From Steroidobacteraceae bacterium (GTDB lineage Bacteria > Pseudomonadota > Gammaproteobacteria > Steroidobacterales > Steroidobacteraceae), in NCBI GenBank assembly GCA_036734505.1, contig DAIMYL010000001.1, positions 56-64,055 on the forward strand: DNA of 64,000 bases, given 5' to 3'. The notes beneath the pieces were generated by a model. It was not told where the DNA came from. It was given only the letters and a program-made list of their open reading frames with translations, and ran no database searches. The position numbers were made by a program, and so were the translations under genes. Within the stretch, counting starts at the first letter, position 1. Each line of letters starts with the position of its first letter. Positions 1-64,000 of the stretch are shown here, piece by piece.

Positions 1-5
1 CCCCT

Positions 6-82
6 GGAAAGGTAGCTCAGCTGGTTAGAGCACGGCACTCATAATGCCGGGGTCGAGGGTTCGAGTCCCTCCCTTTCCACCA
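6..82 (+). tRNA. tRNA-Met, elongator type (anticodon CAU)
   Basis: Folds by hand into a cloverleaf. Acceptor stem GGAAAGG/CCTTTCC, D stem GCTC/GAGC, anticodon stem CGGCA/TGCCG with loop CTCATAA, T arm GAGGG-TTCGAGT-CCCTC, discriminator A and encoded CCA. G1:C72 is paired, so it is not an initiator. A tRNA-Ile2 (lysidine) identity cannot be excluded from sequence alone. Confidence 0.9.
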
Positions 83-131
83 TATCCGTCGACAGGCCTA
101 CACTGGGACCTCCGATCCTGTGGAGGTTCCC

Positions 132-551
132 ATGTCTGCCCCACCCAAGTGGTCCACCCCGGTCGCCGTCCTGGCGCTGCTCTGGAACCTTCTCGGTGCC
201 GCCGCCTACCTGATGGATGTCACTGCGACACCGGATGCCGTGGCGAAGATGGGCGAAGCCGAGCGTGCGATGTACGCGTCACGCCCGGCTTGGTTCGTGG
301 CCGCGTACGCCTGCGCCGTGTGGGCCGGCGTCGCCGGTTCGGTCGCGCTGCTCCGGCGCAAGCGATGGGCGACGCCGCTCTTCACGCTGTCCCTGCTCGG
401 GCTCCTCGTGCAGGACCTGACCTTGCTGTCGCGGCCGGAAGTGCGCGCGGACCCCGGCGTCCTGCTGTTGCAGGGCCTCGTGCTGGCGATCGCCGTGTCG
501 CTCCTGGTGGTCGCCCGCAAGGGCGAGCGTGAGGGTTGGCTCGTCGACTGA
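132..551 (+). CDS. Small integral membrane protein, unknown function (about 4 predicted TM helices)
   Basis: ORF 120..551. The ATG at 132 is preceded by GGAGG at 122-126. The translation has four hydrophobic stretches (VAVLALLWNLLGAAAYL, WFVAAYACAVWAGVAGSVALL, LFTLSLLGLLV, LLLQGLVLAIAVSLLVV). Confidence 0.55.
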   Translation: MSAPPKWSTPVAVLALLWNLLGAAAYLMDVTATPDAVAKMGEAERAMYASRPAWFVAAYACAVWAGVAGSVALLRRKRWATPLFTLSLLGLLVQDLTLLSRPEVRADPGVLLLQGLVLAIAVSLLVVARKGEREGWLVD

Positions 552-582
552 CGCGCCCCGACCTCGCCGAGGGCGCGCGCCT

Positions 583-1077
583 TCAGCGCCGCTCGAACAC
601 CAGCTTCTCGCGCGCCACGCGCCCGCCGTCGCCGTAGTAGCGGGCGGTGACGATCATGGTGCGCTGGTCCTCGGAGAGCGACCGGCGGAAGGTCGCGACC
701 CGCTCGCCACCGGCCTTGATGACCGAGGTGACGGCATCGCCGTCGTCCATGTCGATGGCGATGGTGTCGCCCACCGGCAGTCCGTGGATGGGGTAGTCGC
801 GGCCGTCGAGACGCGCCTTGAAGCGCACCTCGGACTCGAGCGATAGCTCATCACCCGACAGCACCAGCGCGCGCTCGAGGCCGCGCGGGGCCACCCCGGT
901 GGAGGCGAGCGCCACGCCTGTGGGCAGTGCGGGCGCCCCGGCGGCGGCCCGGGCGGCGAGTTCGGACTTGTCGTGGTTGAGCGCCCAACCTGCGGGCTCC
1001 TGAGCGTGGGCCAGTGGGCCGGCGCCGGCGAGGCAGAGCAGGGCGGAGAGCCCCATGCGATGCAGTTGTCCCTTCAT
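583..1077 (-). CDS. Secreted hypothetical protein
   Basis: Internal ATG of ORF 583..1344. The N-terminus MKGQLHRMGLSALLCLAGAGPLAHAQE looks like a Sec signal peptide with an AHA-Q cleavage site. I recognise no family. Confidence 0.5.
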   Translation of the reverse strand: MKGQLHRMGLSALLCLAGAGPLAHAQEPAGWALNHDKSELAARAAAGAPALPTGVALASTGVAPRGLERALVLSGDELSLESEVRFKARLDGRDYPIHGLPVGDTIAIDMDDGDAVTSVIKAGGERVATFRRSLSEDQRTMIVTARYYGDGGRVAREKLVFERR

Positions 1078-1214
1078 GTCGATGCCCCTTCTGTATCTGT
1101 GGATGAGGGTTGGGACCGAAACTACTCCCGCGCGGCGCGATGTCAACGATTTGTAACAATTCTGTGTTAGCGCACGGGCCGTAAGGTCGGGGAGTCCCTC
1201 AGGCACAGGAGGGC

Positions 1215-1243
1215 TTGACAGCGTGCAAAGCACTTTGTAGTTT
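1215..1243 (+). promoter_or_regulatory. Candidate sigma70-type promoter with an inverted repeat in the spacer
   Basis: TTGACA (1215-1220), a 17-nt spacer, then TAGTTT (1238-1243), about 35 nt upstream of the ATG at 1278. The spacer contains CAAAG-CA-CTTTG, a possible operator for the co-transcribed winged-helix regulator. Confidence 0.3.
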
Positions 1244-1277
1244 AAAGCACATGGCCACCCGATACAGGAGAACAGCC

Positions 1278-1925
1278 ATGTCCGAGTCCACACATACCGC
1301 TCCCGCTTCCAGCCCCGCCGACGACCTCGCCTTCCTGCGCGCACTCGCCGAGTCCGCCCGTGACGTCCCGTTCAGCGGCGGCGACTACTTCATCGCCGGT
1401 GGCGCGTGGTTCGCGCTCGCCAGCCTCGTGGTCTGGTTCGGGTCGCAAGGCCTCTTCGGCCTCAGCCTGCCGTCCGCGCATCTGGCGTTCGGCATCGGCG
1501 GGCTGGGTTTCGCCGCCACCCTGACCTACCTGCTGCGCCGCGACCGCGGGCAGGTGGAGACGGCGGGCAACCGCGCGCTGGGTGTCGCGTGGAGCGCGAT
1601 CGGTTGGAGCATCTTCGCTTTCGTCATCGGCGTGGCGCTGATCGCCTACCGCGGTCAACCGGTGGCGCTCGCCACCATCAGCCTGTTCGTCGTGAGCGTC
1701 TACGGCATCGGATGGGCGCTGGCAGCCGCGGTCACGCGGCAGGGGTGGATGCGCGCCACCGCGGGCTTCACCTTCCTCACGGTGCCGGTGCTCGGCGCTC
1801 TGGTCGGTACCGGCCACGACTACCTCGCCTATGCCATCGCCTTGGTGCTCATCGCGGTGGTGCCCGGCTTCCGGCTGCGCGCCGCCGCGCGCGCGGCACG
1901 GTCGTCGGCGACCGCCGGGGCCTGA
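1278..1925 (+). CDS. Integral membrane protein, unknown function
   Basis: ORF 1215..1925. The ATG at 1278 is preceded by AGGAG. The translation has several hydrophobic helices. Its stop lies 2 nt before the start of the downstream regulator, which suggests a two-gene operon. Confidence 0.55.
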   Translation: MSESTHTAPASSPADDLAFLRALAESARDVPFSGGDYFIAGGAWFALASLVVWFGSQGLFGLSLPSAHLAFGIGGLGFAATLTYLLRRDRGQVETAGNRALGVAWSAIGWSIFAFVIGVALIAYRGQPVALATISLFVVSVYGIGWALAAAVTRQGWMRATAGFTFLTVPVLGALVGTGHDYLAYAIALVLIAVVPGFRLRAAARAARSSATAGA

Positions 1926-1927
1926 CC

Positions 1928-2230
1928 GTGGCCGCGTCAGGCATCAACGCCCTCGACGAGGTGATCCATGGGCGGGTGCGGCTCGGCGTCATGGCCTACC
2001 TGGTCGGTGCCGGCAGCGCCGAGTTCGCGACGATCAAGGCGCATCTCGAGACCACCGACGGCAACCTCTCGGTGCACCTGCGCAAGCTGGAGGAGGCGGG
2101 GTACGTGACCGTGACCAAGTCCTTCCGCGACCGCAAGCCGCTCACCGCGGTGACGCTCACCGAGACCGGTCGCAAGGCCTTCGCCGACTACCTCGATGCG
2201 CTCGGCAGGGTGGTCTCGCAGGGGCGCTGA
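1928..2230 (+). CDS. Winged-helix DNA-binding transcriptional regulator (HTH_34/MarR-like, about 100 aa)
   Basis: In-frame GTG in ORF 1406..2230. The sequence LDEVIHGRVRLGVMAYL...FATIKAHLETTDGNLSVHLRKLEEAGYVTVTKSF...TLTETGRKAFADYLDAL is typical of small wHTH regulators. Confidence 0.7.
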   Translation: MAASGINALDEVIHGRVRLGVMAYLVGAGSAEFATIKAHLETTDGNLSVHLRKLEEAGYVTVTKSFRDRKPLTAVTLTETGRKAFADYLDALGRVVSQGR

Positions 2231-2236
2231 ACGGCC

Positions 2237-4084
2237 TCAGAACGGCGACATGCGGTCGACCACGCGGTGCGTGGCGGCCGCATCGTCGTCGCGGGCCTGC
2301 TCGCCGGGCGGCAGCATCGCGGCCTTGCCCATCTGCAGCGTGACGATGCCGTTCGGATAGATCGTGACGCGGTTGTCGCCCGAGCCTTGCATCGAGGGCA
2401 GCAGGAAGGCCTTGCCCGAAGCGCTGCCGACATGGCTCGGGAACCAGTACCCCATGCGGTACATGTTGTCGCCGGCCGGGATGTCCGCCGGCGCCTGCTC
2501 CGACGGCGCGCGGGCCAGGCCGCCCGCACGGTCACCGCGGATGAAGAGCGCGCCGCGTGCGGCCATGAGATCGCCGGTGAGACCGCGATGCAGCAACTGC
2601 TGCCCTTTGTGCGCGCCGCCCGCCTGCAGCAGCAGCGCGATCTTCGCCTGCTCGTCCAGGGTCGGGTACCAGCCGGCGTTCGCCCACACCGCGCCGCGCG
2701 CGCCGCCCGGCTCGAGGGTGCGCACCGCGGGCGCGTGATGGATGCCGATCGGCTTGAACACATCGTCCGTGAGCATCTGCCAGAGATCGGCCTGCGGTCC
2801 ACGGACGGACTTCAGGAAGCCGTCGATCGCGAGCCCGAGCAGGAAGTAATCCTGGTCGCGGTAGCGCATCACCGTGCCCGGCTCCCACGGAAACGGCTTG
2901 AGGTGGCGGTTGATGAGCGCGAGCTTCTCGGCCGTCGACCCGGCGGTGTACCAGGCGTCGTACTCGCCCTCGAGGTAGCCGGCGTAGGGGTCGTTGGGGT
3001 TCGTCTTGAGGCTGCCGAGCCCGCCGAAACCCGTCGCCATGTCGGCCGCATCGATGAAGCGGATGCGGTTCCACTTCGCGTGCAACCCGGGCACGAAATC
3101 GCCGATGTGCAGGTCGAGCACATAGGGGCCGTAGACTTCAGCGAGGCGCAGCAGCGCGAGCGGCGCGGCGACGCTCTTCATCACCGAACGCACCCCGAAG
3201 CGCATCTCGAGCGGATACGGGTAGGGGCCGTACGGCGTGGCGGAGTCCTGATGGTAGAGCGTGCCGCGCAGCACCAGCGCGTTGAGCACCTGCCACTTCG
3301 GGCGCAGCGGTCCGCCGAAGCCCGCGAGCGTGCCCGGCGCGAACTGCTTCTCGAGTTCCGACCAAGGCTTTGCGGGCAAGCGGTCGGCGAGTTCGCGGCG
3401 CGCCGCGGCGCGCTGCGCTTCGAGGTCTGCAAGCCCGCCTGCGGTGAAGGTCGCGGGCGCGCGGCCCCACAGCACGAAATGCTGCTGCAGCAGGTAGGGC
3501 GCGGTCTGCTGCGTGAACTGCAGCCGCAGCCCTGTCACCTCGCTGCCGCGGTACAGGAAGGTCGCGACGCCCTGGTGGGCGTGGTTCTCGGTGTCGTTGA
3601 CCAGCATCAGCGGCAGCGCCGCGCGCGACCACCCGCCGTCGCCCGGTTCGCGCCAGACGCGCCCGAACTGCGGGATGACGGTCCAGTAGCTGCGCTGCGC
3701 GCCGCGAGCGGTCTGCGCCGGGTTCTCGGCGATCATCTCGCCGCGCTGCACCGGCACCAACCGGTCACCGTCGCTGAAGAGCTGCAGCGTGAGCGCCGGG
3801 AAGAGCCGTGCATCGCGACCGCCGACCACCGGGCCTTTGAGTTCCGGCAGCGCCTGCATCGACGACTGCGCGACGCGCAGCGTGCCCACGAGCGGCGCGG
3901 CCGGTAGCGCGTCGGCTCCCGGTGCGAACGCGGCATTGTCGACAGGCGAGGTCGGCGCGCTCGCGGCGGTCATGGTGGCTACCGGCAGCTGCGTGGCCGC
4001 GGGTCCGGCCACGGTGACCGTCGCCGACCCGAAGGTCAGCCAGCAGATCGCGGTGCAGGTGATCGTTCTCGGCATGAGACGCAT
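2237..4084 (-). CDS. Secreted serine hydrolase (beta-lactamase / class C-related family)
   Basis: ATG at 4084 with AGGAGG upstream. The signal-like N-terminus is MRLMPRTITCTAICWLTFGSATVTVAG. An S-x-x-K motif is present (SVMKSVAAPL). Confidence 0.7.
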   Translation of the reverse strand: MRLMPRTITCTAICWLTFGSATVTVAGPAATQLPVATMTAASAPTSPVDNAAFAPGADALPAAPLVGTLRVAQSSMQALPELKGPVVGGRDARLFPALTLQLFSDGDRLVPVQRGEMIAENPAQTARGAQRSYWTVIPQFGRVWREPGDGGWSRAALPLMLVNDTENHAHQGVATFLYRGSEVTGLRLQFTQQTAPYLLQQHFVLWGRAPATFTAGGLADLEAQRAAARRELADRLPAKPWSELEKQFAPGTLAGFGGPLRPKWQVLNALVLRGTLYHQDSATPYGPYPYPLEMRFGVRSVMKSVAAPLALLRLAEVYGPYVLDLHIGDFVPGLHAKWNRIRFIDAADMATGFGGLGSLKTNPNDPYAGYLEGEYDAWYTAGSTAEKLALINRHLKPFPWEPGTVMRYRDQDYFLLGLAIDGFLKSVRGPQADLWQMLTDDVFKPIGIHHAPAVRTLEPGGARGAVWANAGWYPTLDEQAKIALLLQAGGAHKGQQLLHRGLTGDLMAARGALFIRGDRAGGLARAPSEQAPADIPAGDNMYRMGYWFPSHVGSASGKAFLLPSMQGSGDNRVTIYPNGIVTLQMGKAAMLPPGEQARDDDAAATHRVVDRMSPF

Positions 4085-4221
4085 CGGCAGGTCCTCCTGA
4101 GCGGACATCCGGTCCTTTATGCCTGTCCGACGACAGGGTGTCTTGAGCGGACGCGTCACGGCATGTCGCCTTGCCGCATCGCGCCCGCGGTCACTACGGA
4201 GACAGGCGCGGATCCCGGACT

Positions 4222-5004
4222 TCAGCGGCCCCGCCAGACCGGCTTGCGCTTCTCGGCGAACGCGCGCGCGCCTTCCTTCTGGTCTTCGCTGGAGTAGAGC
4301 TTGTCGACCGTGGGCAGGCGGCGCTTGGTGACCCTGTCGAAGGCCTCCTGCACGGGCAGGTGTGAGGTCTCGCGGATGATCTCCTTGATGGCCGCGAACA
4401 CCAAGGGCGGACCCTCGGCGAGCTGTTGCGCGAGCTCGCGGGCGCGCTCCATCAGGCGATCGGCGGGGACGATCTCGTTGACGAGCCCCCACTGCTTCGC
4501 CTCCTGCGCGTCGATGCGTCGGCCGGTGAGCAGCAGTTCCATCGCCACATGGTAGGGGATGCGCCGCGGCAGCTTGATGGACGCCGCATCGGCGACGGTG
4601 CCGGAGTCGATCTCGGGCAGCGCGAAGGTCGCATGTTCGGCGGCGATGAGGATGTCGCAGGACAGCGCGATCTCGAAGCCGCCGCCGAAGGCGAGGCCGT
4701 TGATGGCGCAGATCACGGGCTTGTTGAGGCCGGGCAGCTCCTGCAGGCCGCCGAAGCCGCCCACGCCGTAGTCGGAATCCGGCGCTTCGCCCGCGGCTGC
4801 GGCCTTGAGGTCCCAGCCGGGACAGAAGAAGCGCTCGCCCGCGGCGGTGAGGATCGCGACCCGCAGTTCCGGGTCGTCGCGGAAGGCCGCGAACACCTCG
4901 CCCATGATGCGGCTGGTCGCGGCATCGATGGCGTTGGCCTTGGGGCGGTCGATGGTGACCTCGAGCACGGCGCCGCGGCGTTCGGTACGGATGGGGTCGG
5001 TCAT
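4222..5004 (-). CDS. Enoyl-CoA hydratase family, crotonobetainyl-CoA hydratase / carnitinyl-CoA dehydratase (CaiD-like)
   Basis: Crotonase oxyanion region ICAINGLAFGGGFEIALSCDI, with full-length crotonase-like sequence. It is the last gene of a minus-strand operon with an acyl-CoA dehydrogenase and an acyl-CoA synthetase, next to carnitine genes. Confidence 0.85.
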   Translation of the reverse strand: MTDPIRTERRGAVLEVTIDRPKANAIDAATSRIMGEVFAAFRDDPELRVAILTAAGERFFCPGWDLKAAAAGEAPDSDYGVGGFGGLQELPGLNKPVICAINGLAFGGGFEIALSCDILIAAEHATFALPEIDSGTVADAASIKLPRRIPYHVAMELLLTGRRIDAQEAKQWGLVNEIVPADRLMERARELAQQLAEGPPLVFAAIKEIIRETSHLPVQEAFDRVTKRRLPTVDKLYSSEDQKEGARAFAEKRKPVWRGR

Positions 5005-5026
5005 GTCGGCCTCGGGTCTGTAGTTG

Positions 5027-7063
5027 TCAGTCGGCAGGCGTGAGCTTGATGAGCGCATCCACCGCGACCGCACGGTCGGGCAGGGCGAGCAGGGGGTTCA
5101 CGTCGAGTTCGAGCAGGCGGTCGCGATGCGACTCCGCGAAACGGACGACCGCCTCGATGGCGCGCAGCACCGACTCCGGGTCGCCGTGACGACCGCGATG
5201 CCCCTCTATGAGCGTCCAGACCCGCAGCCGCTTCACGGCGCGCTCGATGTCCCCGCGCGTCGCGGGCAGCAGCAGCGTCACCGAATCGGTGATGAGCTCC
5301 GCGAGCACGCCGCCCGCGCCGATGAGCAGCGCGAACCCGAACTGCGGATCGCGCACCACACCGACGATGAGTTCGGCCACGGCGCCGCCGACCATCTGCT
5401 CGACGAGCACCCGGTCGCCGAGCGTGGCCATGCGCGCAGAGGCCGCGGCGACCTCGTCGGCCGAACGCAGCCCGAGCGCCACGCCGCCGACATCGCTCTT
5501 GTGGGCGATGCGGTCGTCCGCGATCTTGAGCACCACCGGAAACCCGATGCGGGTCGCGACCTCCGCCGATCCCTCGACGCTGCACTCGGCCGACGCGGGG
5601 ACGGCAAGCCCGTGGGTCGCGAGCAGCGCCTTCGCCGCGGCTTCGCGCAGCATCGTGCCCCTCGCGTCACCGTCGCTGCCGGGTGCCCATGGCAGAGGCG
5701 CGACCGGCTGGGCGTGACGCTCGCCGATGGCTGCAGCCGCGGCGAACGCGGTCAGCGCGTCCTCGATGCCGATCAGCGGTGCGACGCCCGCGGCGCCGAG
5801 CTCGGCGGCGAGCCCCTCGGGCATGCCTTCCGGCAGCGTCGCGACCACCACCGCCCGCGCGCCGATGCGTCGCTGCGCCGCGATCCATGCCCGTGCGGTG
5901 ACGAGCCAGGAGTCGGGCTTCATCGCCGGGTGCGTCGGCGTGTCGAGGATCAGCATCGCGACATCGAAACCGCCGGCCATCGCGGCGGCGAAGGTGTTCT
6001 CGAGCGCTTCGGCCTGGTTCCAGATGAAGGTGTGGTAATCGAGCGGGTTGTCGATGTGCACGAGGTCGTTGAGCGTCGCGGCGACACCGCGCGCCGCCGT
6101 CTCGCTGAACGGCGGGAAGGAAAGACCATGCGCCGGCGCGAGATCGGCCACGAGCGCCGCCTCGCCGCCCGAGCAGCTCAAAGAGATCAGCCGGCGGCCG
6201 GTGGTCGGACCGCCGAAGTGCAGCAGCTTCAGCGTCTCGACCAATGCGGAGGCCGTGGGTACCCGCGCCACGCCGTAGCGCTCGAACAGCGCCTCGCAGA
6301 TGCGGTCCTCGCCGGCGAGCGAGGCGGTGTGGCTCATCGCGATGCGCGCGCCCTGCGGCGAGCGGCCGGTCTTGAGCGCGACCACCGGTTTGCCGGCGGC
6401 CTGCGCGCGCGCGGCGGCCGCGGCGAAGGCCTGCGGGTCGCGCAGGCCTTCGATGTGCAGACCGATGGCGGTGATGCGCGGGTCCTCGGCGAAGGCGTCG
6501 ACGGCCGCGGCGATGTCCACATCGGCCTGGTTGCCGAGCGTCAGCAGCGCCGCCACCGGCAGACCGCGACGCATCATGGTGAGATTGCAGCCGATGTTCC
6601 CCGACTGTGTGACGAGCGCAACGCCGCGCTCGACCGGCGCCAGCGCATGCTCGTCGGGCCACAGCGCGGCGCGCGAGGTGGTGTTGATGAAGCCGTAGCA
6701 GTTGGGGCCGAGCAGCGGCATGCCGTCCGCGGCGGCGAGCAAGGCGTCCTGTCGGCCGCGATCACCGGTCTCCGCGAAACCCGCTGCGTAGATGACTGCA
6801 CCGCCGCAGCCGCGCGCACGCAGCGCGGCGACAGCGTCCGGCGTCAGCGCGCGCGGCAGGGCGATGAACGCCGCGTCGGGCGAGCCGTCGATATCGGCGA
6901 CGGAGGCGACGGTGGGCACGCCGCCCAACTGCGGCCGGCGCGGGTTGACCGCCCAGATGCGGCCCTCGAAGCCGAGCGCGCGGGTCCGCTCGATGGCGAT
7001 GGCGCATTCGCTGCCGCCGACGAAGGCGATCGACCGCGGGTGGAGCAGCCGCTGCAGCCGCAT
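5027..7063 (-). CDS. NDP-forming acyl-CoA synthetase (CoA-binding + succinyl-CoA-synthetase-like + ATP-grasp domains). Probable gamma-butyrobetaine-CoA synthetase.
   Basis: N-terminus LLHPRSIAFVGGS...WAVNP (CoA-binding), MSHTASLAG (phosphohistidine loop) and a C-terminal ATP-grasp domain (FPVVLKI...SDVGGV). Its ATG abuts the stop of the upstream acyl-CoA dehydrogenase (7061-7066). Confidence 0.85.
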   Translation of the reverse strand: MRLQRLLHPRSIAFVGGSECAIAIERTRALGFEGRIWAVNPRRPQLGGVPTVASVADIDGSPDAAFIALPRALTPDAVAALRARGCGGAVIYAAGFAETGDRGRQDALLAAADGMPLLGPNCYGFINTTSRAALWPDEHALAPVERGVALVTQSGNIGCNLTMMRRGLPVAALLTLGNQADVDIAAAVDAFAEDPRITAIGLHIEGLRDPQAFAAAAARAQAAGKPVVALKTGRSPQGARIAMSHTASLAGEDRICEALFERYGVARVPTASALVETLKLLHFGGPTTGRRLISLSCSGGEAALVADLAPAHGLSFPPFSETAARGVAATLNDLVHIDNPLDYHTFIWNQAEALENTFAAAMAGGFDVAMLILDTPTHPAMKPDSWLVTARAWIAAQRRIGARAVVVATLPEGMPEGLAAELGAAGVAPLIGIEDALTAFAAAAAIGERHAQPVAPLPWAPGSDGDARGTMLREAAAKALLATHGLAVPASAECSVEGSAEVATRIGFPVVLKIADDRIAHKSDVGGVALGLRSADEVAAASARMATLGDRVLVEQMVGGAVAELIVGVVRDPQFGFALLIGAGGVLAELITDSVTLLLPATRGDIERAVKRLRVWTLIEGHRGRHGDPESVLRAIEAVVRFAESHRDRLLELDVNPLLALPDRAVAVDALIKLTPAD

Positions 7064-8227
7064 TCAGGCGCCGAGCGGCCGCAGCAGCGCGCGCGAGATG
7101 ATGTGGCGCTGGATCTCCGAGGTGCCTTCCCAGATGCGCTCGACGCGCGCGTCGCGCCAGATGCGCTCGAGCGGCAGGTCGGACATCAGGCCCATGCCGC
7201 CGTGGATCTGGATGGCCTCATCGGCGACGAAGGCCAGCATCTCGGTGGCCTTGAGCTTCGCCATCGCCATGTCGGAGTCGGTGACCGTGCCTTGGTCGAC
7301 CTTCCAGGCGGCCTCGAGGGTGAGCAGCTCCGCGGCCTTGAGTTCGGTCGCCATGTCGGCGAGCTTGAAGGCGACGCCCTGGAACTTGCCGATCTGCTGA
7401 CCGAACTGCTGGCGCTCGGCGGCCCACTTCACGGCGAGGTCGAGCGCGCGCTCGGCGCGCCCGAGACAGGTCGCCGCCACCTGCAGCCGCGTCGCGCCGA
7501 GCCACTGGTTGGCGATCTCGAAGCCGCGACCGACTTCGCCCAGCACCGCCGACTTCGGCACGCGGCAGTCGTCGAACTGCAGCACGCAGTTGTTGTAGCC
7601 GCGGTGCGAGACGCTCTTGTAGCCGTCCAGGATCTGGAAGCCGGGCGTACCGCGGTCGATCAGGAAAGCGGTGATGAGCGCGCGGCTGCCGCGCGCGGAG
7701 GACTCCTCGCCGGTGGCTGCGAACAGCACCACGAAATCGGCCTCGTCGGCGTGGCTGATGAAGTGCTTGGTGCCGTTGATGATGAAGTCGTCGCCGTCGC
7801 GCCGCGCGCGGGTCTTCATGCCACGCAGGTCGGAACCGGCGCCCGGTTCGGTCATGGCGAGGCAATCGGAACGCTCGCCCCGGATGGCCGGGAAGAGATA
7901 GCGCTCGCGCTGCTCGCCCTCGCAGGCCATGAGGATGTTCGAGGGGCGGGCGACACAAGTCCAGTGCAGCGCGTAGTTGGCGCGACCGAGCTCGCGCTCG
8001 TAGAGGATCCAGGTGAGGGTGTCGAGTCCGGCGCCGCCGACCTCGGCCGGCATGTTGGCCGCGTAGAGCCCAGCCTCGATGGCCTTGCGCTTGATCTCGT
8101 CCCGCAGCTCCGGCCGCAGCCGCCCGGTGGTCTCGATCTCGGCCTCGTGCGGGTAGAGCTCGTTGACCACGAACCCGCGGGTGGTGTCGACGATCAGTCG
8201 CTGCTCTTCGGTGAGGGAAAAGTGCAT
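7064..8227 (-). CDS. Acyl-CoA dehydrogenase. Probable gamma-butyrobetainyl-CoA dehydrogenase.
   Basis: The internal ATG at 8227 of ORF 7064..9220 gives a 387-aa protein. The sequence is ACAD-like throughout (TEPGAGSD, IHGGMG, ERIWEGTSEIQ). Confidence 0.9.
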   Translation of the reverse strand: MHFSLTEEQRLIVDTTRGFVVNELYPHEAEIETTGRLRPELRDEIKRKAIEAGLYAANMPAEVGGAGLDTLTWILYERELGRANYALHWTCVARPSNILMACEGEQRERYLFPAIRGERSDCLAMTEPGAGSDLRGMKTRARRDGDDFIINGTKHFISHADEADFVVLFAATGEESSARGSRALITAFLIDRGTPGFQILDGYKSVSHRGYNNCVLQFDDCRVPKSAVLGEVGRGFEIANQWLGATRLQVAATCLGRAERALDLAVKWAAERQQFGQQIGKFQGVAFKLADMATELKAAELLTLEAAWKVDQGTVTDSDMAMAKLKATEMLAFVADEAIQIHGGMGLMSDLPLERIWRDARVERIWEGTSEIQRHIISRALLRPLGA

Positions 8228-8305
8228 GGTTCTCCGCCGCTGGCGCGCGCCCGCATCTATGGCATGATTGAAAGCACAAGCATAAACCCACGGGGGCGGG
8301 GCTGC

Positions 8306-9226
8306 ATGCCGCTGCAGATCAGTCGCGAAGTGTTCATCACCTGCGCCGTCACCGGCTCGGGGGGTACCCAGGACCGTTCCCACCATGTGCCGCGCTCGCC
8401 GCGCGACATCGCCGCGAGCGCCATCGCCGCCGCCAGGGCGGGGGCCGCCGTCGTCCATTGCCATGTGCGCGACCCCATCACCGGCAAGGCGAGCCGCGAC
8501 CCCGTGCTCTACCGCGAGGTGGTCGACCGTATCCGCGACTCGGACACCGATGTCGTCATCAACCTCACCGCCGGCATGGGCGGCGACCTCGTGCTGGGGC
8601 CGCCGACGGCCCCGCTGCCCGTGAACCCGGTCGGCACGGACATGGGCAGCGCGGAGGACCGCATGCGGCCGATCGCCGATTGCCTCCCCGAGATCTGCAC
8701 GCTCGACTGCGGCACCATGAACTTCGCCGAAGCCGACTATGTCATGACGAACACGCCCGGCATGCTGCGGGCGATGGGCGGCATGATGACCGCGCTCGGC
8801 GTGCGTCCCGAGATCGAGGCCTTCGACACCGGCCACCTCTGGTTCGCCAAGCGTCTGGTGGAAGAGGGCGTGCTCAAGGGGCCGGCGTTGGTGCAGCTCT
8901 GCATGGGCATCCCTTGGGGTGCGCCCAACGACCTCGACACCTTCATGGCGATGGTCCACAACGTGCCTGCGGATTGGACCTGGTCGGCCTTCAGCCTCGG
9001 TCGCGACCAGATGCCCTATGTCGCCGCGGCGGTGCTGGCGGGCGGCAATGTCCGCGTCGGTCTCGAGGACAATCTTTGGCTCGACAAGGGCGTGCTCGCT
9101 CGCAACGAGGATCTGGTCGAGCGCGCGGTCGGCATCATCGAGCGCATGGGCGCGCGTGTGATCGGTCCGCAGGCCGTGCGCGACAAGCTCGGCCTCGTCA
9201 AACGCGCGCCGGTCGCGCACGCATGA
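8306..9226 (+). CDS. BKACE-family (DUF849) beta-keto acid cleavage enzyme, dehydrocarnitine cleavage enzyme
   Basis: MPLQISREVFITCAVTGSG...HCHVRDP...GLEDNLW matches the 3-keto-5-aminohexanoate cleavage enzyme fold family. It lies immediately upstream of carnitine dehydrogenase, with an ATGA overlap at 9223-9226. Confidence 0.9.
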   Translation: MPLQISREVFITCAVTGSGGTQDRSHHVPRSPRDIAASAIAAARAGAAVVHCHVRDPITGKASRDPVLYREVVDRIRDSDTDVVINLTAGMGGDLVLGPPTAPLPVNPVGTDMGSAEDRMRPIADCLPEICTLDCGTMNFAEADYVMTNTPGMLRAMGGMMTALGVRPEIEAFDTGHLWFAKRLVEEGVLKGPALVQLCMGIPWGAPNDLDTFMAMVHNVPADWTWSAFSLGRDQMPYVAAAVLAGGNVRVGLEDNLWLDKGVLARNEDLVERAVGIIERMGARVIGPQAVRDKLGLVKRAPVAHA

Positions 9227-10674
9227 GGCCCGTCGCCGCGGTCATCGGGGGCGGCGTCATCGGTGGGGGCTGGCTCGCACGGTTCCTGTTGAACGGTTGG
9301 GATGTCGCCGTCTTCGACCCCGACCCCGAAGCCGAGCGCAAGCTCTCCGAGGTGCTCGCCAACGCCCGGCGCTCGCTGCCCGGGCTCTACGATGTCGCGC
9401 TGCCCCCCGAGGGGACCTGGCGGCTCTGTGCCACGGTGGAGGAGGCCGTCGCCGGCGCGCGCTGGGTCCAGGAGTCCGTGCCCGAGCGGCTCGACATCAA
9501 GCACCGCGTGCTCACCCAGATCCAGCAGGTCATCCCGTCCGATGTCGTCATCGGCTCGTCGACCTCGGGCTTCAAGCCCTCGGAGCTCGGTTCCGGCATC
9601 CCCCGGCCGCAGCAGGTCATGGTGGTGCATCCCTTCAACCCGGTGTATCTGCTGCCTGTGCTCGAGATCGTCCCGCACGCGACGGCCGCCGATGCCTTCG
9701 TCGCGGGCGCCATGGAGACGATGCGTGGGCTCGGCATGATGCCGCTGCGCATCCGTCGCGAGATCGACGCGCATGTCGCCGACCGTTTCCTTGAGGCCGT
9801 GTGGCGCGAGGCGCTGTGGCTGGTGAAGGACGACATCGCCACCACCACCGAGATCGACGATGTCATCCGCTTCGGCTTCGGCATCCGTTGGGCGCAGATG
9901 GGTCTCTTCGAGACCTACCGCGTCGCGGGCGGCGAAGCCGGCATGCGGCATTTCATCGCGCAGTTCGGGCCCTGCCTGAGCTGGCCCTGGACACGCCTGA
10001 TGGATGTCCCCGAGCTCGACGACGCGCTGATCGACAAGATCGCCTCGCAGTCGGACGCGCAGTCCGGGATGCGCAGCATCCGCGAGCTCGAGCGCATCCG
10101 CGACGACAACCTCGTGGCGATGATGCGCGCCCTCAAGGGCCGCGACTGGGCATCGGGACATCTGCTGCGTGAGCATGACGCCCGCCTGCGCGGCGTGCAG
10201 ACCGAGCCGGACTGGTCGCAGCCGATCGAGACCCTGTCGCGTGTCGTCCCTGTCGACTGGACCGACTACAACGGTCACATGAACGAAGCGCGCTACCTCG
10301 AGTCCTCCAGCGCGGCCACCGACCGTTTCATGGAGCTCGTCGGCTGCGATGCGGCTTATGTCGCGGCGGGCAGCAGCTACTTCACCGTCGAGACGCACAT
10401 CAGGCATCTCGCCGAGGTGCATGCGGGCGCGAGCATCCGCGTCACCACCCAGCTGCTCGACGGCAGCGGCAAGCGCTTGCATCTTCTCAACCGGATCCAC
10501 GACGGCTCGGGGCAGCTGCTGGCCACCGCCGAGCATCTGCTGCTGCATGTCTCGCTGGAGACCCGGCGCGCATCGCCGCCGTCGCCCGCCATCCAGCAGA
10601 GACTCGCCGAGGTCCAGGCCCAGCACGCCGCCTTGCCGCGGCCGGAGAGGACGCACTGTGGCATCCGGGACTGA
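9223..10674 (+). CDS. lcdH: L-carnitine dehydrogenase (3-hydroxyacyl-CoA-dehydrogenase-like) fused to a C-terminal hotdog thioesterase domain
   Basis: Rossmann motif AAVIGGGVIGGGW and a 3HCDH-like core. The C-terminal roughly 150 aa carry a 4HBT-type thioesterase signature (WTDYNGHMNEARYLE). Confidence 0.9.
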   Translation: MRPVAAVIGGGVIGGGWLARFLLNGWDVAVFDPDPEAERKLSEVLANARRSLPGLYDVALPPEGTWRLCATVEEAVAGARWVQESVPERLDIKHRVLTQIQQVIPSDVVIGSSTSGFKPSELGSGIPRPQQVMVVHPFNPVYLLPVLEIVPHATAADAFVAGAMETMRGLGMMPLRIRREIDAHVADRFLEAVWREALWLVKDDIATTTEIDDVIRFGFGIRWAQMGLFETYRVAGGEAGMRHFIAQFGPCLSWPWTRLMDVPELDDALIDKIASQSDAQSGMRSIRELERIRDDNLVAMMRALKGRDWASGHLLREHDARLRGVQTEPDWSQPIETLSRVVPVDWTDYNGHMNEARYLESSSAATDRFMELVGCDAAYVAAGSSYFTVETHIRHLAEVHAGASIRVTTQLLDGSGKRLHLLNRIHDGSGQLLATAEHLLLHVSLETRRASPPSPAIQQRLAEVQAQHAALPRPERTHCGIRD

Positions 10675-12223
10675 CCCCGCTCCGGCATCCGTGCCCTCGA
10701 AGGCCTCGGGCGGACCGCCCGCCGACTGGCCGGTGTTCGCCATCACGGCGGCGACCGTGCTCGGCGTCTGCGCCTTGGTGTTCGTGGCGCCGCAGCAGGC
10801 CGGAGTCGTCATCATCCGGCTCTACGACCTGCTGACCAAGAACCTCGGTTTCCTTTATCAGTGGTATGTCATCGCGCTGCTCGGGTTCCTGGGTTTCATC
10901 GCCTTCAGCCGGCACGGCAAGATCCGGCTCGGCGGCAAGGACGCGAAGCCCGACTACACCACGCTGAGCTGGATCGGCATGATCTTCTGCGCCGGCGTCG
11001 GCGCGACGCTCATCTACTGGGCCGTGGTCGAGTGGGCGTTCTACATCGACGCGCCGCCGCTCGGGGCTGCGCCGCGTTCCACCGCCGCGATCGAATGGGC
11101 CGCCACCTACGGCATCTTCCACTGGGGCCCGGTGGGCTGGGCCATCTTCTGCGTCCCCACCATCGCCATCGCCTACGCGTTCTATCAGCGCGGTGAGCCG
11201 CATCTGCGCCTCAGCGCCGGCTGTCTGCCCTTCTTGCCGGGCGGCGTCAGCAGCACGCGCGGCCGCATCATCGACTTCATCTACATGGTCAACCTCATCG
11301 GCGGCAGCGCCACGGCGCTGGCGCTGACCGCGCCGATGATCGCCGCGCTGTTCGCGAAACTCACCGGCATCCCGCAGACCTTCACCGTCGAGGCGGTCGT
11401 CATCCTGGTCTGCGTGCTGATCTTCGCCGCGAGCAGCTTCCTCGGCCTCGAGAAAGGCTTCAAGCGGCTCGCCGACACCAACACCTACCTCGCGCTCGGC
11501 TTGCTCGGCTTCGTGCTGCTCGTCGGGCCGACGCTCTTCATCCTGCAGATGGGCACCAATTCGCTGGGGCTCATGCTGCAGGAGTTCGTGCGCATGGTGA
11601 CCTGGACCGACCCCGTCGAGCGCAAGGGCTTCATCGAGAGCTGGACGGTGTTCTACTGGGCCTGGTGGGTGGCTTATGCGCCGTTCGTCGCGCTGTTCGC
11701 GACCCGTATCTCGCGCGGCCGCACGCTGCGTGAGCTGATCTTCGGCCTCATGGTGTTCGGCACGCTCGGCGCCGGCATCTTCTACATCGTGCTCGGCAAC
11801 TACGCGCTCGACCTCGAGCTGACGGGCGCGCTGAAGGTCACGGAACTGCTGAAGCAGAACTCCGGCCCTTATGCGCTCGCCGAGGTGCTCGGGACGCTGC
11901 CGTGGCCGTCGCTCACCATCCTCGGCTTCCTGGTCGTCGCCGCCATCCTGATGGCCACCACCTACGACTCGGCGTCCTACACGCTGGCGTCGGTGGCGAG
12001 CCGCGACATCCACGCCGGACAGGACCCCGCGCGTTGGCAGCGCGTGTTCTGGGCCTTCGCCATCGGTGTGCCGCCGATCGCGCTGCTGTTCGTCGAGGGC
12101 GGGTTGAAGGTGGTGCAATCCGCGACCATCGTCGTCAGCCTGCCCTTGCTCGGCGTGGGCGTGCTGCTCGCGCTCTCCATCCTGCGCATGATCCGTGAGG
12201 ACGAGGCCGCCGGCAGGCTCTGA
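10658..12223 (+). CDS. BCCT-family betaine/carnitine/choline transporter
   Basis: The GTG at 10658 has GGAGAGG upstream and overlaps the lcdH stop. BCCT signatures are present (IFCAGVGATLIYWA, WTVFYWAWWVAYAPFVALF). The start is uncertain. Confidence 0.85.
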   Translation: MASGTDPAPASVPSKASGGPPADWPVFAITAATVLGVCALVFVAPQQAGVVIIRLYDLLTKNLGFLYQWYVIALLGFLGFIAFSRHGKIRLGGKDAKPDYTTLSWIGMIFCAGVGATLIYWAVVEWAFYIDAPPLGAAPRSTAAIEWAATYGIFHWGPVGWAIFCVPTIAIAYAFYQRGEPHLRLSAGCLPFLPGGVSSTRGRIIDFIYMVNLIGGSATALALTAPMIAALFAKLTGIPQTFTVEAVVILVCVLIFAASSFLGLEKGFKRLADTNTYLALGLLGFVLLVGPTLFILQMGTNSLGLMLQEFVRMVTWTDPVERKGFIESWTVFYWAWWVAYAPFVALFATRISRGRTLRELIFGLMVFGTLGAGIFYIVLGNYALDLELTGALKVTELLKQNSGPYALAEVLGTLPWPSLTILGFLVVAAILMATTYDSASYTLASVASRDIHAGQDPARWQRVFWAFAIGVPPIALLFVEGGLKVVQSATIVVSLPLLGVGVLLALSILRMIREDEAAGRL

Positions 12224-12417
12224 ACGGCGCGCGGAGGTCGGACGGGCGTCTGTCGGCGTCGGTCGCTTTCGCTCAACATCATGTCGCATACAGGCGTGTG
12301 CATCACCCCGGCCGCCGACCACAATCTCCCCGCGTCCTGCACCGTGTGCCATAGAGCCGGTCGGGCAGGGCGCGCCCGCGGCGCATGCCTGCCGGGCCAC
12401 GAACGGGGGACGATGAA

Positions 12418-14091
12418 TTGAAGACGAACATCGAGATCGCTCAGGCCGCCAAGTTGCGGCCGATCACCGCCTTGGCCCAGGACCGTCTCGGCATCCCAGA
12501 GGAGGCGCTCGAGCCCTTCGGTCGCCACAAGGCCAAGCTCTCCCTCGGCTACATCGATTCGCTGCGCGACCGTCCTGACGGCAAGCTCGTGCTCGTGACC
12601 GCGATCTCGCCGACCCCGGCGGGCGAGGGCAAGACGACGACGACGGTGGGTCTCGGCGATGCGCTCAACCGCATCGGCAAGCGCGCCGTGGTCTGCCTGC
12701 GCGAGCCGGCCCTCGGTCCCGTCTTCGGCATGAAGGGCGGCGCCGCGGGCGGCGGCCACGCCCAGGTGGTGCCGATGGAGGACATCAACCTCCACTTCAC
12801 CGGCGATTTCGCCGCCATCGCGCTCGCCAACAACCTGCTCGCCGCGATGATCGACAACCACATCTACCACGGCAACGAGCTCGGCTTCGATGTGCGCCGC
12901 ATCGCCTGGCGTCGCGTGGTCGATGTCAACGACCGCGCGCTGCGGCAGATCACGGCTGGCCTCGGCGGCAGCCCGAACGGCTTCCCGCGCGAGGACGGCT
13001 TCGACATCGTGGTCGCCTCCGAGGTCATGGCGATCTTCTGCCTCGCCACGAGCATCAGCGACCTCAAGGAGCGGCTCGGCAAGATCGTGGTCGGCTACAC
13101 CCGCGAGCAGAAGCCCATCCTCGCCCGCGACCTGAAGGCCCACGGCGCGATGACGGTGCTGCTCAAGGACGCGCTGGCGCCGAACCTCGTGCAGACCCTC
13201 GAGAACAACCCGGCGATCATCCACGGCGGCCCGTTCGCCAACATCGCCCACGGCTGCAACTCCGTCATCGCCACCCGCACCGCGCTGAAGCTCGGCGAGT
13301 TCGTGGTCACGGAAGCCGGCTTCGGCGCCGACCTCGGCGCCGAGAAGTTCATCGACATCAAGTGCCGCAAGGCTGGGCTCAAGCCCGATGCGGCGGTCAT
13401 CGTCGCCACGGTGCGTGCGCTCAAGTACCACGGCGGCGTCGAGGTCCCCGACCTGCCGAAGGAGAACGTTGAGGCCCTGCGGAAGGGCATGGCCAACCTC
13501 GAGCGGCACATCAAGAACGTCCGCGACCGCATGGGCCTGCCCTGCGTGGTGTCGATCAACCACCGCGCCGAGGACACCGCCGCCGAGATCCAGGCGCTGC
13601 ACGAGCGCGCGAGCCACCTCGGCGTCAAGGTCGTGACCGCCAAGCACTTCGCCGAGGGCAGCGCGGGCGCCACCGAACTCGCGCACGAGGTGGTGCGGCT
13701 CACCGAGCAGCCGAACTACTTCACCAACATGTATCCGGACGACCTGCCGCTCTGGGACAAGATGAAGAAGGTCGCGACCGAGCTCTACGGCGCCTCCGAC
13801 ATCACCGCGGACGCCAAGGTGCGCGCCGCCATCCGCAAGCTGCAGGACGACGGCTACGGCCATTACCCGGTCTGCGTCGCCAAGACGCAGTACTCGTTCT
13901 CGACCGACCCGAAACTGCGCGGCGCGCCGAGCGGCCATGTGGTCAACATCCGCGAGGTCAGGCTCGCCGCGGGCGCCGAGTTCATCGTGATGATCTGCGG
14001 CGACATCATGACCATGCCGGGGCTGCCGAAGCTGCCGGCGGCCTGCAACATCGACATCGACGAGAGCGGCCGCGTCGTCGGCATGTTCTGA
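12418..14091 (+). CDS. fhs: Formate--tetrahydrofolate ligase
   Basis: [16 protein letters not shown]-loop with FTHFS-like sequence throughout. The TTG at 12418 (GGGGGA 7 nt upstream) gives the family-typical N-terminus (M)KTNIEIAQ. An in-frame ATG at 12385 is an alternative start. Confidence 0.9.
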
Positions 14092-14101
14092 AGGCCGGAC
14101 C

Positions 14102-14550
14102 ATGACCTGGGATACGCAGCGCGCCGCCGGCATCATCGAGACCTACAAGCATCTCGACGGCCCGGCGCTGCCCGTGCTGCGCGCCCTGCAGCTCGAGTTC
14201 GGTCATGTGCCCGACGAGGCGGTCGCGCAGGTGGCCGACGCGCTCAACCTCTCGCGCGCCGAGGTGCACGGCATCGTCACCTTCTACCACGACTTCCGGC
14301 GCGAGCCGGGCGGCCGCACCGACCTCAAGATCTGCCGCGCCGAGGCCTGTCAGGCCATGGGCGGCGATGCGTTGGCCGAGGAGGCCCGCAAGCGTCTCGG
14401 CGTGGATTGGCACGGCACGACGAAGGACGGCGAGGTGACGCTCGAGCCGATGTTCTGTCTCGGGCTCTGTTCCGTGGCGCCGGCGGCGCAGGTGGGTGAC
14501 CGGCTGGTCGCCCGTGCCGACTGGCCGAAGATCGAAGAGGCGTTGCGCAA

Positions 14551-14563
<13 letters not shown>
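14102..14563 (+). CDS. fdsG: NAD-dependent formate dehydrogenase gamma subunit (NuoE-like 2Fe-2S)
   Basis: NuoE/HoxE-like sequence with Cys residues (KICRAEAC ... FCLGLC). It is the first gene of the fdsGBACD-type arrangement. Confidence 0.85.
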
Positions 14564-16064
<1,501 letters not shown>

Positions 16065-16068
<4 letters not shown>

Positions 16069-18854
16069 GCGCCATCATCGACGATCGTGACCTCGGTACG
16101 CCGCCGTCGCGTTCCACCCAGCGCGTGACGATAGAGATCGACGGCATGCCGGTGCAGGTGCCCGCGGGCACCTCGGTGATGCGGGCCGCGGCCGAGGCCG
16201 GCATCTCGATCCCCAAGCTCTGCGCCACCGACACCCTGCAGGCCTTCGGTTCGTGCCGGCTGTGCCTCGTCGAGATCGAGGGCCGCAACGGCACGCCGGC
16301 GTCCTGCACGACCCCCGTCGCCGAGGGCATGAAGGTCCACACCCAGACCGGCAAGCTCAAGTCGCTCCGGCGCGGCGTCATGGAGCTCTACATCTCCGAC
16401 CATCCGCTCGACTGCCTGACCTGTTCGGCCAACGGCGACTGCGAGCTGCAGGACATGGCCGGCGCGGTGGGCCTGCGCGAGGTGCGCTACGGCTACGACG
16501 GCGCCAACCATCTCGAGGCCGAGAAGGACGAGTCGAACCCGTACTTCACCTTCGACCCCTCGAAGTGCATCGTCTGTTCGCGCTGCGTGCGCGCCTGCGA
16601 CGAAGTGCAGGGCACCCTCGCGTTGACGATCTCCGGCCGCGGCTTCGAGTCCAAGGTCGCGGCGAGCGTCGACGAGAAGTTCATCGACTCCGAGTGCGTC
16701 TCCTGCGGCGCCTGCGTGAAGGCCTGCCCGACGGCGACGCTCATCGAGAAGAGCGTCATCGAGATCGGCCAGCCCGAGCGCTCGGTGCTCACCACCTGCG
16801 CCTACTGCGGCGTCGGCTGCACCTTCAAGGCCCAGGTGCGCGGCAACGAGGTCGTGCGCATGGTGCCGCACGACGACGGCAAGGCGAACCGCGGCCACTC
16901 CTGCGTCAAGGGGCGTTTCGCCTGGGGCTACGCGACCCACCCGGACCGCGTGCTCTCGCCGCTCGTCCGCGACCGCATCAGCGACCCGTGGCGCGAGGCG
17001 AGCTGGGATGAGGCCATCGGCCGCATCGCCTCCGAGTTCCGCCGCCTGCAGTCGCAGTACGGCAAGAACTCGGTGGGCGCGGTGACCTCCTCGCGCTGCA
17101 CCAACGAGGAGACCTTCCTCGTCCAGAAGATGGTGCGCGCCGTGTTCGGCAACAACAACGTCGACACCTGCGCACGCGTCTGCCATTCGCCGACGGGTTA
17201 CGGCCTCAAGCAGGCCTTCGGCACCTCGGCCGGCACCCAGGACTTCGACTCGGTCGCCGAGGCCGATGTCATCGTGGTCATCGGCGCCAACCCGACCGAC
17301 GGCCACCCGGTGTTCGCGTCGCGCATGAAGCGTCGGCTGCGCGAGGGCGCGAAGCTCATCGTGGTGGACCCGCGCCGCATCGACCTCGTGCGCACGCCGC
17401 ACATCGAGGCCAGCCACCACCTGCAGCTGCGCCCCGGCACCAATGTCGCCGTGGTGAACGCGATCGCCCATGTCATCGTCACCGAAGGTCTCGTCGACGA
17501 GCGTTTCGTGCACGAGCGCTGCGACCTCGCGGAGTTCTCCACCTGGGCGTCGTTCGTCGCCGAACCGCGCAACAGCCCCGAGGCGACCGAGGCGGTGACC
17601 GGCGTGCCGGCGGCGGAGCTCCGTGCCGCGGCGCGGCTCTACGCCACGGGCGGCAACGGCGCCATCTACTACGGGCTCGGCGTCACCGAGCACAGCCAGG
17701 GCACCACCACCGTCATGGCGATCGCGAACCTCGCGATGGCCACCGGCAACCTCGGTCGGCCGGGCGTGGGCGTCAACCCGCTGCGCGGCCAGAACAACGT
17801 CCAGGGCGCCTGCGACATGGGTTCCTTCCCGCATGAGTTCGCGGGCTACCGCCATGTGTCGGACGACACCGCGCGGGAGGTCTTCGAGTCCGTCTGGGGC
17901 GTGGCGCTCGAGTCGGAGCCTGGTCTGCGCATCCCCAACATGTTCGATGCCGCCCTCGACGGCAGCTTCAAGGGCATGTTCATCCAGGGCGAGGACTTCG
18001 CGCAGTCGGATCCCGACACCCAGCATGTGGCCGAGGCGCTCTCCGCCATGGAGTGCGTCGTGGTGCACGACCTGTTCCTCAACGAGACGGCCAAGTACGC
18101 GCATGTCTTCCTGCCGGGCGCGTCCTTCCTCGAGAAGGACGGCACCTTCACCAACGCCGAGCGGCGCATCAGCCGCGTGCGCAAGGTGATGCCGCCGCGC
18201 GCGGGCCTCGCGGATTGGCAGGCCGTGATGAAGGTCTGCCAGGCGCTCGGCCACGCCATGCACTACGACCATCCGTCGCAGATCATGGACGAGATCGCGC
18301 GCACCACGCCCTCGTTCACCGGCGTGAGCTACGCCAAGCTCGACCAGTTGGGGTCGATCCAGTGGCCCTGCAACGAGAAGGCGCCGGAGGGCACGCCGGT
18401 CATGCACATCGGCGGCTTCGCCCGCGGCAAGGGGCGGTTCGTGGTGACGGAGTATGTCCCCACCGAGGAGCGCTCCACCGCGCGTTTCCCGCTGCTGCTC
18501 ACCACCGGCCGTATCCTGTCGCAGTACAACGTGGGCACGCAGACGCGGCGCACGGCGAACCAGCAGTGGCATGACGCCGACCGGCTCGAGATCCATCCGC
18601 ATGACGCCGAGCAGCGCGGCATCCGTCCCGGCGATCGCGTGCGGGTGATGAGCCGCACCGGTGCCACCGAGCTGCGCGCGGAGGTCAGCGACCGTGTCGC
18701 GCCCGGCGTGGTCTACACCACCTTCCACCACCCGGACACGCAGATCAACGTCGTGACCACGGACAACTCCGACTGGGCGACCAACTGCCCCGAGTACAAG
18801 GTCACCGCCGTCCAGGTGCTGCCGACGAATGGGCCTCCCGCCGCCCGCGGTTGA
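16065..18854 (+). CDS. fdsA: NAD-dependent formate dehydrogenase alpha subunit (Fe-S + Mo-bisPGD catalytic subunit)
   Basis: ATGA overlap with fdsB. It has an N-terminal 2Fe-2S (CRLCLVEIEG), 4Fe-4S clusters (CIVCSRCVRAC, CVSCGACVKACP) and a molybdopterin domain (TTCAYCGVGC). There is no in-frame TGA, so the active-site residue is Cys rather than Sec. Confidence 0.9.
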
Positions 18855-19644
18855 GCTGCCGCGGCTCGCGGTCAGCAGCGCGGTCGGCAGGTCGGCGGGC
18901 GCCGGCGGCACCCGCTCGCTGCCGGAGGAGGTCGCGATCGCGCTGACCTACAACCGCGCGTCCTACGCGGTGATGATGGCGACGCCGCTCGACATCGAGG
19001 ATTTCGGCGTCGGCTTCTCGCTCAACGAGGGGATCATCGCCTCGCCCTCGGAGCTCGCCGAGATCGAGGTGGTGGGCGTCGAGCTCGGCATCGAACTGCG
19101 CATGACCCTGGCGGGCGAGTCGGCCGAGCGGACCGCCGAGCGCCGACGCCGCCTCGCGGGGCCTGTCGGCTGCGGGCTCTGCGGCGTCGAGCGCCTCGAG
19201 GAGGCGCTGCGTCCGCTGCCGCCGGTATCGGCGGCGCTGACGGTGTCACCGGAGGATGTGCGCGCGGCGCTGGCGGAGCTCGCCGCGCTGCAGGCGCTCA
19301 ACCGCGCGACCCGCGCCGTGCATGCCGCCGGATTCTGGCGGCCGGGCAGGGGCGTCGTCGCCGTGCGCGAGGATGTCGGTCGGCACAACGCGCTCGACAA
19401 ACTCGCCGGTGCGCTGGCGCGTGCGGGCGAGGCGGCGGCCGAGGGCATGATCGTCATCTCGAGCCGCGTCTCGATCGAGATGGTGCAGAAGGCGGCCATG
19501 ATGGGTGCGGGCATCCTCGTCGCCGTCTCGGCGCCGACGGCGCTCGCGGTGCGTTCGGCCGACGCCGCGGGGCTGACATTGGTCGCGGTCGCGCGCGAGG
19601 ACGGGTTCGAGGTGTTCAGCGGGGCGCAGAGGATCAGGACATGA
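18829..19644 (+). CDS. fdhD: Formate dehydrogenase accessory sulfurtransferase FdhD/FdsC
   Basis: VGCGLCG motif and ...GRHNALDKL... typical of FdhD. It overlaps the fdsA 3' end by 26 nt. Confidence 0.85.
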   Translation: MGLPPPAVELPRLAVSSAVGRSAGAGGTRSLPEEVAIALTYNRASYAVMMATPLDIEDFGVGFSLNEGIIASPSELAEIEVVGVELGIELRMTLAGESAERTAERRRRLAGPVGCGLCGVERLEEALRPLPPVSAALTVSPEDVRAALAELAALQALNRATRAVHAAGFWRPGRGVVAVREDVGRHNALDKLAGALARAGEAAAEGMIVISSRVSIEMVQKAAMMGAGILVAVSAPTALAVRSADAAGLTLVAVAREDGFEVFSGAQRIRT

Positions 19645-19865
19645 AGACCGAGAAGCTCGTACGGATGGCCAACCAGATCGCCGGGTTCTTCTCCCATGAG
19701 GGGCCGGAGCGGGGCGCCGCCAGCACCGCCGACCATCTGAAGAAGTTCTGGGACCCGCGCATGCGCGCCGAGATCGCGGCCGCGGTCGCCGAGGGCCGCG
19801 CCACCGGGCTCGATCCGATCGCGCTCGCCGCGGTCAGGGAGATCGCGGCGCCGCGCCCGAACTGA
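19641..19865 (+). CDS. fdsD: Formate dehydrogenase delta subunit
   Basis: A 74-aa protein, MKTEKLVRMANQIAGFF...HLKKFWDPRMR, resembling FdsD. ATGA overlap with fdhD. Confidence 0.75.
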   Translation: MKTEKLVRMANQIAGFFSHEGPERGAASTADHLKKFWDPRMRAEIAAAVAEGRATGLDPIALAAVREIAAPRPN

Positions 19866-20910
19866 GCGCCTTCAGGATCTCTGCGGTATCGCAGACGCCG
19901 ACCACGCGATCCCCGTCCGAGACCAGCACCGCTCGCCCCGATGCTTCGCGCAGACGGATGAGGCCCTGCAGGTCCGCGTCCGCCGCGATCACCGGCAGCG
20001 TCCCGTCATGCGGCACCGAGGGGTCGAGCGGCCGCATGACCATCCCCGCCGTCAGCGCCGTCAAGGGGTTCATGTGCTGCACGAACTCCGCGACGCGGGG
20101 GTCCGCCGGACGCAGCACGATGTCCTGCGGCGTGCCCGTCTGCACGATCCTGCCCTGGTCCATGATCGCGATCCGGTCGCCGATGCGCAGCGCTTCGTCG
20201 AGGTCGTGGCTGACGAAGAGGATCGTCTTGCGCACCCGCTCCTGCAGCCGCAGCAGTTCGTCCTGCAGCCGGCCGCGGATCAACGGGTCGAGCGCCGAGA
20301 ACGGTTCGTCCATCAACAGGATGCCGGCCTCGGTCGCGAAGGCGCGAGCGAGACCCACGCGCTGCTGCATGCCGCCCGACAGCTCGTCGATGCGGCGCTT
20401 GCCCCAGTCGGCGAGCCCGACGAGCTCGAGCTTCTCCGCCACGATGCGCGCGCGTCCGGCGCGCGGTTCGCCGCGCAGCTCGAGACCGAGCGCGACGTTG
20501 TCCTCGACGCTGCGCCAGGGCAGCAGCGCCGCCTGCTGGAACACCATGCTGATGCGCCGCCGCCGCGCCGCCGACAGCGCTGCGGCGTCGCAGCGCGTGA
20601 TGTCCACGGCGCCCTCGGCGCCGTCCAGCAGCACCTGACCGCGGGTCGCGCGCGTCAGGCCGTTGGCGGTGCGCAGCAGCGTCGATTTGCCGGAGCCGGA
20701 GAGGCCCATGACCACGCAGATCTCGCCGGGGGCGACCGCGAGGTTCGCGTCGCGCACGGCGACCGTCACGCCGCAGTCGGCGGCGACCTGCGCGGTCTCC
20801 GTACCGGCGGTCAGCGCGGCGAGGGCGCGGCGCAGGGCCTCGGCGCCTGCTCTGCCGGTCGCACGCGGGTAGATGACATCGACACCGCGGAACTCCAGGG
20901 CGGCGCTCAT
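19834..20910 (-). CDS. proV: Glycine betaine/proline-type ABC transporter ATP-binding protein with C-terminal CBS pair
   Basis: Walker A GLSGSGKST, signature LSGGMQQRVGLARA and a C-terminal CBS-like region. ATGA overlap with the upstream permease gene. Confidence 0.9.
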   Translation of the reverse strand: MSAALEFRGVDVIYPRATGRAGAEALRRALAALTAGTETAQVAADCGVTVAVRDANLAVAPGEICVVMGLSGSGKSTLLRTANGLTRATRGQVLLDGAEGAVDITRCDAAALSAARRRRISMVFQQAALLPWRSVEDNVALGLELRGEPRAGRARIVAEKLELVGLADWGKRRIDELSGGMQQRVGLARAFATEAGILLMDEPFSALDPLIRGRLQDELLRLQERVRKTILFVSHDLDEALRIGDRIAIMDQGRIVQTGTPQDIVLRPADPRVAEFVQHMNPLTALTAGMVMRPLDPSVPHDGTLPVIAADADLQGLIRLREASGRAVLVSDGDRVVGVCDTAEILKALSSGAAPRSP

Positions 20911-22823
20911 CGGCCCGTCCCCTTGTCGCGCGGCCGGCTCAAGCGGTCGAGCACGATGGCGAGCAGCACGATGGCGATGCCGGCCTCGAAGCCGACATCC
21001 ACCTGCACGCTGTTGAGCGCGCGCACCACCGGCACGCCGAGCCCGCCGGCGCCGACCAACGCCGCGATCACCACCATCGACAGGCTCAGCATGATGCACT
21101 GCGTGATGCCGGCGAAGATCGAGGGCAGGGCGCAGGGCAGCTCGATCTTCCAGAGCCGCTGCCACTTCGTCGCGCCGAAGGCCTCGCCCGCCTCCCGCAT
21201 CGGACGCGGCACGCCCGTGATGCCGAGGTGCGTCAGGCGCACCGGTGCCGGCAGCGCGAAGATCACCGTGGAGATGAGACCCGGCACGACCCCGAGCCCG
21301 AACAGCACCAGCGTCGGGATCAGGTACACGAACGTCGGCAGAGTCTGCATGAGGTCGAGCACAGGGCGCAGCGCCGCGTAGAGCCGTGGTCGGTGCGCCG
21401 CGGCGATGCCGAGCGGCACACCGATCGCCGTCGCTGCGAGCGTCGCCACGGTCACCAGGGCGACGGTCTCGACGGTCGCCGCCCAGTAGCCCTGGTTCAT
21501 GATGAAGAGCAGGGCCGCCACGACGAAGGCGACCAGCGGCACCGAGCGCTGGAGGATCCAGGCGAGCGCCGCCGCCGCCAGCACCAGCAGCCAGGAGGGC
21601 AGGGCCTTGAGCAGCGCGTGCACGCCTTCGACGCTGCCGCTCACGACGCGGGAGACGAGATCGAAGAAGGGCTTCCAGTTCTCCTGCGCATGCTGGATGG
21701 CGTCGCCGATGACGCGACCGACCGGGATCTTGTGTCCGCCGACGACGCGCTCGAGATCCCACGCCCCGGCTGCCGTGCCGCCCGCGGCCGATCCGGCGAA
21801 TCCGTCGATGGGCGAGCCGTCCGCCCGCGTCACGCCTTCCAGCAGCGGCGCGAGCGCCTGCGGGTTCGCGCGCAGCCATGCCGCAGCGGACTCCTCAGGC
21901 GCGAGCTTGCGGTTGAGGATGCCGTCCATCAGGTCGTTCTCCATCGCGCCGGTGAACGACAGGTTGCGCAGGAAGCGGCCGACATTCGAGCATTCCTGTA
22001 GATAGCCCTTGCGCACGACCGTGTGGATGATCGCGCCGCCGAAGTCCGGGCCGAAGGTGTCGTCGCCGCCCGAGAGATAGCGCATGTCGTAGCGCTTGTT
22101 CATCGGGTGCGGCTGCCAGCCGAAGAACACGATGGGTTCGCGTGCGTTGTAGGCGCGCTCGACCTGGGCGAGCATGCCCTGTTCGCTGGATTCCACCAGC
22201 GTGAAGCCTCCGAGCCCGAAGCGGTCCGCTTCGATGAGCTCGATCATCATCCGGTTGCCGTCGTTGCCGGGCTCGATGCCGTACATCTTGCGCTTCAGGG
22301 GTTCGGCGAACTTCGCGATGTCCGCGAAATCGCGCAGCCCCTGCTCGTAGAGGTAAGCCGGCACGGCGAGGGTGTACTTCGCCTCGGTCATGTTGGCGCG
22401 CACGACCTCGATCGAGCCGTCGTCGAGGTAGGGCTGGCGATCGGCCTTCTGTGAGGGCATCCAGTTGCCGAGGAAGACATCGATGTCGCGGTTGCGCAGG
22501 GAGGCGAAGGTGACGGGCAGCGAGAGCACCGTGACCTTGGGCTCGTAGCCGAGCTGACGCAGCACATGGCTCGCGAAGCCCGTGGTCGCGGTGACATCGG
22601 TCCAGCCGATGTCTGACATGCGGACGACGCGGCAGCTCGCGGGCTCGGCGGCGGTGGCCGCGGCCGCCGGCGCGCCGGCGGCGGGGTCCGAGGCCTGACC
22701 GGGCGCCGCCACGCAGAGGCTGACCAGCAGCCCGCAGAGCGCGGCAAGAACGCTTGACCGAGGCCGGCGACGCACGGCAACATCGGTTCCGGTTCGCTGC
22801 GGATTGAACGGTGATTCAATCAT
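20907..22823 (-). CDS. Fused ProX-like substrate-binding domain (N-terminal) + ProW-like permease (C-terminal) of a betaine/choline ABC importer
   Basis: A single 638-aa ORF. It starts with a signal/anchor (VLAALCGLLVSLCVAAPGQA). Residues about 60-330 are ProX-like (MSDIGWTDVTATTGFASHVL...VFLGNWMP). Residues about 350-638 are a multi-TM ABC permease (EAA-like region ...MREAGEAFGATKWQRLWKIELP). Confidence 0.85.
   Translation of the reverse strand: MIESPFNPQRTGTDVAVRRRPRSSVLAALCGLLVSLCVAAPGQASDPAAGAPAAAATAAEPASCRVVRMSDIGWTDVTATTGFASHVLRQLGYEPKVTVLSLPVTFASLRNRDIDVFLGNWMPSQKADRQPYLDDGSIEVVRANMTEAKYTLAVPAYLYEQGLRDFADIAKFAEPLKRKMYGIEPGNDGNRMMIELIEADRFGLGGFTLVESSEQGMLAQVERAYNAREPIVFFGWQPHPMNKRYDMRYLSGGDDTFGPDFGGAIIHTVVRKGYLQECSNVGRFLRNLSFTGAMENDLMDGILNRKLAPEESAAAWLRANPQALAPLLEGVTRADGSPIDGFAGSAAGGTAAGAWDLERVVGGHKIPVGRVIGDAIQHAQENWKPFFDLVSRVVSGSVEGVHALLKALPSWLLVLAAAALAWILQRSVPLVAFVVAALLFIMNQGYWAATVETVALVTVATLAATAIGVPLGIAAAHRPRLYAALRPVLDLMQTLPTFVYLIPTLVLFGLGVVPGLISTVIFALPAPVRLTHLGITGVPRPMREAGEAFGATKWQRLWKIELPCALPSIFAGITQCIMLSLSMVVIAALVGAGGLGVPVVRALNSVQVDVGFEAGIAIVLLAIVLDRLSRPRDKGTGR
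22803..22820. promoter_or_regulatory. Inverted repeat ATTGAA-N6-TTCAAT, candidate BetI (TetR-type) operator
   Basis: ATTGAACGGTGATTCAAT is a perfect 6-bp inverted repeat directly abutting, and overlapping, the first codons of the binding-protein/permease gene (start codon 22821-22823). It sits in the region divergent from betI. Confidence 0.4.
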
Positions 22824-22838
22824 GCGGATTCGACCTCT

Positions 22839-22875
22839 GAAAAGTTATATAAACTATTGTTTTATATGTCTATCC
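22839..22875. promoter_or_regulatory. AT-rich divergent promoter region between the ABC importer operon and betI
   Basis: GAAAAGTTATATAAACTATTGTTTTATATGTCTATCC is strikingly AT-rich in a GC-rich context. It contains an imperfect inverted repeat, ATATAAAC...GTTTTATAT. Confidence 0.4.
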
Positions 22876-22939
22876 GCGCAGAGTCCGATCACCGAATCGA
22901 CACTCCGCGCGCAGCCTCACCAGACCGAGGGTAGCCCCT

Positions 22940-25048
22940 TTGAACGACAACAGAAACTCCCCCAACGGCGCGCCCAACCGCGGCGGTGACGCCACCCGCC
23001 GTCAGCAGCTCATCGAGGTCACCCTCGAAAGTCTGGCAGAAGTGGGTATCCAGGGCACGACTCTCGCACAGATCGCGGGCAAGGCGGATGTCTCGCCGGG
23101 GCTGGTGGCGCATTACTTCGTCGACAAGGACGGGCTGCTGCAGGCCGCATTCCGCGAACTGCTGACGCGCCTGCGGGAGCAGACCCGATGGCGGTTGACC
23201 GCGGCCGGTAGTCCGCTCGACCGTCTGCGGGCCTACATCGAGGCGAGTCTCTCGCCGGAGTGTCTGCGCTCCGCCGACAGCCGTGCCTGGCTCGCCTATT
23301 GGAGCCAGGTGCATTCCTCGCCGGGCATCGCCCGTATCCAGCGCATCTACCAGCGCCGCATCGAGTCCAACCTGCGCGCGGCGCTGCGGCCCCTCGTACC
23401 CGAGGTCTCGCTCGCCAGCCACGCCGCCAACATCGCCGCGCTGATCGACGGCGCATGGCTGCAGGCGGCCCTGGCGCCGCGTCCGGCAGGCGACAGCCGC
23501 GCGATCTGCGAGCGCGTGCTGTCGATGGTGTACGCCGCGATCGGCCAGTCGGCCGCGGACGCCGCCGCAGTCGGAGCGTCGGCGGCCGCGGGTCCCGGGG
23601 CGGTGTCGACCCCGGTGCGCCGCAAAGCCTCGCCCGTGCGCGGCGGTCTGCTCCCGAGCTACAACCCGGCCACCGGCGAACTGCTCGCCGAACTGCCTGT
23701 CGCCGGCGCCGAGGAGATCGACGAGGCCGTCCGCCGTGCCCGCGCCGCGCAGCCCGCCTGGGCCGCGCTCAGCGGCACCGAGCGCTCGCGCGTCCTGCGC
23801 CGGGTGTCCGACCTGCTGCGCGAGCACAACGACCGGCTCTCGCTCATCGAGATGCGGGACACCGGCAAACCCATCCAGGAGACGAAGGTCGTCGACATCG
23901 TCTCGGGCGCGGAGTGCTTCGAGTACTTCGCCTCGATGGCCACCGGCGCCGCGGGCGAGCACATCGACCTCGGCACGGCGGGTTTCGGCTACACGCGGCG
24001 CGAGCCGCTCGGCGTGGTGGGCGGCATCGGCGCATGGAACTACCCCATGCAGACCTGCTGCTGGAAGACCGCGCCCGCGCTCGCCTTCGGCAACGCGATG
24101 ATCTTCAAGCCCGCCGAGCTCACGCCGCTCAGCGCCGCCGAGATGCCCGCCCTCATGAAGGAAGCCGGCGTGCCGGACGGCATCTTCCAGGTGGTGCAGG
24201 GTGCCGTCGACACCGGGCGGCTGCTGGTCGGCCATCCCGGCATCGCCAAGGTGTCGCTCACGGGCGCGGTCGAGACGGGCCGCGCGGTGATGGGCGCCGC
24301 GGCGCCGACGCTCAAGCATGTCACCCTGGAGCTCGGCGGCAAGTCGCCGCTGATCATCTTCCCCGACGCCGATCTCGACAACGCGGTCTCCGGCGCGCTG
24401 CTCGGCAACTTCTACTCGGCGGGCGAGGTGTGCTCGAACGCGACCCGCGTGTTCGTGCACCGCTCGATCAAGCAGGAGTTCCTGAAGCGGCTGCTCGCGC
24501 GGGTCGAGAAGATGAAGATCGGCGACCCGGCCGATCCGGCCACGCAGGTCGGCTCGCTCATCTCCGAGGAGCACCTGCGCAAGGTCATGTCCTACATCGA
24601 GCGCGGCCAGGCCGAGGGCGCGCGGATGTTGATCGGCGGCAAGCGCCTGACCGAGGGCGCGCTCGCGCGCGGCTTCTTCGTGACGCCGACCGTCTTCGAC
24701 CAATGCCGCGACGACATGGCCATCGTGCGCGAGGAGATCTTCGGGCCGGTGATGACGGTGCTCGACTTCGACGACGAGGAGGAGGCCATCGGGCGCGCCA
24801 ACGACACCCACTTCGGGCTCTCGGCGGGCGTGTTCACGCAGGACCTCAACCGCGCGCACCGCGTCATCGGCCAGCTGCAGGCCGGCAGCTGCTGGATCAA
24901 CCACTACAACATCTGTCCGATGGAGCTGCCCTTCGGCGGCTACAAGCACTCGGGCATCGGCCGCGAGAACGGCCGCATCACGATGGAGTACTACACCCAG
25001 CTCAAGAGCGTCTACGTCGCCAAGGGCGGCATCGACTCTCCTTACTGA
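22940..25048 (+). CDS. betI/betB: Single ORF encoding BetI (TetR-family choline-responsive repressor, about aa 1-200) fused in frame to BetB (betaine aldehyde dehydrogenase, about aa 220-701)
   Basis: TTG start at 22940 with GAGGG 9 nt upstream. The BetI-like HTH is RRQQLIEVTLESLAEVGIQGTTLAQIAGKADVSPGLVAHYF. No stop codon in this frame follows the BetI domain. An Ala/Gly-rich linker leads into an ALDH domain (YNPATGE, ELGGKSP, GEVCSNATR, EEIFGPV). Internal GTGs at 23603, 23615 and 23636 could also start a separate BetB. Confidence 0.8.
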   Translation: MNDNRNSPNGAPNRGGDATRRQQLIEVTLESLAEVGIQGTTLAQIAGKADVSPGLVAHYFVDKDGLLQAAFRELLTRLREQTRWRLTAAGSPLDRLRAYIEASLSPECLRSADSRAWLAYWSQVHSSPGIARIQRIYQRRIESNLRAALRPLVPEVSLASHAANIAALIDGAWLQAALAPRPAGDSRAICERVLSMVYAAIGQSAADAAAVGASAAAGPGAVSTPVRRKASPVRGGLLPSYNPATGELLAELPVAGAEEIDEAVRRARAAQPAWAALSGTERSRVLRRVSDLLREHNDRLSLIEMRDTGKPIQETKVVDIVSGAECFEYFASMATGAAGEHIDLGTAGFGYTRREPLGVVGGIGAWNYPMQTCCWKTAPALAFGNAMIFKPAELTPLSAAEMPALMKEAGVPDGIFQVVQGAVDTGRLLVGHPGIAKVSLTGAVETGRAVMGAAAPTLKHVTLELGGKSPLIIFPDADLDNAVSGALLGNFYSAGEVCSNATRVFVHRSIKQEFLKRLLARVEKMKIGDPADPATQVGSLISEEHLRKVMSYIERGQAEGARMLIGGKRLTEGALARGFFVTPTVFDQCRDDMAIVREEIFGPVMTVLDFDDEEEAIGRANDTHFGLSAGVFTQDLNRAHRVIGQLQAGSCWINHYNICPMELPFGGYKHSGIGRENGRITMEYYTQLKSVYVAKGGIDSPY

Positions 25049-25067
25049 TCGGGTCCGGAGCGGGGAT

Positions 25068-26735
25068 ATGGGCGTGACGAAGGACGAGTACGACCACATC
25101 ATCATCGGCGCCGGCTCGGCCGGCTGCGTGCTGGCCGCGCGCCTGACCGAGGACCCTGCGAACCGGGTGCTGCTGCTCGAGTACGGCGGCTCGGACCGCT
25201 CGGTGTTCATCCGCATGCCCTCGGCGCTCGCCATCCCGATGAACCGCAAGCGCTACAACTGGTACTACCACACCGAGCCCGAGCCCGGGCTCGGCGGGCG
25301 CAGCCTGCACACGCCGCGCGGCAAGGTGCTCGGCGGCTCGTCCTCGATCAACGGCATGGTGTACATCCGCGGCAACCCCTTCGACTTCGAGCGTTGGCAG
25401 GAGGAAGGGGCGCGCGGTTGGGGTTATCCCGATGTGCTGCCGTACTTCAAGCGCGCCGAGACCCGAGACGAGGGCGGCGACGCCTATCGCGGCGACCGCG
25501 GCCCGCTGCAGACGCGCTACGGCAGCCTCGAGAACCCGCTGCATGCGGCGTGGCTCGCCGCCGGTGAAGAGGCGGGCTATCCGCTCACGGACGACATCAA
25601 CGGCTTCCAGCAGGAAGGCTTCGGCCGCTTCGACATGACCGTGGGCCGCGGCCAACGCTGCAGCGCGGCGGTGGCCTACCTGCACCCTGCGCGCTCGCGC
25701 CCCAACCTCACGGTGCTGAGCGGTGCGCTCGCGACCCGTATCCTGCTCGAGGGCGGGCGCGCCGTCGGCGTCGAGTTCCATCGCGGCGGTGCGCTGCACA
25801 CCGTGCGGGCGCGACGCGAGGTCATCGTCAGCGGCGGTCCGATCAACTCACCGCAGCTGCTGAAGCTGTCCGGCATCGGTCCTGCAGCGGAGCTCGAGTC
25901 CCACGGCATCGCCGTGCGGCATGCGTTGCCCGGCGTCGGCGAGAACCTGCAGGACCATCTCGAGTTCTATTTCCAGGTCGCTTGCCGCGAGCCGGTGACG
26001 CTCTACTCCGTGATGAACCCGATCGCCAAGGGCTGGATCGGCGCGCGTTGGCTTCTGACCCGCACCGGGCTCGGCGCGACCAACCACTTCGAGACCGGCG
26101 GGTTCATCCGCAGCCGCGCCGGTGTGCGCTACCCGGACATCCAGTACCACTTCCTGCCGCTCGCGGTCGCGTACGACGGTTCGAGCGGCGCCTCCGAGCA
26201 CGGTTTCCAGGCGCATGTGGGGCCGATGCGCACCAACAGCCGCGGCTGGGTGCGCCTGCGCTCGGCGGACCCCCGCGATCCGCCGCGCATCCTGTTCAAC
26301 TATCTGAGCACGCCCGAGGACATGCAGGAGATGCGCGCCTGCGTACGCCTGACGCGCGAGATCTTCGCGCAGCCCGCGTTCGCGCGTTGGCGCGGGCGAG
26401 AGATCCAGCCGGGCGAGGGCGTGACGGGCGACGCGGACATCGACGCCTTCGTGCGCCGTCATGTCGAGAGCGCCTACCACCCCTGCGGCACCTGCCGTAT
26501 GGGCGCCGCCGACGACCCGCTGGCGGTGGTCGACCCGGAGACGCGGGTGCGCGGGCTCGAGGGGCTGCGGGTGGTGGACTCGTCCATCATGCCATCGGTC
26601 ACCACCGGCAACCTCAACGCACCGACCATCATGCTGGCCGAGAAGGCCGCGGACCATATCCTCGGCCGCCCGATGCTCGAGCGTGCGACGGTCGATTGGT
26701 ACGAAGCGCCGGATTGGCGCAGCGCGCAGCGCTGA
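25068..26735 (+). CDS. betA: Choline dehydrogenase (GMC oxidoreductase)
   Basis: [25 protein letters not shown] motif, with GMC signatures throughout and a typical length of 555 aa. Confidence 0.92.
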
Positions 26736-26741
26736 GGCGGA

Positions 26742-27308
26742 TCAGCCCTCGCGGCCGGTGAGATCCTGCGCGGCCTCGGCGAGCCAGCGCTGCAGGTAGT
26801 CCGCGAACGAGCGCCAGACCTCGATGTGGAACTCCTGCTCGCCGCGCCGCCAGAGCACGATGTCGGTCTTGTTGAAGAGCGTGCGCGTGCCGCTGCCGAC
26901 CGGGAAACGGGCCGGGTCGAGGTCGAGGGGGCAGCCGCAGTTGAGCAGGTCCGCGGCGAACGGCGCGGTCAGCCGCAGGCCGACCTGACGCTGCGTCACA
27001 TCCACCAAAGAATGCGCATGACCGCTGAGGTCGGCCTCGAGCCGCGCGCCGAGCGCCGCGGCGTCGTCCCGCCAGGACAGCAGCAGCCGCTCATCCGGGC
27101 CGAGCCAGATCAGGGTCGTGGCATCGTCGCCCGTCGTGCGCCCGGCGGCGTCCGGATCGGGGATGCCGAGCGCCGCCGCGGCGGCCGCGAGCGCCGCAGG
27201 GCCGCCCTGAAGCACGAAGCGCGCGGCGACCGCGACCGGCTGCAGCAAGTTCGCCCTCGGTGATGCGGTCGACGGAGCGTTCGGCAGGCGGGTGGAGGTC
27301 TCAGACAT
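26742..27308 (-). CDS. soxG: Heterotetrameric sarcosine oxidase gamma subunit
   Basis: A 188-aa protein that is the last gene of a soxBDAG-order operon. Its start overlaps the soxA stop (27301-27308). Confidence 0.8.
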   Translation of the reverse strand: MSETSTRLPNAPSTASPRANLLQPVAVAARFVLQGGPAALAAAAAALGIPDPDAAGRTTGDDATTLIWLGPDERLLLSWRDDAAALGARLEADLSGHAHSLVDVTQRQVGLRLTAPFAADLLNCGCPLDLDPARFPVGSGTRTLFNKTDIVLWRRGEQEFHIEVWRSFADYLQRWLAEAAQDLTGREG

Positions 27309-30300
27309 TCAGCCGCGCTCCCTTCGGGTCGTAGAACACCGGCGCGCAGACCTCGACCGGGATCTCGCCGCCCGGCATGGGCACATGCAGCGTCCGGCCG
27401 ATGCGGGCGCGTCCGCCTGCGACCACCGCCAACGCGATGGAGCGGCCGAGCGCGGCGCTCATGTAGGACGAGGTGACATGGCCGATGAGCTTCATCGGCG
27501 GCGCCTGCCCCGGTACATCGACGATCTGCGCGCCTTCCTCGAGCACCACGCGCGGATCGCGGGTCAGCAGGCCCACGAGCTGCTTGCGGTCCGGCGACAG
27601 CATCGAGGGGCGGGCGAGTGCGCGCTTGCCGACGAAGTCCGCCTTGGCCTTGCCGATGGCCCAGGACAAGCCGACATCGTCCGGGGTCACCGTGCCGTCG
27701 GTGTCCTGGCCGATGATGATGAAACCCTTCTCGGCACGCAGCACATGCATGGTCTCGGTGCCGTAGGCCGTGAGCCCGTGCGCCTTGCCGGCTTCGCAGA
27801 TGGCCTCGAGCGCCGCCGCACCGCGATCCGCCGGCACATTGACCTCGAAGCCGAGCTCGCCCGTGAAGCTGACGCGGAACAGCATCATCGGGATGCCGCG
27901 CAGCGTGCCATGCACCACCGCCATGTGCGGCAGCGCCGCGGCGGAGATGTCGAGCCCGTCGACGAGCGGCGCCAGGACTTCGCGGGCGCGCGGACCCTGC
28001 ACCGCGATGACCGCCCATTGCTCGGTGGTGGAGGTGAGCCAGACATCGAGGTCGGTCCACTCGGTCTGCCTGTAGTCCTCCATCATGGCGAGGACGCGGG
28101 CCGCGCCGCCGGTGGTGGTCGTGACATGGAAGCGGTCAGGCGCGAGGCGCGCCACTACGCCGTCGTCGTACACGAAGCCATCGTCGCGCAGCAGCACGCC
28201 GTACTTGCAGCGGCCGACCGCGAGCTTGGACCAATCGTTCACATAGAGGCGGTCCATGAACGCCGTGGCGCCCGGTCCCGCGACCACGATCTTGCCGAGG
28301 GTCGAGGCGTCGAACACGCCGCAGCCCTCGCGCACCGCGCGGCACTCCCGCGCCACCGCCGCATGCATGTCCTCGCCCGCGCGCGGGAAGAAGCGCGCGC
28401 GCTTCCACATGCCGACATCCTCGAACACGGCACCTTGCCGTACCGCCCAGGCGTGCATGGGTGTGCGACGCACCGGGTCGAAGGACTCGCCGCGCGCCTG
28501 GCCCGCGAAGCTCGCGAAGGTGACGGGCGTGTAGGGCATGCGGAAGGTGGTGAGGCCGACCGCCGGGACGGGCTTGCCCAGCTCGCGTGCGGCGTGGTGC
28601 AGCGCGTTGAGGTTCGACATCTTGCCCTGGTCGGTGGCCATGCCGGTCGTCGTGTAGCGCTTGATGTGCTCGATCGACCGGAAGCCCTCGCGCATCGCGA
28701 GGTCGAGGTCCTTGAGCATCACATCGTGCTGGAAGTCGACGAAGGCCTTGGGGCCGGGTACCGCCGCCTCGGCGCGTGGCAGGCGGGTGGTCGAAGGCGC
28801 TGCCATGTCCTCGGTGGCCTCGAAGCGCAGATCCGCGCCCTCGAAGCCCGCGGCGCGCGCCGCCGCCGCACCTGCCGCAGCGCCGTCCTGCAGCGTCGCT
28901 GCGAGCCCGAAGATCCCGCGACAGGCGCCGACCGAGCGCTCGTTCTCCGCGGACTCGCCGGGGATGAAGGCCTGCAGCGTCTCGTCGTATCGCAGCTTGC
29001 CGCGCGACTGCGAGAAGAGGTGGACGCTCGGTACATGTCCGCCCGCCACCAACAGCAGGTCGCAGTCGATGGAGCGATGCCCGGTCGGGCGTCCTGACGC
29101 ATCGAGGCGCGCGATCTCGACCGACGACACATGGTCGTAGCCGCGGGTGCCGAGCACCCGCGCACCGGTCTCGACGGCGATGCCGGCCGCGCGCGCGCGG
29201 GCCTGCCACCCGTCCTGCGGCGCGGGCGATGTCGCGGGGCTCAGGTCCACGATCTGCGCGACCGTGGCGCCGGCGGCCTGCATCTCGAGCGCGACGCGGT
29301 AGGCGCTGTCGCAGATCGTGGCGATGACCACGCGCCGGCCCGGCAGCACCGCCTGTTCATTGAGGTAACGCAGCGCCGCCCCGGCGAGCATCACGCCCGG
29401 ACGGTCGTTGCCCGGGAACACGAGCGGCTGCTCGATGGAGCCGGTCGCGAGCACCACCTGTCGCGCGCGCACCTGCCACAGGCGCTCACGCGCGAGACCG
29501 GCGGGCGGCGTCGCCAGATGGTCGGTCAGGCGTTCGCTCAAGCCGAGGTGGTTGTGCGGGAAGTAGCCGAACGCGGTGGTGCGGGGCAGCAACCGTACGC
29601 GCGGGTTGCGCCGCAGTTCGGCGACCGCAGAGGCCACCCACTCGTCGGCACCCGCCCCGTCGATGCGGGCGGAGCCGTCGGCGAGCAGCGAGCCGCCGAA
29701 CTCCGGTCGCTCGTCGCAGAGGATGACGCGAGCGCCGCCGCGGGAGGCGGCGAGGGCGGCGGCGAGGCCCGCGGGCCCCGCGCCGACGACCAGCACCTCG
29801 CAGTGCGCATGCTGCTGGGCGTAGCGGTCGGGGTCCGCGAGGCGCGGCGCTTCCCCGAGGCCCGCCATGCGACGGATCAGCGGTTCGTAGAGCCTGTGCC
29901 AGGCGCTGCGCGGCCACATGAAGGTCTTGTAGTAGAAGCCCGCCGGCAGCAGCGGCGAGAAGAGCTCCGCCATGCGCCCAAGATCGAAGCGCAGGCTCGG
30001 CCAACGGTTCTGGCTGACGGCGCAGAGACCGTCGTAGAGCTCGACCTGGGTCGCGCGCAGATTGGGCGTGGATCGGGCGTCGTCGCGGCGTACCGTGACG
30101 AGCGCCGAGGGTTCCTCGGGACCCGCCGTCATGATGCCGCGCGGACGGTGGTACTTGAACGAGCGGCCGACGAGGTGCACGCCGTTGGCGAGCAGCGCCG
30201 AGGCGAGCGTATCGCCCTGCAGCCCTTCGTAGGTCTTGCCGTCGAAGGTGAAACGGATCCTCCGGTCGCGGGCGACGCGACCGCCGGTGCTGAGGCGTGC

Positions 30301-30309
30301 GCCGCTCAT
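27301..30309 (-). CDS. soxA: Heterotetrameric sarcosine oxidase alpha subunit (with GcvT-like THF-binding domain)
   Basis: The internal ATG at 30309 gives MSGARLSTGG...FTFDGKTYEGLQGDTLASALLANGVHLVGRSFKYHRPRGI, the canonical SoxA N-terminus. Length about 1002 aa. Confidence 0.9.
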   Translation of the reverse strand: MSGARLSTGGRVARDRRIRFTFDGKTYEGLQGDTLASALLANGVHLVGRSFKYHRPRGIMTAGPEEPSALVTVRRDDARSTPNLRATQVELYDGLCAVSQNRWPSLRFDLGRMAELFSPLLPAGFYYKTFMWPRSAWHRLYEPLIRRMAGLGEAPRLADPDRYAQQHAHCEVLVVGAGPAGLAAALAASRGGARVILCDERPEFGGSLLADGSARIDGAGADEWVASAVAELRRNPRVRLLPRTTAFGYFPHNHLGLSERLTDHLATPPAGLARERLWQVRARQVVLATGSIEQPLVFPGNDRPGVMLAGAALRYLNEQAVLPGRRVVIATICDSAYRVALEMQAAGATVAQIVDLSPATSPAPQDGWQARARAAGIAVETGARVLGTRGYDHVSSVEIARLDASGRPTGHRSIDCDLLLVAGGHVPSVHLFSQSRGKLRYDETLQAFIPGESAENERSVGACRGIFGLAATLQDGAAAGAAAARAAGFEGADLRFEATEDMAAPSTTRLPRAEAAVPGPKAFVDFQHDVMLKDLDLAMREGFRSIEHIKRYTTTGMATDQGKMSNLNALHHAARELGKPVPAVGLTTFRMPYTPVTFASFAGQARGESFDPVRRTPMHAWAVRQGAVFEDVGMWKRARFFPRAGEDMHAAVARECRAVREGCGVFDASTLGKIVVAGPGATAFMDRLYVNDWSKLAVGRCKYGVLLRDDGFVYDDGVVARLAPDRFHVTTTTGGAARVLAMMEDYRQTEWTDLDVWLTSTTEQWAVIAVQGPRAREVLAPLVDGLDISAAALPHMAVVHGTLRGIPMMLFRVSFTGELGFEVNVPADRGAAALEAICEAGKAHGLTAYGTETMHVLRAEKGFIIIGQDTDGTVTPDDVGLSWAIGKAKADFVGKRALARPSMLSPDRKQLVGLLTRDPRVVLEEGAQIVDVPGQAPPMKLIGHVTSSYMSAALGRSIALAVVAGGRARIGRTLHVPMPGGEIPVEVCAPVFYDPKGARLNV

Positions 30310-30587
30310 CGCAGACCCTCGGGCGGCTTCTCGCCGGCCTTGTAGGTGGCGAGGAAGCGGTCGGTGGTGGTGTCCCGCAGCGCGTTGAAGAACCGGCCGC
30401 AGCCGCGGGTGTGGCGCCAACGCTCGGCATGCACGCCTTTGGCGTTGGTCCGCAGGTAGAGATAGGCCGCCCAACCGTCATCGCTCACCGCCGACGGATC
30501 GGCGGGGCGCGCGATGTGCGCCTCGCCACCGTAGGCGAACTCGAGCTCGGGGCGCTCACCGCAATGGGGGCAACGGATCAGCAGCAT
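30306..30587 (-). CDS. soxD: Sarcosine oxidase delta subunit
   Basis: A 93-aa protein, MLLIRCPHCGERPELEFAYGGEAH...HTRGC, with Zn-binding Cys/His typical of SoxD. ATGA-type overlap with soxA. Confidence 0.9.
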   Translation of the reverse strand: MLLIRCPHCGERPELEFAYGGEAHIARPADPSAVSDDGWAAYLYLRTNAKGVHAERWRHTRGCGRFFNALRDTTTDRFLATYKAGEKPPEGLR

Positions 30588-30594
30588 GGCGGGC

Positions 30595-31854
30595 TCAGTG
30601 CGCGACGGCCGCGGCGGCGGCCTCGTCGATGAGATGCCCTTCCCGGAAGCGTTCCAGCGTGAAGGGCGCGTTGATGGGATGCGGTTCGTCGTGCGCCAGC
30701 GTCCAGGCGAACACATGCGCGGAGCCCGGCGTCGCCTTGAAGCCGCCCGTGCCCCATCCGCAGTTCACATAGAGCCCCGGCACCGGCGTCTTGCCGATGA
30801 TCGGCGAGCGGTCGGGGGTGACATCGACGATGCCGCCCCAGTTGCGCAGCATCCGCATGCGGCGGAACATCGGGAAGAGCTCGCAGATCGCCTCGAGCGT
30901 GTGCATGTTCACATGCAGCGCGCCGCGCTGCGTGTACGAGGTGTAGGCGGCGGTGCCGGCGCCGATCACGAGCTCGCCCTTGTCGGACTGGCTGATGTAG
31001 GCGTGGATGCCGTTCGACATCACGACGCAGGGGAACACGGGCTTGATGGGCTCGGAGACGAGCGCCTGCAGCGGGAAGCTCTCGAGCGGCACCCTGACAC
31101 CGGCCATGCCGAGCACGACGCTGGTGTTGCCGGCCGCCACCACGCCCACCTTGCGCGTACGGATGACGCCGCGCGAGGTCTCGAGCGCCTCGACCGCGCC
31201 GCCGGCATCGCGGCGGATGCCGGTGACCTCGCAGTTCTCGATGATGTCGACGCCGAGCGCGTCGGCCGCCCGCGCATAGCCCCAGGCGACGGCGTCGTGG
31301 CGCGCGGTGCCGCCGCGGCGCTGCAGCGCGGCGCCGAGCACCGGGTAGCGCAGACCCGGATCGATGTTGAGGGGCGGGCAGTAGGCCTTGGCCTCTTCCG
31401 GGGTCAGCCACTCGTTGTCGACGCCGTTGCAGCGGTTGGCGTGGATATGGCGCTGCGCCACCTGCACATCATGGACGGTGTGCGCGAGCATCATCACGCC
31501 GCGCGGCGAGAACATGACGTTGTAGTTGAGCGTCTGCGAGAGGTCCTCCCACATCTTGACCGAGTGGTCGTAGAGGCGGGCGCTCTCGTCGAAGAGGTAG
31601 TTCGAGCGGATGATGGTGGTGTTGCGGCCGGTGTTGCCGCCGCCGATCCAGCCCTTCTCGACGACCGCGATGCGCGTCAGGCCGTGCTCGGCGGCGAGGT
31701 AGTAGGCGGTGCCCAGACCGTGCCCGCCGCCGCCGATGATCACGGCGTCGTACTCGGCCTTCGGTTCGGCACGGCGCCACTGCTCGCGCCAGCCGCGATG
31801 CTTGCCGAGGCTCTGCCAGAGCAGCGAAAGGCCTGAGAAACGCTGGCGTGCCAT
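30595..31854 (-). CDS. soxB: Sarcosine oxidase beta subunit (FAD/FMN)
   Basis: YDAVIIGGGGHGLGTAYYLA dinucleotide motif, with SoxB-like sequence throughout. 419 aa. Confidence 0.92.
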   Translation of the reverse strand: MARQRFSGLSLLWQSLGKHRGWREQWRRAEPKAEYDAVIIGGGGHGLGTAYYLAAEHGLTRIAVVEKGWIGGGNTGRNTTIIRSNYLFDESARLYDHSVKMWEDLSQTLNYNVMFSPRGVMMLAHTVHDVQVAQRHIHANRCNGVDNEWLTPEEAKAYCPPLNIDPGLRYPVLGAALQRRGGTARHDAVAWGYARAADALGVDIIENCEVTGIRRDAGGAVEALETSRGVIRTRKVGVVAAGNTSVVLGMAGVRVPLESFPLQALVSEPIKPVFPCVVMSNGIHAYISQSDKGELVIGAGTAAYTSYTQRGALHVNMHTLEAICELFPMFRRMRMLRNWGGIVDVTPDRSPIIGKTPVPGLYVNCGWGTGGFKATPGSAHVFAWTLAHDEPHPINAPFTLERFREGHLIDEAAAAAVAH

Positions 31855-31866
31855 CGTCGCTCCGCG

Positions 31867-34326
31867 TCAGGCGCGCAGGTCGGCGTTGGTCGGGTCGTAG
31901 GGCGACGCGACCACCACCGTGGCGCGCTTGCGCTCGCCCAGGATCTCGATCGAGAGCTCGGTGCCGACCTCGGCGAACTCCGGCTTGATGTAGCCGATGG
32001 CGAGGCTCTTCCGCAGCACATGGCCGTAGTAGCCGGCCGTCGCGCGGCCGACCATGCGGCCGTCGGCGGCGAACAGCGGCTCGTTGCCGAGGGGGTCGGC
32101 ATCGGTGACGCCGTGCACCTCGAGCGTGATGAAGCGGTGCGGGACGCCCTCGGCGAGCTGCTTCTCGAGCGCCGCCTTGCCGATGAAGTCTCCCTTGTTC
32201 ATGCGCACGAACCGGTCGAGGCTGGCCTCGAAAGGCGTGTAGTCGCGCGTGAGGTCGCTGCCCCACATGCGGTACGACTTCTCCATGCGCAGCGACTCCA
32301 TGGCGCGCATGCCGGCCATGCCGATGCCGAACTCCTCGCCCGCCTTGAAGAGCGCCTCGAAGAGGTGATGCGCGTACTCGATCGGGAAGTGCAGCTCCCA
32401 GCCCAGGGCGCCGACGAAGTTGACGCGCAGCATGTAGACATCGGTCGCCATGCCGACCTCGCCGATCTGGCCGGTGAGCCAGGGGAAGGACGCGTTGTCG
32501 AGCGGCGTATCGGTGAGCTTGGCGAGCACATCGCGCGCACGCGGGCCCGCGAGCACGAAGCAGCCGCGCTGCATGGTGATGTTGCTGAGCTGCACCGAGC
32601 CGTCCGCCGGCAGGTGCTTCTGCAGGTAGTCGGCGTCGTAGCGTTCGGCGGCGCCGGCGCTCACCACATAGAACTCGTCGGGGCCGAGCTTGGTGATGGT
32701 GAACTCGCTGCGGATGCCGCCGCGCTTGGTGAGCGCGTGGCAGAGCGCCATGCGGCCGACCTTGACCGGCACCTTGTTGGCGACGAGGTGGTCGAGCCAT
32801 GCCTCCGCGCCCGGGCCGCGCACGATGTGCTTGGTGAAGGGGGTGAGGTCGATGACGCCGACCGCGCCCCGCAGGCGACGGCATTCGTTCCCGACATGCT
32901 CGAAGTAGTTGCTGCGGCGGAAGCTCCACTTGTCGCGCGGCTCGACGCCCGGCGGCGCGAACCAGTTGGCGCGCTCCCAGCCGTAGCGCTGGCCGAACAC
33001 CGCGCCCATGCCCTTCAGCTTCTCGTAGATGGGACTGGTCTTCAGCGGACGCGCATCCTCGCGCTCCTCGTCCGGGTAGTGCACGGTGAAGACGTTGCGG
33101 TAGGTCTCCTCGTTCTTGGCGACCACGAAACGCTTGCTGGTGTACGGGCCGTAGCGGCGCGGATCCACGGCCAGCATGTCGATGCCGGGCTCGCCCTCGA
33201 CGATCCACTCGGCGATCTGCCAGCCGGAGCCGCCCGCGGCGGTGATGCCGAAGCTGTGGCCCTCGTTCAGCCAAAGATTGCGTACGCCCCAGGCCGGGCC
33301 GATGAGCGGGCTGCCGTCCGGCGTGTAGGAGATGGGGCCGTTGACGATGTCCTTGATGCCGCAGTGTTCGAGCGCCGGGACACGGCGCTGCGCCGCCTCG
33401 ACATGCGGCAGCAGACGGTCGAGATCGCCCTCGAACAGGTCCTTGCCGAACCACTCGGGCACGCCGTCGGCGAAGCGCGCCGGCGCACCGGCCTCGTAGG
33501 GGCCGAGGATCCAGCCCATGCGCTCCTCGCGCAGATAGTAGGACTGGTCGGACTCGCGCAGCACCGCGAGCTCGCGGCCGCCGGCGGCGCGGTAGGCCTT
33601 CAGCTCCGGCGACTCTTCGTAGACGATGTACTGGTGCTCGACCGGTATGGCGGGCACGTTGATGCCGAACATGCGACCGGTCTGGCGCGCGTAGTTGCCG
33701 GTGGCGCAGACCACATGCTCGGCGATGATCTCACCCTTGTTGGTCTGCAGGCGCCACTCGCCCGACGGCGTACGGCTGACGCCGGTGACCTCGGTCTGCT
33801 CGTGGATCTCGGCGCCGCGGGCGCGGGCGCCCTTGCGCAGCGCCATCGTGAGGTCCGCCGGTGCGATGTGGCCGTCGTCGGGGTGGTAGAGGGCGCCGAC
33901 GATGGGCGGCGTGCCGTCCTTGCCGCCGAGTTCGACCAGCGGCCAGAGCTTCTTGACCTCGTCCGGGCCGATCACCTGGAAGGGCACGCCGATGGTGTTG
34001 GCCGTGCCGCAGTACTTCAGGTATTCGTCCATGCGATCGCGGTTGGTCGCGAGGCGCAGGTTGCCGGTGACATGGAAGCTGACATCCTGACCGGTCTCGG
34101 CGGGCAGCCGCTTGTAGAGGTCGACCGAATACTTGTGCAGCTGGCCGACCGTGTAGCTCATGTTGAAGAGCGGCAGCAGGCCTGCGGCGTGCCAGGTCGA
34201 ACCGGCGGTGAGCTCCGAGCGCTCGAGCAGCACGACATCCGACCAACCCTTCAGGGCGAGGTGATAGAGGGTGCTGACGCCGACCGCGCCGCCGCCGATG
34301 ACCACGACTCTGGCATGTGTTTTCAT
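31867..34326 (-). CDS. Dimethylglycine dehydrogenase-type flavoprotein (DAO domain + GcvT aminomethyltransferase domain)
   Basis: The internal ATG at 34326 gives MKTHARVVVIGGGAVGVSTLYHLA. GSTWHAAGL is the covalent-FAD His context. The C-terminal half is GcvT-like. About 819 aa. Confidence 0.88.
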   Translation of the reverse strand: MKTHARVVVIGGGAVGVSTLYHLALKGWSDVVLLERSELTAGSTWHAAGLLPLFNMSYTVGQLHKYSVDLYKRLPAETGQDVSFHVTGNLRLATNRDRMDEYLKYCGTANTIGVPFQVIGPDEVKKLWPLVELGGKDGTPPIVGALYHPDDGHIAPADLTMALRKGARARGAEIHEQTEVTGVSRTPSGEWRLQTNKGEIIAEHVVCATGNYARQTGRMFGINVPAIPVEHQYIVYEESPELKAYRAAGGRELAVLRESDQSYYLREERMGWILGPYEAGAPARFADGVPEWFGKDLFEGDLDRLLPHVEAAQRRVPALEHCGIKDIVNGPISYTPDGSPLIGPAWGVRNLWLNEGHSFGITAAGGSGWQIAEWIVEGEPGIDMLAVDPRRYGPYTSKRFVVAKNEETYRNVFTVHYPDEEREDARPLKTSPIYEKLKGMGAVFGQRYGWERANWFAPPGVEPRDKWSFRRSNYFEHVGNECRRLRGAVGVIDLTPFTKHIVRGPGAEAWLDHLVANKVPVKVGRMALCHALTKRGGIRSEFTITKLGPDEFYVVSAGAAERYDADYLQKHLPADGSVQLSNITMQRGCFVLAGPRARDVLAKLTDTPLDNASFPWLTGQIGEVGMATDVYMLRVNFVGALGWELHFPIEYAHHLFEALFKAGEEFGIGMAGMRAMESLRMEKSYRMWGSDLTRDYTPFEASLDRFVRMNKGDFIGKAALEKQLAEGVPHRFITLEVHGVTDADPLGNEPLFAADGRMVGRATAGYYGHVLRKSLAIGYIKPEFAEVGTELSIEILGERKRATVVVASPYDPTNADLRA

Positions 34327-34343
34327 CCGACGAGTGTAGCCGG

Positions 34344-34399
34344 GGACATCCGGGCGACCAATCCAAATGCGACGATGGGATGTCCGAATTGGACATCCC
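34344..34399. promoter_or_regulatory. Cluster of three GGACATCC/GGATGTCC motifs, including a perfect 9-bp inverted repeat. Candidate operator in the dmgdh / regulator divergent region.
   Basis: GGACATCC at 34344-34351. GGGATGTCC-GAATT-GGACATCCC at 34377-34399. The cluster lies between the dmgdh start (34326) and the regulator coding region. Confidence 0.4.
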
Positions 34400-35385
34400 G
34401 GCCGGACGGCTCCTATACTCCCGCCGCCGTGGAAACCCCGCTCAAGCGCACCTACGCGTTCCTGACGCTCCCGAACTATTCGTTGATCGCGCTCGCCAAC
34501 GCCATCGAACCGCTGCGCATGGCGAACCGGGTCGCCAACCGCAAGCTGTACGAGTGGCAGATCGTCTCGCTCAAGGGCGACCCGGTGGTCGCGAGCTGCG
34601 GCACCCAGATGACGCCGACCGTGGCGCTCGCCGACGCCGCCAAGGCCGACATCCTGTTCGTCTGCGGCGGCATCGATGTGCGCGACACCGTGTCGGCGCA
34701 GCTCGCGAAGGCGTTGCGGCGCCGGGCCGAGTCGGGCGGGGCGCTGGGCGCGCTCTGCACCGGCGGTTATGTGCTCGCCCGCGCCGGGCTCCTCAACCGC
34801 TACCGCGCCACCATCCACTGGGAGAACGTGCACGCGCTGCGCGAGGAGTTCCCGCTGGTGGAGCTCACGCCGCAGCTGTTCACCATCGACCGCGACCGCT
34901 ACACCTGTTCGGGCGGCACCGCGCCGCTCGACCTGATGTTGAACCTCATCGACCGGCAGCACGGGCGGCACATCTCGCACCAGGTCTCCGAGCAGTTCGT
35001 CATCGCGCGCGTGCGCGACGACCATGACAACCAGTATGTGCCGCTGCGCGCCCAGCTCGGTTTCACGCACCGCAGCCTGATCAAGGTCGCGCAGCTCATG
35101 GAAGAGAACATCGAGAGGCCGCTGTCGCTCGACGCCATCGCGCGCGAGACGGGGCTCTCCCGTCGGCAGATCGAACGGCTGTTCCAGCGTTATCTCAACT
35201 GCGTGCCGAAGCGGTACTACATGGAGATCCGGCTGCGTCGGGCCCGCGAACTGCTGCTGCAGACGGCGATGCCGATCATGGAGGTGACGGCCTCCTGCGG
35301 CTTCCAGTCGCCGCCGCATTTCTCCCGCTGCTACAGGCAGCACTTCGGTCGGCCGCCGAGCGCGGAAAGGCGTCGTCCGGCGTAG
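34375..35385 (+). CDS. GlxA/GbdR-like AraC-family transcriptional regulator (DJ-1/PfpI-like sensor domain + AraC HTH)
   Basis: YAFLTLPNYSLIALANAIEPLRMAN...ICGG...ATIHWEN is the amidotransferase-like domain. The C-terminal AraC HTH is ...IARETGLSRRQIERLFQ...FQSPPHFSRCYRQHFGRPPS. The start is uncertain: either the ATG at 34375 (inside the palindrome) or the in-frame GTG at 34429. Confidence 0.8.
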   Translation: MGCPNWTSRPDGSYTPAAVETPLKRTYAFLTLPNYSLIALANAIEPLRMANRVANRKLYEWQIVSLKGDPVVASCGTQMTPTVALADAAKADILFVCGGIDVRDTVSAQLAKALRRRAESGGALGALCTGGYVLARAGLLNRYRATIHWENVHALREEFPLVELTPQLFTIDRDRYTCSGGTAPLDLMLNLIDRQHGRHISHQVSEQFVIARVRDDHDNQYVPLRAQLGFTHRSLIKVAQLMEENIERPLSLDAIARETGLSRRQIERLFQRYLNCVPKRYYMEIRLRRARELLLQTAMPIMEVTASCGFQSPPHFSRCYRQHFGRPPSAERRRPA

Positions 35386-35493
35386 TTCCGGCCGATGTCG
35401 TGCTCGGGCAAATAGCCGTCGCTAAATGTAAAGTCCCCGGCAGGGGTCACGCTTACCATCCGCCTCAATCAACGGGGCTCCACGAGGGCTGAG

Positions 35494-36198
35494 ATGTCTG
35501 ACGCACAAGGCGATTTCGATCTGCGGACGTTGGCCGACGACGAGCTGGTCGAGCAGGTGCACGACGACCTCTACAACGGCATGAAGCCGGAGGTGGAGGA
35601 GGCGACCCGCATCTTCTTGGAGCGGGGCTGGGGCCCGGACAAGGTCCTCAACGACGCGCTCGTCGAGGGGATGCGCATCGTCGGCATCGACTTCCGCGAC
35701 GGCATCCTGTTCGTGCCCGAGGTGCTGCTCGCCGCCAACGCCATGAAGGGCGGCATGGAGATCCTGCGGCCGCTCCTCGCCGAGACCGGCGCCGAGCCCA
35801 TCGGCAAGGTGGTCATCGGCACCGTCAAGGGCGACATCCACGACATCGGCAAGAACCTCGTGGCGATGATGCTCGAGGGCGCCGGTTTCGAGGTCATCGA
35901 CATCGGCATCAACAACCCGGTCGAGAAGTACCTCGAGGCGCTCGAGCAGCACAAGCCGGACATCCTCGGCATGTCGGCGCTGCTCACGACCACCATGCCC
36001 TACATGAAGGTCGTCATCGACACGCTCAAGCAGAAGAACCTGCGCGACGACTACATCGTGCTGGTCGGCGGTGCGCCGCTCAACGAGGAGTTCGGCAAGG
36101 CCGTCGGCGCCGATGCCTACTGCCGTGACGCCGCCGTCGCCGTGGAGACCGCCAAGTCGCTGATCGCGGCGAAGCGCGCTGCCGCGCGCGCCCACTAA
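35494..36198 (+). CDS. Cobalamin-binding corrinoid protein (B12-binding cap + Rossmann domain, MtaC/MttC/MetH-B12-domain type)
   Basis: D-x-H-x-x-G motif in GTVKGDIHDIGKNLV, an S-x-L motif (MSALLTTT) and a GG motif (VLVGGAPL). 234 aa. GAGGG lies upstream of the ATG. Confidence 0.9.
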   Translation: MSDAQGDFDLRTLADDELVEQVHDDLYNGMKPEVEEATRIFLERGWGPDKVLNDALVEGMRIVGIDFRDGILFVPEVLLAANAMKGGMEILRPLLAETGAEPIGKVVIGTVKGDIHDIGKNLVAMMLEGAGFEVIDIGINNPVEKYLEALEQHKPDILGMSALLTTTMPYMKVVIDTLKQKNLRDDYIVLVGGAPLNEEFGKAVGADAYCRDAAVAVETAKSLIAAKRAAARAH

Positions 36199-36208
36199 GC
36201 GTCCGCGC

Positions 36209-36850
36209 GTGGCCCGGGACGGCCGCCAGCTCGTGATCGCTTGCGGCGCGCTCGCCCACGAGATCGCGGCGCTGCGCAGCGCATACCGCTGGCTGACGCT
36301 CGACGTCCACTGCCTGCCGCCGGAACTGCACAACCGCCCGGAGCGCATCGCACCGGCGGTCCGCGAGGCGATCGTCACGCACCGCGCGGATTACGACGAC
36401 ATCTTCGTCGCCTACGCCGATTGCGGCACCACGGGCGCGCTCGATGAAGTGCTGCACGAGACGGGCGTCGAGCGCATCGAAGGCGTGCACTGCTACCAGT
36501 TCTTCGCCGGTCCCGAGACCTTCGCGGAGCTCTCGGACGCCGAGCCCGGCAGTTTTTTCCTCACCGACTTCCTGGTGCGGCATTTCGACCGTCTGGTGTT
36601 CCGCGGCCTCGGCCTGGACCGCCATCCGGAGCTGCAGCCCCAGTATTTCGGCAACTACCGTCGCCTCGTCTATCTCGGTCAGCGTCCGGACGCCGACAGC
36701 GCGGCTGCCGCCGCAGCGATCGCGCGGCGGCTCGGTCTCGAGTACCACTTCCGTCACACCGGTTATGGCGGACTGGAATCGAGCCTGCGGCGGTTCGTCG
36801 CCAAGCCGTCTTCCGCCACGCCCATCGTCGTACAGGAGTCACCGCACTGA
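36209..36850 (+). CDS. DUF1638-family protein, unknown function
   Basis: GTG start 10 nt after the corrinoid protein stop. The sequence LVIACGALAHEI...VAYADCGTTGALD...HCYQFF... resembles DUF1638 proteins, which accompany corrinoid methyltransferase genes. This is recognised from memory of the family and not searched. Confidence 0.7.
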   Translation: MARDGRQLVIACGALAHEIAALRSAYRWLTLDVHCLPPELHNRPERIAPAVREAIVTHRADYDDIFVAYADCGTTGALDEVLHETGVERIEGVHCYQFFAGPETFAELSDAEPGSFFLTDFLVRHFDRLVFRGLGLDRHPELQPQYFGNYRRLVYLGQRPDADSAAAAAAIARRLGLEYHFRHTGYGGLESSLRRFVAKPSSATPIVVQESPH

Positions 36851-37194
36851 TGGCCAGCCTGATCATCATCTCTTGGCGCGACATCCCGTCGCAGGTCGTG
36901 GTCAAGCGCGGCCGCGAGACCTCGAAGATCATGCTGTCCGCGCGCTTCCAGGAAGCCGTCGACCGTGCCGCGATGCGCGCAGGCAAGGGCAGCTCCGATG
37001 CCTACATCGCCGAGTGGACCCGCAGCGCGCCCACGCCCTGCGGCGAGGACCTGCAGGCCGAGGCCGCGGCGGCGGCAGCCGCCATCGAGGCGCGCTACAG
37101 CGACGAGGACCTCGACCGCTTGATCCGTGCCAAGGGCCTCGCGGCACCGCCCGCGGCGTCCGATGCCGCGCCGCCGACGGTCCCCGGCGTCTGA
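36850..37194 (+). CDS. Small 'Virulence_fact'-family-like protein, unknown function
   Basis: A 114-aa ORF whose start overlaps the upstream stop (TGATG). The N-terminus LIIISWRDIPSQVVVKRG... resembles the misnamed Pfam Virulence_fact family often found beside MTHFR-like genes. The C-terminal half is an Ala-rich low-complexity region. Confidence 0.55.
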   Translation: MASLIIISWRDIPSQVVVKRGRETSKIMLSARFQEAVDRAAMRAGKGSSDAYIAEWTRSAPTPCGEDLQAEAAAAAAAIEARYSDEDLDRLIRAKGLAAPPAASDAAPPTVPGV

Positions 37195-37195
37195 C

Positions 37196-37660
37196 ATGTA
37201 CCGCGTACGCCTCTGGTCGGTGCGGCATGCGCGCGGTCTGAACCGCGTGTACCGCCTGCTGGAGGACATCCTGGCCGCGCTGCGTCCTTTGATGCGGCGG
37301 ATCGGCGATGAGCGCCTCGAGCGGCCGATGGCGATGCTCGAGCGCGGCACCAAGGGCCTCCTGTTCGACTGCAAGATGTGCGGTCAGTGCGTGCTGAGCT
37401 CCACCGGCATGTCCTGTCCCATGAACTGCCCCAAGCAGCTGCGCAACGGTCCCTGCGGCGGCGTGCGCGCCGACGGCAACTGCGAGGTGCTGCCCGACAT
37501 GAAGTGCGTGTGGGTGGCCGCCTGGGAAGGCAGCCAGCGCATCCCGGGGGGCGTCGAGTCGCTGCAGAAGGTGCAGTTCGCCGTCGACCGGCGCCTCGAA
37601 GGGCGTTCGTCGTGGCTGCGCGCGGTGCGGCAGCGCCTCGGCGAGGAGACGGCACGATGA
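37196..37660 (+). CDS. Methylenetetrahydrofolate reductase C-terminal-domain protein (MTHFR_C / MetV-like, Cys-rich)
   Basis: ATG 2 nt after the previous stop. The Cys cluster FDCKMCGQCVLSSTGMSCPMNCPKQLRNGPCGG...CEV...CVW is typical of the MetV-type zinc-ribbon/Fe-S partner of MetF. Confidence 0.8.
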   Translation: MYRVRLWSVRHARGLNRVYRLLEDILAALRPLMRRIGDERLERPMAMLERGTKGLLFDCKMCGQCVLSSTGMSCPMNCPKQLRNGPCGGVRADGNCEVLPDMKCVWVAAWEGSQRIPGGVESLQKVQFAVDRRLEGRSSWLRAVRQRLGEETAR

Positions 37661-38691
37661 GGTTCGGCGACGAACCCGCGCCGGGCGATCCGCTGCCTGT
37701 CCTGCCGGGGCATGTCTCGCCGGGCCGCTTCGAGCGCGTGCTGCGCGCCGGCGCCTTCGCGGTCACCGCGGAGCTCGCGCCGCCGGACTCGGCCAACGCC
37801 GAAGATGTGTACGCGCGGGCGCGCATCTTCGACGGCTATGTGGACGCCATCAACGCCACCGACGGCAGCGGCGCCAACTGCCACATGTCGAGCATGGGTG
37901 TCTGCTCGTTGCTGACCCGCGCGGGTTACGCACCGATCATGCAGATCTCCTGCCGCGACCGTAACCGCATCGGCATCCAGGGCGATATCCTGGGCGCGGC
38001 GGCGATGGGCGTCTGCAACATCCTGTGCCTCACGGGCGACGGCGTGCAGGCGGGTGACCATCCGCAGGCGAAGCCCGTGTTCGACCTCGACAGCCTGTCG
38101 CTGCTCGGCATCGCGCGCACCTTGCGCGACGAGCAGCGTTTCCAGAGCGGACGCAAGCTCACCACGGCGCCGCGGGTGTTCCTCGGCGCCGCCGAGAACC
38201 CTTCGGCTCTGCCGCACGACTGGCGGGCGATGCGTCTCCTGAAGAAGATCGAGGCCGGCGCGCAGTTCATCCAGACGCAGTACTGCTACGACATGCCGCT
38301 GTTGCGGGCGTTCCTGCAGCGCCTCGAGGACCTGGGCGGTCTGGACCGCGTCTTCCTGCTGATCGGCGTGGGCCCGCTGCGCTCCGCCAAGGCCGCCGAG
38401 TGGATGAGGCAGAACGTGCCCGGCATCCACATCCCCGATGCGCTCATCGAGCGTCTGCGCGGCGCGCAGGACGCGGCGCGCGAGGGACGCAACATCTGCA
38501 TCGAGCTCATCCAGGAGGCCCGGGCCATGAAGGGCGTGCACGGGGTGCATGTCATGGCCTACCGCCAGGAAGAGACGGTGGCGGAGATCATCGACCGCTC
38601 GGGCGTGCTCGCCGGGCGCGTCCCCTGGTACCCGGGTCGCGACAGCGTGCGCGCCCAAGACACGGACACTCAAGACAAGGTGGCATCATGA
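37657..38691 (+). CDS. Methylenetetrahydrofolate reductase (MetF family)
   Basis: ATGA overlap with the MetV-like gene. TIM-barrel MTHFR-like sequence (AVTAELAPP...DAINATDG...CRDRNRIGIQGDILGA...LCLTGD...QTQYCYD). Confidence 0.85.
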   Translation: MRFGDEPAPGDPLPVLPGHVSPGRFERVLRAGAFAVTAELAPPDSANAEDVYARARIFDGYVDAINATDGSGANCHMSSMGVCSLLTRAGYAPIMQISCRDRNRIGIQGDILGAAAMGVCNILCLTGDGVQAGDHPQAKPVFDLDSLSLLGIARTLRDEQRFQSGRKLTTAPRVFLGAAENPSALPHDWRAMRLLKKIEAGAQFIQTQYCYDMPLLRAFLQRLEDLGGLDRVFLLIGVGPLRSAKAAEWMRQNVPGIHIPDALIERLRGAQDAAREGRNICIELIQEARAMKGVHGVHVMAYRQEETVAEIIDRSGVLAGRVPWYPGRDSVRAQDTDTQDKVAS

Positions 38692-39656
38692 CCGACACGA
38701 TCATCAGCTCCGCGACCAAAGAGGTCGTCATCGGTTTCGACCGGCCGTTCGTCATCATCGGCGAGCGCATCAACCCGACGGGGCGCAAGATCCTCGCCGC
38801 CGAGATGGCGGCCGGCGACTACACGCGCGTGATCTCGGACGCGCTCGCGCAGGTCGAGGCGGGCGCCCACATGCTCGATGTCAACGCCGGCATCCCTCTC
38901 GCCGACGAGCCCGCGATCCTCGCTGAAGCGGTGAAGATCGTGCAGTCGATCACCGATGTGCCGCTGTCCATCGACTCCTCCATCGTCGCGGCCTTGGAAT
39001 CGGGGCTCTCCGTCTACAAGGGCAAGGCGCTCGTGAACTCGGTGACGGGCGAGGAGGAGCGTCTCGAGCAGGTGCTGCCGTTGGTGAAGAAGTACGGCGC
39101 GGCCGTGGTCGCCATCTCGAACGACGAGACCGGCATCTCCGAGGACCCGGATGTGCGCTTCGCCGTGGCCAAGAAGATCGTCGAGCGCGCCGCCGACTAC
39201 GGCATCCCGCGCAGCGATGTGGTCGTCGACCCGCTCGTCATGCCCATCGGCGCCATCAACCAGGCGGGGGTGCAGGTGATGCGGCTCGTGCGCCGGCTGC
39301 GCGACGAACTCAAGGTCAACACAACCTGCGGAGCGTCCAATGTCAGCTTCGGTCTGCCGAACCGCGACGGCATCAACGCCGCCTTCCTGACCATGGCGAT
39401 CGCCTCGGGGATGACCTCGGCGATCACCAACCCGCTGCACGGCGACACCGTGCGCGCCTGCATGGGCGCTGACGTGATGATGGGTCACGACCCCGACTGC
39501 GCACGCTGGATCCGCAAGTTCCGCGAGCCGCCACCGCCGGGGGCGGCGGGCGACAACCCGGCCGCGCGCGGCCGGCGCGAGGGCGGGGCGCGGCGGCGTG
39601 CCGCGGCGGGCGGCGAGGGTGCGGGCGGCGGCGGCGGCGCCGGCGGCCCGGTCTGA
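38688..39656 (+). CDS. Methyltetrahydrofolate:corrinoid methyltransferase (pterin-binding, AcsE / MetH pterin-domain type)
   Basis: ATGA overlap with metF. Pterin-binding barrel sequence (IIGERINPTGRK...MLDVNAG...LSIDSS...LVNSVTGEEE...CGASNVSFGLPNR). A C-terminal tail of about 45 aa is rich in Gly, Ala and Arg. Confidence 0.85.
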   Translation: MTDTIISSATKEVVIGFDRPFVIIGERINPTGRKILAAEMAAGDYTRVISDALAQVEAGAHMLDVNAGIPLADEPAILAEAVKIVQSITDVPLSIDSSIVAALESGLSVYKGKALVNSVTGEEERLEQVLPLVKKYGAAVVAISNDETGISEDPDVRFAVAKKIVERAADYGIPRSDVVVDPLVMPIGAINQAGVQVMRLVRRLRDELKVNTTCGASNVSFGLPNRDGINAAFLTMAIASGMTSAITNPLHGDTVRACMGADVMMGHDPDCARWIRKFREPPPPGAAGDNPAARGRREGGARRRAAAGGEGAGGGGGAGGPV

Positions 39657-39669
39657 GGGGACGCATATC

Positions 39670-41727
39670 TTGAGCCAGACCGACGCATTGGTGGTCTTCC
39701 TGCCCGCGGGCAAGCGCGGGCGGTTCGCGCTCGGCACGCCGCTGCTGCAGGCGGCGCGCGAACTCGGCGTGGACATCGACTCGGTCTGCGGCGGTCGCGG
39801 CATCTGCGGCCGCTGTCAGGTGGTGGTCGCCGAGGGCGAGTTCGCCAAGCACGGCGTGCGCTCGGGTGCGGGCAGCGTCACCGAAGCGGGCGAGGTCGAG
39901 GCGCGCAGCACGCGCCGCAAGGTGCTGAAGCCCGGGCAACGGCTCTCCTGCCAGGCGAAGGTCTGCGCCGATGTGGTGGTCGATGTGCCGCCCGCGAGCC
40001 AGGTGCATCGTCAGGTGGTGCGCAAGGCCGCCGAGGTGCGCGAGATCGACCTCAATCCGCTCGTGCGCCTGCATTACGTCGAGGTGCGTGAACCCGACAT
40101 GCACGATCCGTCGGGTGACCTGCGTCGCCTGCTCGAGGCGCTGGAGCGCGAATGGCAGCTCACGGGGCTCGGCATCGAACTCGACGTGCTGCGCGCGTTG
40201 CAGACGACGCTGCGTGCCGGCGCTTGGAAGGTCACGGCCGCGGTGCATGGCGGCAAGCAGATCATCGGCCTGTGGCCGGGCTTCCACGAGCGCGCGCTCG
40301 GCATGGCGGTGGATGTCGGCTCGACCACCATCGCCGCGCATCTCTGCGACCTCGCGACCGGGGAGGTCGTCGCATCGTCGGGGATGATGAACCCGCAGAT
40401 CCGCTTCGGCGAAGATCTCATGAGCCGCGTGTCCTACGCGATGATGAACCCGGGCGGCGCGGAGCAGATGACCGCGGCGGTGCGTGCGGCGTTGAGCGAG
40501 CTCGCAGCGGATGTCGCGCGCGAGGCCGGGGCCGAGCCCGAGCACATCCTCGAGCTGACCCTGGTGGGCAACCCGATCATGCATCACCTCGTGCTCGGCC
40601 TCGACCCGGTCGAGCTCGGCGGGGCGCCGTTCGCGCTCGCCATCGACCAGGCCATCGAGCAGCCGGCGAGCGCGCTCGGCATCGGCGTCCACCCCAACGC
40701 GCGCGTGTATGTGCTGCCCTGCATCGCGGGGCATGTGGGCGCGGACACCGCAGGCGTCATCCTCGCGGAGCGCCCCGACCTCGGCGATCCGGTCACGCTG
40801 CTGGTCGATGTCGGCACCAACGCCGAGATCGTGCTCGGCAACCGTGAGCGCCTGCTCGCCTGCTCGAGCCCCACCGGACCCGCCTTCGAGGGCGCGCAGA
40901 TCAGCTGCGGCCAGCGCGCGGCGCCGGGCGCCATCGAGCGCGTGCGCATCGACCCGGTGACGCTCGAGCCGCGCTTCAAGGTGATCGGTTGCGATCTCTG
41001 GTCGGACGACCCGGGCTTCGCCGACGCCACGCAGAAGACCGGCGTCACCGGCATCTGCGGCTCGGGGATCATCGAGGTGATCGCCGAGATGTACCTCGCG
41101 GGCGTCATCAACCAGGACGGTGTGGTGGACGGTGCGCTCGCGGCGCGGAGCGACCGCATCATCCCCGCCGACCGTACGTTCTCCTATGTGCTGCACCGCG
41201 GCGCGGTGACGCTCGCCATCACCCAGACCGATGTGCGCGCCATCCAGCTCGCCAAGGCGGCGTTGTACGCGGGCGTGCGGCTGCTGATGGAGGAACTGGG
41301 CGTGGAACGCGTCGATCGCATCCGTCTCGCGGGCGCGTTCGGCGCCCACATCGACACCAAGTACGCGATGGTGCTCGGCATGATCCCGGATTGCGACCTC
41401 ACGCAGGTCGCCGCGGCCGGCAACGCCGCGGGCACCGGTGCGCGCATCGCGCTGCTCGACGGCTCCTCGCGCGCCACCATCGAGCAGGTGGTGCGGCGCG
41501 TCGAGAAGATCGAGACCGCGATCGAGCCGCGCTTCCAGGCGCATTTCGTCGAGGCCATGGCCATCCCGCACAAGCGCTTCCCGAACCCGGAGCTCTCCAA
41601 GGTGGTGACGCTGCCGGCGCCCAAGGAATCCGCCGCGCAGGCCGGTGCGGCCCGCGGTCGGCGCAGCCGGCGCCCGGGAGCAGCGGTGTCCGATGCATCG
41701 CCTGCCGCGGAGGGGGAGGCCCCCTGA
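39670..41727 (+). CDS. Reductive activator of corrinoid enzymes (RACo/RamA-like): N-terminal 2Fe-2S ferredoxin + ASKHA ATPase domain
   Basis: TTG start with GAGGGGA upstream. Plant-type ferredoxin motif SVCGGRGICGRCQV...SCQ. ASKHA phosphate motifs GMAVDVGSTTIAAHL and LLVDVGTNAEIVLG. Confidence 0.85.
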   Translation: MSQTDALVVFLPAGKRGRFALGTPLLQAARELGVDIDSVCGGRGICGRCQVVVAEGEFAKHGVRSGAGSVTEAGEVEARSTRRKVLKPGQRLSCQAKVCADVVVDVPPASQVHRQVVRKAAEVREIDLNPLVRLHYVEVREPDMHDPSGDLRRLLEALEREWQLTGLGIELDVLRALQTTLRAGAWKVTAAVHGGKQIIGLWPGFHERALGMAVDVGSTTIAAHLCDLATGEVVASSGMMNPQIRFGEDLMSRVSYAMMNPGGAEQMTAAVRAALSELAADVAREAGAEPEHILELTLVGNPIMHHLVLGLDPVELGGAPFALAIDQAIEQPASALGIGVHPNARVYVLPCIAGHVGADTAGVILAERPDLGDPVTLLVDVGTNAEIVLGNRERLLACSSPTGPAFEGAQISCGQRAAPGAIERVRIDPVTLEPRFKVIGCDLWSDDPGFADATQKTGVTGICGSGIIEVIAEMYLAGVINQDGVVDGALAARSDRIIPADRTFSYVLHRGAVTLAITQTDVRAIQLAKAALYAGVRLLMEELGVERVDRIRLAGAFGAHIDTKYAMVLGMIPDCDLTQVAAAGNAAGTGARIALLDGSSRATIEQVVRRVEKIETAIEPRFQAHFVEAMAIPHKRFPNPELSKVVTLPAPKESAAQAGAARGRRSRRPGAAVSDASPAAEGEAP

Positions 41728-42470
41728 GCGACGCCATCGCCAGCGCCGCGGGACTTCTGCTCGCGGCGCGGCGCGAGCGTCGGCACCTCGAGCGGCTGCC
41801 CGAGGCCTGCCGACCCGCGGACGACGCGGCGGGATATGCGGTCCAAAGACGGGTCATCGCGGCCTTGGGTGACGCCATCGGCGGCTGGAAGATCGGCGCG
41901 GGCGGCCCGGACGAGACGCCGCTCTACGCGCCCATCCCCGCTGAGGGGATCCACGCAAGCGGCGTCACGCTGCCGATCTCGGAATTCCCGGGCGCGCTGA
42001 TCGAGGCGGAGATCGCATTCCGGCTGCGGCGCGATCTGCCGCCGCGGCCCGAGCCCTACGATGCGGCGACGGTCGCTGCGGCCGTGGAGATGCTGCCTGC
42101 GCTCGAGATCTATCGCAGCCGGTTCAACGATCCGAACGCGGCGAGCCAGCCCGAGAACCTCGCCGACTGCCTCGCCAATGCGGGGCTCATCACCGGTGAC
42201 GCCGCATCGCCGACGACGCCGCAGGCCCCGTGTTCCTGGGACATAGACCTCACCATCGACGAGGAGACCCGCGAGGGTCGCGCGCTGCACCACCCGGTCG
42301 GCGACCCGCTGCGGCTCGTGGTCTGGTTGGCGAACGCACTCGTCGCCCGCGGCGAGAGGCTGCGCGCCGGACAGGTGGTCACCACCGGTGCGCTGCTGCT
42401 CGGTCCGATCGGGCGCAGCGTGCGCGGTCGGTGGCAGGGCCTCGGGTCGGTGTCGGTCCGCTTCGTCTGA
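41724..42470 (+). CDS. Fumarylacetoacetate-hydrolase-superfamily hydratase/decarboxylase (2-keto-4-pentenoate hydratase-like)
   Basis: GGWKIG motif and MhpD/HpcG-like sequence. The only plausible initiation site that keeps the conserved N-terminus is the CTG at 41724. It overlaps the RACo stop (CTGA) and follows a strong GGAGGGGGAGG at 41709-41719. The start is therefore uncertain. Confidence 0.6.
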   Translation: MSDAIASAAGLLLAARRERRHLERLPEACRPADDAAGYAVQRRVIAALGDAIGGWKIGAGGPDETPLYAPIPAEGIHASGVTLPISEFPGALIEAEIAFRLRRDLPPRPEPYDAATVAAAVEMLPALEIYRSRFNDPNAASQPENLADCLANAGLITGDAASPTTPQAPCSWDIDLTIDEETREGRALHHPVGDPLRLVVWLANALVARGERLRAGQVVTTGALLLGPIGRSVRGRWQGLGSVSVRFV

Positions 42471-42485
42471 AGCAGGGACCGCCGC

Positions 42486-43763
42486 ATGTCCCGCTCCGCT
42501 GAGGGAACCTGGGCGGCTGCCGACCGTGCCGGCGGCCTCGCGCGCTTGGAGTCCTTCAAACATCGCATGGGGCGGCGCTACGAGGCGGAACGCAACTTCG
42601 ATCTTGGACCCGGACGGCACGACAGCGTCTCCACGCTCTCGCCGTGGATCCGCCGCAGGCTGCTGACCGAGGTCGAGGTCGTCGAGGCGGCGATCGCGGC
42701 GCACGGTCCGGAGGCCGCGCAGAAGTTCATCGAAGAGGTGTTCTGGCGCGGCTACTTCAAGGGCTGGCTAGAGCGCCGCCCGCAGGTCTGGGCGCGCTAC
42801 CGCGACGGGCTCGTCGCGGATCTCTACGCCTTGGACGGCGACCCGGCGGAGCGCGCGGCCGTCGCGCGGGCCGAGGCGGGCGAGACCGGCATCGCCTGTT
42901 TCGACGCGTGGGCGAGGGAACTCGTGGAGACCGGTTACCTGCACAACCACGCCCGCATGTGGTTCGCCTCCATCTGGATCTTCACGCTGCGGTTGCCATG
43001 GCGGCTCGGCGCCGACCTCTTCCTGCGGCACCTGCTCGACGGCGATCCCGCCTCGAACACGCTCGGTTGGCGCTGGGTCGCGGGCCTGCACACCCGCGGC
43101 AAGGCCTACCGCGCCCGAGCCGACAACATCGCCACCTTCACCGGCGGCCGCTTCACGCCGCGCGAGGACGAGTTCGACGCGGGCGAGGGCGGGCTGGAAG
43201 CCACCGAGCCCGAGGGGTTGCCGCCGCTGCTGCCGCTGCGCGTCGTCGCCGCTCCGCGTGCCGACCTGCCCACCGCACTGCTCATCACCGAAGAGGATTG
43301 CCGCCTCGAGGAGTTCCCGGTGTCCACGCTGGATGTGCGCGCCGCAGCCAGCGTGAGCGCGAGCGACCTGCGCTCGCCGCGCCCGGTCGCGGCGGCGGTC
43401 GCGCAGTTCGAAGCGGACGCGTTGGCGGACGCCATGGCGCGCATCGCGCCCGCGCTGTCCTGTATCGGGTCTGCGTCGGCTATCGAGCGGCTCGTCGCCG
43501 GACGGGCCGGCGCCGAGCGGCCGGAGACGCTCGCGCGCTGGGCGACCGCGCACGGCGTGCGCCAGATCGCAACGCCCTATGTGCCCATCGGACCCTTGCG
43601 CGACTGGCTCGACGCGGCAGCGCCGGCGCTGGCGGCCGAAGGCATCGTCCTCGCCGAGTGGCGCCGCTCCTGGGACGAAGCGGTGTGGCCGCACGCCACC
43701 GCGGGGTTCTTCAAGGTGAAGCAGCGGATCCCCGACATCCTCCGATCCATCAGATCGGTCTAG
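42486..43763 (+). CDS. Cryptochrome/photolyase-related protein with the FAD-binding helical domain at the N-terminus
   Basis: Residues about 15-215 look like the photolyase FAD-binding domain (LSPWIRRRLL..., YLHNHARMWFASIW, GDPASNTLGWRWVAG). Residues about 240-425 resemble the photolyase N-terminal alpha/beta domain. Confidence 0.6.
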   Translation: MSRSAEGTWAAADRAGGLARLESFKHRMGRRYEAERNFDLGPGRHDSVSTLSPWIRRRLLTEVEVVEAAIAAHGPEAAQKFIEEVFWRGYFKGWLERRPQVWARYRDGLVADLYALDGDPAERAAVARAEAGETGIACFDAWARELVETGYLHNHARMWFASIWIFTLRLPWRLGADLFLRHLLDGDPASNTLGWRWVAGLHTRGKAYRARADNIATFTGGRFTPREDEFDAGEGGLEATEPEGLPPLLPLRVVAAPRADLPTALLITEEDCRLEEFPVSTLDVRAAASVSASDLRSPRPVAAAVAQFEADALADAMARIAPALSCIGSASAIERLVAGRAGAERPETLARWATAHGVRQIATPYVPIGPLRDWLDAAAPALAAEGIVLAEWRRSWDEAVWPHATAGFFKVKQRIPDILRSIRSV

Positions 43764-43842
43764 TTGCAGGGCGCTGCAAGGCGGCGCTCCAAGGAATTCG
43801 ATATCCTCCTTCGCCGGGATACGCCATCCGAGAGGGTCAGCC

Positions 43843-46176
43843 ATGTCCATCCGTGTAGCCACGGTCCTCCTTGCGGCCATCCCGTCGATGTGCGCGGCGG
43901 CTGCGGGCGATCGTCCGCCCCAACTCGGCGTCGACCCTCTGCCGCAGGTCGTCGCGGCGCTCACCGCTGAGGAGAAGATCGACCTCGTGGTCGGCGTCGG
44001 CATGTCGATCGCCGGTCTGCCGCTGCCGCCGGAGATGCAGGGCCCGGCCGACGGGCCGATGGGCCCGCGCGTGCCGGGCGCGGGCGGCATGACGCGCGCC
44101 GTGCCGCGGCTCGGCATCCCGTCGATCGTGCTCGCCGATGGCCCCGCAGGGCTGCGCATCAGCCCGCGGCGTGAGGGCGAGACGCGCAGCTTCCATGCGA
44201 CGGCCTTCCCGGTGGCGACGCTGCTCGCCTCTTCGTGGGATACGGCGCTCGTCGAGCGCGTCGGTGCGGCGATGGGCGCGGAGGCGCGCGACTACGGCAT
44301 CGATGTGCTGCTCGCGCCGGCGCTCAACCTGCACCGCAACCCGCTCGGCGGTCGCGGCTTCGAGTACTACTCGGAGGATCCGGTGGTGTCCGGGCGGATG
44401 GCCGCGGCGGCCATCCGCGGCATCCAGTCCACGGGTGTCGCGGCGACGCCCAAGCATTTCGTCGCCAACGAGCACGAGTGGAACCGCTATACCATCGATG
44501 TGCAGGTGGCGGAGCGGCCGCTGCGCGAGCTCTACCTGCGCGCCTTCGAGATCGCCGTGCGCGAGGGCAGGCCGCAAGCGTTGATGACCTCCTACAACCG
44601 GCTCAACGGCCTCTACACCTCGCAGGACCCGCGGCTGCTCGACGGCGTGCTGCGCGCCGAGTGGGGCTTCGACGGGGTGGTGATGACCGACTGGTACGCG
44701 GGCGACGATCCGCTCGCGCAACTGCGTGCGGGGAACGATCTCTTGATGCCCGGCACGGGCGTGCAGCAGCGCGTGCTGCGCGAGGCGCTCGCACGCGGGA
44801 CGCTGAAGAGCGCTGAACTCGACCGCAATGTCGCCGAGATCCTGAAGCTCGCGCTGCGTTCACCGGCGTTCCGTGGGGTCCGTGCGACCGATGCGCCCGA
44901 CCTCGAAGGCCATGCGACGCTTGCCCGCGAGGCCGCGGCGGCCGGCATGGTGCTGCTGCGCAATGTGGGTCCGGCCCTGCCTCTGCGGCGTGGCGGCACG
45001 CTCGCGCTGTTCGGCAACGCATCGTACGACGCCATCATCGGCGGCAGCGGCAGCGGTGCCGTCGCTGCCGCCCGTGCGGTGCCGCTTGCGGAAGGGTTGC
45101 AGGCCGCCGGCTATCGGGTCGATGCCGCGCTTGCGGCGGACTACCGGACCTTCATCGACGGCACGCGACGCGGTCTGCCGCCGCGGTCACCGCTGTCGCC
45201 ACCGCAACGCTTCCCCGAGCGTCCGGTGAGCGCCGCGGAGATCGCCTCGGCGGCGCAGCGCGCCGACATCGCCGTGGTCACGATCGGTCGGCGCAGCGGC
45301 GAGTTCGCGGACCTCTCGCGCGAGCTCGACTTCGAGCTGCAGGCGGGCGAGCGTGAACTGCTCGAGCGGCTGTCGCGGGCGTTCCGTGGGCGCGGCAAGA
45401 AGGTGGTCGTGGTGCTCAACATCGGCAGCGTCATCGAGACGGCGAGCTGGCGCGGCTTCGCGGACGCGATCCTGCTCGCCTGGCAGCCCGGGCAGGAGGG
45501 TGGTCACGCGATGGCGGATGTGCTGAGCGGCGCGGTGTCTCCCTCGGGTCGGCTCGCCACCACTTTCCCGCTGCGTTGGGAGGACCTGCCGTCCTCGAAG
45601 GGTTTCCCGGGGAGGACGCTGCTCGGACCCGACCCCGCGGCGCGCGGCATCCTGGCGGGCGTCGATCGCCGCGCCGAGGTGCGCTACGACGAAGGTCTCG
45701 CGGTCGGCTACCGCCACGAGGCGGAGGTCGCGTATCCGTTCGGCCATGGTCTGTCCTACACGCGGTTCCGTCACGCGCCGCTGCGTGCCGGTCGCATCGC
45801 GGACGACGGCAGCCTGCAGGTGTCGGTCACGGTGACGAACATCGGCAGAGCGCCGGGCCATGAGGTGGTGCAGCTCTATGTGTCGCCGCCGGAGGAAGGC
45901 GCGGCGTCGGCGTCCGATCCCGGGCGTACGCTGCGGGCGTTCGCCAAGACACCGCTGCTCGCGCCCGGTGCGTCGACGCAGGTGGAGTTCGTGCTCGGCG
46001 CGCGCGATCTCGCGGACTTCGAGGCGGGCTGCCGTTGTTGGCGGGTGAGGGCGGGCGACCATGTCGTCCACCTCGGCGCCTCGACGGCCGACATCCGCCT
46101 CACATCGCGCGTGACGGTGCCGCGCGAGCGCGTGGTGGAGCGGGTGAGCGCCGACCTCGTCGGCGCCGCGCGCTGA
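43843..46176 (+). CDS. Glycoside hydrolase family 3 beta-glucosidase (secreted, with C-terminal Fn3-like domain)
   Basis: Signal peptide MSIRVATVLLAAIPSMCAAAAG. GH3 motifs are GFEYYSEDP, KHFVANE and GFDGVVMTDW (nucleophile Asp). Confidence 0.9.
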   Translation: MSIRVATVLLAAIPSMCAAAAGDRPPQLGVDPLPQVVAALTAEEKIDLVVGVGMSIAGLPLPPEMQGPADGPMGPRVPGAGGMTRAVPRLGIPSIVLADGPAGLRISPRREGETRSFHATAFPVATLLASSWDTALVERVGAAMGAEARDYGIDVLLAPALNLHRNPLGGRGFEYYSEDPVVSGRMAAAAIRGIQSTGVAATPKHFVANEHEWNRYTIDVQVAERPLRELYLRAFEIAVREGRPQALMTSYNRLNGLYTSQDPRLLDGVLRAEWGFDGVVMTDWYAGDDPLAQLRAGNDLLMPGTGVQQRVLREALARGTLKSAELDRNVAEILKLALRSPAFRGVRATDAPDLEGHATLAREAAAAGMVLLRNVGPALPLRRGGTLALFGNASYDAIIGGSGSGAVAAARAVPLAEGLQAAGYRVDAALAADYRTFIDGTRRGLPPRSPLSPPQRFPERPVSAAEIASAAQRADIAVVTIGRRSGEFADLSRELDFELQAGERELLERLSRAFRGRGKKVVVVLNIGSVIETASWRGFADAILLAWQPGQEGGHAMADVLSGAVSPSGRLATTFPLRWEDLPSSKGFPGRTLLGPDPAARGILAGVDRRAEVRYDEGLAVGYRHEAEVAYPFGHGLSYTRFRHAPLRAGRIADDGSLQVSVTVTNIGRAPGHEVVQLYVSPPEEGAASASDPGRTLRAFAKTPLLAPGASTQVEFVLGARDLADFEAGCRCWRVRAGDHVVHLGASTADIRLTSRVTVPRERVVERVSADLVGAAR

Positions 46177-46188
46177 TCACCGTCGGCG

Positions 46189-47226
46189 TCAGGTCCGACG
46201 CGATCGGCTCGCACGCGGGCCTGCGCCCGAGGCCGATCCTGCCGCGCGGTCGAGGTTGCCGCCGAGCTGTGCGCGCGCGCCGGTGCTGATCTGGCCGAGC
46301 GCGGCTTCCAGGGCGGCGGCGTCCGGGCGGGGGCCCGCGACATGCGCATCGAGCGCCTTGCGCATCGCCGCGAGGTGCTCCGGCGAGGTGCCGCAGCAAC
46401 CGCCGATGATGCGCGCGCCGGCGTCGATAGCGAGGTGCACATAGCTCGCCATGAGGTCAGGTGTGCCGTCGTAGCGGATCGCGCCGTCGACCCACTGCGG
46501 GATGCCGCAGTTGGCCTTGGCGACCAGCACCATGTCCGGGTCGGCAGCGGTGCTCAGGTTCAGGATGGAGGCCACGAGCTCCGCCGGGCCCACGCCGCAG
46601 TTGCTGCCGCAGGCGGCGAGATGCCGCTCACGCGCGATGCCCGCGAGCTCGGCGGGTGTCAGCGACATCATCGTGCGGCCGTTGGTGTCGAAGGACAGCG
46701 TGCTGACCACGGGGAGCCCCGCGGTGCGGGCGCCTTCGATGGCGGCTTCGACCTCCTCGCGGGAGGACAGGGTCTCGATCCACAGCACATCGGCCCCGCC
46801 CTCGGCGAGCGCGGCGGCCTGTTCGGCGAAGGCGGCGCGGGCATCGGCCGACGACACGAGGCCGAGCGGCTCGAGGATCTCGCCGGTCGGGCCCATGCTG
46901 CCTGCGACGATCACATCGCGACCGGACGCGTCGGCCACCGAACGCGCGAGCTGCGCCGCGGCGCGGTTGAGCTCACGGACGCGGTCCTCGGCCTTGTGCA
47001 GCTTCAGTCGGTAACGGGTGCCGCCGAAGGTGTTGGTGAGGATGATGTCCGCCCCGGCGTCGACGAAGCGCTGGTGCAGCAGTTTGATGCGGTCCGGGTG
47101 GTCGACGTTCCAGAGCTCGGGCGCGTCGCCCGAGACGAGGCCCATCTCGAACAGGTTGCTGCCCGTGGCGCCGTCGGCGAGCAGGTAGGGGCGGCGCGAA
47201 AGAAGGTCGGCGAATCGGGTGGTCAT
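46189..47226 (-). CDS. Homocysteine S-methyltransferase-domain protein (betaine--homocysteine methyltransferase Bmt-like, or the stand-alone MetH Hcy domain)
   Basis: LLADGATGSNL, ILTNTFG, ACGSNCG and GGCCGTSPEH (Zn-binding Cys triad) are typical of the S-methyl_trans domain. 345 aa, with no pterin or B12 domains attached. Confidence 0.85.
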   Translation of the reverse strand: MTTRFADLLSRRPYLLADGATGSNLFEMGLVSGDAPELWNVDHPDRIKLLHQRFVDAGADIILTNTFGGTRYRLKLHKAEDRVRELNRAAAQLARSVADASGRDVIVAGSMGPTGEILEPLGLVSSADARAAFAEQAAALAEGGADVLWIETLSSREEVEAAIEGARTAGLPVVSTLSFDTNGRTMMSLTPAELAGIARERHLAACGSNCGVGPAELVASILNLSTAADPDMVLVAKANCGIPQWVDGAIRYDGTPDLMASYVHLAIDAGARIIGGCCGTSPEHLAAMRKALDAHVAGPRPDAAALEAALGQISTGARAQLGGNLDRAAGSASGAGPRASRSRRT

Positions 47227-47331
47227 CGAGTCATCCTTGAGTCGGTGGGCGCTATCGTAGCGGAATGCGGTCTATCGCGCCGGGCCGCCGCTCTCGTATC
47301 CTTGGGGTCCCGCCGATTTCGGAGACCGCCG

Positions 47332-48672
47332 ATGCCCCGCGCCACCGATGCCCGACTCTGGGTGCTTGCGTTGTCCTTCGCTGCGCCGTTCGCGCAGGCC
47401 CAAGGGGCTGCGACAGCCCCGGCTGCCGCGGCGCCGCGGTCGGTGGTGGTCGTGCAGGCCGCCCGTGTGCTCGCGGAGCCCGGCAAGGCGCCGCGCGGCG
47501 CGACCACCCTCGTCATCCAGGACGGCCGCATCGCCGCGCTGCTCGACGGCCGTCAACCCGGGCCGGCCGGCGCCCGCATCATCGACCTCGGCGACCGCTT
47601 CGTGCTGCCGGGGCTGATCGACAGCCATGTGCACCTCGATTCCGATGCCGGTGGTCAGGCCGCGCTGCTCGAGGGTGTGACCTCAAGTCCGGGTCTCGAT
47701 GCGCTGCGCGCGCAGTGGAACGGCATGAAGACGCTGCGCGCGGGCTTCACCACGGTGCGCAACCTCGGTGACGCCAACGGCGCGACGCTCGCGCTGCGCG
47801 ATGCGGTCGAGAACGGCTGGGTGATGGGCCCGCGCATCATCGATGCGGGTCGCTCGATCTCGGTCACCTCCGGCCACATGGACGGCACGCTGAGCGTCGC
47901 CGAGAACCTGCATCCCGGCATCACGCAGGACAACATCTGCGACGGCGCCGACAGCTGCCGCGAGGCGGTCCGGCTGCAGGTGCGCCGCGGCGTCGATGTC
48001 ATCAAGATCGCGACCACGGGCGGCGTCAACAGCCGCATCGGCGCGGGTCTCGGCCAGCAGATGTTCGCCGACGAAGCGAAGGCCGTCGTCGAGACCGCGC
48101 ACCTGCACGGCAAGAAGGTCGCGGTGCACGCGCACGGCACGGAGGGCATCAATGTCGCGCTCGCCGCCGGAGCCGACTCGATCGAGCACGGCACCATGCC
48201 CAACGACGAGACGCTGCGGCTCTTCAAGCAGGGCGGGGCGTTCTATGTGCCGACGCTCTCGACCGTCAACGGCTACCGTGAGCGTCTGGCGAAGGATCCG
48301 AACGCCTATCCGCCGGCGGTGCTGGAGAAGGTCATGTGGCGGCTGGATGTCACCGGTAAAGCGTTGGAACGCGCCGTCCCCGCTGGCGTGAAGATCGCGT
48401 TCGGCACGGATGCCGGCGTCTCCAAGCATGGCCGCAACGCCGACGAGTTCGAGCTCATGGTGCAGCACGGCATGACGCCGGCCACGGCCATCGCTGCCGC
48501 GACGGTGAACGCCGCGGAGCTGCTCGGCATCGGCAAGGAGGTCGGGGCGCTGCGCCCCGGGATGGCGGCGGACCTGATCGCGGTGTCAGGCGACCCGCTC
48601 AAGGACGTGACGGTCCTCAAGAAGGTCGAGTTCGTGATGAAGGGCGGCCGGGTGGTACCGCTCAGCGACTGA
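47332..48672 (+). CDS. Secreted metal-dependent amidohydrolase-family protein
   Basis: Signal peptide MPRATDARLWVLALSFAAPFAQAQG. PGLIDSHVHL metal-binding motif, plus downstream HAHG and GTDAG motifs. Confidence 0.8.
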   Translation: MPRATDARLWVLALSFAAPFAQAQGAATAPAAAAPRSVVVVQAARVLAEPGKAPRGATTLVIQDGRIAALLDGRQPGPAGARIIDLGDRFVLPGLIDSHVHLDSDAGGQAALLEGVTSSPGLDALRAQWNGMKTLRAGFTTVRNLGDANGATLALRDAVENGWVMGPRIIDAGRSISVTSGHMDGTLSVAENLHPGITQDNICDGADSCREAVRLQVRRGVDVIKIATTGGVNSRIGAGLGQQMFADEAKAVVETAHLHGKKVAVHAHGTEGINVALAAGADSIEHGTMPNDETLRLFKQGGAFYVPTLSTVNGYRERLAKDPNAYPPAVLEKVMWRLDVTGKALERAVPAGVKIAFGTDAGVSKHGRNADEFELMVQHGMTPATAIAAATVNAAELLGIGKEVGALRPGMAADLIAVSGDPLKDVTVLKKVEFVMKGGRVVPLSD

Positions 48673-49162
48673 TGGCGTGATGCAGCCAGCCCTCGAGATG
48701 CTCCGTCATCGAGGAGGGCGCCATCAGCAGCCAGCCGTCGTCCATCGAGGCGATGAACACCGGCACCTGGGCGATGAGCGTGACGGTCGCCCGCCCGGTA
48801 GGGAAGGCTGCTGGGTCGAGGTCCAGACGGCAACCGGCGGACAACCGAGCGCGCGCCTGCGGGCCGGAGATGCGCCACGCGCTGCGCGCGGCGGAGAGGT
48901 CGGTGACCGCGCCTGTCCCGGCGATCGCGGTCTCACAGAGCGCCGCAAGCGTCCCGACGGGCGCAGCGGCCGACGGCTCGGTCGCGAGCAGCCAGCGCCC
49001 GGGGCGCACGGAGCACGCGAGCCGTCCTGATGCCGACCACAGATGGCCGAACGCGGGCAACTCCCAGCCGAGGGTCTGCAGACGGTCGGCGAACGCCGCT
49101 TCGGTGCCGCGCCAAGGCGCGACCTGGACGAGGTCGTACCGCAGGCGTTCAGGCGCGGACAC
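48662..49162 (-). CDS. Sarcosine-oxidase-gamma-family subunit (second, paralogous oxidase)
   Basis: The GTG at 49162 overlaps the stop of the upstream alpha-like gene by 14 nt. SoxG-like size and position. The start is uncertain. Confidence 0.65.
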   Translation of the reverse strand: MSAPERLRYDLVQVAPWRGTEAAFADRLQTLGWELPAFGHLWSASGRLACSVRPGRWLLATEPSAAAPVGTLAALCETAIAGTGAVTDLSAARSAWRISGPQARARLSAGCRLDLDPAAFPTGRATVTLIAQVPVFIASMDDGWLLMAPSSMTEHLEGWLHHAISR

Positions 49163-52118
49163 GGGCGTTCTCCGGGTCGAACCAGTGGGGGGTGATGATC
49201 TCGACCTCGACCGACTCACCATGCAGCGGGGAGACCGCGAGCAGCCGTGAACCGATGCGCTGGCGGCCACCGGCGAGCAGGCCGAGACCGACCCAGCCCT
49301 CGACCAGCACCGACGGCGTGCACGAGGTCACATCGCCGATGTTCTCCTTGGGGGCGGCCGGGTCGACGAGGATCGCGCCGGCGATGAGCTTCGCGCGGGT
49401 GCTCGTCGGGCGCAGACCGACCAGCTGCCGTCGCGTCGGCGAGGTCAGCCCAGGGCGTCGGGCGAGCACGCGACCCACATGGTCCCCGTCCGCTTTGAGC
49501 ATGCGCTCGAAGCCGAGGTCATGCGCGGTGGTGTTGCCGTCGAGCTCGGCGGTGGTCACATGTCCCTTCTCGACGCGCAGCGTGTTGAGCGCATCCACGC
49601 CGTAGGGCAGCACGCCGAGCGGCCGTCCGGCCTCGAGCAGCGCGTTCCACACCTCGTCGGCGCGGTCGGTGGGCACCGCGACCTCGTAGGCGAGCTCACC
49701 GGAGAACGAGATGCGGAACAGGCGTCCGCGCACGCCGGCGATGTGGGCGGGCAGGGCGGCCATGAACGGCACCGCGGTGTTCGACAGATCCTGCCCCGGC
49801 ATCACCCGCTGCAGCAGGTCGCGCGCGCGCGGCCCGGCGATCGAGAACTGCGCCCATTGGTCGGTGACATCGGTGAGCTGCACATCCCACTCCGGATGCA
49901 CGATCTGCGACTGGAACTCGAGGTGCTCGAGCACGGCCGTGTGGTTGGCGGTGGTGGTGGTGAGGAGGAAGTGCCTGTCGCCGAGCCGCGAAGTGGTGCC
50001 GTCGTCGAGCAGGCAGCCGTCCTCGCGCAGCATGATGCCGTAGCGCGCCTTGCCCACGGCGAGCGTCGAGAAGCGGTTGGCGTAGATGTAGTCCAGGAAC
50101 CGCGCGGCGTCGGGACCCTGCACATCGACCTTGCCGAGGCTCGAGGCATCGCCGACGCCCACGGCCTCGCGTACGGCGCGCGACTCGCGCAGCACCGGCT
50201 CCCAACCGGGGGTCTGCGAATAGACGAGCGGGCGCAACCAGAGCCCCGCCGGCACGAAGGTCGCACCGAGCGCGACATGCGAGGCGTGCGCCGGGAACCT
50301 GCGGACCGGGCGCAGCTGCTCCCCGACCTCGCCCCCGGCGAACGCGCCGAAGGTGGTCGGATGGATGTAGGGGCGCGGCGTCGGCAGGCCGACCTCGGGC
50401 AGGGTCTGGCCCCGGGCGGCAGCCAGCACCGCAGCGCCCAGCAGCCCGCCGATACGGCCCTGATCGGTCGCCATGCCATGCGTGGAGTAGCGCTTGGCGT
50501 GCTCGATATGGGTGTAGCCCTCGCGGTGCGCCTGGCGGATGTCTTCGACGGTGACATCGTGCTGCAGGTCGACGAAGGCCTTGCCGCGGCCCGGCACTTC
50601 CCACAGGGCCTGCAGCGCCGTGGTCTCCGGGTCGGCCGGGCAGGCCAGAGTCGCCGCGCCAACGGTCGCGATCGCCGACGCGCCGATCCCGAGCGCGGCC
50701 GCGATGCGGGCGGCGGCGGCCTCGCCGTCATGCGCCGCGGCGGCGAGTCCGAACGACCCTGCGACCGCGCCGGCCGTCGTGCCGAGGCGGTCCGGCAAGG
50801 ACGCGGCGAACGCCGCGAGATCTTCGCGCCACTGCAGCGCACCGCCCGCCTGCGTGGCGAGCGCCGATTCGGGTTGATGGCCACCGGAGAGCAGCACGCC
50901 GTCGGTGTCGAGGTTGGCGAGGGGGCGTCCGTCGCGGTGCGTGACCTGCACGCTGCGCACTTCGCGTCGCCCCTGGATGGCGGTGATCACCGCACCGGCG
51001 TGGACCGTGATGCCGAGCGCCGCGGCGCGCACGGCGGCGGCGGAGGTCGGTCGTGGATCGACGATGGCCGCGATGCGCACGCCCGCCTCATGCAGCGCGA
51101 TGGCGCTCTCATAGGCCCAGTCGTTGTTCGCGAACAGCACCGGACGCTCGGCGACGGCGACGCCGTAGCGGCGCAGATAGGCGAGGGCGGCGCCGGCCTG
51201 CATCACCCCCGGTCGGTCGTTCCCTTCGCAGGCGATCCAGCGCTCGTTGGCGCCGGTCGCGAGCAGCACGCGTCGGGTGCGGATGACACGCAAGCGTTCG
51301 GACGACCGCCGCGCCGCATCGCCGCCGCCCGCCGGAGGCAGCGTCTCGACCGCGGCGAAGACGCCATGGTCGTAGGCGGCGACGACCTGGGTGCGGGTCA
51401 GGATCCGCAGGCGCGAGTCGGTCGAGATATCTTTGAGGGCGCCGGCGCGCCACGCCGCCCAGCGCGGGTCGAGCAGCGTGCCGCCGCCTGTGACGACATC
51501 GCGCTCGAGCAGCATGACGCGCGCCCCGGAGCCGACGAGGCGCCGCGCTGCGGCGAGACCCGCGGCGCCGGCGCCGATGATCAACACATCGGTGTGGTCG
51601 TGCACGGCCTCTTCGGTGACGGGGTCGGCGGGGTCCTCACCGCGCGCCGAGCGGTCGAGCACGCCGAGCCCGGCGGCGCGGCGGATCGCCGGTTCGAAGA
51701 TGCGTTCCCAGGCCCAGGCCGGCCGCATGAAGGTCTTGTAGTAGAAACCCGCGCTGAAGAGCGGCGCGAACAGGCCGTTGACGGCCATCAGATCGAACGA
51801 CAACGAGGGCCAACGGTTCTGGCTGACGACGCGCAACCCTTCGGTGACCTCGACGATGGTCGCCGGTCTGTTGGGGGCGGGGCCGTCGGCGCGCTGGATG
51901 TCGACGAGCGCGCAGGGTTCCTCGTGGCCCGCCGTGACGATGCCACGGGGTCGGTGGTACTTGAAGCTGCGGCCGACGAGCCGCACGCCGTCGGCGAGCA
52001 GCGCGGAGGCGACGGTGTCCCCGGCGAGACCGCGCACCCGGCGACCATCGAACTCGAACTCCACCGGACGCGTGGCGTCGGTGAGCAGGCCGGTGGTGAT
52101 GCGACGCGGGCCGCTCAT
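49149..52118 (-). CDS. Sarcosine-oxidase-alpha-family subunit (paralogue 2)
   Basis: The internal ATG at 52118 gives MSGPRRITTG...FEFDGRRVRGLAGDTVASALLADGVRLVGRSFKYHRPRGI. It is colinear with SoxA at 27301-30309 but clearly diverged. Confidence 0.85.
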   Translation of the reverse strand: MSGPRRITTGLLTDATRPVEFEFDGRRVRGLAGDTVASALLADGVRLVGRSFKYHRPRGIVTAGHEEPCALVDIQRADGPAPNRPATIVEVTEGLRVVSQNRWPSLSFDLMAVNGLFAPLFSAGFYYKTFMRPAWAWERIFEPAIRRAAGLGVLDRSARGEDPADPVTEEAVHDHTDVLIIGAGAAGLAAARRLVGSGARVMLLERDVVTGGGTLLDPRWAAWRAGALKDISTDSRLRILTRTQVVAAYDHGVFAAVETLPPAGGGDAARRSSERLRVIRTRRVLLATGANERWIACEGNDRPGVMQAGAALAYLRRYGVAVAERPVLFANNDWAYESAIALHEAGVRIAAIVDPRPTSAAAVRAAALGITVHAGAVITAIQGRREVRSVQVTHRDGRPLANLDTDGVLLSGGHQPESALATQAGGALQWREDLAAFAASLPDRLGTTAGAVAGSFGLAAAAHDGEAAAARIAAALGIGASAIATVGAATLACPADPETTALQALWEVPGRGKAFVDLQHDVTVEDIRQAHREGYTHIEHAKRYSTHGMATDQGRIGGLLGAAVLAAARGQTLPEVGLPTPRPYIHPTTFGAFAGGEVGEQLRPVRRFPAHASHVALGATFVPAGLWLRPLVYSQTPGWEPVLRESRAVREAVGVGDASSLGKVDVQGPDAARFLDYIYANRFSTLAVGKARYGIMLREDGCLLDDGTTSRLGDRHFLLTTTTANHTAVLEHLEFQSQIVHPEWDVQLTDVTDQWAQFSIAGPRARDLLQRVMPGQDLSNTAVPFMAALPAHIAGVRGRLFRISFSGELAYEVAVPTDRADEVWNALLEAGRPLGVLPYGVDALNTLRVEKGHVTTAELDGNTTAHDLGFERMLKADGDHVGRVLARRPGLTSPTRRQLVGLRPTSTRAKLIAGAILVDPAAPKENIGDVTSCTPSVLVEGWVGLGLLAGGRQRIGSRLLAVSPLHGESVEVEIITPHWFDPENARVRA

Positions 52119-52402
52119 CGATCGACCATCCCGTGGGGCGGGGTCAGCGTATCGGTCGCGGTGCCGACCGCGTGGATGGTGTGCGTGACCGTGTGACGCC
52201 AGAGCTGCAGGTATTGACGGCAACCCGCTGCGTGATACCACCATTCGTGATGCCAGCCGCGCGGGTTGTCGCGCTCGTAGACATACGCCACGAAGGCGGT
52301 CGCGTCGGCGTCGGCGGGAGGACGCCGCACGCTCGCATCGCCGCGGTAGCGGAACTCGACCTCGTCGCGCACGCCGCAATGCGGGCAGGTGATCCTCAGC
52401 AT
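52115..52402 (-). CDS. Sarcosine-oxidase-delta-family subunit (paralogue 2)
   Basis: MLRITCPHCGVRDEVEFRYRGDA...HAAGC. SoxD-like Zn motif. 95 aa. Confidence 0.85.
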   Translation of the reverse strand: MLRITCPHCGVRDEVEFRYRGDASVRRPPADADATAFVAYVYERDNPRGWHHEWWYHAAGCRQYLQLWRHTVTHTIHAVGTATDTLTPPHGMVDR

Positions 52403-52412
52403 CGCGCCGGCC

Positions 52413-53720
52413 TCAGTGCGCCCACGGGAAGGGTCCCGTGCCCGGCTCGTCCACGGTGCGTCCCTCGGCGAAGCGGGCGAGGTCCATGTGGGTCGTGAGC
52501 GGATGCGGTTCACCGTGCGCGATGAGGTGCGCTGCGGTGTAGCCGCCCGCCGGGATCGCCTTGAACCCGCCGTAGCACCAGCCGCCGTTCATCACGAGCC
52601 CGTCGATCGGGAGCTTCGAGATGATGGGCGTGCCGTCCATGGTCATGTCCATGACGCCTGCCCATTGGCGCAGGATGCGCAGCCGGGCGAGCGCGGGCAG
52701 CATCGCCACGCCCTCGGCGGCGACCTCCTGCGCGATCCACTGCGTGCCGCGTTGGGCGTAGGTGTTGTGCGCGTCGATGGCGCCGCCGAACACCATGCCG
52801 CCCTTGTCCGACTGACTGATGTAGAAGTGCCCGGCGCCGAACATCAGCACCACATCGAGGAAGGGCTTGATGGACTCGCTGACGAAGGCCTGCAGCGCGT
52901 GGGTCTCGATGGGCAGGCGGATCCCCGCCATCCCGGCCAGATGCGAGGAGTGTCCGGCCACCGCGAGGCAGACCGTGCCCGCGCCGATGAAGCCGCGCGT
53001 GGTCTCGACGCCGGTCACGCGCCCGTTGGCCTGACGCAGCCCGGTGACCTCGCAGTGCTCGATGATGTCGACACCGGCCTCGGAGGCGCCCCGGGCGTAG
53101 CCCCAGGCGACGGCGTCATGCCGCACCGTGCCGCCGCGGGGCTGCATGAACGCGCCCATGATCGGGAAGCGGCCGCCGTCGAGCGCGATGGCGGGGATCA
53201 GCGACTTGAGCGCGGCGCGGTCGAGTTCGACGCAATCCGTTCCGAGGAGGCGCATGTCGTTCGCACGGCGCGTCATGTGGTCGCGCTGACCGTCGGTGTG
53301 GTAGGTGTAGACGACGCCGCGCTGGCTCACCATCGCGTTGAAGTTCAGCTCCTGCTCGAGACCCTCCCAGAGCCGCAGCGAGTGCTCGTAGAACCGGATG
53401 TTCTCCGGCCGGTAGTAGGTCGAGCGGATGATCGTCGTGTTGCGCCCGACATTGCCCAAGCCGATCGGGCCTTTCTCGACCACCGCGACATCGGTGATGC
53501 CGAAGTGGTTCGCGAGGTAGTAGGCCGTGGCGAGACCATGACCGCCGCCGCCGACGATGACGACCTGGTACTCCTTGCGGGGCTCGGCCTTGCGCCAGGC
53601 GCGGCGCCAGCCTTGGTGGCCGCCGAGGGCCTCGCGCAGCAGGCGCAGCGCCGAATAGCGACCGCTGGCGCGGAAAGCGTGAGGTCGGTGGGCGTCAGCG
53701 GGGCGGGGCGGAACACTCAT
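52413..53720 (-). CDS. Sarcosine-oxidase-beta-family flavoprotein subunit (paralogue 2)
   Basis: YQVVIVGGGGHGLATAYYLA, colinear with SoxB. The ATG at 53720 was chosen, but the upstream in-frame start at 53762 is possible. Confidence 0.85.
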   Translation of the reverse strand: MSVPPRPADAHRPHAFRASGRYSALRLLREALGGHQGWRRAWRKAEPRKEYQVVIVGGGGHGLATAYYLANHFGITDVAVVEKGPIGLGNVGRNTTIIRSTYYRPENIRFYEHSLRLWEGLEQELNFNAMVSQRGVVYTYHTDGQRDHMTRRANDMRLLGTDCVELDRAALKSLIPAIALDGGRFPIMGAFMQPRGGTVRHDAVAWGYARGASEAGVDIIEHCEVTGLRQANGRVTGVETTRGFIGAGTVCLAVAGHSSHLAGMAGIRLPIETHALQAFVSESIKPFLDVVLMFGAGHFYISQSDKGGMVFGGAIDAHNTYAQRGTQWIAQEVAAEGVAMLPALARLRILRQWAGVMDMTMDGTPIISKLPIDGLVMNGGWCYGGFKAIPAGGYTAAHLIAHGEPHPLTTHMDLARFAEGRTVDEPGTGPFPWAH

Positions 53721-53774
53721 GGGGCGGCGACGAGTGTACGACCCGTACGCCCGGGGCGGCAATCGTCCCGCCGC

Positions 53775-55022
53775 TCATCCCGCCTTGTGGTTCGCGGGCT
53801 CCCGCCACTGCGATTCCTCGGTGACCGCCGTGGTCTCCGGCTGCGCCTTGATGAAGGGTCCGCGCTGCTCGCGAGGCACCGGGGCCCTGCGCGAGCGACG
53901 CCAGAGGCAGAACACCGCCAGCAGCGCGGCGATGACCGCGAGGACGCCGAAGTACGCCTGCGCGCCCTGACCGTCCATGAGCACACCGCCGACGATCGGG
54001 CCGATGACCGCCGCGGCGCCGTTGAGCATCAGCAACGCGCTGCTGGCCGCCACCATCTCCGAGGTCTCGAGACGGTCGTTGACATGCGAGACGCCGAGTG
54101 AATAGACCGACAGCACGAGTCCGCTGATGAGCGATGCGACCGCCAACAGCGCCGCGCCGGGCGCGTCCTGCCACAACGCGAGCCAACAGCCGAGCGCCGC
54201 GGCCGACGCGGACACGCCGGCGATCACCGCACGCCGCTCGAGCCGGTCCGCCAGCATGCCGACCGGGTACTGCGTCAGCACGCCGGCCAGGATGCTGCCC
54301 GCCATGAACACGGCGATCGCAGCGTCGTCCATGCCGCTCAGCCGTGCGTAGACCGGGCCCAGCGAGAACACGATGGAGCTCATGAGCCCCGACATGATCA
54401 CCGCGACCACGCCGAGCGGTGAGCGGCGGTAGAGGTCGCGGAAGCGCACGCCGCGCGGCGTATCGACCGCCGGTGCGCCGTGCGCCGACAGCACGAGCGG
54501 CACGATCGCGAGGCAGATGAGCGCGGCGACGAGCATGAAGGGCGTGTCGCTGCCCGGATCGGACACCAGCAGCAGGAACTGCGCCGCGCCGAGCCCGCCG
54601 TACAGCACCACCATGTAGAGCGCGAGCAGTCGGGAGCGGGTCTCCTGCGTGGCGCGGTCGTTGAGCCAGCTCTCGGCGACGACGTAGATGCCGGCGAGGC
54701 AGAGCCCGGTGACGAGACGCATCGCGCCCCAGACCACGGGCGTGACGAAGACGGCTTGGACCAGCGTGGAGGCGGCAGCCACCGCCGCGAACGCAGAGAA
54801 CACCCGCACATGGCCGACGCCGCGGATCATCCGGGGCGCGAGCGAAGTGCCGACCAGGAAGCCCACGTAGTAGCAGGACATCACGATGCCGATGGCCGAG
54901 GTGGCGAAGCCCTCGGACTGCGCGCGCACGCCGAGCAGGGTGGACTGCAGGCCGGCGCCCAGCATCAGGATGCCCATGCCGAGCAGCAGCGGCCAGGTGC
55001 TGGCGAACAGGCTTGCCGGCAT
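53775..55022 (-). CDS. MFS transporter (12-TM), first gene of the second oxidase operon
   Basis: The internal ATG at 55022 gives MPASLFASTWPLLLGMGILMLGAGL. Hydrophobic helices run throughout. It lies 54 nt upstream of the beta-like gene on the same strand. Confidence 0.8.
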   Translation of the reverse strand: MPASLFASTWPLLLGMGILMLGAGLQSTLLGVRAQSEGFATSAIGIVMSCYYVGFLVGTSLAPRMIRGVGHVRVFSAFAAVAAASTLVQAVFVTPVVWGAMRLVTGLCLAGIYVVAESWLNDRATQETRSRLLALYMVVLYGGLGAAQFLLLVSDPGSDTPFMLVAALICLAIVPLVLSAHGAPAVDTPRGVRFRDLYRRSPLGVVAVIMSGLMSSIVFSLGPVYARLSGMDDAAIAVFMAGSILAGVLTQYPVGMLADRLERRAVIAGVSASAAALGCWLALWQDAPGAALLAVASLISGLVLSVYSLGVSHVNDRLETSEMVAASSALLMLNGAAAVIGPIVGGVLMDGQGAQAYFGVLAVIAALLAVFCLWRRSRRAPVPREQRGPFIKAQPETTAVTEESQWREPANHKAG

Positions 55023-55098
55023 GGGGATCGGTCCTTGCGGGGACGGGGAGGGGCGCGGATTATAGCCGCGGGACCGTGTCAGGCGTGGGTGTAGTCCG

Positions 55099-56754
55099 AT
55101 GATGAAGGCATCTTTCCTGCGATGGCCCCTCGGCCTTTCGGCGGCGCTGCTCTTCGCCGCGTTCCATGTCGTGTCGTCATCGTCCCTCGCCGCGTCGCAG
55201 ACAGGACGAGCGATGTCGCCTCGGGTGTCGGTCAACGGCGAGATGCTGGTCGGCGCCTCGTCGCCGATGCCCGGGGTCGACGCCTACCTCGGCATCCCGT
55301 TCGCCGAACCGCCCACCGGCGCGCTGCGTTGGCGTGCGCCCGTGGACTTCGTGGGCCGGGGCGTCACCCGTACGGCCACGGCCTTCGCGCCCGCCTGCAT
55401 GCAGAGCATGCGCATCCTCGACTGGTACCGCGGCATGGCGGAGCGTTTCGGCGCCGAGCGCTCGGTGTTCCCCGACCTCGCGGTCAGCGAGGACTGCCTC
55501 TATCTCAATGTCTGGGCGCCGCGGCAGCGCGGCGACGGGCCGCTGCCGGTGATGGTGTTCTTCCACGGCGGCAGCAACCGCAGCGGTTGGTCCTACGAGC
55601 CCAATTACCACGGCCATCGTCTGGCGGCCGAAGGCGCTGTCGTGGTCACCATCGCCTATCGCCTCGGGGTGTTCGGGTTCTTCTCGCACCCGCAGCTCGC
55701 GGGCGAGCCTGGCGCACAGGCGAACTTCGGTCTCTGGGATCAGCTCGCCGCATTGCGCTGGGTGCAACGCCACATCGGCGCCTTCGGCGGCGACCCCGGC
55801 CGCGTGACGCTGTTCGGCGAGTCGGCGGGTGGCGGCGACATCGCGGCGCTGATGCTCTCGCCTGCGGCGCGCGGGCTCATGCACCGGGCCATCATCCAGA
55901 GCGGCGGCGATTTCGGCTGGCCGGGCATCCGCACGCTCGCCGCCGAGCAGGCGCGCGGGCTCGAACTCGCGCGCGCCTTCGACGCGGACCGTCCGCCCGA
56001 CATCGAGGCGCTGCGGCGCGTCGATGCGGCGCGGTTGCTCGAGGTCGGCGAGCGGGTGTTCAGCAAGCACTACCACGCCCCGGTGGTCGACGGCGTGATC
56101 GTGCAGGGCCAACTGCGCGAGCAGCTCGCCGCGGGAGACTGGCCGCTGCAGCAGCTCGTGATCGGCACCAACGCCGACGAGTACTACTCGGCGGCCCAGC
56201 GCGGCGCGGGCGATGCCGCCATCGACGCCGCGGTGGCGGCGGCCGATGTCCTCAAGACCCCGGAGGCCCGCGCGGCGCTCCGCTCGACGCCCGACGCGGC
56301 GGACGCCATCGACCGGCTCGCCACCGCCGATTCCATGCTCTGTCCGGCGCAGCTGCTGGCGACGGAGGTCGCGCGTGCGCAGCGTCCGGTCTGGATGTAT
56401 CTCTTCGCGCGGGTGCGCGAGGGCAGGGCGGCGGCGGACCTGCGCGCGTATCACGGCGCGGAGCTGCCCTATGTCTTCGGTACGCACGATGCGTGGCTGC
56501 CGACCTCGGCCGCTGATGAACGGCTGACCCGCGAGATGATGCGCGCATGGGTGCGGTTCGCGGCTACCGGTTCGCCCGATGCATCGGGCGCGCCGCAGGT
56601 CGCGGGGGCCGAGCCGAGCTGGTGGCCCTACGGCAGCGCCGTGCTGCGCAGGGTGATGCGGTTCGATGCGGAGCCGATGCCGGTCGAGTCCCCCGAAAAG
56701 GAGCTCTGCGGCATCTACCGTCAGCGCGTGGCCGCGAGCGCCTCGCAGAACTGA
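55099..56754 (+). CDS. Secreted type-B carboxylesterase/lipase (cholinesterase-fold family)
   Basis: Signal-like N-terminus MMKASFLRWPLGLSAALLFAAFHVVSSSSLAAS. Oxyanion region VFFHGGS and nucleophile elbow FGESAGG. Confidence 0.85.
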   Translation: MMKASFLRWPLGLSAALLFAAFHVVSSSSLAASQTGRAMSPRVSVNGEMLVGASSPMPGVDAYLGIPFAEPPTGALRWRAPVDFVGRGVTRTATAFAPACMQSMRILDWYRGMAERFGAERSVFPDLAVSEDCLYLNVWAPRQRGDGPLPVMVFFHGGSNRSGWSYEPNYHGHRLAAEGAVVVTIAYRLGVFGFFSHPQLAGEPGAQANFGLWDQLAALRWVQRHIGAFGGDPGRVTLFGESAGGGDIAALMLSPAARGLMHRAIIQSGGDFGWPGIRTLAAEQARGLELARAFDADRPPDIEALRRVDAARLLEVGERVFSKHYHAPVVDGVIVQGQLREQLAAGDWPLQQLVIGTNADEYYSAAQRGAGDAAIDAAVAAADVLKTPEARAALRSTPDAADAIDRLATADSMLCPAQLLATEVARAQRPVWMYLFARVREGRAAADLRAYHGAELPYVFGTHDAWLPTSAADERLTREMMRAWVRFAATGSPDASGAPQVAGAEPSWWPYGSAVLRRVMRFDAEPMPVESPEKELCGIYRQRVAASASQN

Positions 56755-57896
56755 CGGATGCGGCGGCAGGCCTCGACGATGAGCGCCTCATCGATGGCGA
56801 AGCTCAGGCGTACGAAGCCGCGGGCCTGTTCGCCGAAAGCGAGGCCATCCATCACCGCGACGCCGTGCGACCGGAACAGCCGCTCGGTGAACGCCGTGCT
56901 GTCGAGACCGGTACCGCGGATGTCGAGCAGCAGGAACATGCCTGCTTGGGGGGCGAGGACGGTCGTGCCGGGCACGCCCTGCAGTTGCCCGACCATGAGC
57001 TGCGCGCGCAGCGTGCAATAGTCGCGGGTCTTGCGCTCCGACTCTTCGGTCATGTCGAGCGCGACGAGCGCCGCCTCCTGGATGAATCCCGGAAGTCCGT
57101 ACAGCATGCTGATCAGCAGGTTCTCGGCGTGGTCCATCAGCGTCTTGGGACCGACCATCCAGCCGGCGCGCCAGCCGCACATCGCGTGGGTCTTCGAGAG
57201 GCTGCCGAGGGTGATCACCCGCTCCGGCATCGTCTCCGCGAGGCCCGGCACCCGACCGTTCGGCGCGAGGCCGGCGTAGACCTCGTCGGCGACGATCCAC
57301 AGGTCGTGCCGATGCGCGATGTCGCCGATCGCAGCCCATTCCTCGGCTGAGAGGATGATGCCGGTGGGATTGCCGGGGTTCGCGAGGAACAGCGCGCGCG
57401 AACGCGGCGTGACCGCGGCCTCGAGGTCCCCGGGGTCGAGCCGGAAGCCGTTCTCCGCGCGCAGCGGCACCGGCACCAGATGCGCGCCCGATGATTTGAG
57501 CGTCCCGGGATAGGTGGCGTAGAACGGGTCGAAGGTCAGCACCTCGTCCCCCTCGCCGCTGATGCACATCGCTGCGGTGAGCAGCGCGTTCTGGGCGCCG
57601 GCGGTGACGACGCCCTCGTCCTCGCCCACCTTCTGTCCCGAGCGCCGCTCGTGCAGCTGCGCGATGGCGCGTCGCAGCGTCTCGCGGCCCCGGGCGGTGG
57701 TGTAATGGGTGTCTTCGGCGCGCAGCGCGGCGATCGCGCGGTCGACGACCGGGGTCGGGGTCGACAAAGCCGGGTCGCCGATGCTTAAAATGATGACGTC
57801 TTCGCCCCGGTCCTGGGCGGCCTGCGCCGCGTAGTGGGTGCGCCAAGCGTCCGCGCCGTCCCCTGCGATGCGCGTCACCAATTGCGAGAATTTCAC
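56721..57896 (-). CDS. Class I/II PLP-dependent aminotransferase (AruH arginine:pyruvate transaminase-like)
   Basis: GTG start. The N-terminus (M)KFSQLVTRIAGDGADAW...ILSIGDP resembles AruH-type enzymes as I recall them. The PLP lysine sits in SLSKTHAMCGWRAGW. Confidence 0.8.
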   Translation of the reverse strand: MKFSQLVTRIAGDGADAWRTHYAAQAAQDRGEDVIILSIGDPALSTPTPVVDRAIAALRAEDTHYTTARGRETLRRAIAQLHERRSGQKVGEDEGVVTAGAQNALLTAAMCISGEGDEVLTFDPFYATYPGTLKSSGAHLVPVPLRAENGFRLDPGDLEAAVTPRSRALFLANPGNPTGIILSAEEWAAIGDIAHRHDLWIVADEVYAGLAPNGRVPGLAETMPERVITLGSLSKTHAMCGWRAGWMVGPKTLMDHAENLLISMLYGLPGFIQEAALVALDMTEESERKTRDYCTLRAQLMVGQLQGVPGTTVLAPQAGMFLLLDIRGTGLDSTAFTERLFRSHGVAVMDGLAFGEQARGFVRLSFAIDEALIVEACRRIRQFCEALAATR

Positions 57897-57900
57897 GACG

Positions 57901-59586
57901 ATGAGCCTAGCAGCAAGACCCCTCGGATGTCACATCGTGGACCTGCTGGCCGCCAACGGCATCGACACCGTGTTCGGCATCCCGGGCGTGCACAACCTCG
58001 CGCTCTACCGCGGGCTCGACCGCCGGCGCGAGATGCGCCATGTGCTCACGCGGCACGAGCAGGGCGCAGCTTTCGCCGCCGACGGCCATGCACGCATGAC
58101 CGGTCGCGCGGCGGCGGCCTTCGTCATCTCCGGACCCGGCGTCACCAACGCGCTCACCGCCGTGGCGCAGGCGCGGTCGGATTCGGTGCCGCTGATCATC
58201 GTGGCGAGCACGCCGGCCGGCGATTCGCTCGGCCGCGGCTGGGGTCTGCTGCATGAACTCAAAGACCAGCACGGCGTGATGGATGCCGTGCTCGATCTCA
58301 CCTGCACCGCGCGCTGCGCCGAGGACGCGCAGACCTTCCTGCGCCGCGTGTTCGAGGAGTACGCGGCCGGGCGCACGCGTCCCGCCTATCTCGGCGTACC
58401 GCTCGATCTGCTCGCCGCGGACACGACGCTGCCGGTCGAGGTGTTCGCGGCGCCCGAGGGATCGCTGGCAGCGGCCAGACCCGAGGCATCGGCAGAGCAG
58501 GTGAGGCGCGTGGCCGGGCTGCTGTCCGGCGCCCGGCGTCCCATGGTCATCGCCGGCGGCGGCGCACGCGGCGCGGCTGCAGTGCTGCGCGAAGTCGTCG
58601 AACGCCTCGACGCTTATCTCGTCACCACCGCCGCGGGCAAGGGGGTCCTGCCCGAATCGCATCCCGCCAATCTCGGCTGTTCGCTGCCGTATGCGCCGAC
58701 GCAGCGGTTGATCGCGGAGGCCGATGTGGTGCTCGCGGTGGGGACGGGGCTCTCGGAGACCGACATCTACACCGCGGACCGCCAGGCCGTCGCCGGGCGG
58801 TTGGTGCGGGTCGATATCCGTGAACTCGCCGATGAGCGCCATCCGGCTGCGGAGTCGGTGTGCAGCGATGCCGCATCGTTCGTGCGGGCGCTCGCCGCGG
58901 CCTTGGCCGCGAGCGGACCGTCACGCAGCGGCTGGCGCACGACGGCGGGCGAGGCGGCGCAGCACCGCGCGGCGATCGAGGCGGCGTTCGATGCGCCGTC
59001 ACGGGTGCTGGCGCGCGGGCTCGCCGCGATCCGCGCTGCGCTGCCTGCCGACGCCGTGGTGTTCTCCGACATGACGCAGATCGCCTACCTCGGCAACTAC
59101 GCGTTCCCGATGGACATCCCCGGGGCTTGGCACCATCCGTCGGGCTACGGCACGCTCGGTTTCGCGATGCCCGCGGCGCTCGGCGCCAAGATCGCGGCAC
59201 CGCACCGTCCGGTGTTGGCGTTGCACGGCGACTATGGGCTGCAGTTCACGATCCAGGAACTCGGCACCGCGGTCGAGGCGGGCGTCAGCCTGCCGATCGT
59301 GGTGTGGAACAACGCCGCGCTCGGTCAGATCCGCGACGACATGATCGCTTCGGGCATCGCGCCGATCGGCGTCATCGCCCGCAATCCGGATTTCGTCGCA
59401 CTGGCCGAGGCCTGGGGCGCGCGGGGCGTCCGGGTCGGCGACGGGTCGGCGCTGACGGCGGCGGTGCAGACCGCCCTCGGGCATCCCGGCCCGACGCTCA
59501 TCGAGGTGGATGCCGCGGCGTTCGCCGACGCTGTCGATGGCGCGCCGTCCGGCGCTGCCCCGATCAGCGCCGCCAGCCCGGGTTGA
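57901..59586 (+). CDS. Thiamine-diphosphate-dependent enzyme (acetolactate synthase-like; AruI 2-oxo acid decarboxylase-like)
   Basis: N-terminal ThDP pyrimidine-binding domain (VDLLAANGIDTVFGIPGVHN...RHEQGAAFAADG) and a C-terminal ThDP motif (HGDYGLQFTIQELGT...VWNNAALG). Confidence 0.85.
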   Translation: MSLAARPLGCHIVDLLAANGIDTVFGIPGVHNLALYRGLDRRREMRHVLTRHEQGAAFAADGHARMTGRAAAAFVISGPGVTNALTAVAQARSDSVPLIIVASTPAGDSLGRGWGLLHELKDQHGVMDAVLDLTCTARCAEDAQTFLRRVFEEYAAGRTRPAYLGVPLDLLAADTTLPVEVFAAPEGSLAAARPEASAEQVRRVAGLLSGARRPMVIAGGGARGAAAVLREVVERLDAYLVTTAAGKGVLPESHPANLGCSLPYAPTQRLIAEADVVLAVGTGLSETDIYTADRQAVAGRLVRVDIRELADERHPAAESVCSDAASFVRALAAALAASGPSRSGWRTTAGEAAQHRAAIEAAFDAPSRVLARGLAAIRAALPADAVVFSDMTQIAYLGNYAFPMDIPGAWHHPSGYGTLGFAMPAALGAKIAAPHRPVLALHGDYGLQFTIQELGTAVEAGVSLPIVVWNNAALGQIRDDMIASGIAPIGVIARNPDFVALAEAWGARGVRVGDGSALTAAVQTALGHPGPTLIEVDAAAFADAVDGAPSGAAPISAASPG

Positions 59587-60334
59587 CCCGCTCCAGCGTC
59601 CGCAGGAGCGCCGTCCACGCGAGGTCGTTCGGTTCGTTCACGAGATGCGGCTCGGGCGGCGGAGGCGGGGCGTTGAACTGCCGTTCGGCTTTGCGGCAGA
59701 TGTCCTCCGGCGGCAGCGACAGCGGCTGACCGGTGCTCTGGGCCGCGAGCTGGATCTCGCAGGCCTTCTCCAGATAGAACATCCGCAGGAAAGCCTGTGC
59801 GACCGTGGCGCCCACCGTGAGCAGCCCGTGGTTGCGCATGATCATCACCGGCTTGTCGCCGAGGTCCTGCACGAGCCGCTGCCGTTCGTCGAGGTCGTAG
59901 GAGATGCCCTCGTACGCGTGGTAGGCCACGCGACCGTGGAACTCCAGCGAGATCTGGTTGACGGGCAGCAGACCGTCGCGCTGCGCCGCGACGGCGCAAC
60001 CGGCGAGGGTATGGGTGTGGATGATGCAGTGGGCATCGTCGCGCGCCTCGTGCAGGGCGCCGTGGATGACGAAGCCGGCGAGGTTGATCGGCGGCGTGCG
60101 CGATCCGACCGGCGTGCCGTCGGCCTCCAGCAGCACGAGGTCGGAGGCCGCGATCTCGTCCCACATGAGTCCGTAGGGGTTGATGAGATAGCGCCGCTCG
60201 GGACCCGGCACACGCAACGTACAGTGTGTGTAGATGAGGTCCGTCATCCGGAAGTGCGCGAGCAGCCGATAGCAGGCCGCGAGGTCCTCGCGCAGCCGGC
60301 GCTGTGCGGCCGTCATGCGGCTCAGCTTCGCCAT
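59564..60334 (-). CDS. Class II aldolase/adducin-family protein
   Basis: The internal ATG at 60334 gives a 256-aa protein. FVIHGALHEARDDAHCIIHTHT metal-binding His cluster is typical of the family. Confidence 0.8.
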   Translation of the reverse strand: MAKLSRMTAAQRRLREDLAACYRLLAHFRMTDLIYTHCTLRVPGPERRYLINPYGLMWDEIAASDLVLLEADGTPVGSRTPPINLAGFVIHGALHEARDDAHCIIHTHTLAGCAVAAQRDGLLPVNQISLEFHGRVAYHAYEGISYDLDERQRLVQDLGDKPVMIMRNHGLLTVGATVAQAFLRMFYLEKACEIQLAAQSTGQPLSLPPEDICRKAERQFNAPPPPPEPHLVNEPNDLAWTALLRTLERVNPGWRR

Positions 60335-61530
60335 GCGATGGGTCCTATCTTGGGCAGCATCCATACCCAGCCGACGATGCCGAGCAGGTTGATGGCGGCG
60401 GCCAGCACGAAGGCGCCCTCGAAGCCGCCGGTGGTGCCGACGATGAGACCGGTGATCGCGGGTGCGGCGAGACCGGCGATGTTGCCGCAGGTGTTCTGCA
60501 CGCCGACCCAGCGCGCAGCGGCCCCGGGGCCGGCCAGGGTCTGCGAGATGGAGAAGGTGCCGGGCGAGCCGATGCCGACGATGAACTGGTAGAAGTAGAG
60601 GCAGGCGATGGCGCCCGCCAAGGGCAGTTCGACGATGCCGACCATGCACACCACGCCGAGCAGGTGATACGCGGTCATGATGGACTTGTGCGTGCGGTCC
60701 ACCGAGCCGCCGCGCGCGATCCAGCGGTCGATGGCCCAGCCCGCGCCGAGCGCCGCGAGGGCGTTGACCAGATACGCGCCTGCGGCGACCGTCGCCATGG
60801 TGGCCATCGAGAAGCCGCGCTCGCTCACGAGGTAGGCCGGCAACCAGGCGAGGATCAGGTAGTACGAGTAGTTCATCGAGAAGAGGCCGAGCGACGTGCC
60901 CCACAGCCCGCGTTGACGCAGGATCTCGCCGAACGACGGGCCCGCCGCGGTCCCGTCGCGCCGGGGTTCATGCACGACCGTGCCGCGCCACAACAGCAGC
61001 CACAGCAACGACAACAGCCCGAACAGGATGAAGGTCGCGCGCCAGCCGTACTGCGCCATCAGCAGCCCGCCGGCCAGCGTGCCCACCGCAGGACCGATCA
61101 GGTAGCCGAAGGCGACGATGCCGTTGGCTGCCGCCAGCCGCGAGGGCGGCACCGCGGCGGCGAGCAACCGTGACATGCTGGGGAAGGTCACGCTCTCGCC
61201 GAGCCCCAACAGCAGGCGCAGCACGAAGAGTGCGACGAAGGAGGCGACGAAGCCGCTGACGAGCGTCGCCAGCGACCAGATGACGAGCCCGGCCGCGAGC
61301 ACCGGTTTCGCGCCGTAGCGTTCCGCGAGCCAGCCGGCCGGCACCATCGCCGCCACATAGGTGAAATAGAACGCCGAGAGCAGCAACCCGAGGCGTTCCG
61401 GGGAGAGCGAGAGTTCGGCCTGGATCAGCGGCGCCGCGGTCGCGAGATTGCCGCGGTCCACGTAGCTGATGAAGAGCGCCAACGCCGCCACGAGGGTGGT
61501 CCTCGTGGCGGCGCCGGTGGTCGGTGTCAA
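60322..61530 (-). CDS. MFS transporter (anion:cation symporter-like)
   Basis: 12-TM hydrophobic profile with ISYVDRGNLATAAPLIQAELSLS typical of ACS-type MFS. It overlaps the downstream aldolase start by 13 nt. Confidence 0.85.
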   Translation of the reverse strand: MTPTTGAATRTTLVAALALFISYVDRGNLATAAPLIQAELSLSPERLGLLLSAFYFTYVAAMVPAGWLAERYGAKPVLAAGLVIWSLATLVSGFVASFVALFVLRLLLGLGESVTFPSMSRLLAAAVPPSRLAAANGIVAFGYLIGPAVGTLAGGLLMAQYGWRATFILFGLLSLLWLLLWRGTVVHEPRRDGTAAGPSFGEILRQRGLWGTSLGLFSMNYSYYLILAWLPAYLVSERGFSMATMATVAAGAYLVNALAALGAGWAIDRWIARGGSVDRTHKSIMTAYHLLGVVCMVGIVELPLAGAIACLYFYQFIVGIGSPGTFSISQTLAGPGAAARWVGVQNTCGNIAGLAAPAITGLIVGTTGGFEGAFVLAAAINLLGIVGWVWMLPKIGPIAWRS

Positions 61531-61551
61531 GCGCGGCGCCTTCGGCGCGGA

Positions 61552-64000
61552 TCAGAACTTCTGCGTGAACTTGATGCCGAAGGTGCGCGGTTGCGGCCGC
61601 ACGCCGTACGGCTGGACGCCGCAGACCGACTCCGCGCACTGCGCGGTCTTGTAGAGCGCCGCGTCCTCGTTGCCGACGTTCTGCACGAACAGCTCGATGC
61701 TGTAGCTGTCCTTCGAGATGCCGGCGCTCAGGTCTGCCGTGGTGTTCGCCTCGATGTCGCCGATGATGGCGTTGTCGGAGATCTTGAGGCGCGCTGCGGC
61801 CTTGCCGGAGTAGGCGACCGACCCCTGCAGATGGGCCTCGAAGTCGCCGAGGTTGAAGCCGTAGCGGGCGATCACGTTGCCCTTGAACTTGGGCGTGATG
61901 GGCAGCGGCGTGCCCTTGGGCGCGTTCACCCCGGTGATCACGCCCGCCGCGTCGAAGTTGACGTAGTCGTCCTTGAGCTCCGAGTCGTAGAACGCCGCGC
62001 TGGCGGAGACGAGCAGAGCGTCCGTCGGCAGCCACTGCAGCGATGTCTCGAGGCCCTTCACCTCGGCCGAGGGGCCGTTGTCCACCTGCGTGATGCCGTT
62101 GGCGCCCTGGAACGAGATCTGGAAATCGTCCCACTTCTGCAGGAACAACGCGCCGTTGAACTGCAGGCGGTTGTCCATCCAGGTGGTCTTCCAACCGAAC
62201 TCGTAGTTGGTGAGGAAGTCCGAGATGTAGTCACCGGCGAACGGGTTGCGGTTGATGCCGCCCGGACGGTAGCCCTCGGACCAGGTCAGATAGAGCATGG
62301 CATCTTCGCTGGCCTTGTAGCGCAGGTTCACGCGGCCGATGTTCTCGCTCTCCGAGATGCCCTTGTCGACGTTCTGGCAGGGCGCGTCCTTGTACTGCTT
62401 CTGCGACTTGCAGCGGTACTCGCCGTTGCGCGACCAACCCTGACCCATCGGCGAGAAGGCGCCCGAGCCGCCGTTCGCGACGGCGCCGGGCTCGGAGCCG
62501 GACGGTGCCCGGGCCGGGCTGAAGCCGAGACCGAACCCGAAGAAGCCCTTGACCGTGACCTCCGGCTTGAAGAAACGCGCACCGACGGTGAGCTCGAGGC
62601 TGTCCGTGATGTCGTAGGCGATCTGGCCGAACACGGCCTTGTCGGTGTCGACGCGGTCCAGACTGTTGAGGTAGACCACCCCGGGGAATTTGTCGCCGCT
62701 CGGTTCGTCGCGGTTCATGAGCATCGAGTCGGCGAGACCGGCGATGTTGCCGAAGGGCTGCTCGAAGTCGTGCGTCTGTTTCTGGTAGAAGGCGCCGATC
62801 AGGCCGCGCACGCGCTTGGTCGGGTCGGTGCTGAGCCGCAGCTCGTGGCTCTGCTTCTGGTAGGCGTCGTTGTTGATGAAGCTGTGCGCCGGGTTGGGGC
62901 GGCCGCCCGCGTTGTTGAGGAACAGGCCCGCGAAGTAACCCGAGGTGTAGAGGTTGTCGTACCAGTACGAGTAGTCGGAGTAGTCGAACGAGGCATCGAC
63001 ATCGCGGTCCAGGTAGTTGCCCGAGTAGGTGACATCGAGCGAGCCGATCTGGCCCTCGACGGTGAGGCCGAGCTGGTACCACTTGTCCTTCGAGTATTCC
63101 TCGCGGAAGTGCTTCACGGCATAGGTGCCCGGCGCGAAGCTGCTGAGGTCGTCGCCCCAGGAGCCGCGGCTCTTCTGGTCCTGCATCTGCGCGGTCGGGG
63201 TGATGGTCCAGTCGTCGTTGAGTTCGATGCGCAGCGCAGCGCGGGCGCCGGTGGTGTCGAGGGTGTTGTAGTCGTCCTTGGCGAGGTCGTTGTTGTTGAC
63301 CGTGAAGTTGTCGGCGGCGGTGCTGACATCGCCCGGATAGAGGCGGGTGCCGCGGAGGTTGTCGATCCAGCCGGCCTTCTTGGTCTTCCAACCGACGAGG
63401 CGCAGCGCCGACCGGTCGCCGAGCGGGATGTTCACGTGGCCCTCGGCGACATAGCCGTTGCCGCCGTCGCTGATGGTATTGCCTTCGAGCGCGTAGCCCG
63501 CCGAGAACTTACCGATCTCGGGCTTGTTGGTGATGATGCGGATCGTGCCCGCCTGTGAGCTCGCGCCGTACAGGGTGCCCTGGGGGCCGGCGAGGGCCTC
63601 GACGCGGGCCACATCGTAGAGATGCAGGTCGAGGTTGCCCTGGATGGTGGTGATGGGCTGCTCGTCGAGGTAGGTGCCGACGCTCGGCTGCGAGGTGGTG
63701 GCCTGGCCGTCGCCGCCGGTCACGATGCCGCGCATGTAGACGGCGGAGAAGCCGGCGCCCGCGCCGATGCTGGGCGTCGCGGCGACGCTCGGCAGCATGC
63801 GGACGTAGTCCGTGAAATTGTTGATGTTGAGCTGCTCGAGCTTCTCGGTGCTGATCGCATCGATGCTGATCGGCACATCCTGCATGTTCTCGCTGCGCTT
63901 CTGCGCCGTGACCACGACCTCTTCGAGGCCGCCGCTGTCCTGCGCCAATGCGGCCTGTCCGGCCACGGCGGCGAGGACCGCTGCGGCGATGGGCGTGTGG
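61552..64000 (-). CDS. TonB-dependent outer-membrane receptor (5' end beyond window; partial)
   Basis: Plug region EEVVVTAQKRSENMQDVPISI and a beta-barrel ending in ...RTFGIKFTQKF with a terminal Phe. The reading frame stays open to the window edge, where signal-peptide-like residues appear, so the N-terminus is truncated. Confidence 0.85.
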   Translation of the reverse strand, partial: HTPIAAAVLAAVAGQAALAQDSGGLEEVVVTAQKRSENMQDVPISIDAISTEKLEQLNINNFTDYVRMLPSVAATPSIGAGAGFSAVYMRGIVTGGDGQATTSQPSVGTYLDEQPITTIQGNLDLHLYDVARVEALAGPQGTLYGASSQAGTIRIITNKPEIGKFSAGYALEGNTISDGGNGYVAEGHVNIPLGDRSALRLVGWKTKKAGWIDNLRGTRLYPGDVSTAADNFTVNNNDLAKDDYNTLDTTGARAALRIELNDDWTITPTAQMQDQKSRGSWGDDLSSFAPGTYAVKHFREEYSKDKWYQLGLTVEGQIGSLDVTYSGNYLDRDVDASFDYSDYSYWYDNLYTSGYFAGLFLNNAGGRPNPAHSFINNDAYQKQSHELRLSTDPTKRVRGLIGAFYQKQTHDFEQPFGNIAGLADSMLMNRDEPSGDKFPGVVYLNSLDRVDTDKAVFGQIAYDITDSLELTVGARFFKPEVTVKGFFGFGLGFSPARAPSGSEPGAVANGGSGAFSPMGQGWSRNGEYRCKSQKQYKDAPCQNVDKGISESENIGRVNLRYKASEDAMLYLTWSEGYRPGGINRNPFAGDYISDFLTNYEFGWKTTWMDNRLQFNGALFLQKWDDFQISFQGANGITQVDNGPSAEVKGLETSLQWLPTDALLVSASAAFYDSELKDDYVNFDAAGVITGVNAPKGTPLPITPKFKGNVIARYGFNLGDFEAHLQGSVAYSGKAAARLKISDNAIIGDIEANTTADLSAGISKDSYSIELFVQNVGNEDAALYKTAQCAESVCGVQPYGVRPQPRTFGIKFTQKF

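What the first reader, a model, noticed from the sequence alone, without database searches (positions are those of the whole stretch)
22940..25048. betI and betB form a single uninterrupted ORF: a TetR repressor fused to betaine aldehyde dehydrogenase
**Seen:**
- The frame that encodes a full BetI-like TetR protein (HTH at the N-terminus, about 200 aa) has no stop codon.
- It runs through an Ala/Gly-rich segment (...IGQSAADAAAVGASAAAGPGAVSTPVRRKASPVRGG...) straight into a complete aldehyde dehydrogenase with all catalytic motifs. The total is 701 aa.
- I translated the other two frames across 23521-23680, and neither encodes an alternative BetB N-terminus.
- The usual first ALDH strand (LYI-G-type sequence before the NPATGE motif) is missing. 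This looks as if a deletion removed the betI stop, the spacer and the first betB codons.

**Established:** in characterised betIBA operons the two genes are separate.

**Inference:**
- Any ribosome starting at betI must produce a repressor-enzyme chimera.
- This would be functionally analogous to PutA, where a catabolic enzyme is also the pathway's DNA-binding regulator.
- Internal GTGs (23603, 23615, 23636) might additionally yield free BetB.
Basis: partly seen in the sequence, partly recalled or inferred. Interest (0 to 1): 0.6.

Follow-up and report, generated by a model that had tools for sequence, protein, structure and literature searches.

The report
Conserved BetI–BetB repressor-enzyme fusion gene
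The choline repressor BetI and the enzyme betaine aldehyde dehydrogenase really are one 702-residue protein here, but this is a selection-maintained fusion shared by at least 77 other species' genomes, already in public databases though never studied, not a strain-specific deletion or an assembly error.

Summary
Window 22940-25048 (+) is one 702-codon ORF: BetI-type TetR repressor (residues ~16-215), a disordered Ala/Gly/Pro-rich linker (~216-235), and a complete betaine aldehyde dehydrogenase that lacks the usual first beta-strand.

It is not an error or a recent deletion:
- The same in-frame arrangement occurs in 77 of 80 species genomes fetched. Most are Steroidobacteraceae MAGs, but cultured Alphaproteobacteria have it too, including Azorhizobium caulinodans ORS 571, Ancylobacter, Kaistia and Bosea.
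- The linker varies widely in length, yet the frame is always kept.
- Both halves are under strong purifying selection (dN/dS ~0.05); the linker is relaxed (~0.3).
- No conserved internal start for a free BetB exists.
- A TTGA-N8-TCAA betI-type box is about 580-fold enriched upstream of these genes. The only copy in the 64-kb window lies at 22804-22819.

Most likely this is a self-repressing, choline-responsive repressor tethered to the pathway's second enzyme, with the two modules acting independently. A PutA-like coupling is neither shown nor favoured: sister lineages have deleted BetI or replaced it with FdsD.

UniRef already labels members "Multifunctional fusion protein". Some database entries list only a shorter BetB-only protein for the same gene. 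I found no paper describing the fusion.

This is a new member of a database-known but uncharacterised fusion family, of moderate interest.

The parts
22804..22819 (.). betI-type operator box 1, TTGAACGGTGATTCAA. It is the core of the ATTGAA-N6-TTCAAT palindrome at 22803-22820 and abuts the ATG of the divergent importer gene.
   Evidence: It is the only match to TTGAA-N6-TTCAA (up to 1 mismatch) in the 64-kb window. TTGA-N8-TCAA boxes occur 77 times in 25.9 kb upstream of fusion genes against 3 times in 586 kb elsewhere. The half-sites resemble the footprinted betI box ATTGACG*CGTCAAT (PMC12442346).
22840..22876 (.). AT-rich patch between the divergent genes, presumed to be the promoter region (inferred).
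   Evidence: The sequence was read, and close relatives L001-L004 have an AT-rich patch in the same position. The sigma-70 consensus scan found no match, so the promoter assignment is inference only.
22927..22942 (+). Shine-Dalgarno-like GAGGG (22927-22931) followed 8 nt later by the TTG start codon (22940-22942). TTGAAC is a half-site remnant of operator box 2.
   Evidence: The TTG is the only in-frame start between the upstream stop and the HTH. Other Steroidobacteraceae loci have a full box, TTGAAYnnnCAATCAA, beginning at the same SD-preceded TTG.
22940..25048 (+). betI-betB fusion gene, 702 codons plus stop.
   Evidence: A 100% identical 702-aa protein is already in the public collection (P0002).
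22985..23587 (+). BetI module (residues ~16-216): TetR HTH at residues 24-70 and BetI-type ligand/dimerisation domain at 92-194, with the last helix running to residue 216.
   Evidence: Pfam scores 42.5 and 80.5 bits. NCBIfam BetI equivalog NF001978 scores 176.3 bits against a cut-off of 118. The AF2 model is all-helical here with pLDDT 81-91 over residues 21-170. dN/dS is 0.04-0.06.
23585..23644 (+). Flexible Ala/Gly/Pro-rich linker (residues ~216-235).
   Evidence: AF2 pLDDT is below 50 for residues 216-234. dN/dS is 0.28-0.34. The DGxWL-to-NPATG distance ranges from 52 to 90 aa among species with the frame always kept. Pooled linkers are 28% Ala, 12% Gly and 11% Pro.
23645..25045 (+). Betaine aldehyde dehydrogenase module (residues 236-702), without the canonical first beta-strand. 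Catalytic Asn367 (24038-24040), Glu464 (24329-24331) and Cys498 (24431-24433).
   Evidence: NCBIfam BetB equivalog NF009725 scores 739.8 bits against a cut-off of 593, matching profile positions 22-488. The best PDB hits are solved BADHs 6WSA, 3R31 and 2WME, with E-values of 1e-174 or better. N367 and C498 are invariant and E464 at least 90% conserved in 72 fusions.
25068..26735 (+). betA (choline dehydrogenase, GMC oxidoreductase), 19 nt downstream of the fusion gene.
   Evidence: Pfam GMC_oxred_N and GMC_oxred_C.
19834..22823 (-). Divergent choline/betaine ABC importer: fused OpuAC binding domain plus permease (20907-22823) and the ATPase (~19834-20910).
   Evidence: Pfam OpuAC + BPD_transp_1, and ABC_tran. 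Relative L081 has the same synteny.

Best explanation
The gene encodes one bifunctional polypeptide. An N-terminal BetI-type TetR repressor is joined by a disordered linker of roughly 20-35 residues to a complete NAD(P)-dependent betaine aldehyde dehydrogenase.

The BetI module presumably dimerises and binds the TTGA-N8-TCAA box or boxes in the region between the importer genes and the fusion gene with betA. It would repress both until choline binds. The BetB module then oxidises betaine aldehyde made by BetA.

The two modules most likely work independently, as they do when encoded separately. The fusion probably arose once, through loss of the betI stop ahead of an adjacent betB. It has since been inherited as a unit, with some transfer between Alpha- and Gammaproteobacteria. 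The first ALDH strand later became dispensable and decayed into linker in this lineage.

- **Shown:** the single frame, conservation, selection on both halves, the disordered linker, operator enrichment, and the absence of internal start signals.
- **Inferred:** repression, the choline response, oligomeric state, and independence of the modules.
For: - **Same open frame elsewhere:** 77 of 80 species loci, found with a junction-spanning query, have one open frame covering both halves. The distance between anchor motifs is 52-90 aa with the frame always kept.
- **Selection:** dN/dS is 0.04-0.06 for BetI, 0.05-0.06 for ALDH and 0.28-0.34 for the linker.
- **Conserved residues:** HTH and catalytic residues are invariant or nearly so in 72 fusions.
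- **No internal start:** Shine-Dalgarno-like motif plus in-frame start in 7 of 71 loci against 27% of control windows; none in the window.
- **Operator:** about 580-fold enrichment upstream, and one unique box in the window.
- **Structure:** AF2 gives two confident modules and a disordered linker.
- **Family membership:** curated BetI and BetB equivalog models are both passed.
- **Inherited as a unit:** pairwise identities of the two halves correlate, r = 0.84.
- **Single clade:** all fusions form one clade (SH-aLRT 97) that excludes the canonical unfused BetBs sampled. The 50%-identity library holds one full-length representative.
Against: - There is no experimental evidence for the protein, its size, its DNA binding or its activity in any member.
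- Repressors are usually needed at far lower levels than catabolic enzymes, so 1:1 synthesis is unusual.
- Proteolytic separation after translation cannot be excluded.
- In the window's own clade the BetI half is the most divergent (~50% identity to the others, against a median of 72% among all pairs). Operator box 2 has decayed to a half-site.
- Sister lineages lost BetI altogether, so the regulatory role may be weakening here.
- Unfused BetBs were sparsely sampled in the tree, and the tree used the quick method.
Confidence: 0.8

Rival explanations
1. Trigger-enzyme coupling, PutA-like. DNA binding by the BetI module would be controlled by the state of the attached dehydrogenase (substrate, NAD(H) or oligomerisation). 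Alternatively, a BADH tetramer carrying two BetI dimers would bridge two operators into a repression loop.
For: - The architecture is that of known enzyme-repressors.
- The fusion has been kept in frame across two proteobacterial classes.
- Ten of 73 loci have two perfect boxes 146-178 bp apart.
- Solved BADHs are deposited with 2-18 chains per sequence. That BADHs are tetramers or dimers is general knowledge.
Against: - The linker is disordered and variable in both length and sequence, which argues against a fixed interface.
- Most loci, including the window, have only one perfect box.
- BetB persists with BetI deleted or swapped for FdsD.
- BetB-like ALDHs tolerate unrelated N-terminal domains.
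Confidence: 0.1
2. Two proteins are made after all, either by internal initiation in the linker or by proteolytic cleavage of the linker. The fusion would then be only a transcript- or precursor-level feature.
For: - In-frame GTG codons exist in the window's linker.
- Some database entries list BetB alone from internal starts in the same species (P0122, P0192, P0175, P0173, P0140).
- Disordered linkers are protease-accessible.
Against: - No conserved start or Shine-Dalgarno-like motif sits ahead of the ALDH domain; such signals are depleted relative to control windows.
- The short entries begin at residues that are V, L or I in the long form, which looks like model-driven start picking.
- If BetI were meant to terminate, a stop codon would be cheap to regain, yet 77 of 80 species lack one.
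Confidence: 0.08
3. Assembly or sequencing artefact, or a recent strain-specific deletion creating a pseudo-fusion.
For: The window appears to come from an uncultured Steroidobacteraceae lineage, where MAG errors are possible.
Against: - Identical or near-identical 702-aa proteins come from independent ENA, NCBI and JGI assemblies.
- The same frame is found in 77 other species, including complete genomes of cultured bacteria.
- Both halves and the linker show coding-frame GC3 and purifying selection.
Confidence: 0.02

Closest known systems
Database-recorded BetI-BetB fusions, e.g. Azorhizobium caulinodans ORS 571 (P0123, 700 aa) and members in Ancylobacter, Starkeya, Kaistia, Bosea, Faunimonas; UniRef label 'Multifunctional fusion protein'
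   Same: They have the same three Pfam domains in the same order and fall in one clade with the window's protein in the BetB tree. All collapse to a single full-length representative in the 50%-identity library. TTGA-N8-TCAA boxes lie upstream.
   Different: Most alphaproteobacterial members keep the first ALDH strand (N[HQ]IGG...); the window's protein has lost it. The window's BetI half is only ~47-53% identical to most others sampled outside its own clade. None has been studied experimentally, as far as four full-text searches show.
Canonical separate BetI and BetB of betIBA/betICBA operons (E. coli, Sinorhizobium meliloti, Ruegeria pomeroyi BetI1)
   Same: The window's protein passes the BetI and BetB equivalog models. 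betA lies downstream and a choline/betaine importer is divergently transcribed. The palindromic operator has TTGA...TCAA half-sites like the footprinted ATTGACG*CGTCAAT.
   Different: Here there is no stop between the two genes. The operator has a wider spacing (TTGA-N8-TCAA against TTGA-N4-TCAA in R. pomeroyi). The first BetB beta-strand is absent.
PutA and other trigger enzymes (BirA, NadR): enzymes that are also the DNA-binding regulator of their pathway (general knowledge)
   Same: One polypeptide carries a DNA-binding domain and an enzyme of the regulated pathway.
   Different: In PutA, DNA binding responds to the enzyme's own redox and substrate state. Here the repressor has its own ligand domain, the linker is disordered, and no coupling is shown. 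The DNA-binding fold also differs (TetR HTH here, ribbon-helix-helix in PutA).
FdsD-BetB fusions of a sister lineage (P0047 and relatives, 557 aa; L082-L084)
   Same: The BetB module is 87% identical by tblastn, also lacks the first strand, and is also preceded by an Ala-rich linker. betA and soxG/soxA lie downstream in the same order.
   Different: The N-terminal partner is the formate dehydrogenase delta subunit. About 3.8 kb (window 19823-23649: the end of fdsD, the importer, BetI and the linker) is replaced by ~93 nt. This shows that N-terminal fusion partners of this BetB can change by simple deletion.

Membership tests
BetI (choline-responsive TetR-family repressor) | N-terminal TetR-type HTH plus BetI-type C-terminal domain, scoring above curated family cut-offs | tested here: met
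   PF00440 scores 42.5 bits (cut-off 24) and PF13977 scores 80.5 (cut-off 27). NF001978 BetI equivalog scores 176.3 against a cut-off of 118. TIGR03384 falls just short, 182.7 against 201.3.
BetI (choline-responsive TetR-family repressor) | Palindromic betI box in the promoter region of its own operon | tested here: met
   The box at 22804-22819 is unique in the window. Boxes are about 580-fold enriched upstream across 75 loci. The spacing differs from the R. pomeroyi box.
BetI (choline-responsive TetR-family repressor) | Binds DNA and is released by choline | not testable with these tools
   This needs EMSA or reporter assays.
BetB (betaine aldehyde dehydrogenase, ALDH superfamily) | Full ALDH fold with catalytic Cys, general-base Glu and oxyanion Asn, scoring above the equivalog cut-off | tested here: met
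   NF009725 scores 739.8-741.6 against a cut-off of 593. TIGR01804 scores 656-658, slightly below 668.6, because the N-terminal strand is missing. N367, E464 and C498 are conserved. The AF2 ALDH module is confident outside residues 338-354 and 657-688.
BetB (betaine aldehyde dehydrogenase, ALDH superfamily) | Canonical N-terminal first beta-strand (LYIxG-type) | tested here: not met
   The profile match starts at position 22. Standalone relatives P0072, P0074 and P0097, and some Ancylobacter fusions, lack it too. The strand is not catalytic, so this does not exclude BetB membership.
BetB (betaine aldehyde dehydrogenase, ALDH superfamily) | Genomic linkage to betA and choline uptake | tested here: met
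   betA is 19 nt downstream and an OpuAC-type importer is divergent. Sarcosine oxidase, dimethylglycine dehydrogenase and a DJ-1/AraC-type regulator are nearby.
Trigger enzymes (PutA-like enzyme-repressors) | DNA-binding domain and pathway enzyme on one polypeptide | tested here: met
Trigger enzymes (PutA-like enzyme-repressors) | Regulatory output depends on the enzyme's catalytic or substrate state | not testable with these tools
   Indirect evidence argues against it: the linker is disordered and variable, and BetI is lost or replaced in relatives.

The most novel reading that the evidence does not exclude
The tether is functional. A BADH oligomer would display two BetI dimers that bridge separate betI boxes, or gain avidity for one. 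Alternatively, betaine aldehyde or NAD(H) occupancy of the enzyme would modulate repression, so that the operon senses its toxic intermediate as well as choline. That would make this a TetR-family trigger enzyme.
Probability: 0.1. Interest if true: 0.7.

Novelty: new member of a known kind. Interest (0 to 1): 0.38.

Why it matters
**Biology.** TetR-family repressors are, as far as I know, rarely fused to enzymes. Here such a fusion has been kept for a long evolutionary time in many soil and plant-associated bacteria, including a genetically tractable rhizobium, yet nobody appears to have tested it. That makes one question directly testable: what does tethering a dimeric repressor to an oligomeric enzyme, at 1:1 stoichiometry, do to induction dynamics?

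**Annotation.**
- Fused genes are named only "betaine-aldehyde dehydrogenase", or are listed as a shorter protein from an unsupported internal start. In that case the repressor half would go unrecorded.
- Genome-scale regulon or pathway reconstructions would then wrongly score these organisms as lacking betI.

**Caution.** The FdsD-BetB sister fusion shows that fusions at this N-terminus can arise by plain deletion, so a fusion on its own is weak evidence of functional coupling.

Tried and rejected
- **Within the window and flanks.** tblastn found no second copy in the 64-kb window, nor within about 4 kb of any fusion locus.
- **The repeat finder** missed the operator because its arms are short. 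A pattern search found it.
- **Promoter and terminator scan** of the intergenic region found nothing, so the promoter placement is inference only.
- **Literature.** Four full-text searches and two papers checked gave nothing on the fusion. The "tetr" hits in PMC12454647 were "tetramer".
- **50%-identity library** collapses the family to one representative, so it could not be used to count members.
- **dN/dS rows for L039 and L005/L004** are misaligned or saturated. Only L001-L003 were used.
- **Two-operator looping idea.** Only 10 of 73 loci have two perfect boxes, so this was demoted to the speculative case.
- **Assembly error or recent deletion:** rejected on conservation.
- **Fusion and strand loss in one deletion event:** rejected, because fusions that retain the first strand exist.
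Full report
**1. Observation.**
- The ORF listing and translate confirm one ORF at 22940..25048 (+), with a TTG start and 702 codons.
- Pfam places TetR_N at residues 24-70, the BetI-type TetR_C_6 at 92-194 and Aldedh at 238-691, all in one frame.
- Taken separately, the halves pass the NCBIfam equivalog models for BetI (NF001978, 176 bits against a cut-off of 118) and BetB (NF009725, 740 against 593).
- The BetB match starts at profile position 22, and alignments to solved BADHs (6WSA, 3R31) start at chain residues 19-33. The first ALDH strand is therefore indeed absent.
- Long ORFs are cheap in this GC-rich DNA: a 786-aa antisense ORF overlaps the gene. However, third-position GC is 0.86, 0.89 and 0.96 in BetI, linker and ALDH respectively.

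**2. Not an artefact and not strain-specific.**
- A search restricted to the junction (residues 150-330) returned dozens of 90%-identity clusters of ~690-720 aa proteins with the same three domains. Identity ran down to 44%. The clusters came from NCBI, JGI, ENA and Logan assemblies and included a 100% identical 702-aa protein.
- A scan of one genome per species, using a junction-spanning alignment, kept 80 loci. All matched query residues 1-259 (or 3-259, 1-258) without interruption.
- In 77 of these 80 loci, one stop-free frame runs from the BetI HTH to the ALDH ELGGKS motif. Two of the remaining loci are cut by contig ends, and L079 has a frameshift.
- The hosts are mostly Steroidobacteraceae and other Gammaproteobacteria MAGs. 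The closest to the window is L001, Steroidobacteraceae bacterium EUL_167, at 98%.
- Cultured Alphaproteobacteria also carry the fusion: Azorhizobium doebereinerae, Ancylobacter radicis and A. dichloromethanicus, Xanthobacter sp., Aureimonas spp., Faunimonas pinastri and Novosphingobium sp. BW1. A second search added Azorhizobium caulinodans ORS 571, Starkeya, Kaistia, Bosea, Angulomicrobium and Methylobrevis.

**3. Selection and the linker.**
- The distance from the conserved DGxWL motif of BetI to the NPATG of BetB ranges from 52 to 90 residues among species, yet the frame is always kept.
- Against the close relatives L001-L003, dN/dS is 0.04-0.06 for BetI, 0.05-0.06 for ALDH and 0.28-0.34 for the linker.
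- Pooled linkers are 28% Ala, 12% Gly, 11% Pro, 9% Ser and 8% Arg.
- HTH residues (T41, L42, I45, H58, F60, K63) and catalytic residues (N367, C498) are invariant in 72 fusions, and E464 is at least 90% conserved.
- Pairwise identities of the two halves correlate with r = 0.84. This is what co-inheritance as a unit predicts.

**4. No signal for a separate BetB.**
- I scanned the 45 codons before NPATG for an in-frame ATG, GTG or TTG preceded by a Shine-Dalgarno-like tetramer.
- Seven of 71 loci had one, and the window had none. The rate in control windows inside the ALDH domain was 27%.
- The alignment shows no conserved Met or Val column in the linker.

**5. Operator.**
- The region between the fusion gene and the divergent importer contains TTGAACGGTGATTCAA at 22804-22819. 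This is the only match to TTGAA-N6-TTCAA, allowing up to 1 mismatch, in 64 kb.
- Across 75 loci, TTGA-N8-TCAA occurs 77 times in 25.9 kb of upstream sequence and 3 times in 586 kb elsewhere. Sixty-six loci have at least one.
- The half-sites resemble the DNase-footprinted betI box ATTGACG*CGTCAAT of Ruegeria pomeroyi (PMC12442346), but the spacing is wider.
- In many Steroidobacteraceae loci a second box, TTGAAYnnnCAATCAA, begins exactly at an SD-preceded TTG start codon. In the window and its closest relatives this second box has decayed to the half-site TTGAAC.
- Only 10 of 73 loci have two perfect boxes, 146-178 bp apart.

**6. Structure.**
- AlphaFold2 with 72 fusion sequences gave a mean pLDDT of 79.7 and pTM of 0.61.
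- The TetR module is all-helical and confident (residues ~16-215).
- Residues 216-234 have pLDDT below 50.
- The ALDH module is confident from residue 237 onward. The exceptions are residues 338-354 and 657-688, which I take to be oligomerisation elements (an inference).
- The model is a monomer, so it says nothing about how BetI dimers sit on a BADH oligomer.

**7. Evolution.**
- I built a quick maximum-likelihood tree of ALDH domains from 89 rows.
- All fusions form one group with SH-aLRT 97. The group also holds the standalone BetBs P0072, P0074 and P0097 and the FdsD-BetB protein P0047.
- It excludes the canonical unfused BetBs that were sampled (P0239, P0229, P0244, P0245).
- Forms that keep the first strand (N[HQ]IGG..., mostly Alphaproteobacteria) lie outside a 67-row clade (support 97) in which the strand is missing.
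- Ancylobacter oerskovii and A. sonchi fusions also lack the strand, while other Ancylobacter keep it. It was therefore lost repeatedly after the fusion.
- The 50%-identity library holds a single full-length representative, P0242.
- Unfused BetBs were sparsely sampled, so a single origin is likely but not proven.

**8. Derived lineages.**
- In L081 the synteny is the same (importer divergent, betA downstream), but BetB stands alone. It has a basic tail resembling the linker and no BetI within 5 kb.
- In L082-L084 the sister BetB is fused to FdsD. The window has fdsD at 19641-19865.
- L082 is collinear with window 18126-19822 and with window 23650-26885. About 3.8 kb, covering the importer, BetI and the linker, has been replaced by ~93 nt.
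- BetB-like ALDHs with other N-terminal partners also exist: Peptidase_C92, DUF302 and Gluconate_2-dh3.
- This N-terminus therefore tolerates fusion partners, and BetB does not need BetI in cis.

**9. Status in databases and the literature.**
- Sources name the fusions "betaine-aldehyde dehydrogenase", "transcriptional regulator BetI/TetR family" or, in UniRef, "Multifunctional fusion protein".
- For five species the collection also holds a shorter BetB-only entry.
- In four of these, the short entry is the exact C-terminal part of a long fusion entry. Its first residue is V, L or I in the long form (P0192/P0202, P0175/P0185, P0173/P0182, P0140/P0143).
- In the fifth, P0122 is 100% identical to the ALDH part of the fused ORF in locus L027.
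- These short entries look like model-driven start picks rather than evidence for a separate BetB.
- Four full-text searches found no paper describing the fusion.
- This scan's notes record the same fusion in two other genomes (e1-3865361, e1-4064032) and the palindrome in this window (e1-3823481).

**10. Mechanism.**
- *Best reading (0.8):* a self-repressing, choline-responsive BetI tethered by a flexible linker to a functional BADH, with the modules acting independently. The fusion would be a "Rosetta-stone" event caused by loss of the betI stop.
- *Rivals:*
  - PutA-like coupling or operator bridging (0.1).
  - Internal initiation or proteolytic separation (0.08).
  - Artefact (0.02).
- DNA binding, the choline response, enzyme activity and oligomeric state are all inferred, not shown.

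**11. Limits.** I therefore could not search the rest of this genome for another betI, nor check reads across the junction. Given the cross-species conservation, the read check is no longer decisive.

Noticed in passing
L082:5001-6674 (also L083, L084) against window 19823-23649: A sister lineage carries an FdsD-BetB fusion (557 aa). About 3.8 kb, covering the end of fdsD, the ABC importer, BetI and the linker, is replaced by ~93 nt of Ala-rich linker. The flanks are collinear with the window at ~78-79% DNA identity.
   Followed up: yes
L081:5001-6476: A standalone 491-aa BetB (P0072) nests inside the fusion clade. It has the same importer-betB-betA synteny, a basic tail resembling the linker, and no BetI within 5 kb. 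This looks like secondary loss of the repressor half.
   Followed up: partly
P0122/L027, P0192/P0202, P0175/P0185, P0173/P0182, P0140/P0143: For the same fused gene, public sources also list a short BetB-only protein (471-494 aa). In four of the five pairs it begins at an internal residue that is V, L or I in the long form. Annotation is inconsistent and can hide the BetI half.
   Followed up: partly
L038, L052, L057, L064, L030 around position 3710; window 22940-22955: In many Steroidobacteraceae loci the rare TTG start codon of the fusion gene is also the first three bases of a betI box (TTGAAYnnnCAATCAA), which may explain why TTG is conserved. The window retains only the TTGAAC half-site.
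   Followed up: partly
P0251, P0270, P0243, P0306: BetB-like aldehyde dehydrogenases also occur fused at the N-terminus to Peptidase_C92, DUF302 or Gluconate_2-dh3 domains.
   Followed up: no
L004 (CAMAQZ010000028.1): A MAG titled 'Klebsiella pneumoniae' carries a fusion gene that groups with the window's Steroidobacteraceae clade (ALDH module 90% identical). The record's taxonomic label is probably wrong.
   Followed up: no
L079:4481-5868: In a Parvibaculaceae MAG the BetB half of the fusion is split into two frames at ~4951. This is either a sequencing error or a pseudogene.
   Followed up: no
window 15861-19865 and 26742-35385: The fusion sits in a choline-to-glycine catabolic island: fdsA-fdhD-fdsD upstream; soxG, soxA and soxB, a dimethylglycine-dehydrogenase-like gene, and a DJ-1/AraC-type (GbdR-like) regulator downstream.
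   Followed up: partly
P0185, P0182 (Ancylobacter oerskovii, A. sonchi) against L047, L050: The first ALDH beta-strand is missing in some Ancylobacter fusions but present in others. The strand was therefore lost independently of the Steroidobacteraceae clade.
   Followed up: partly
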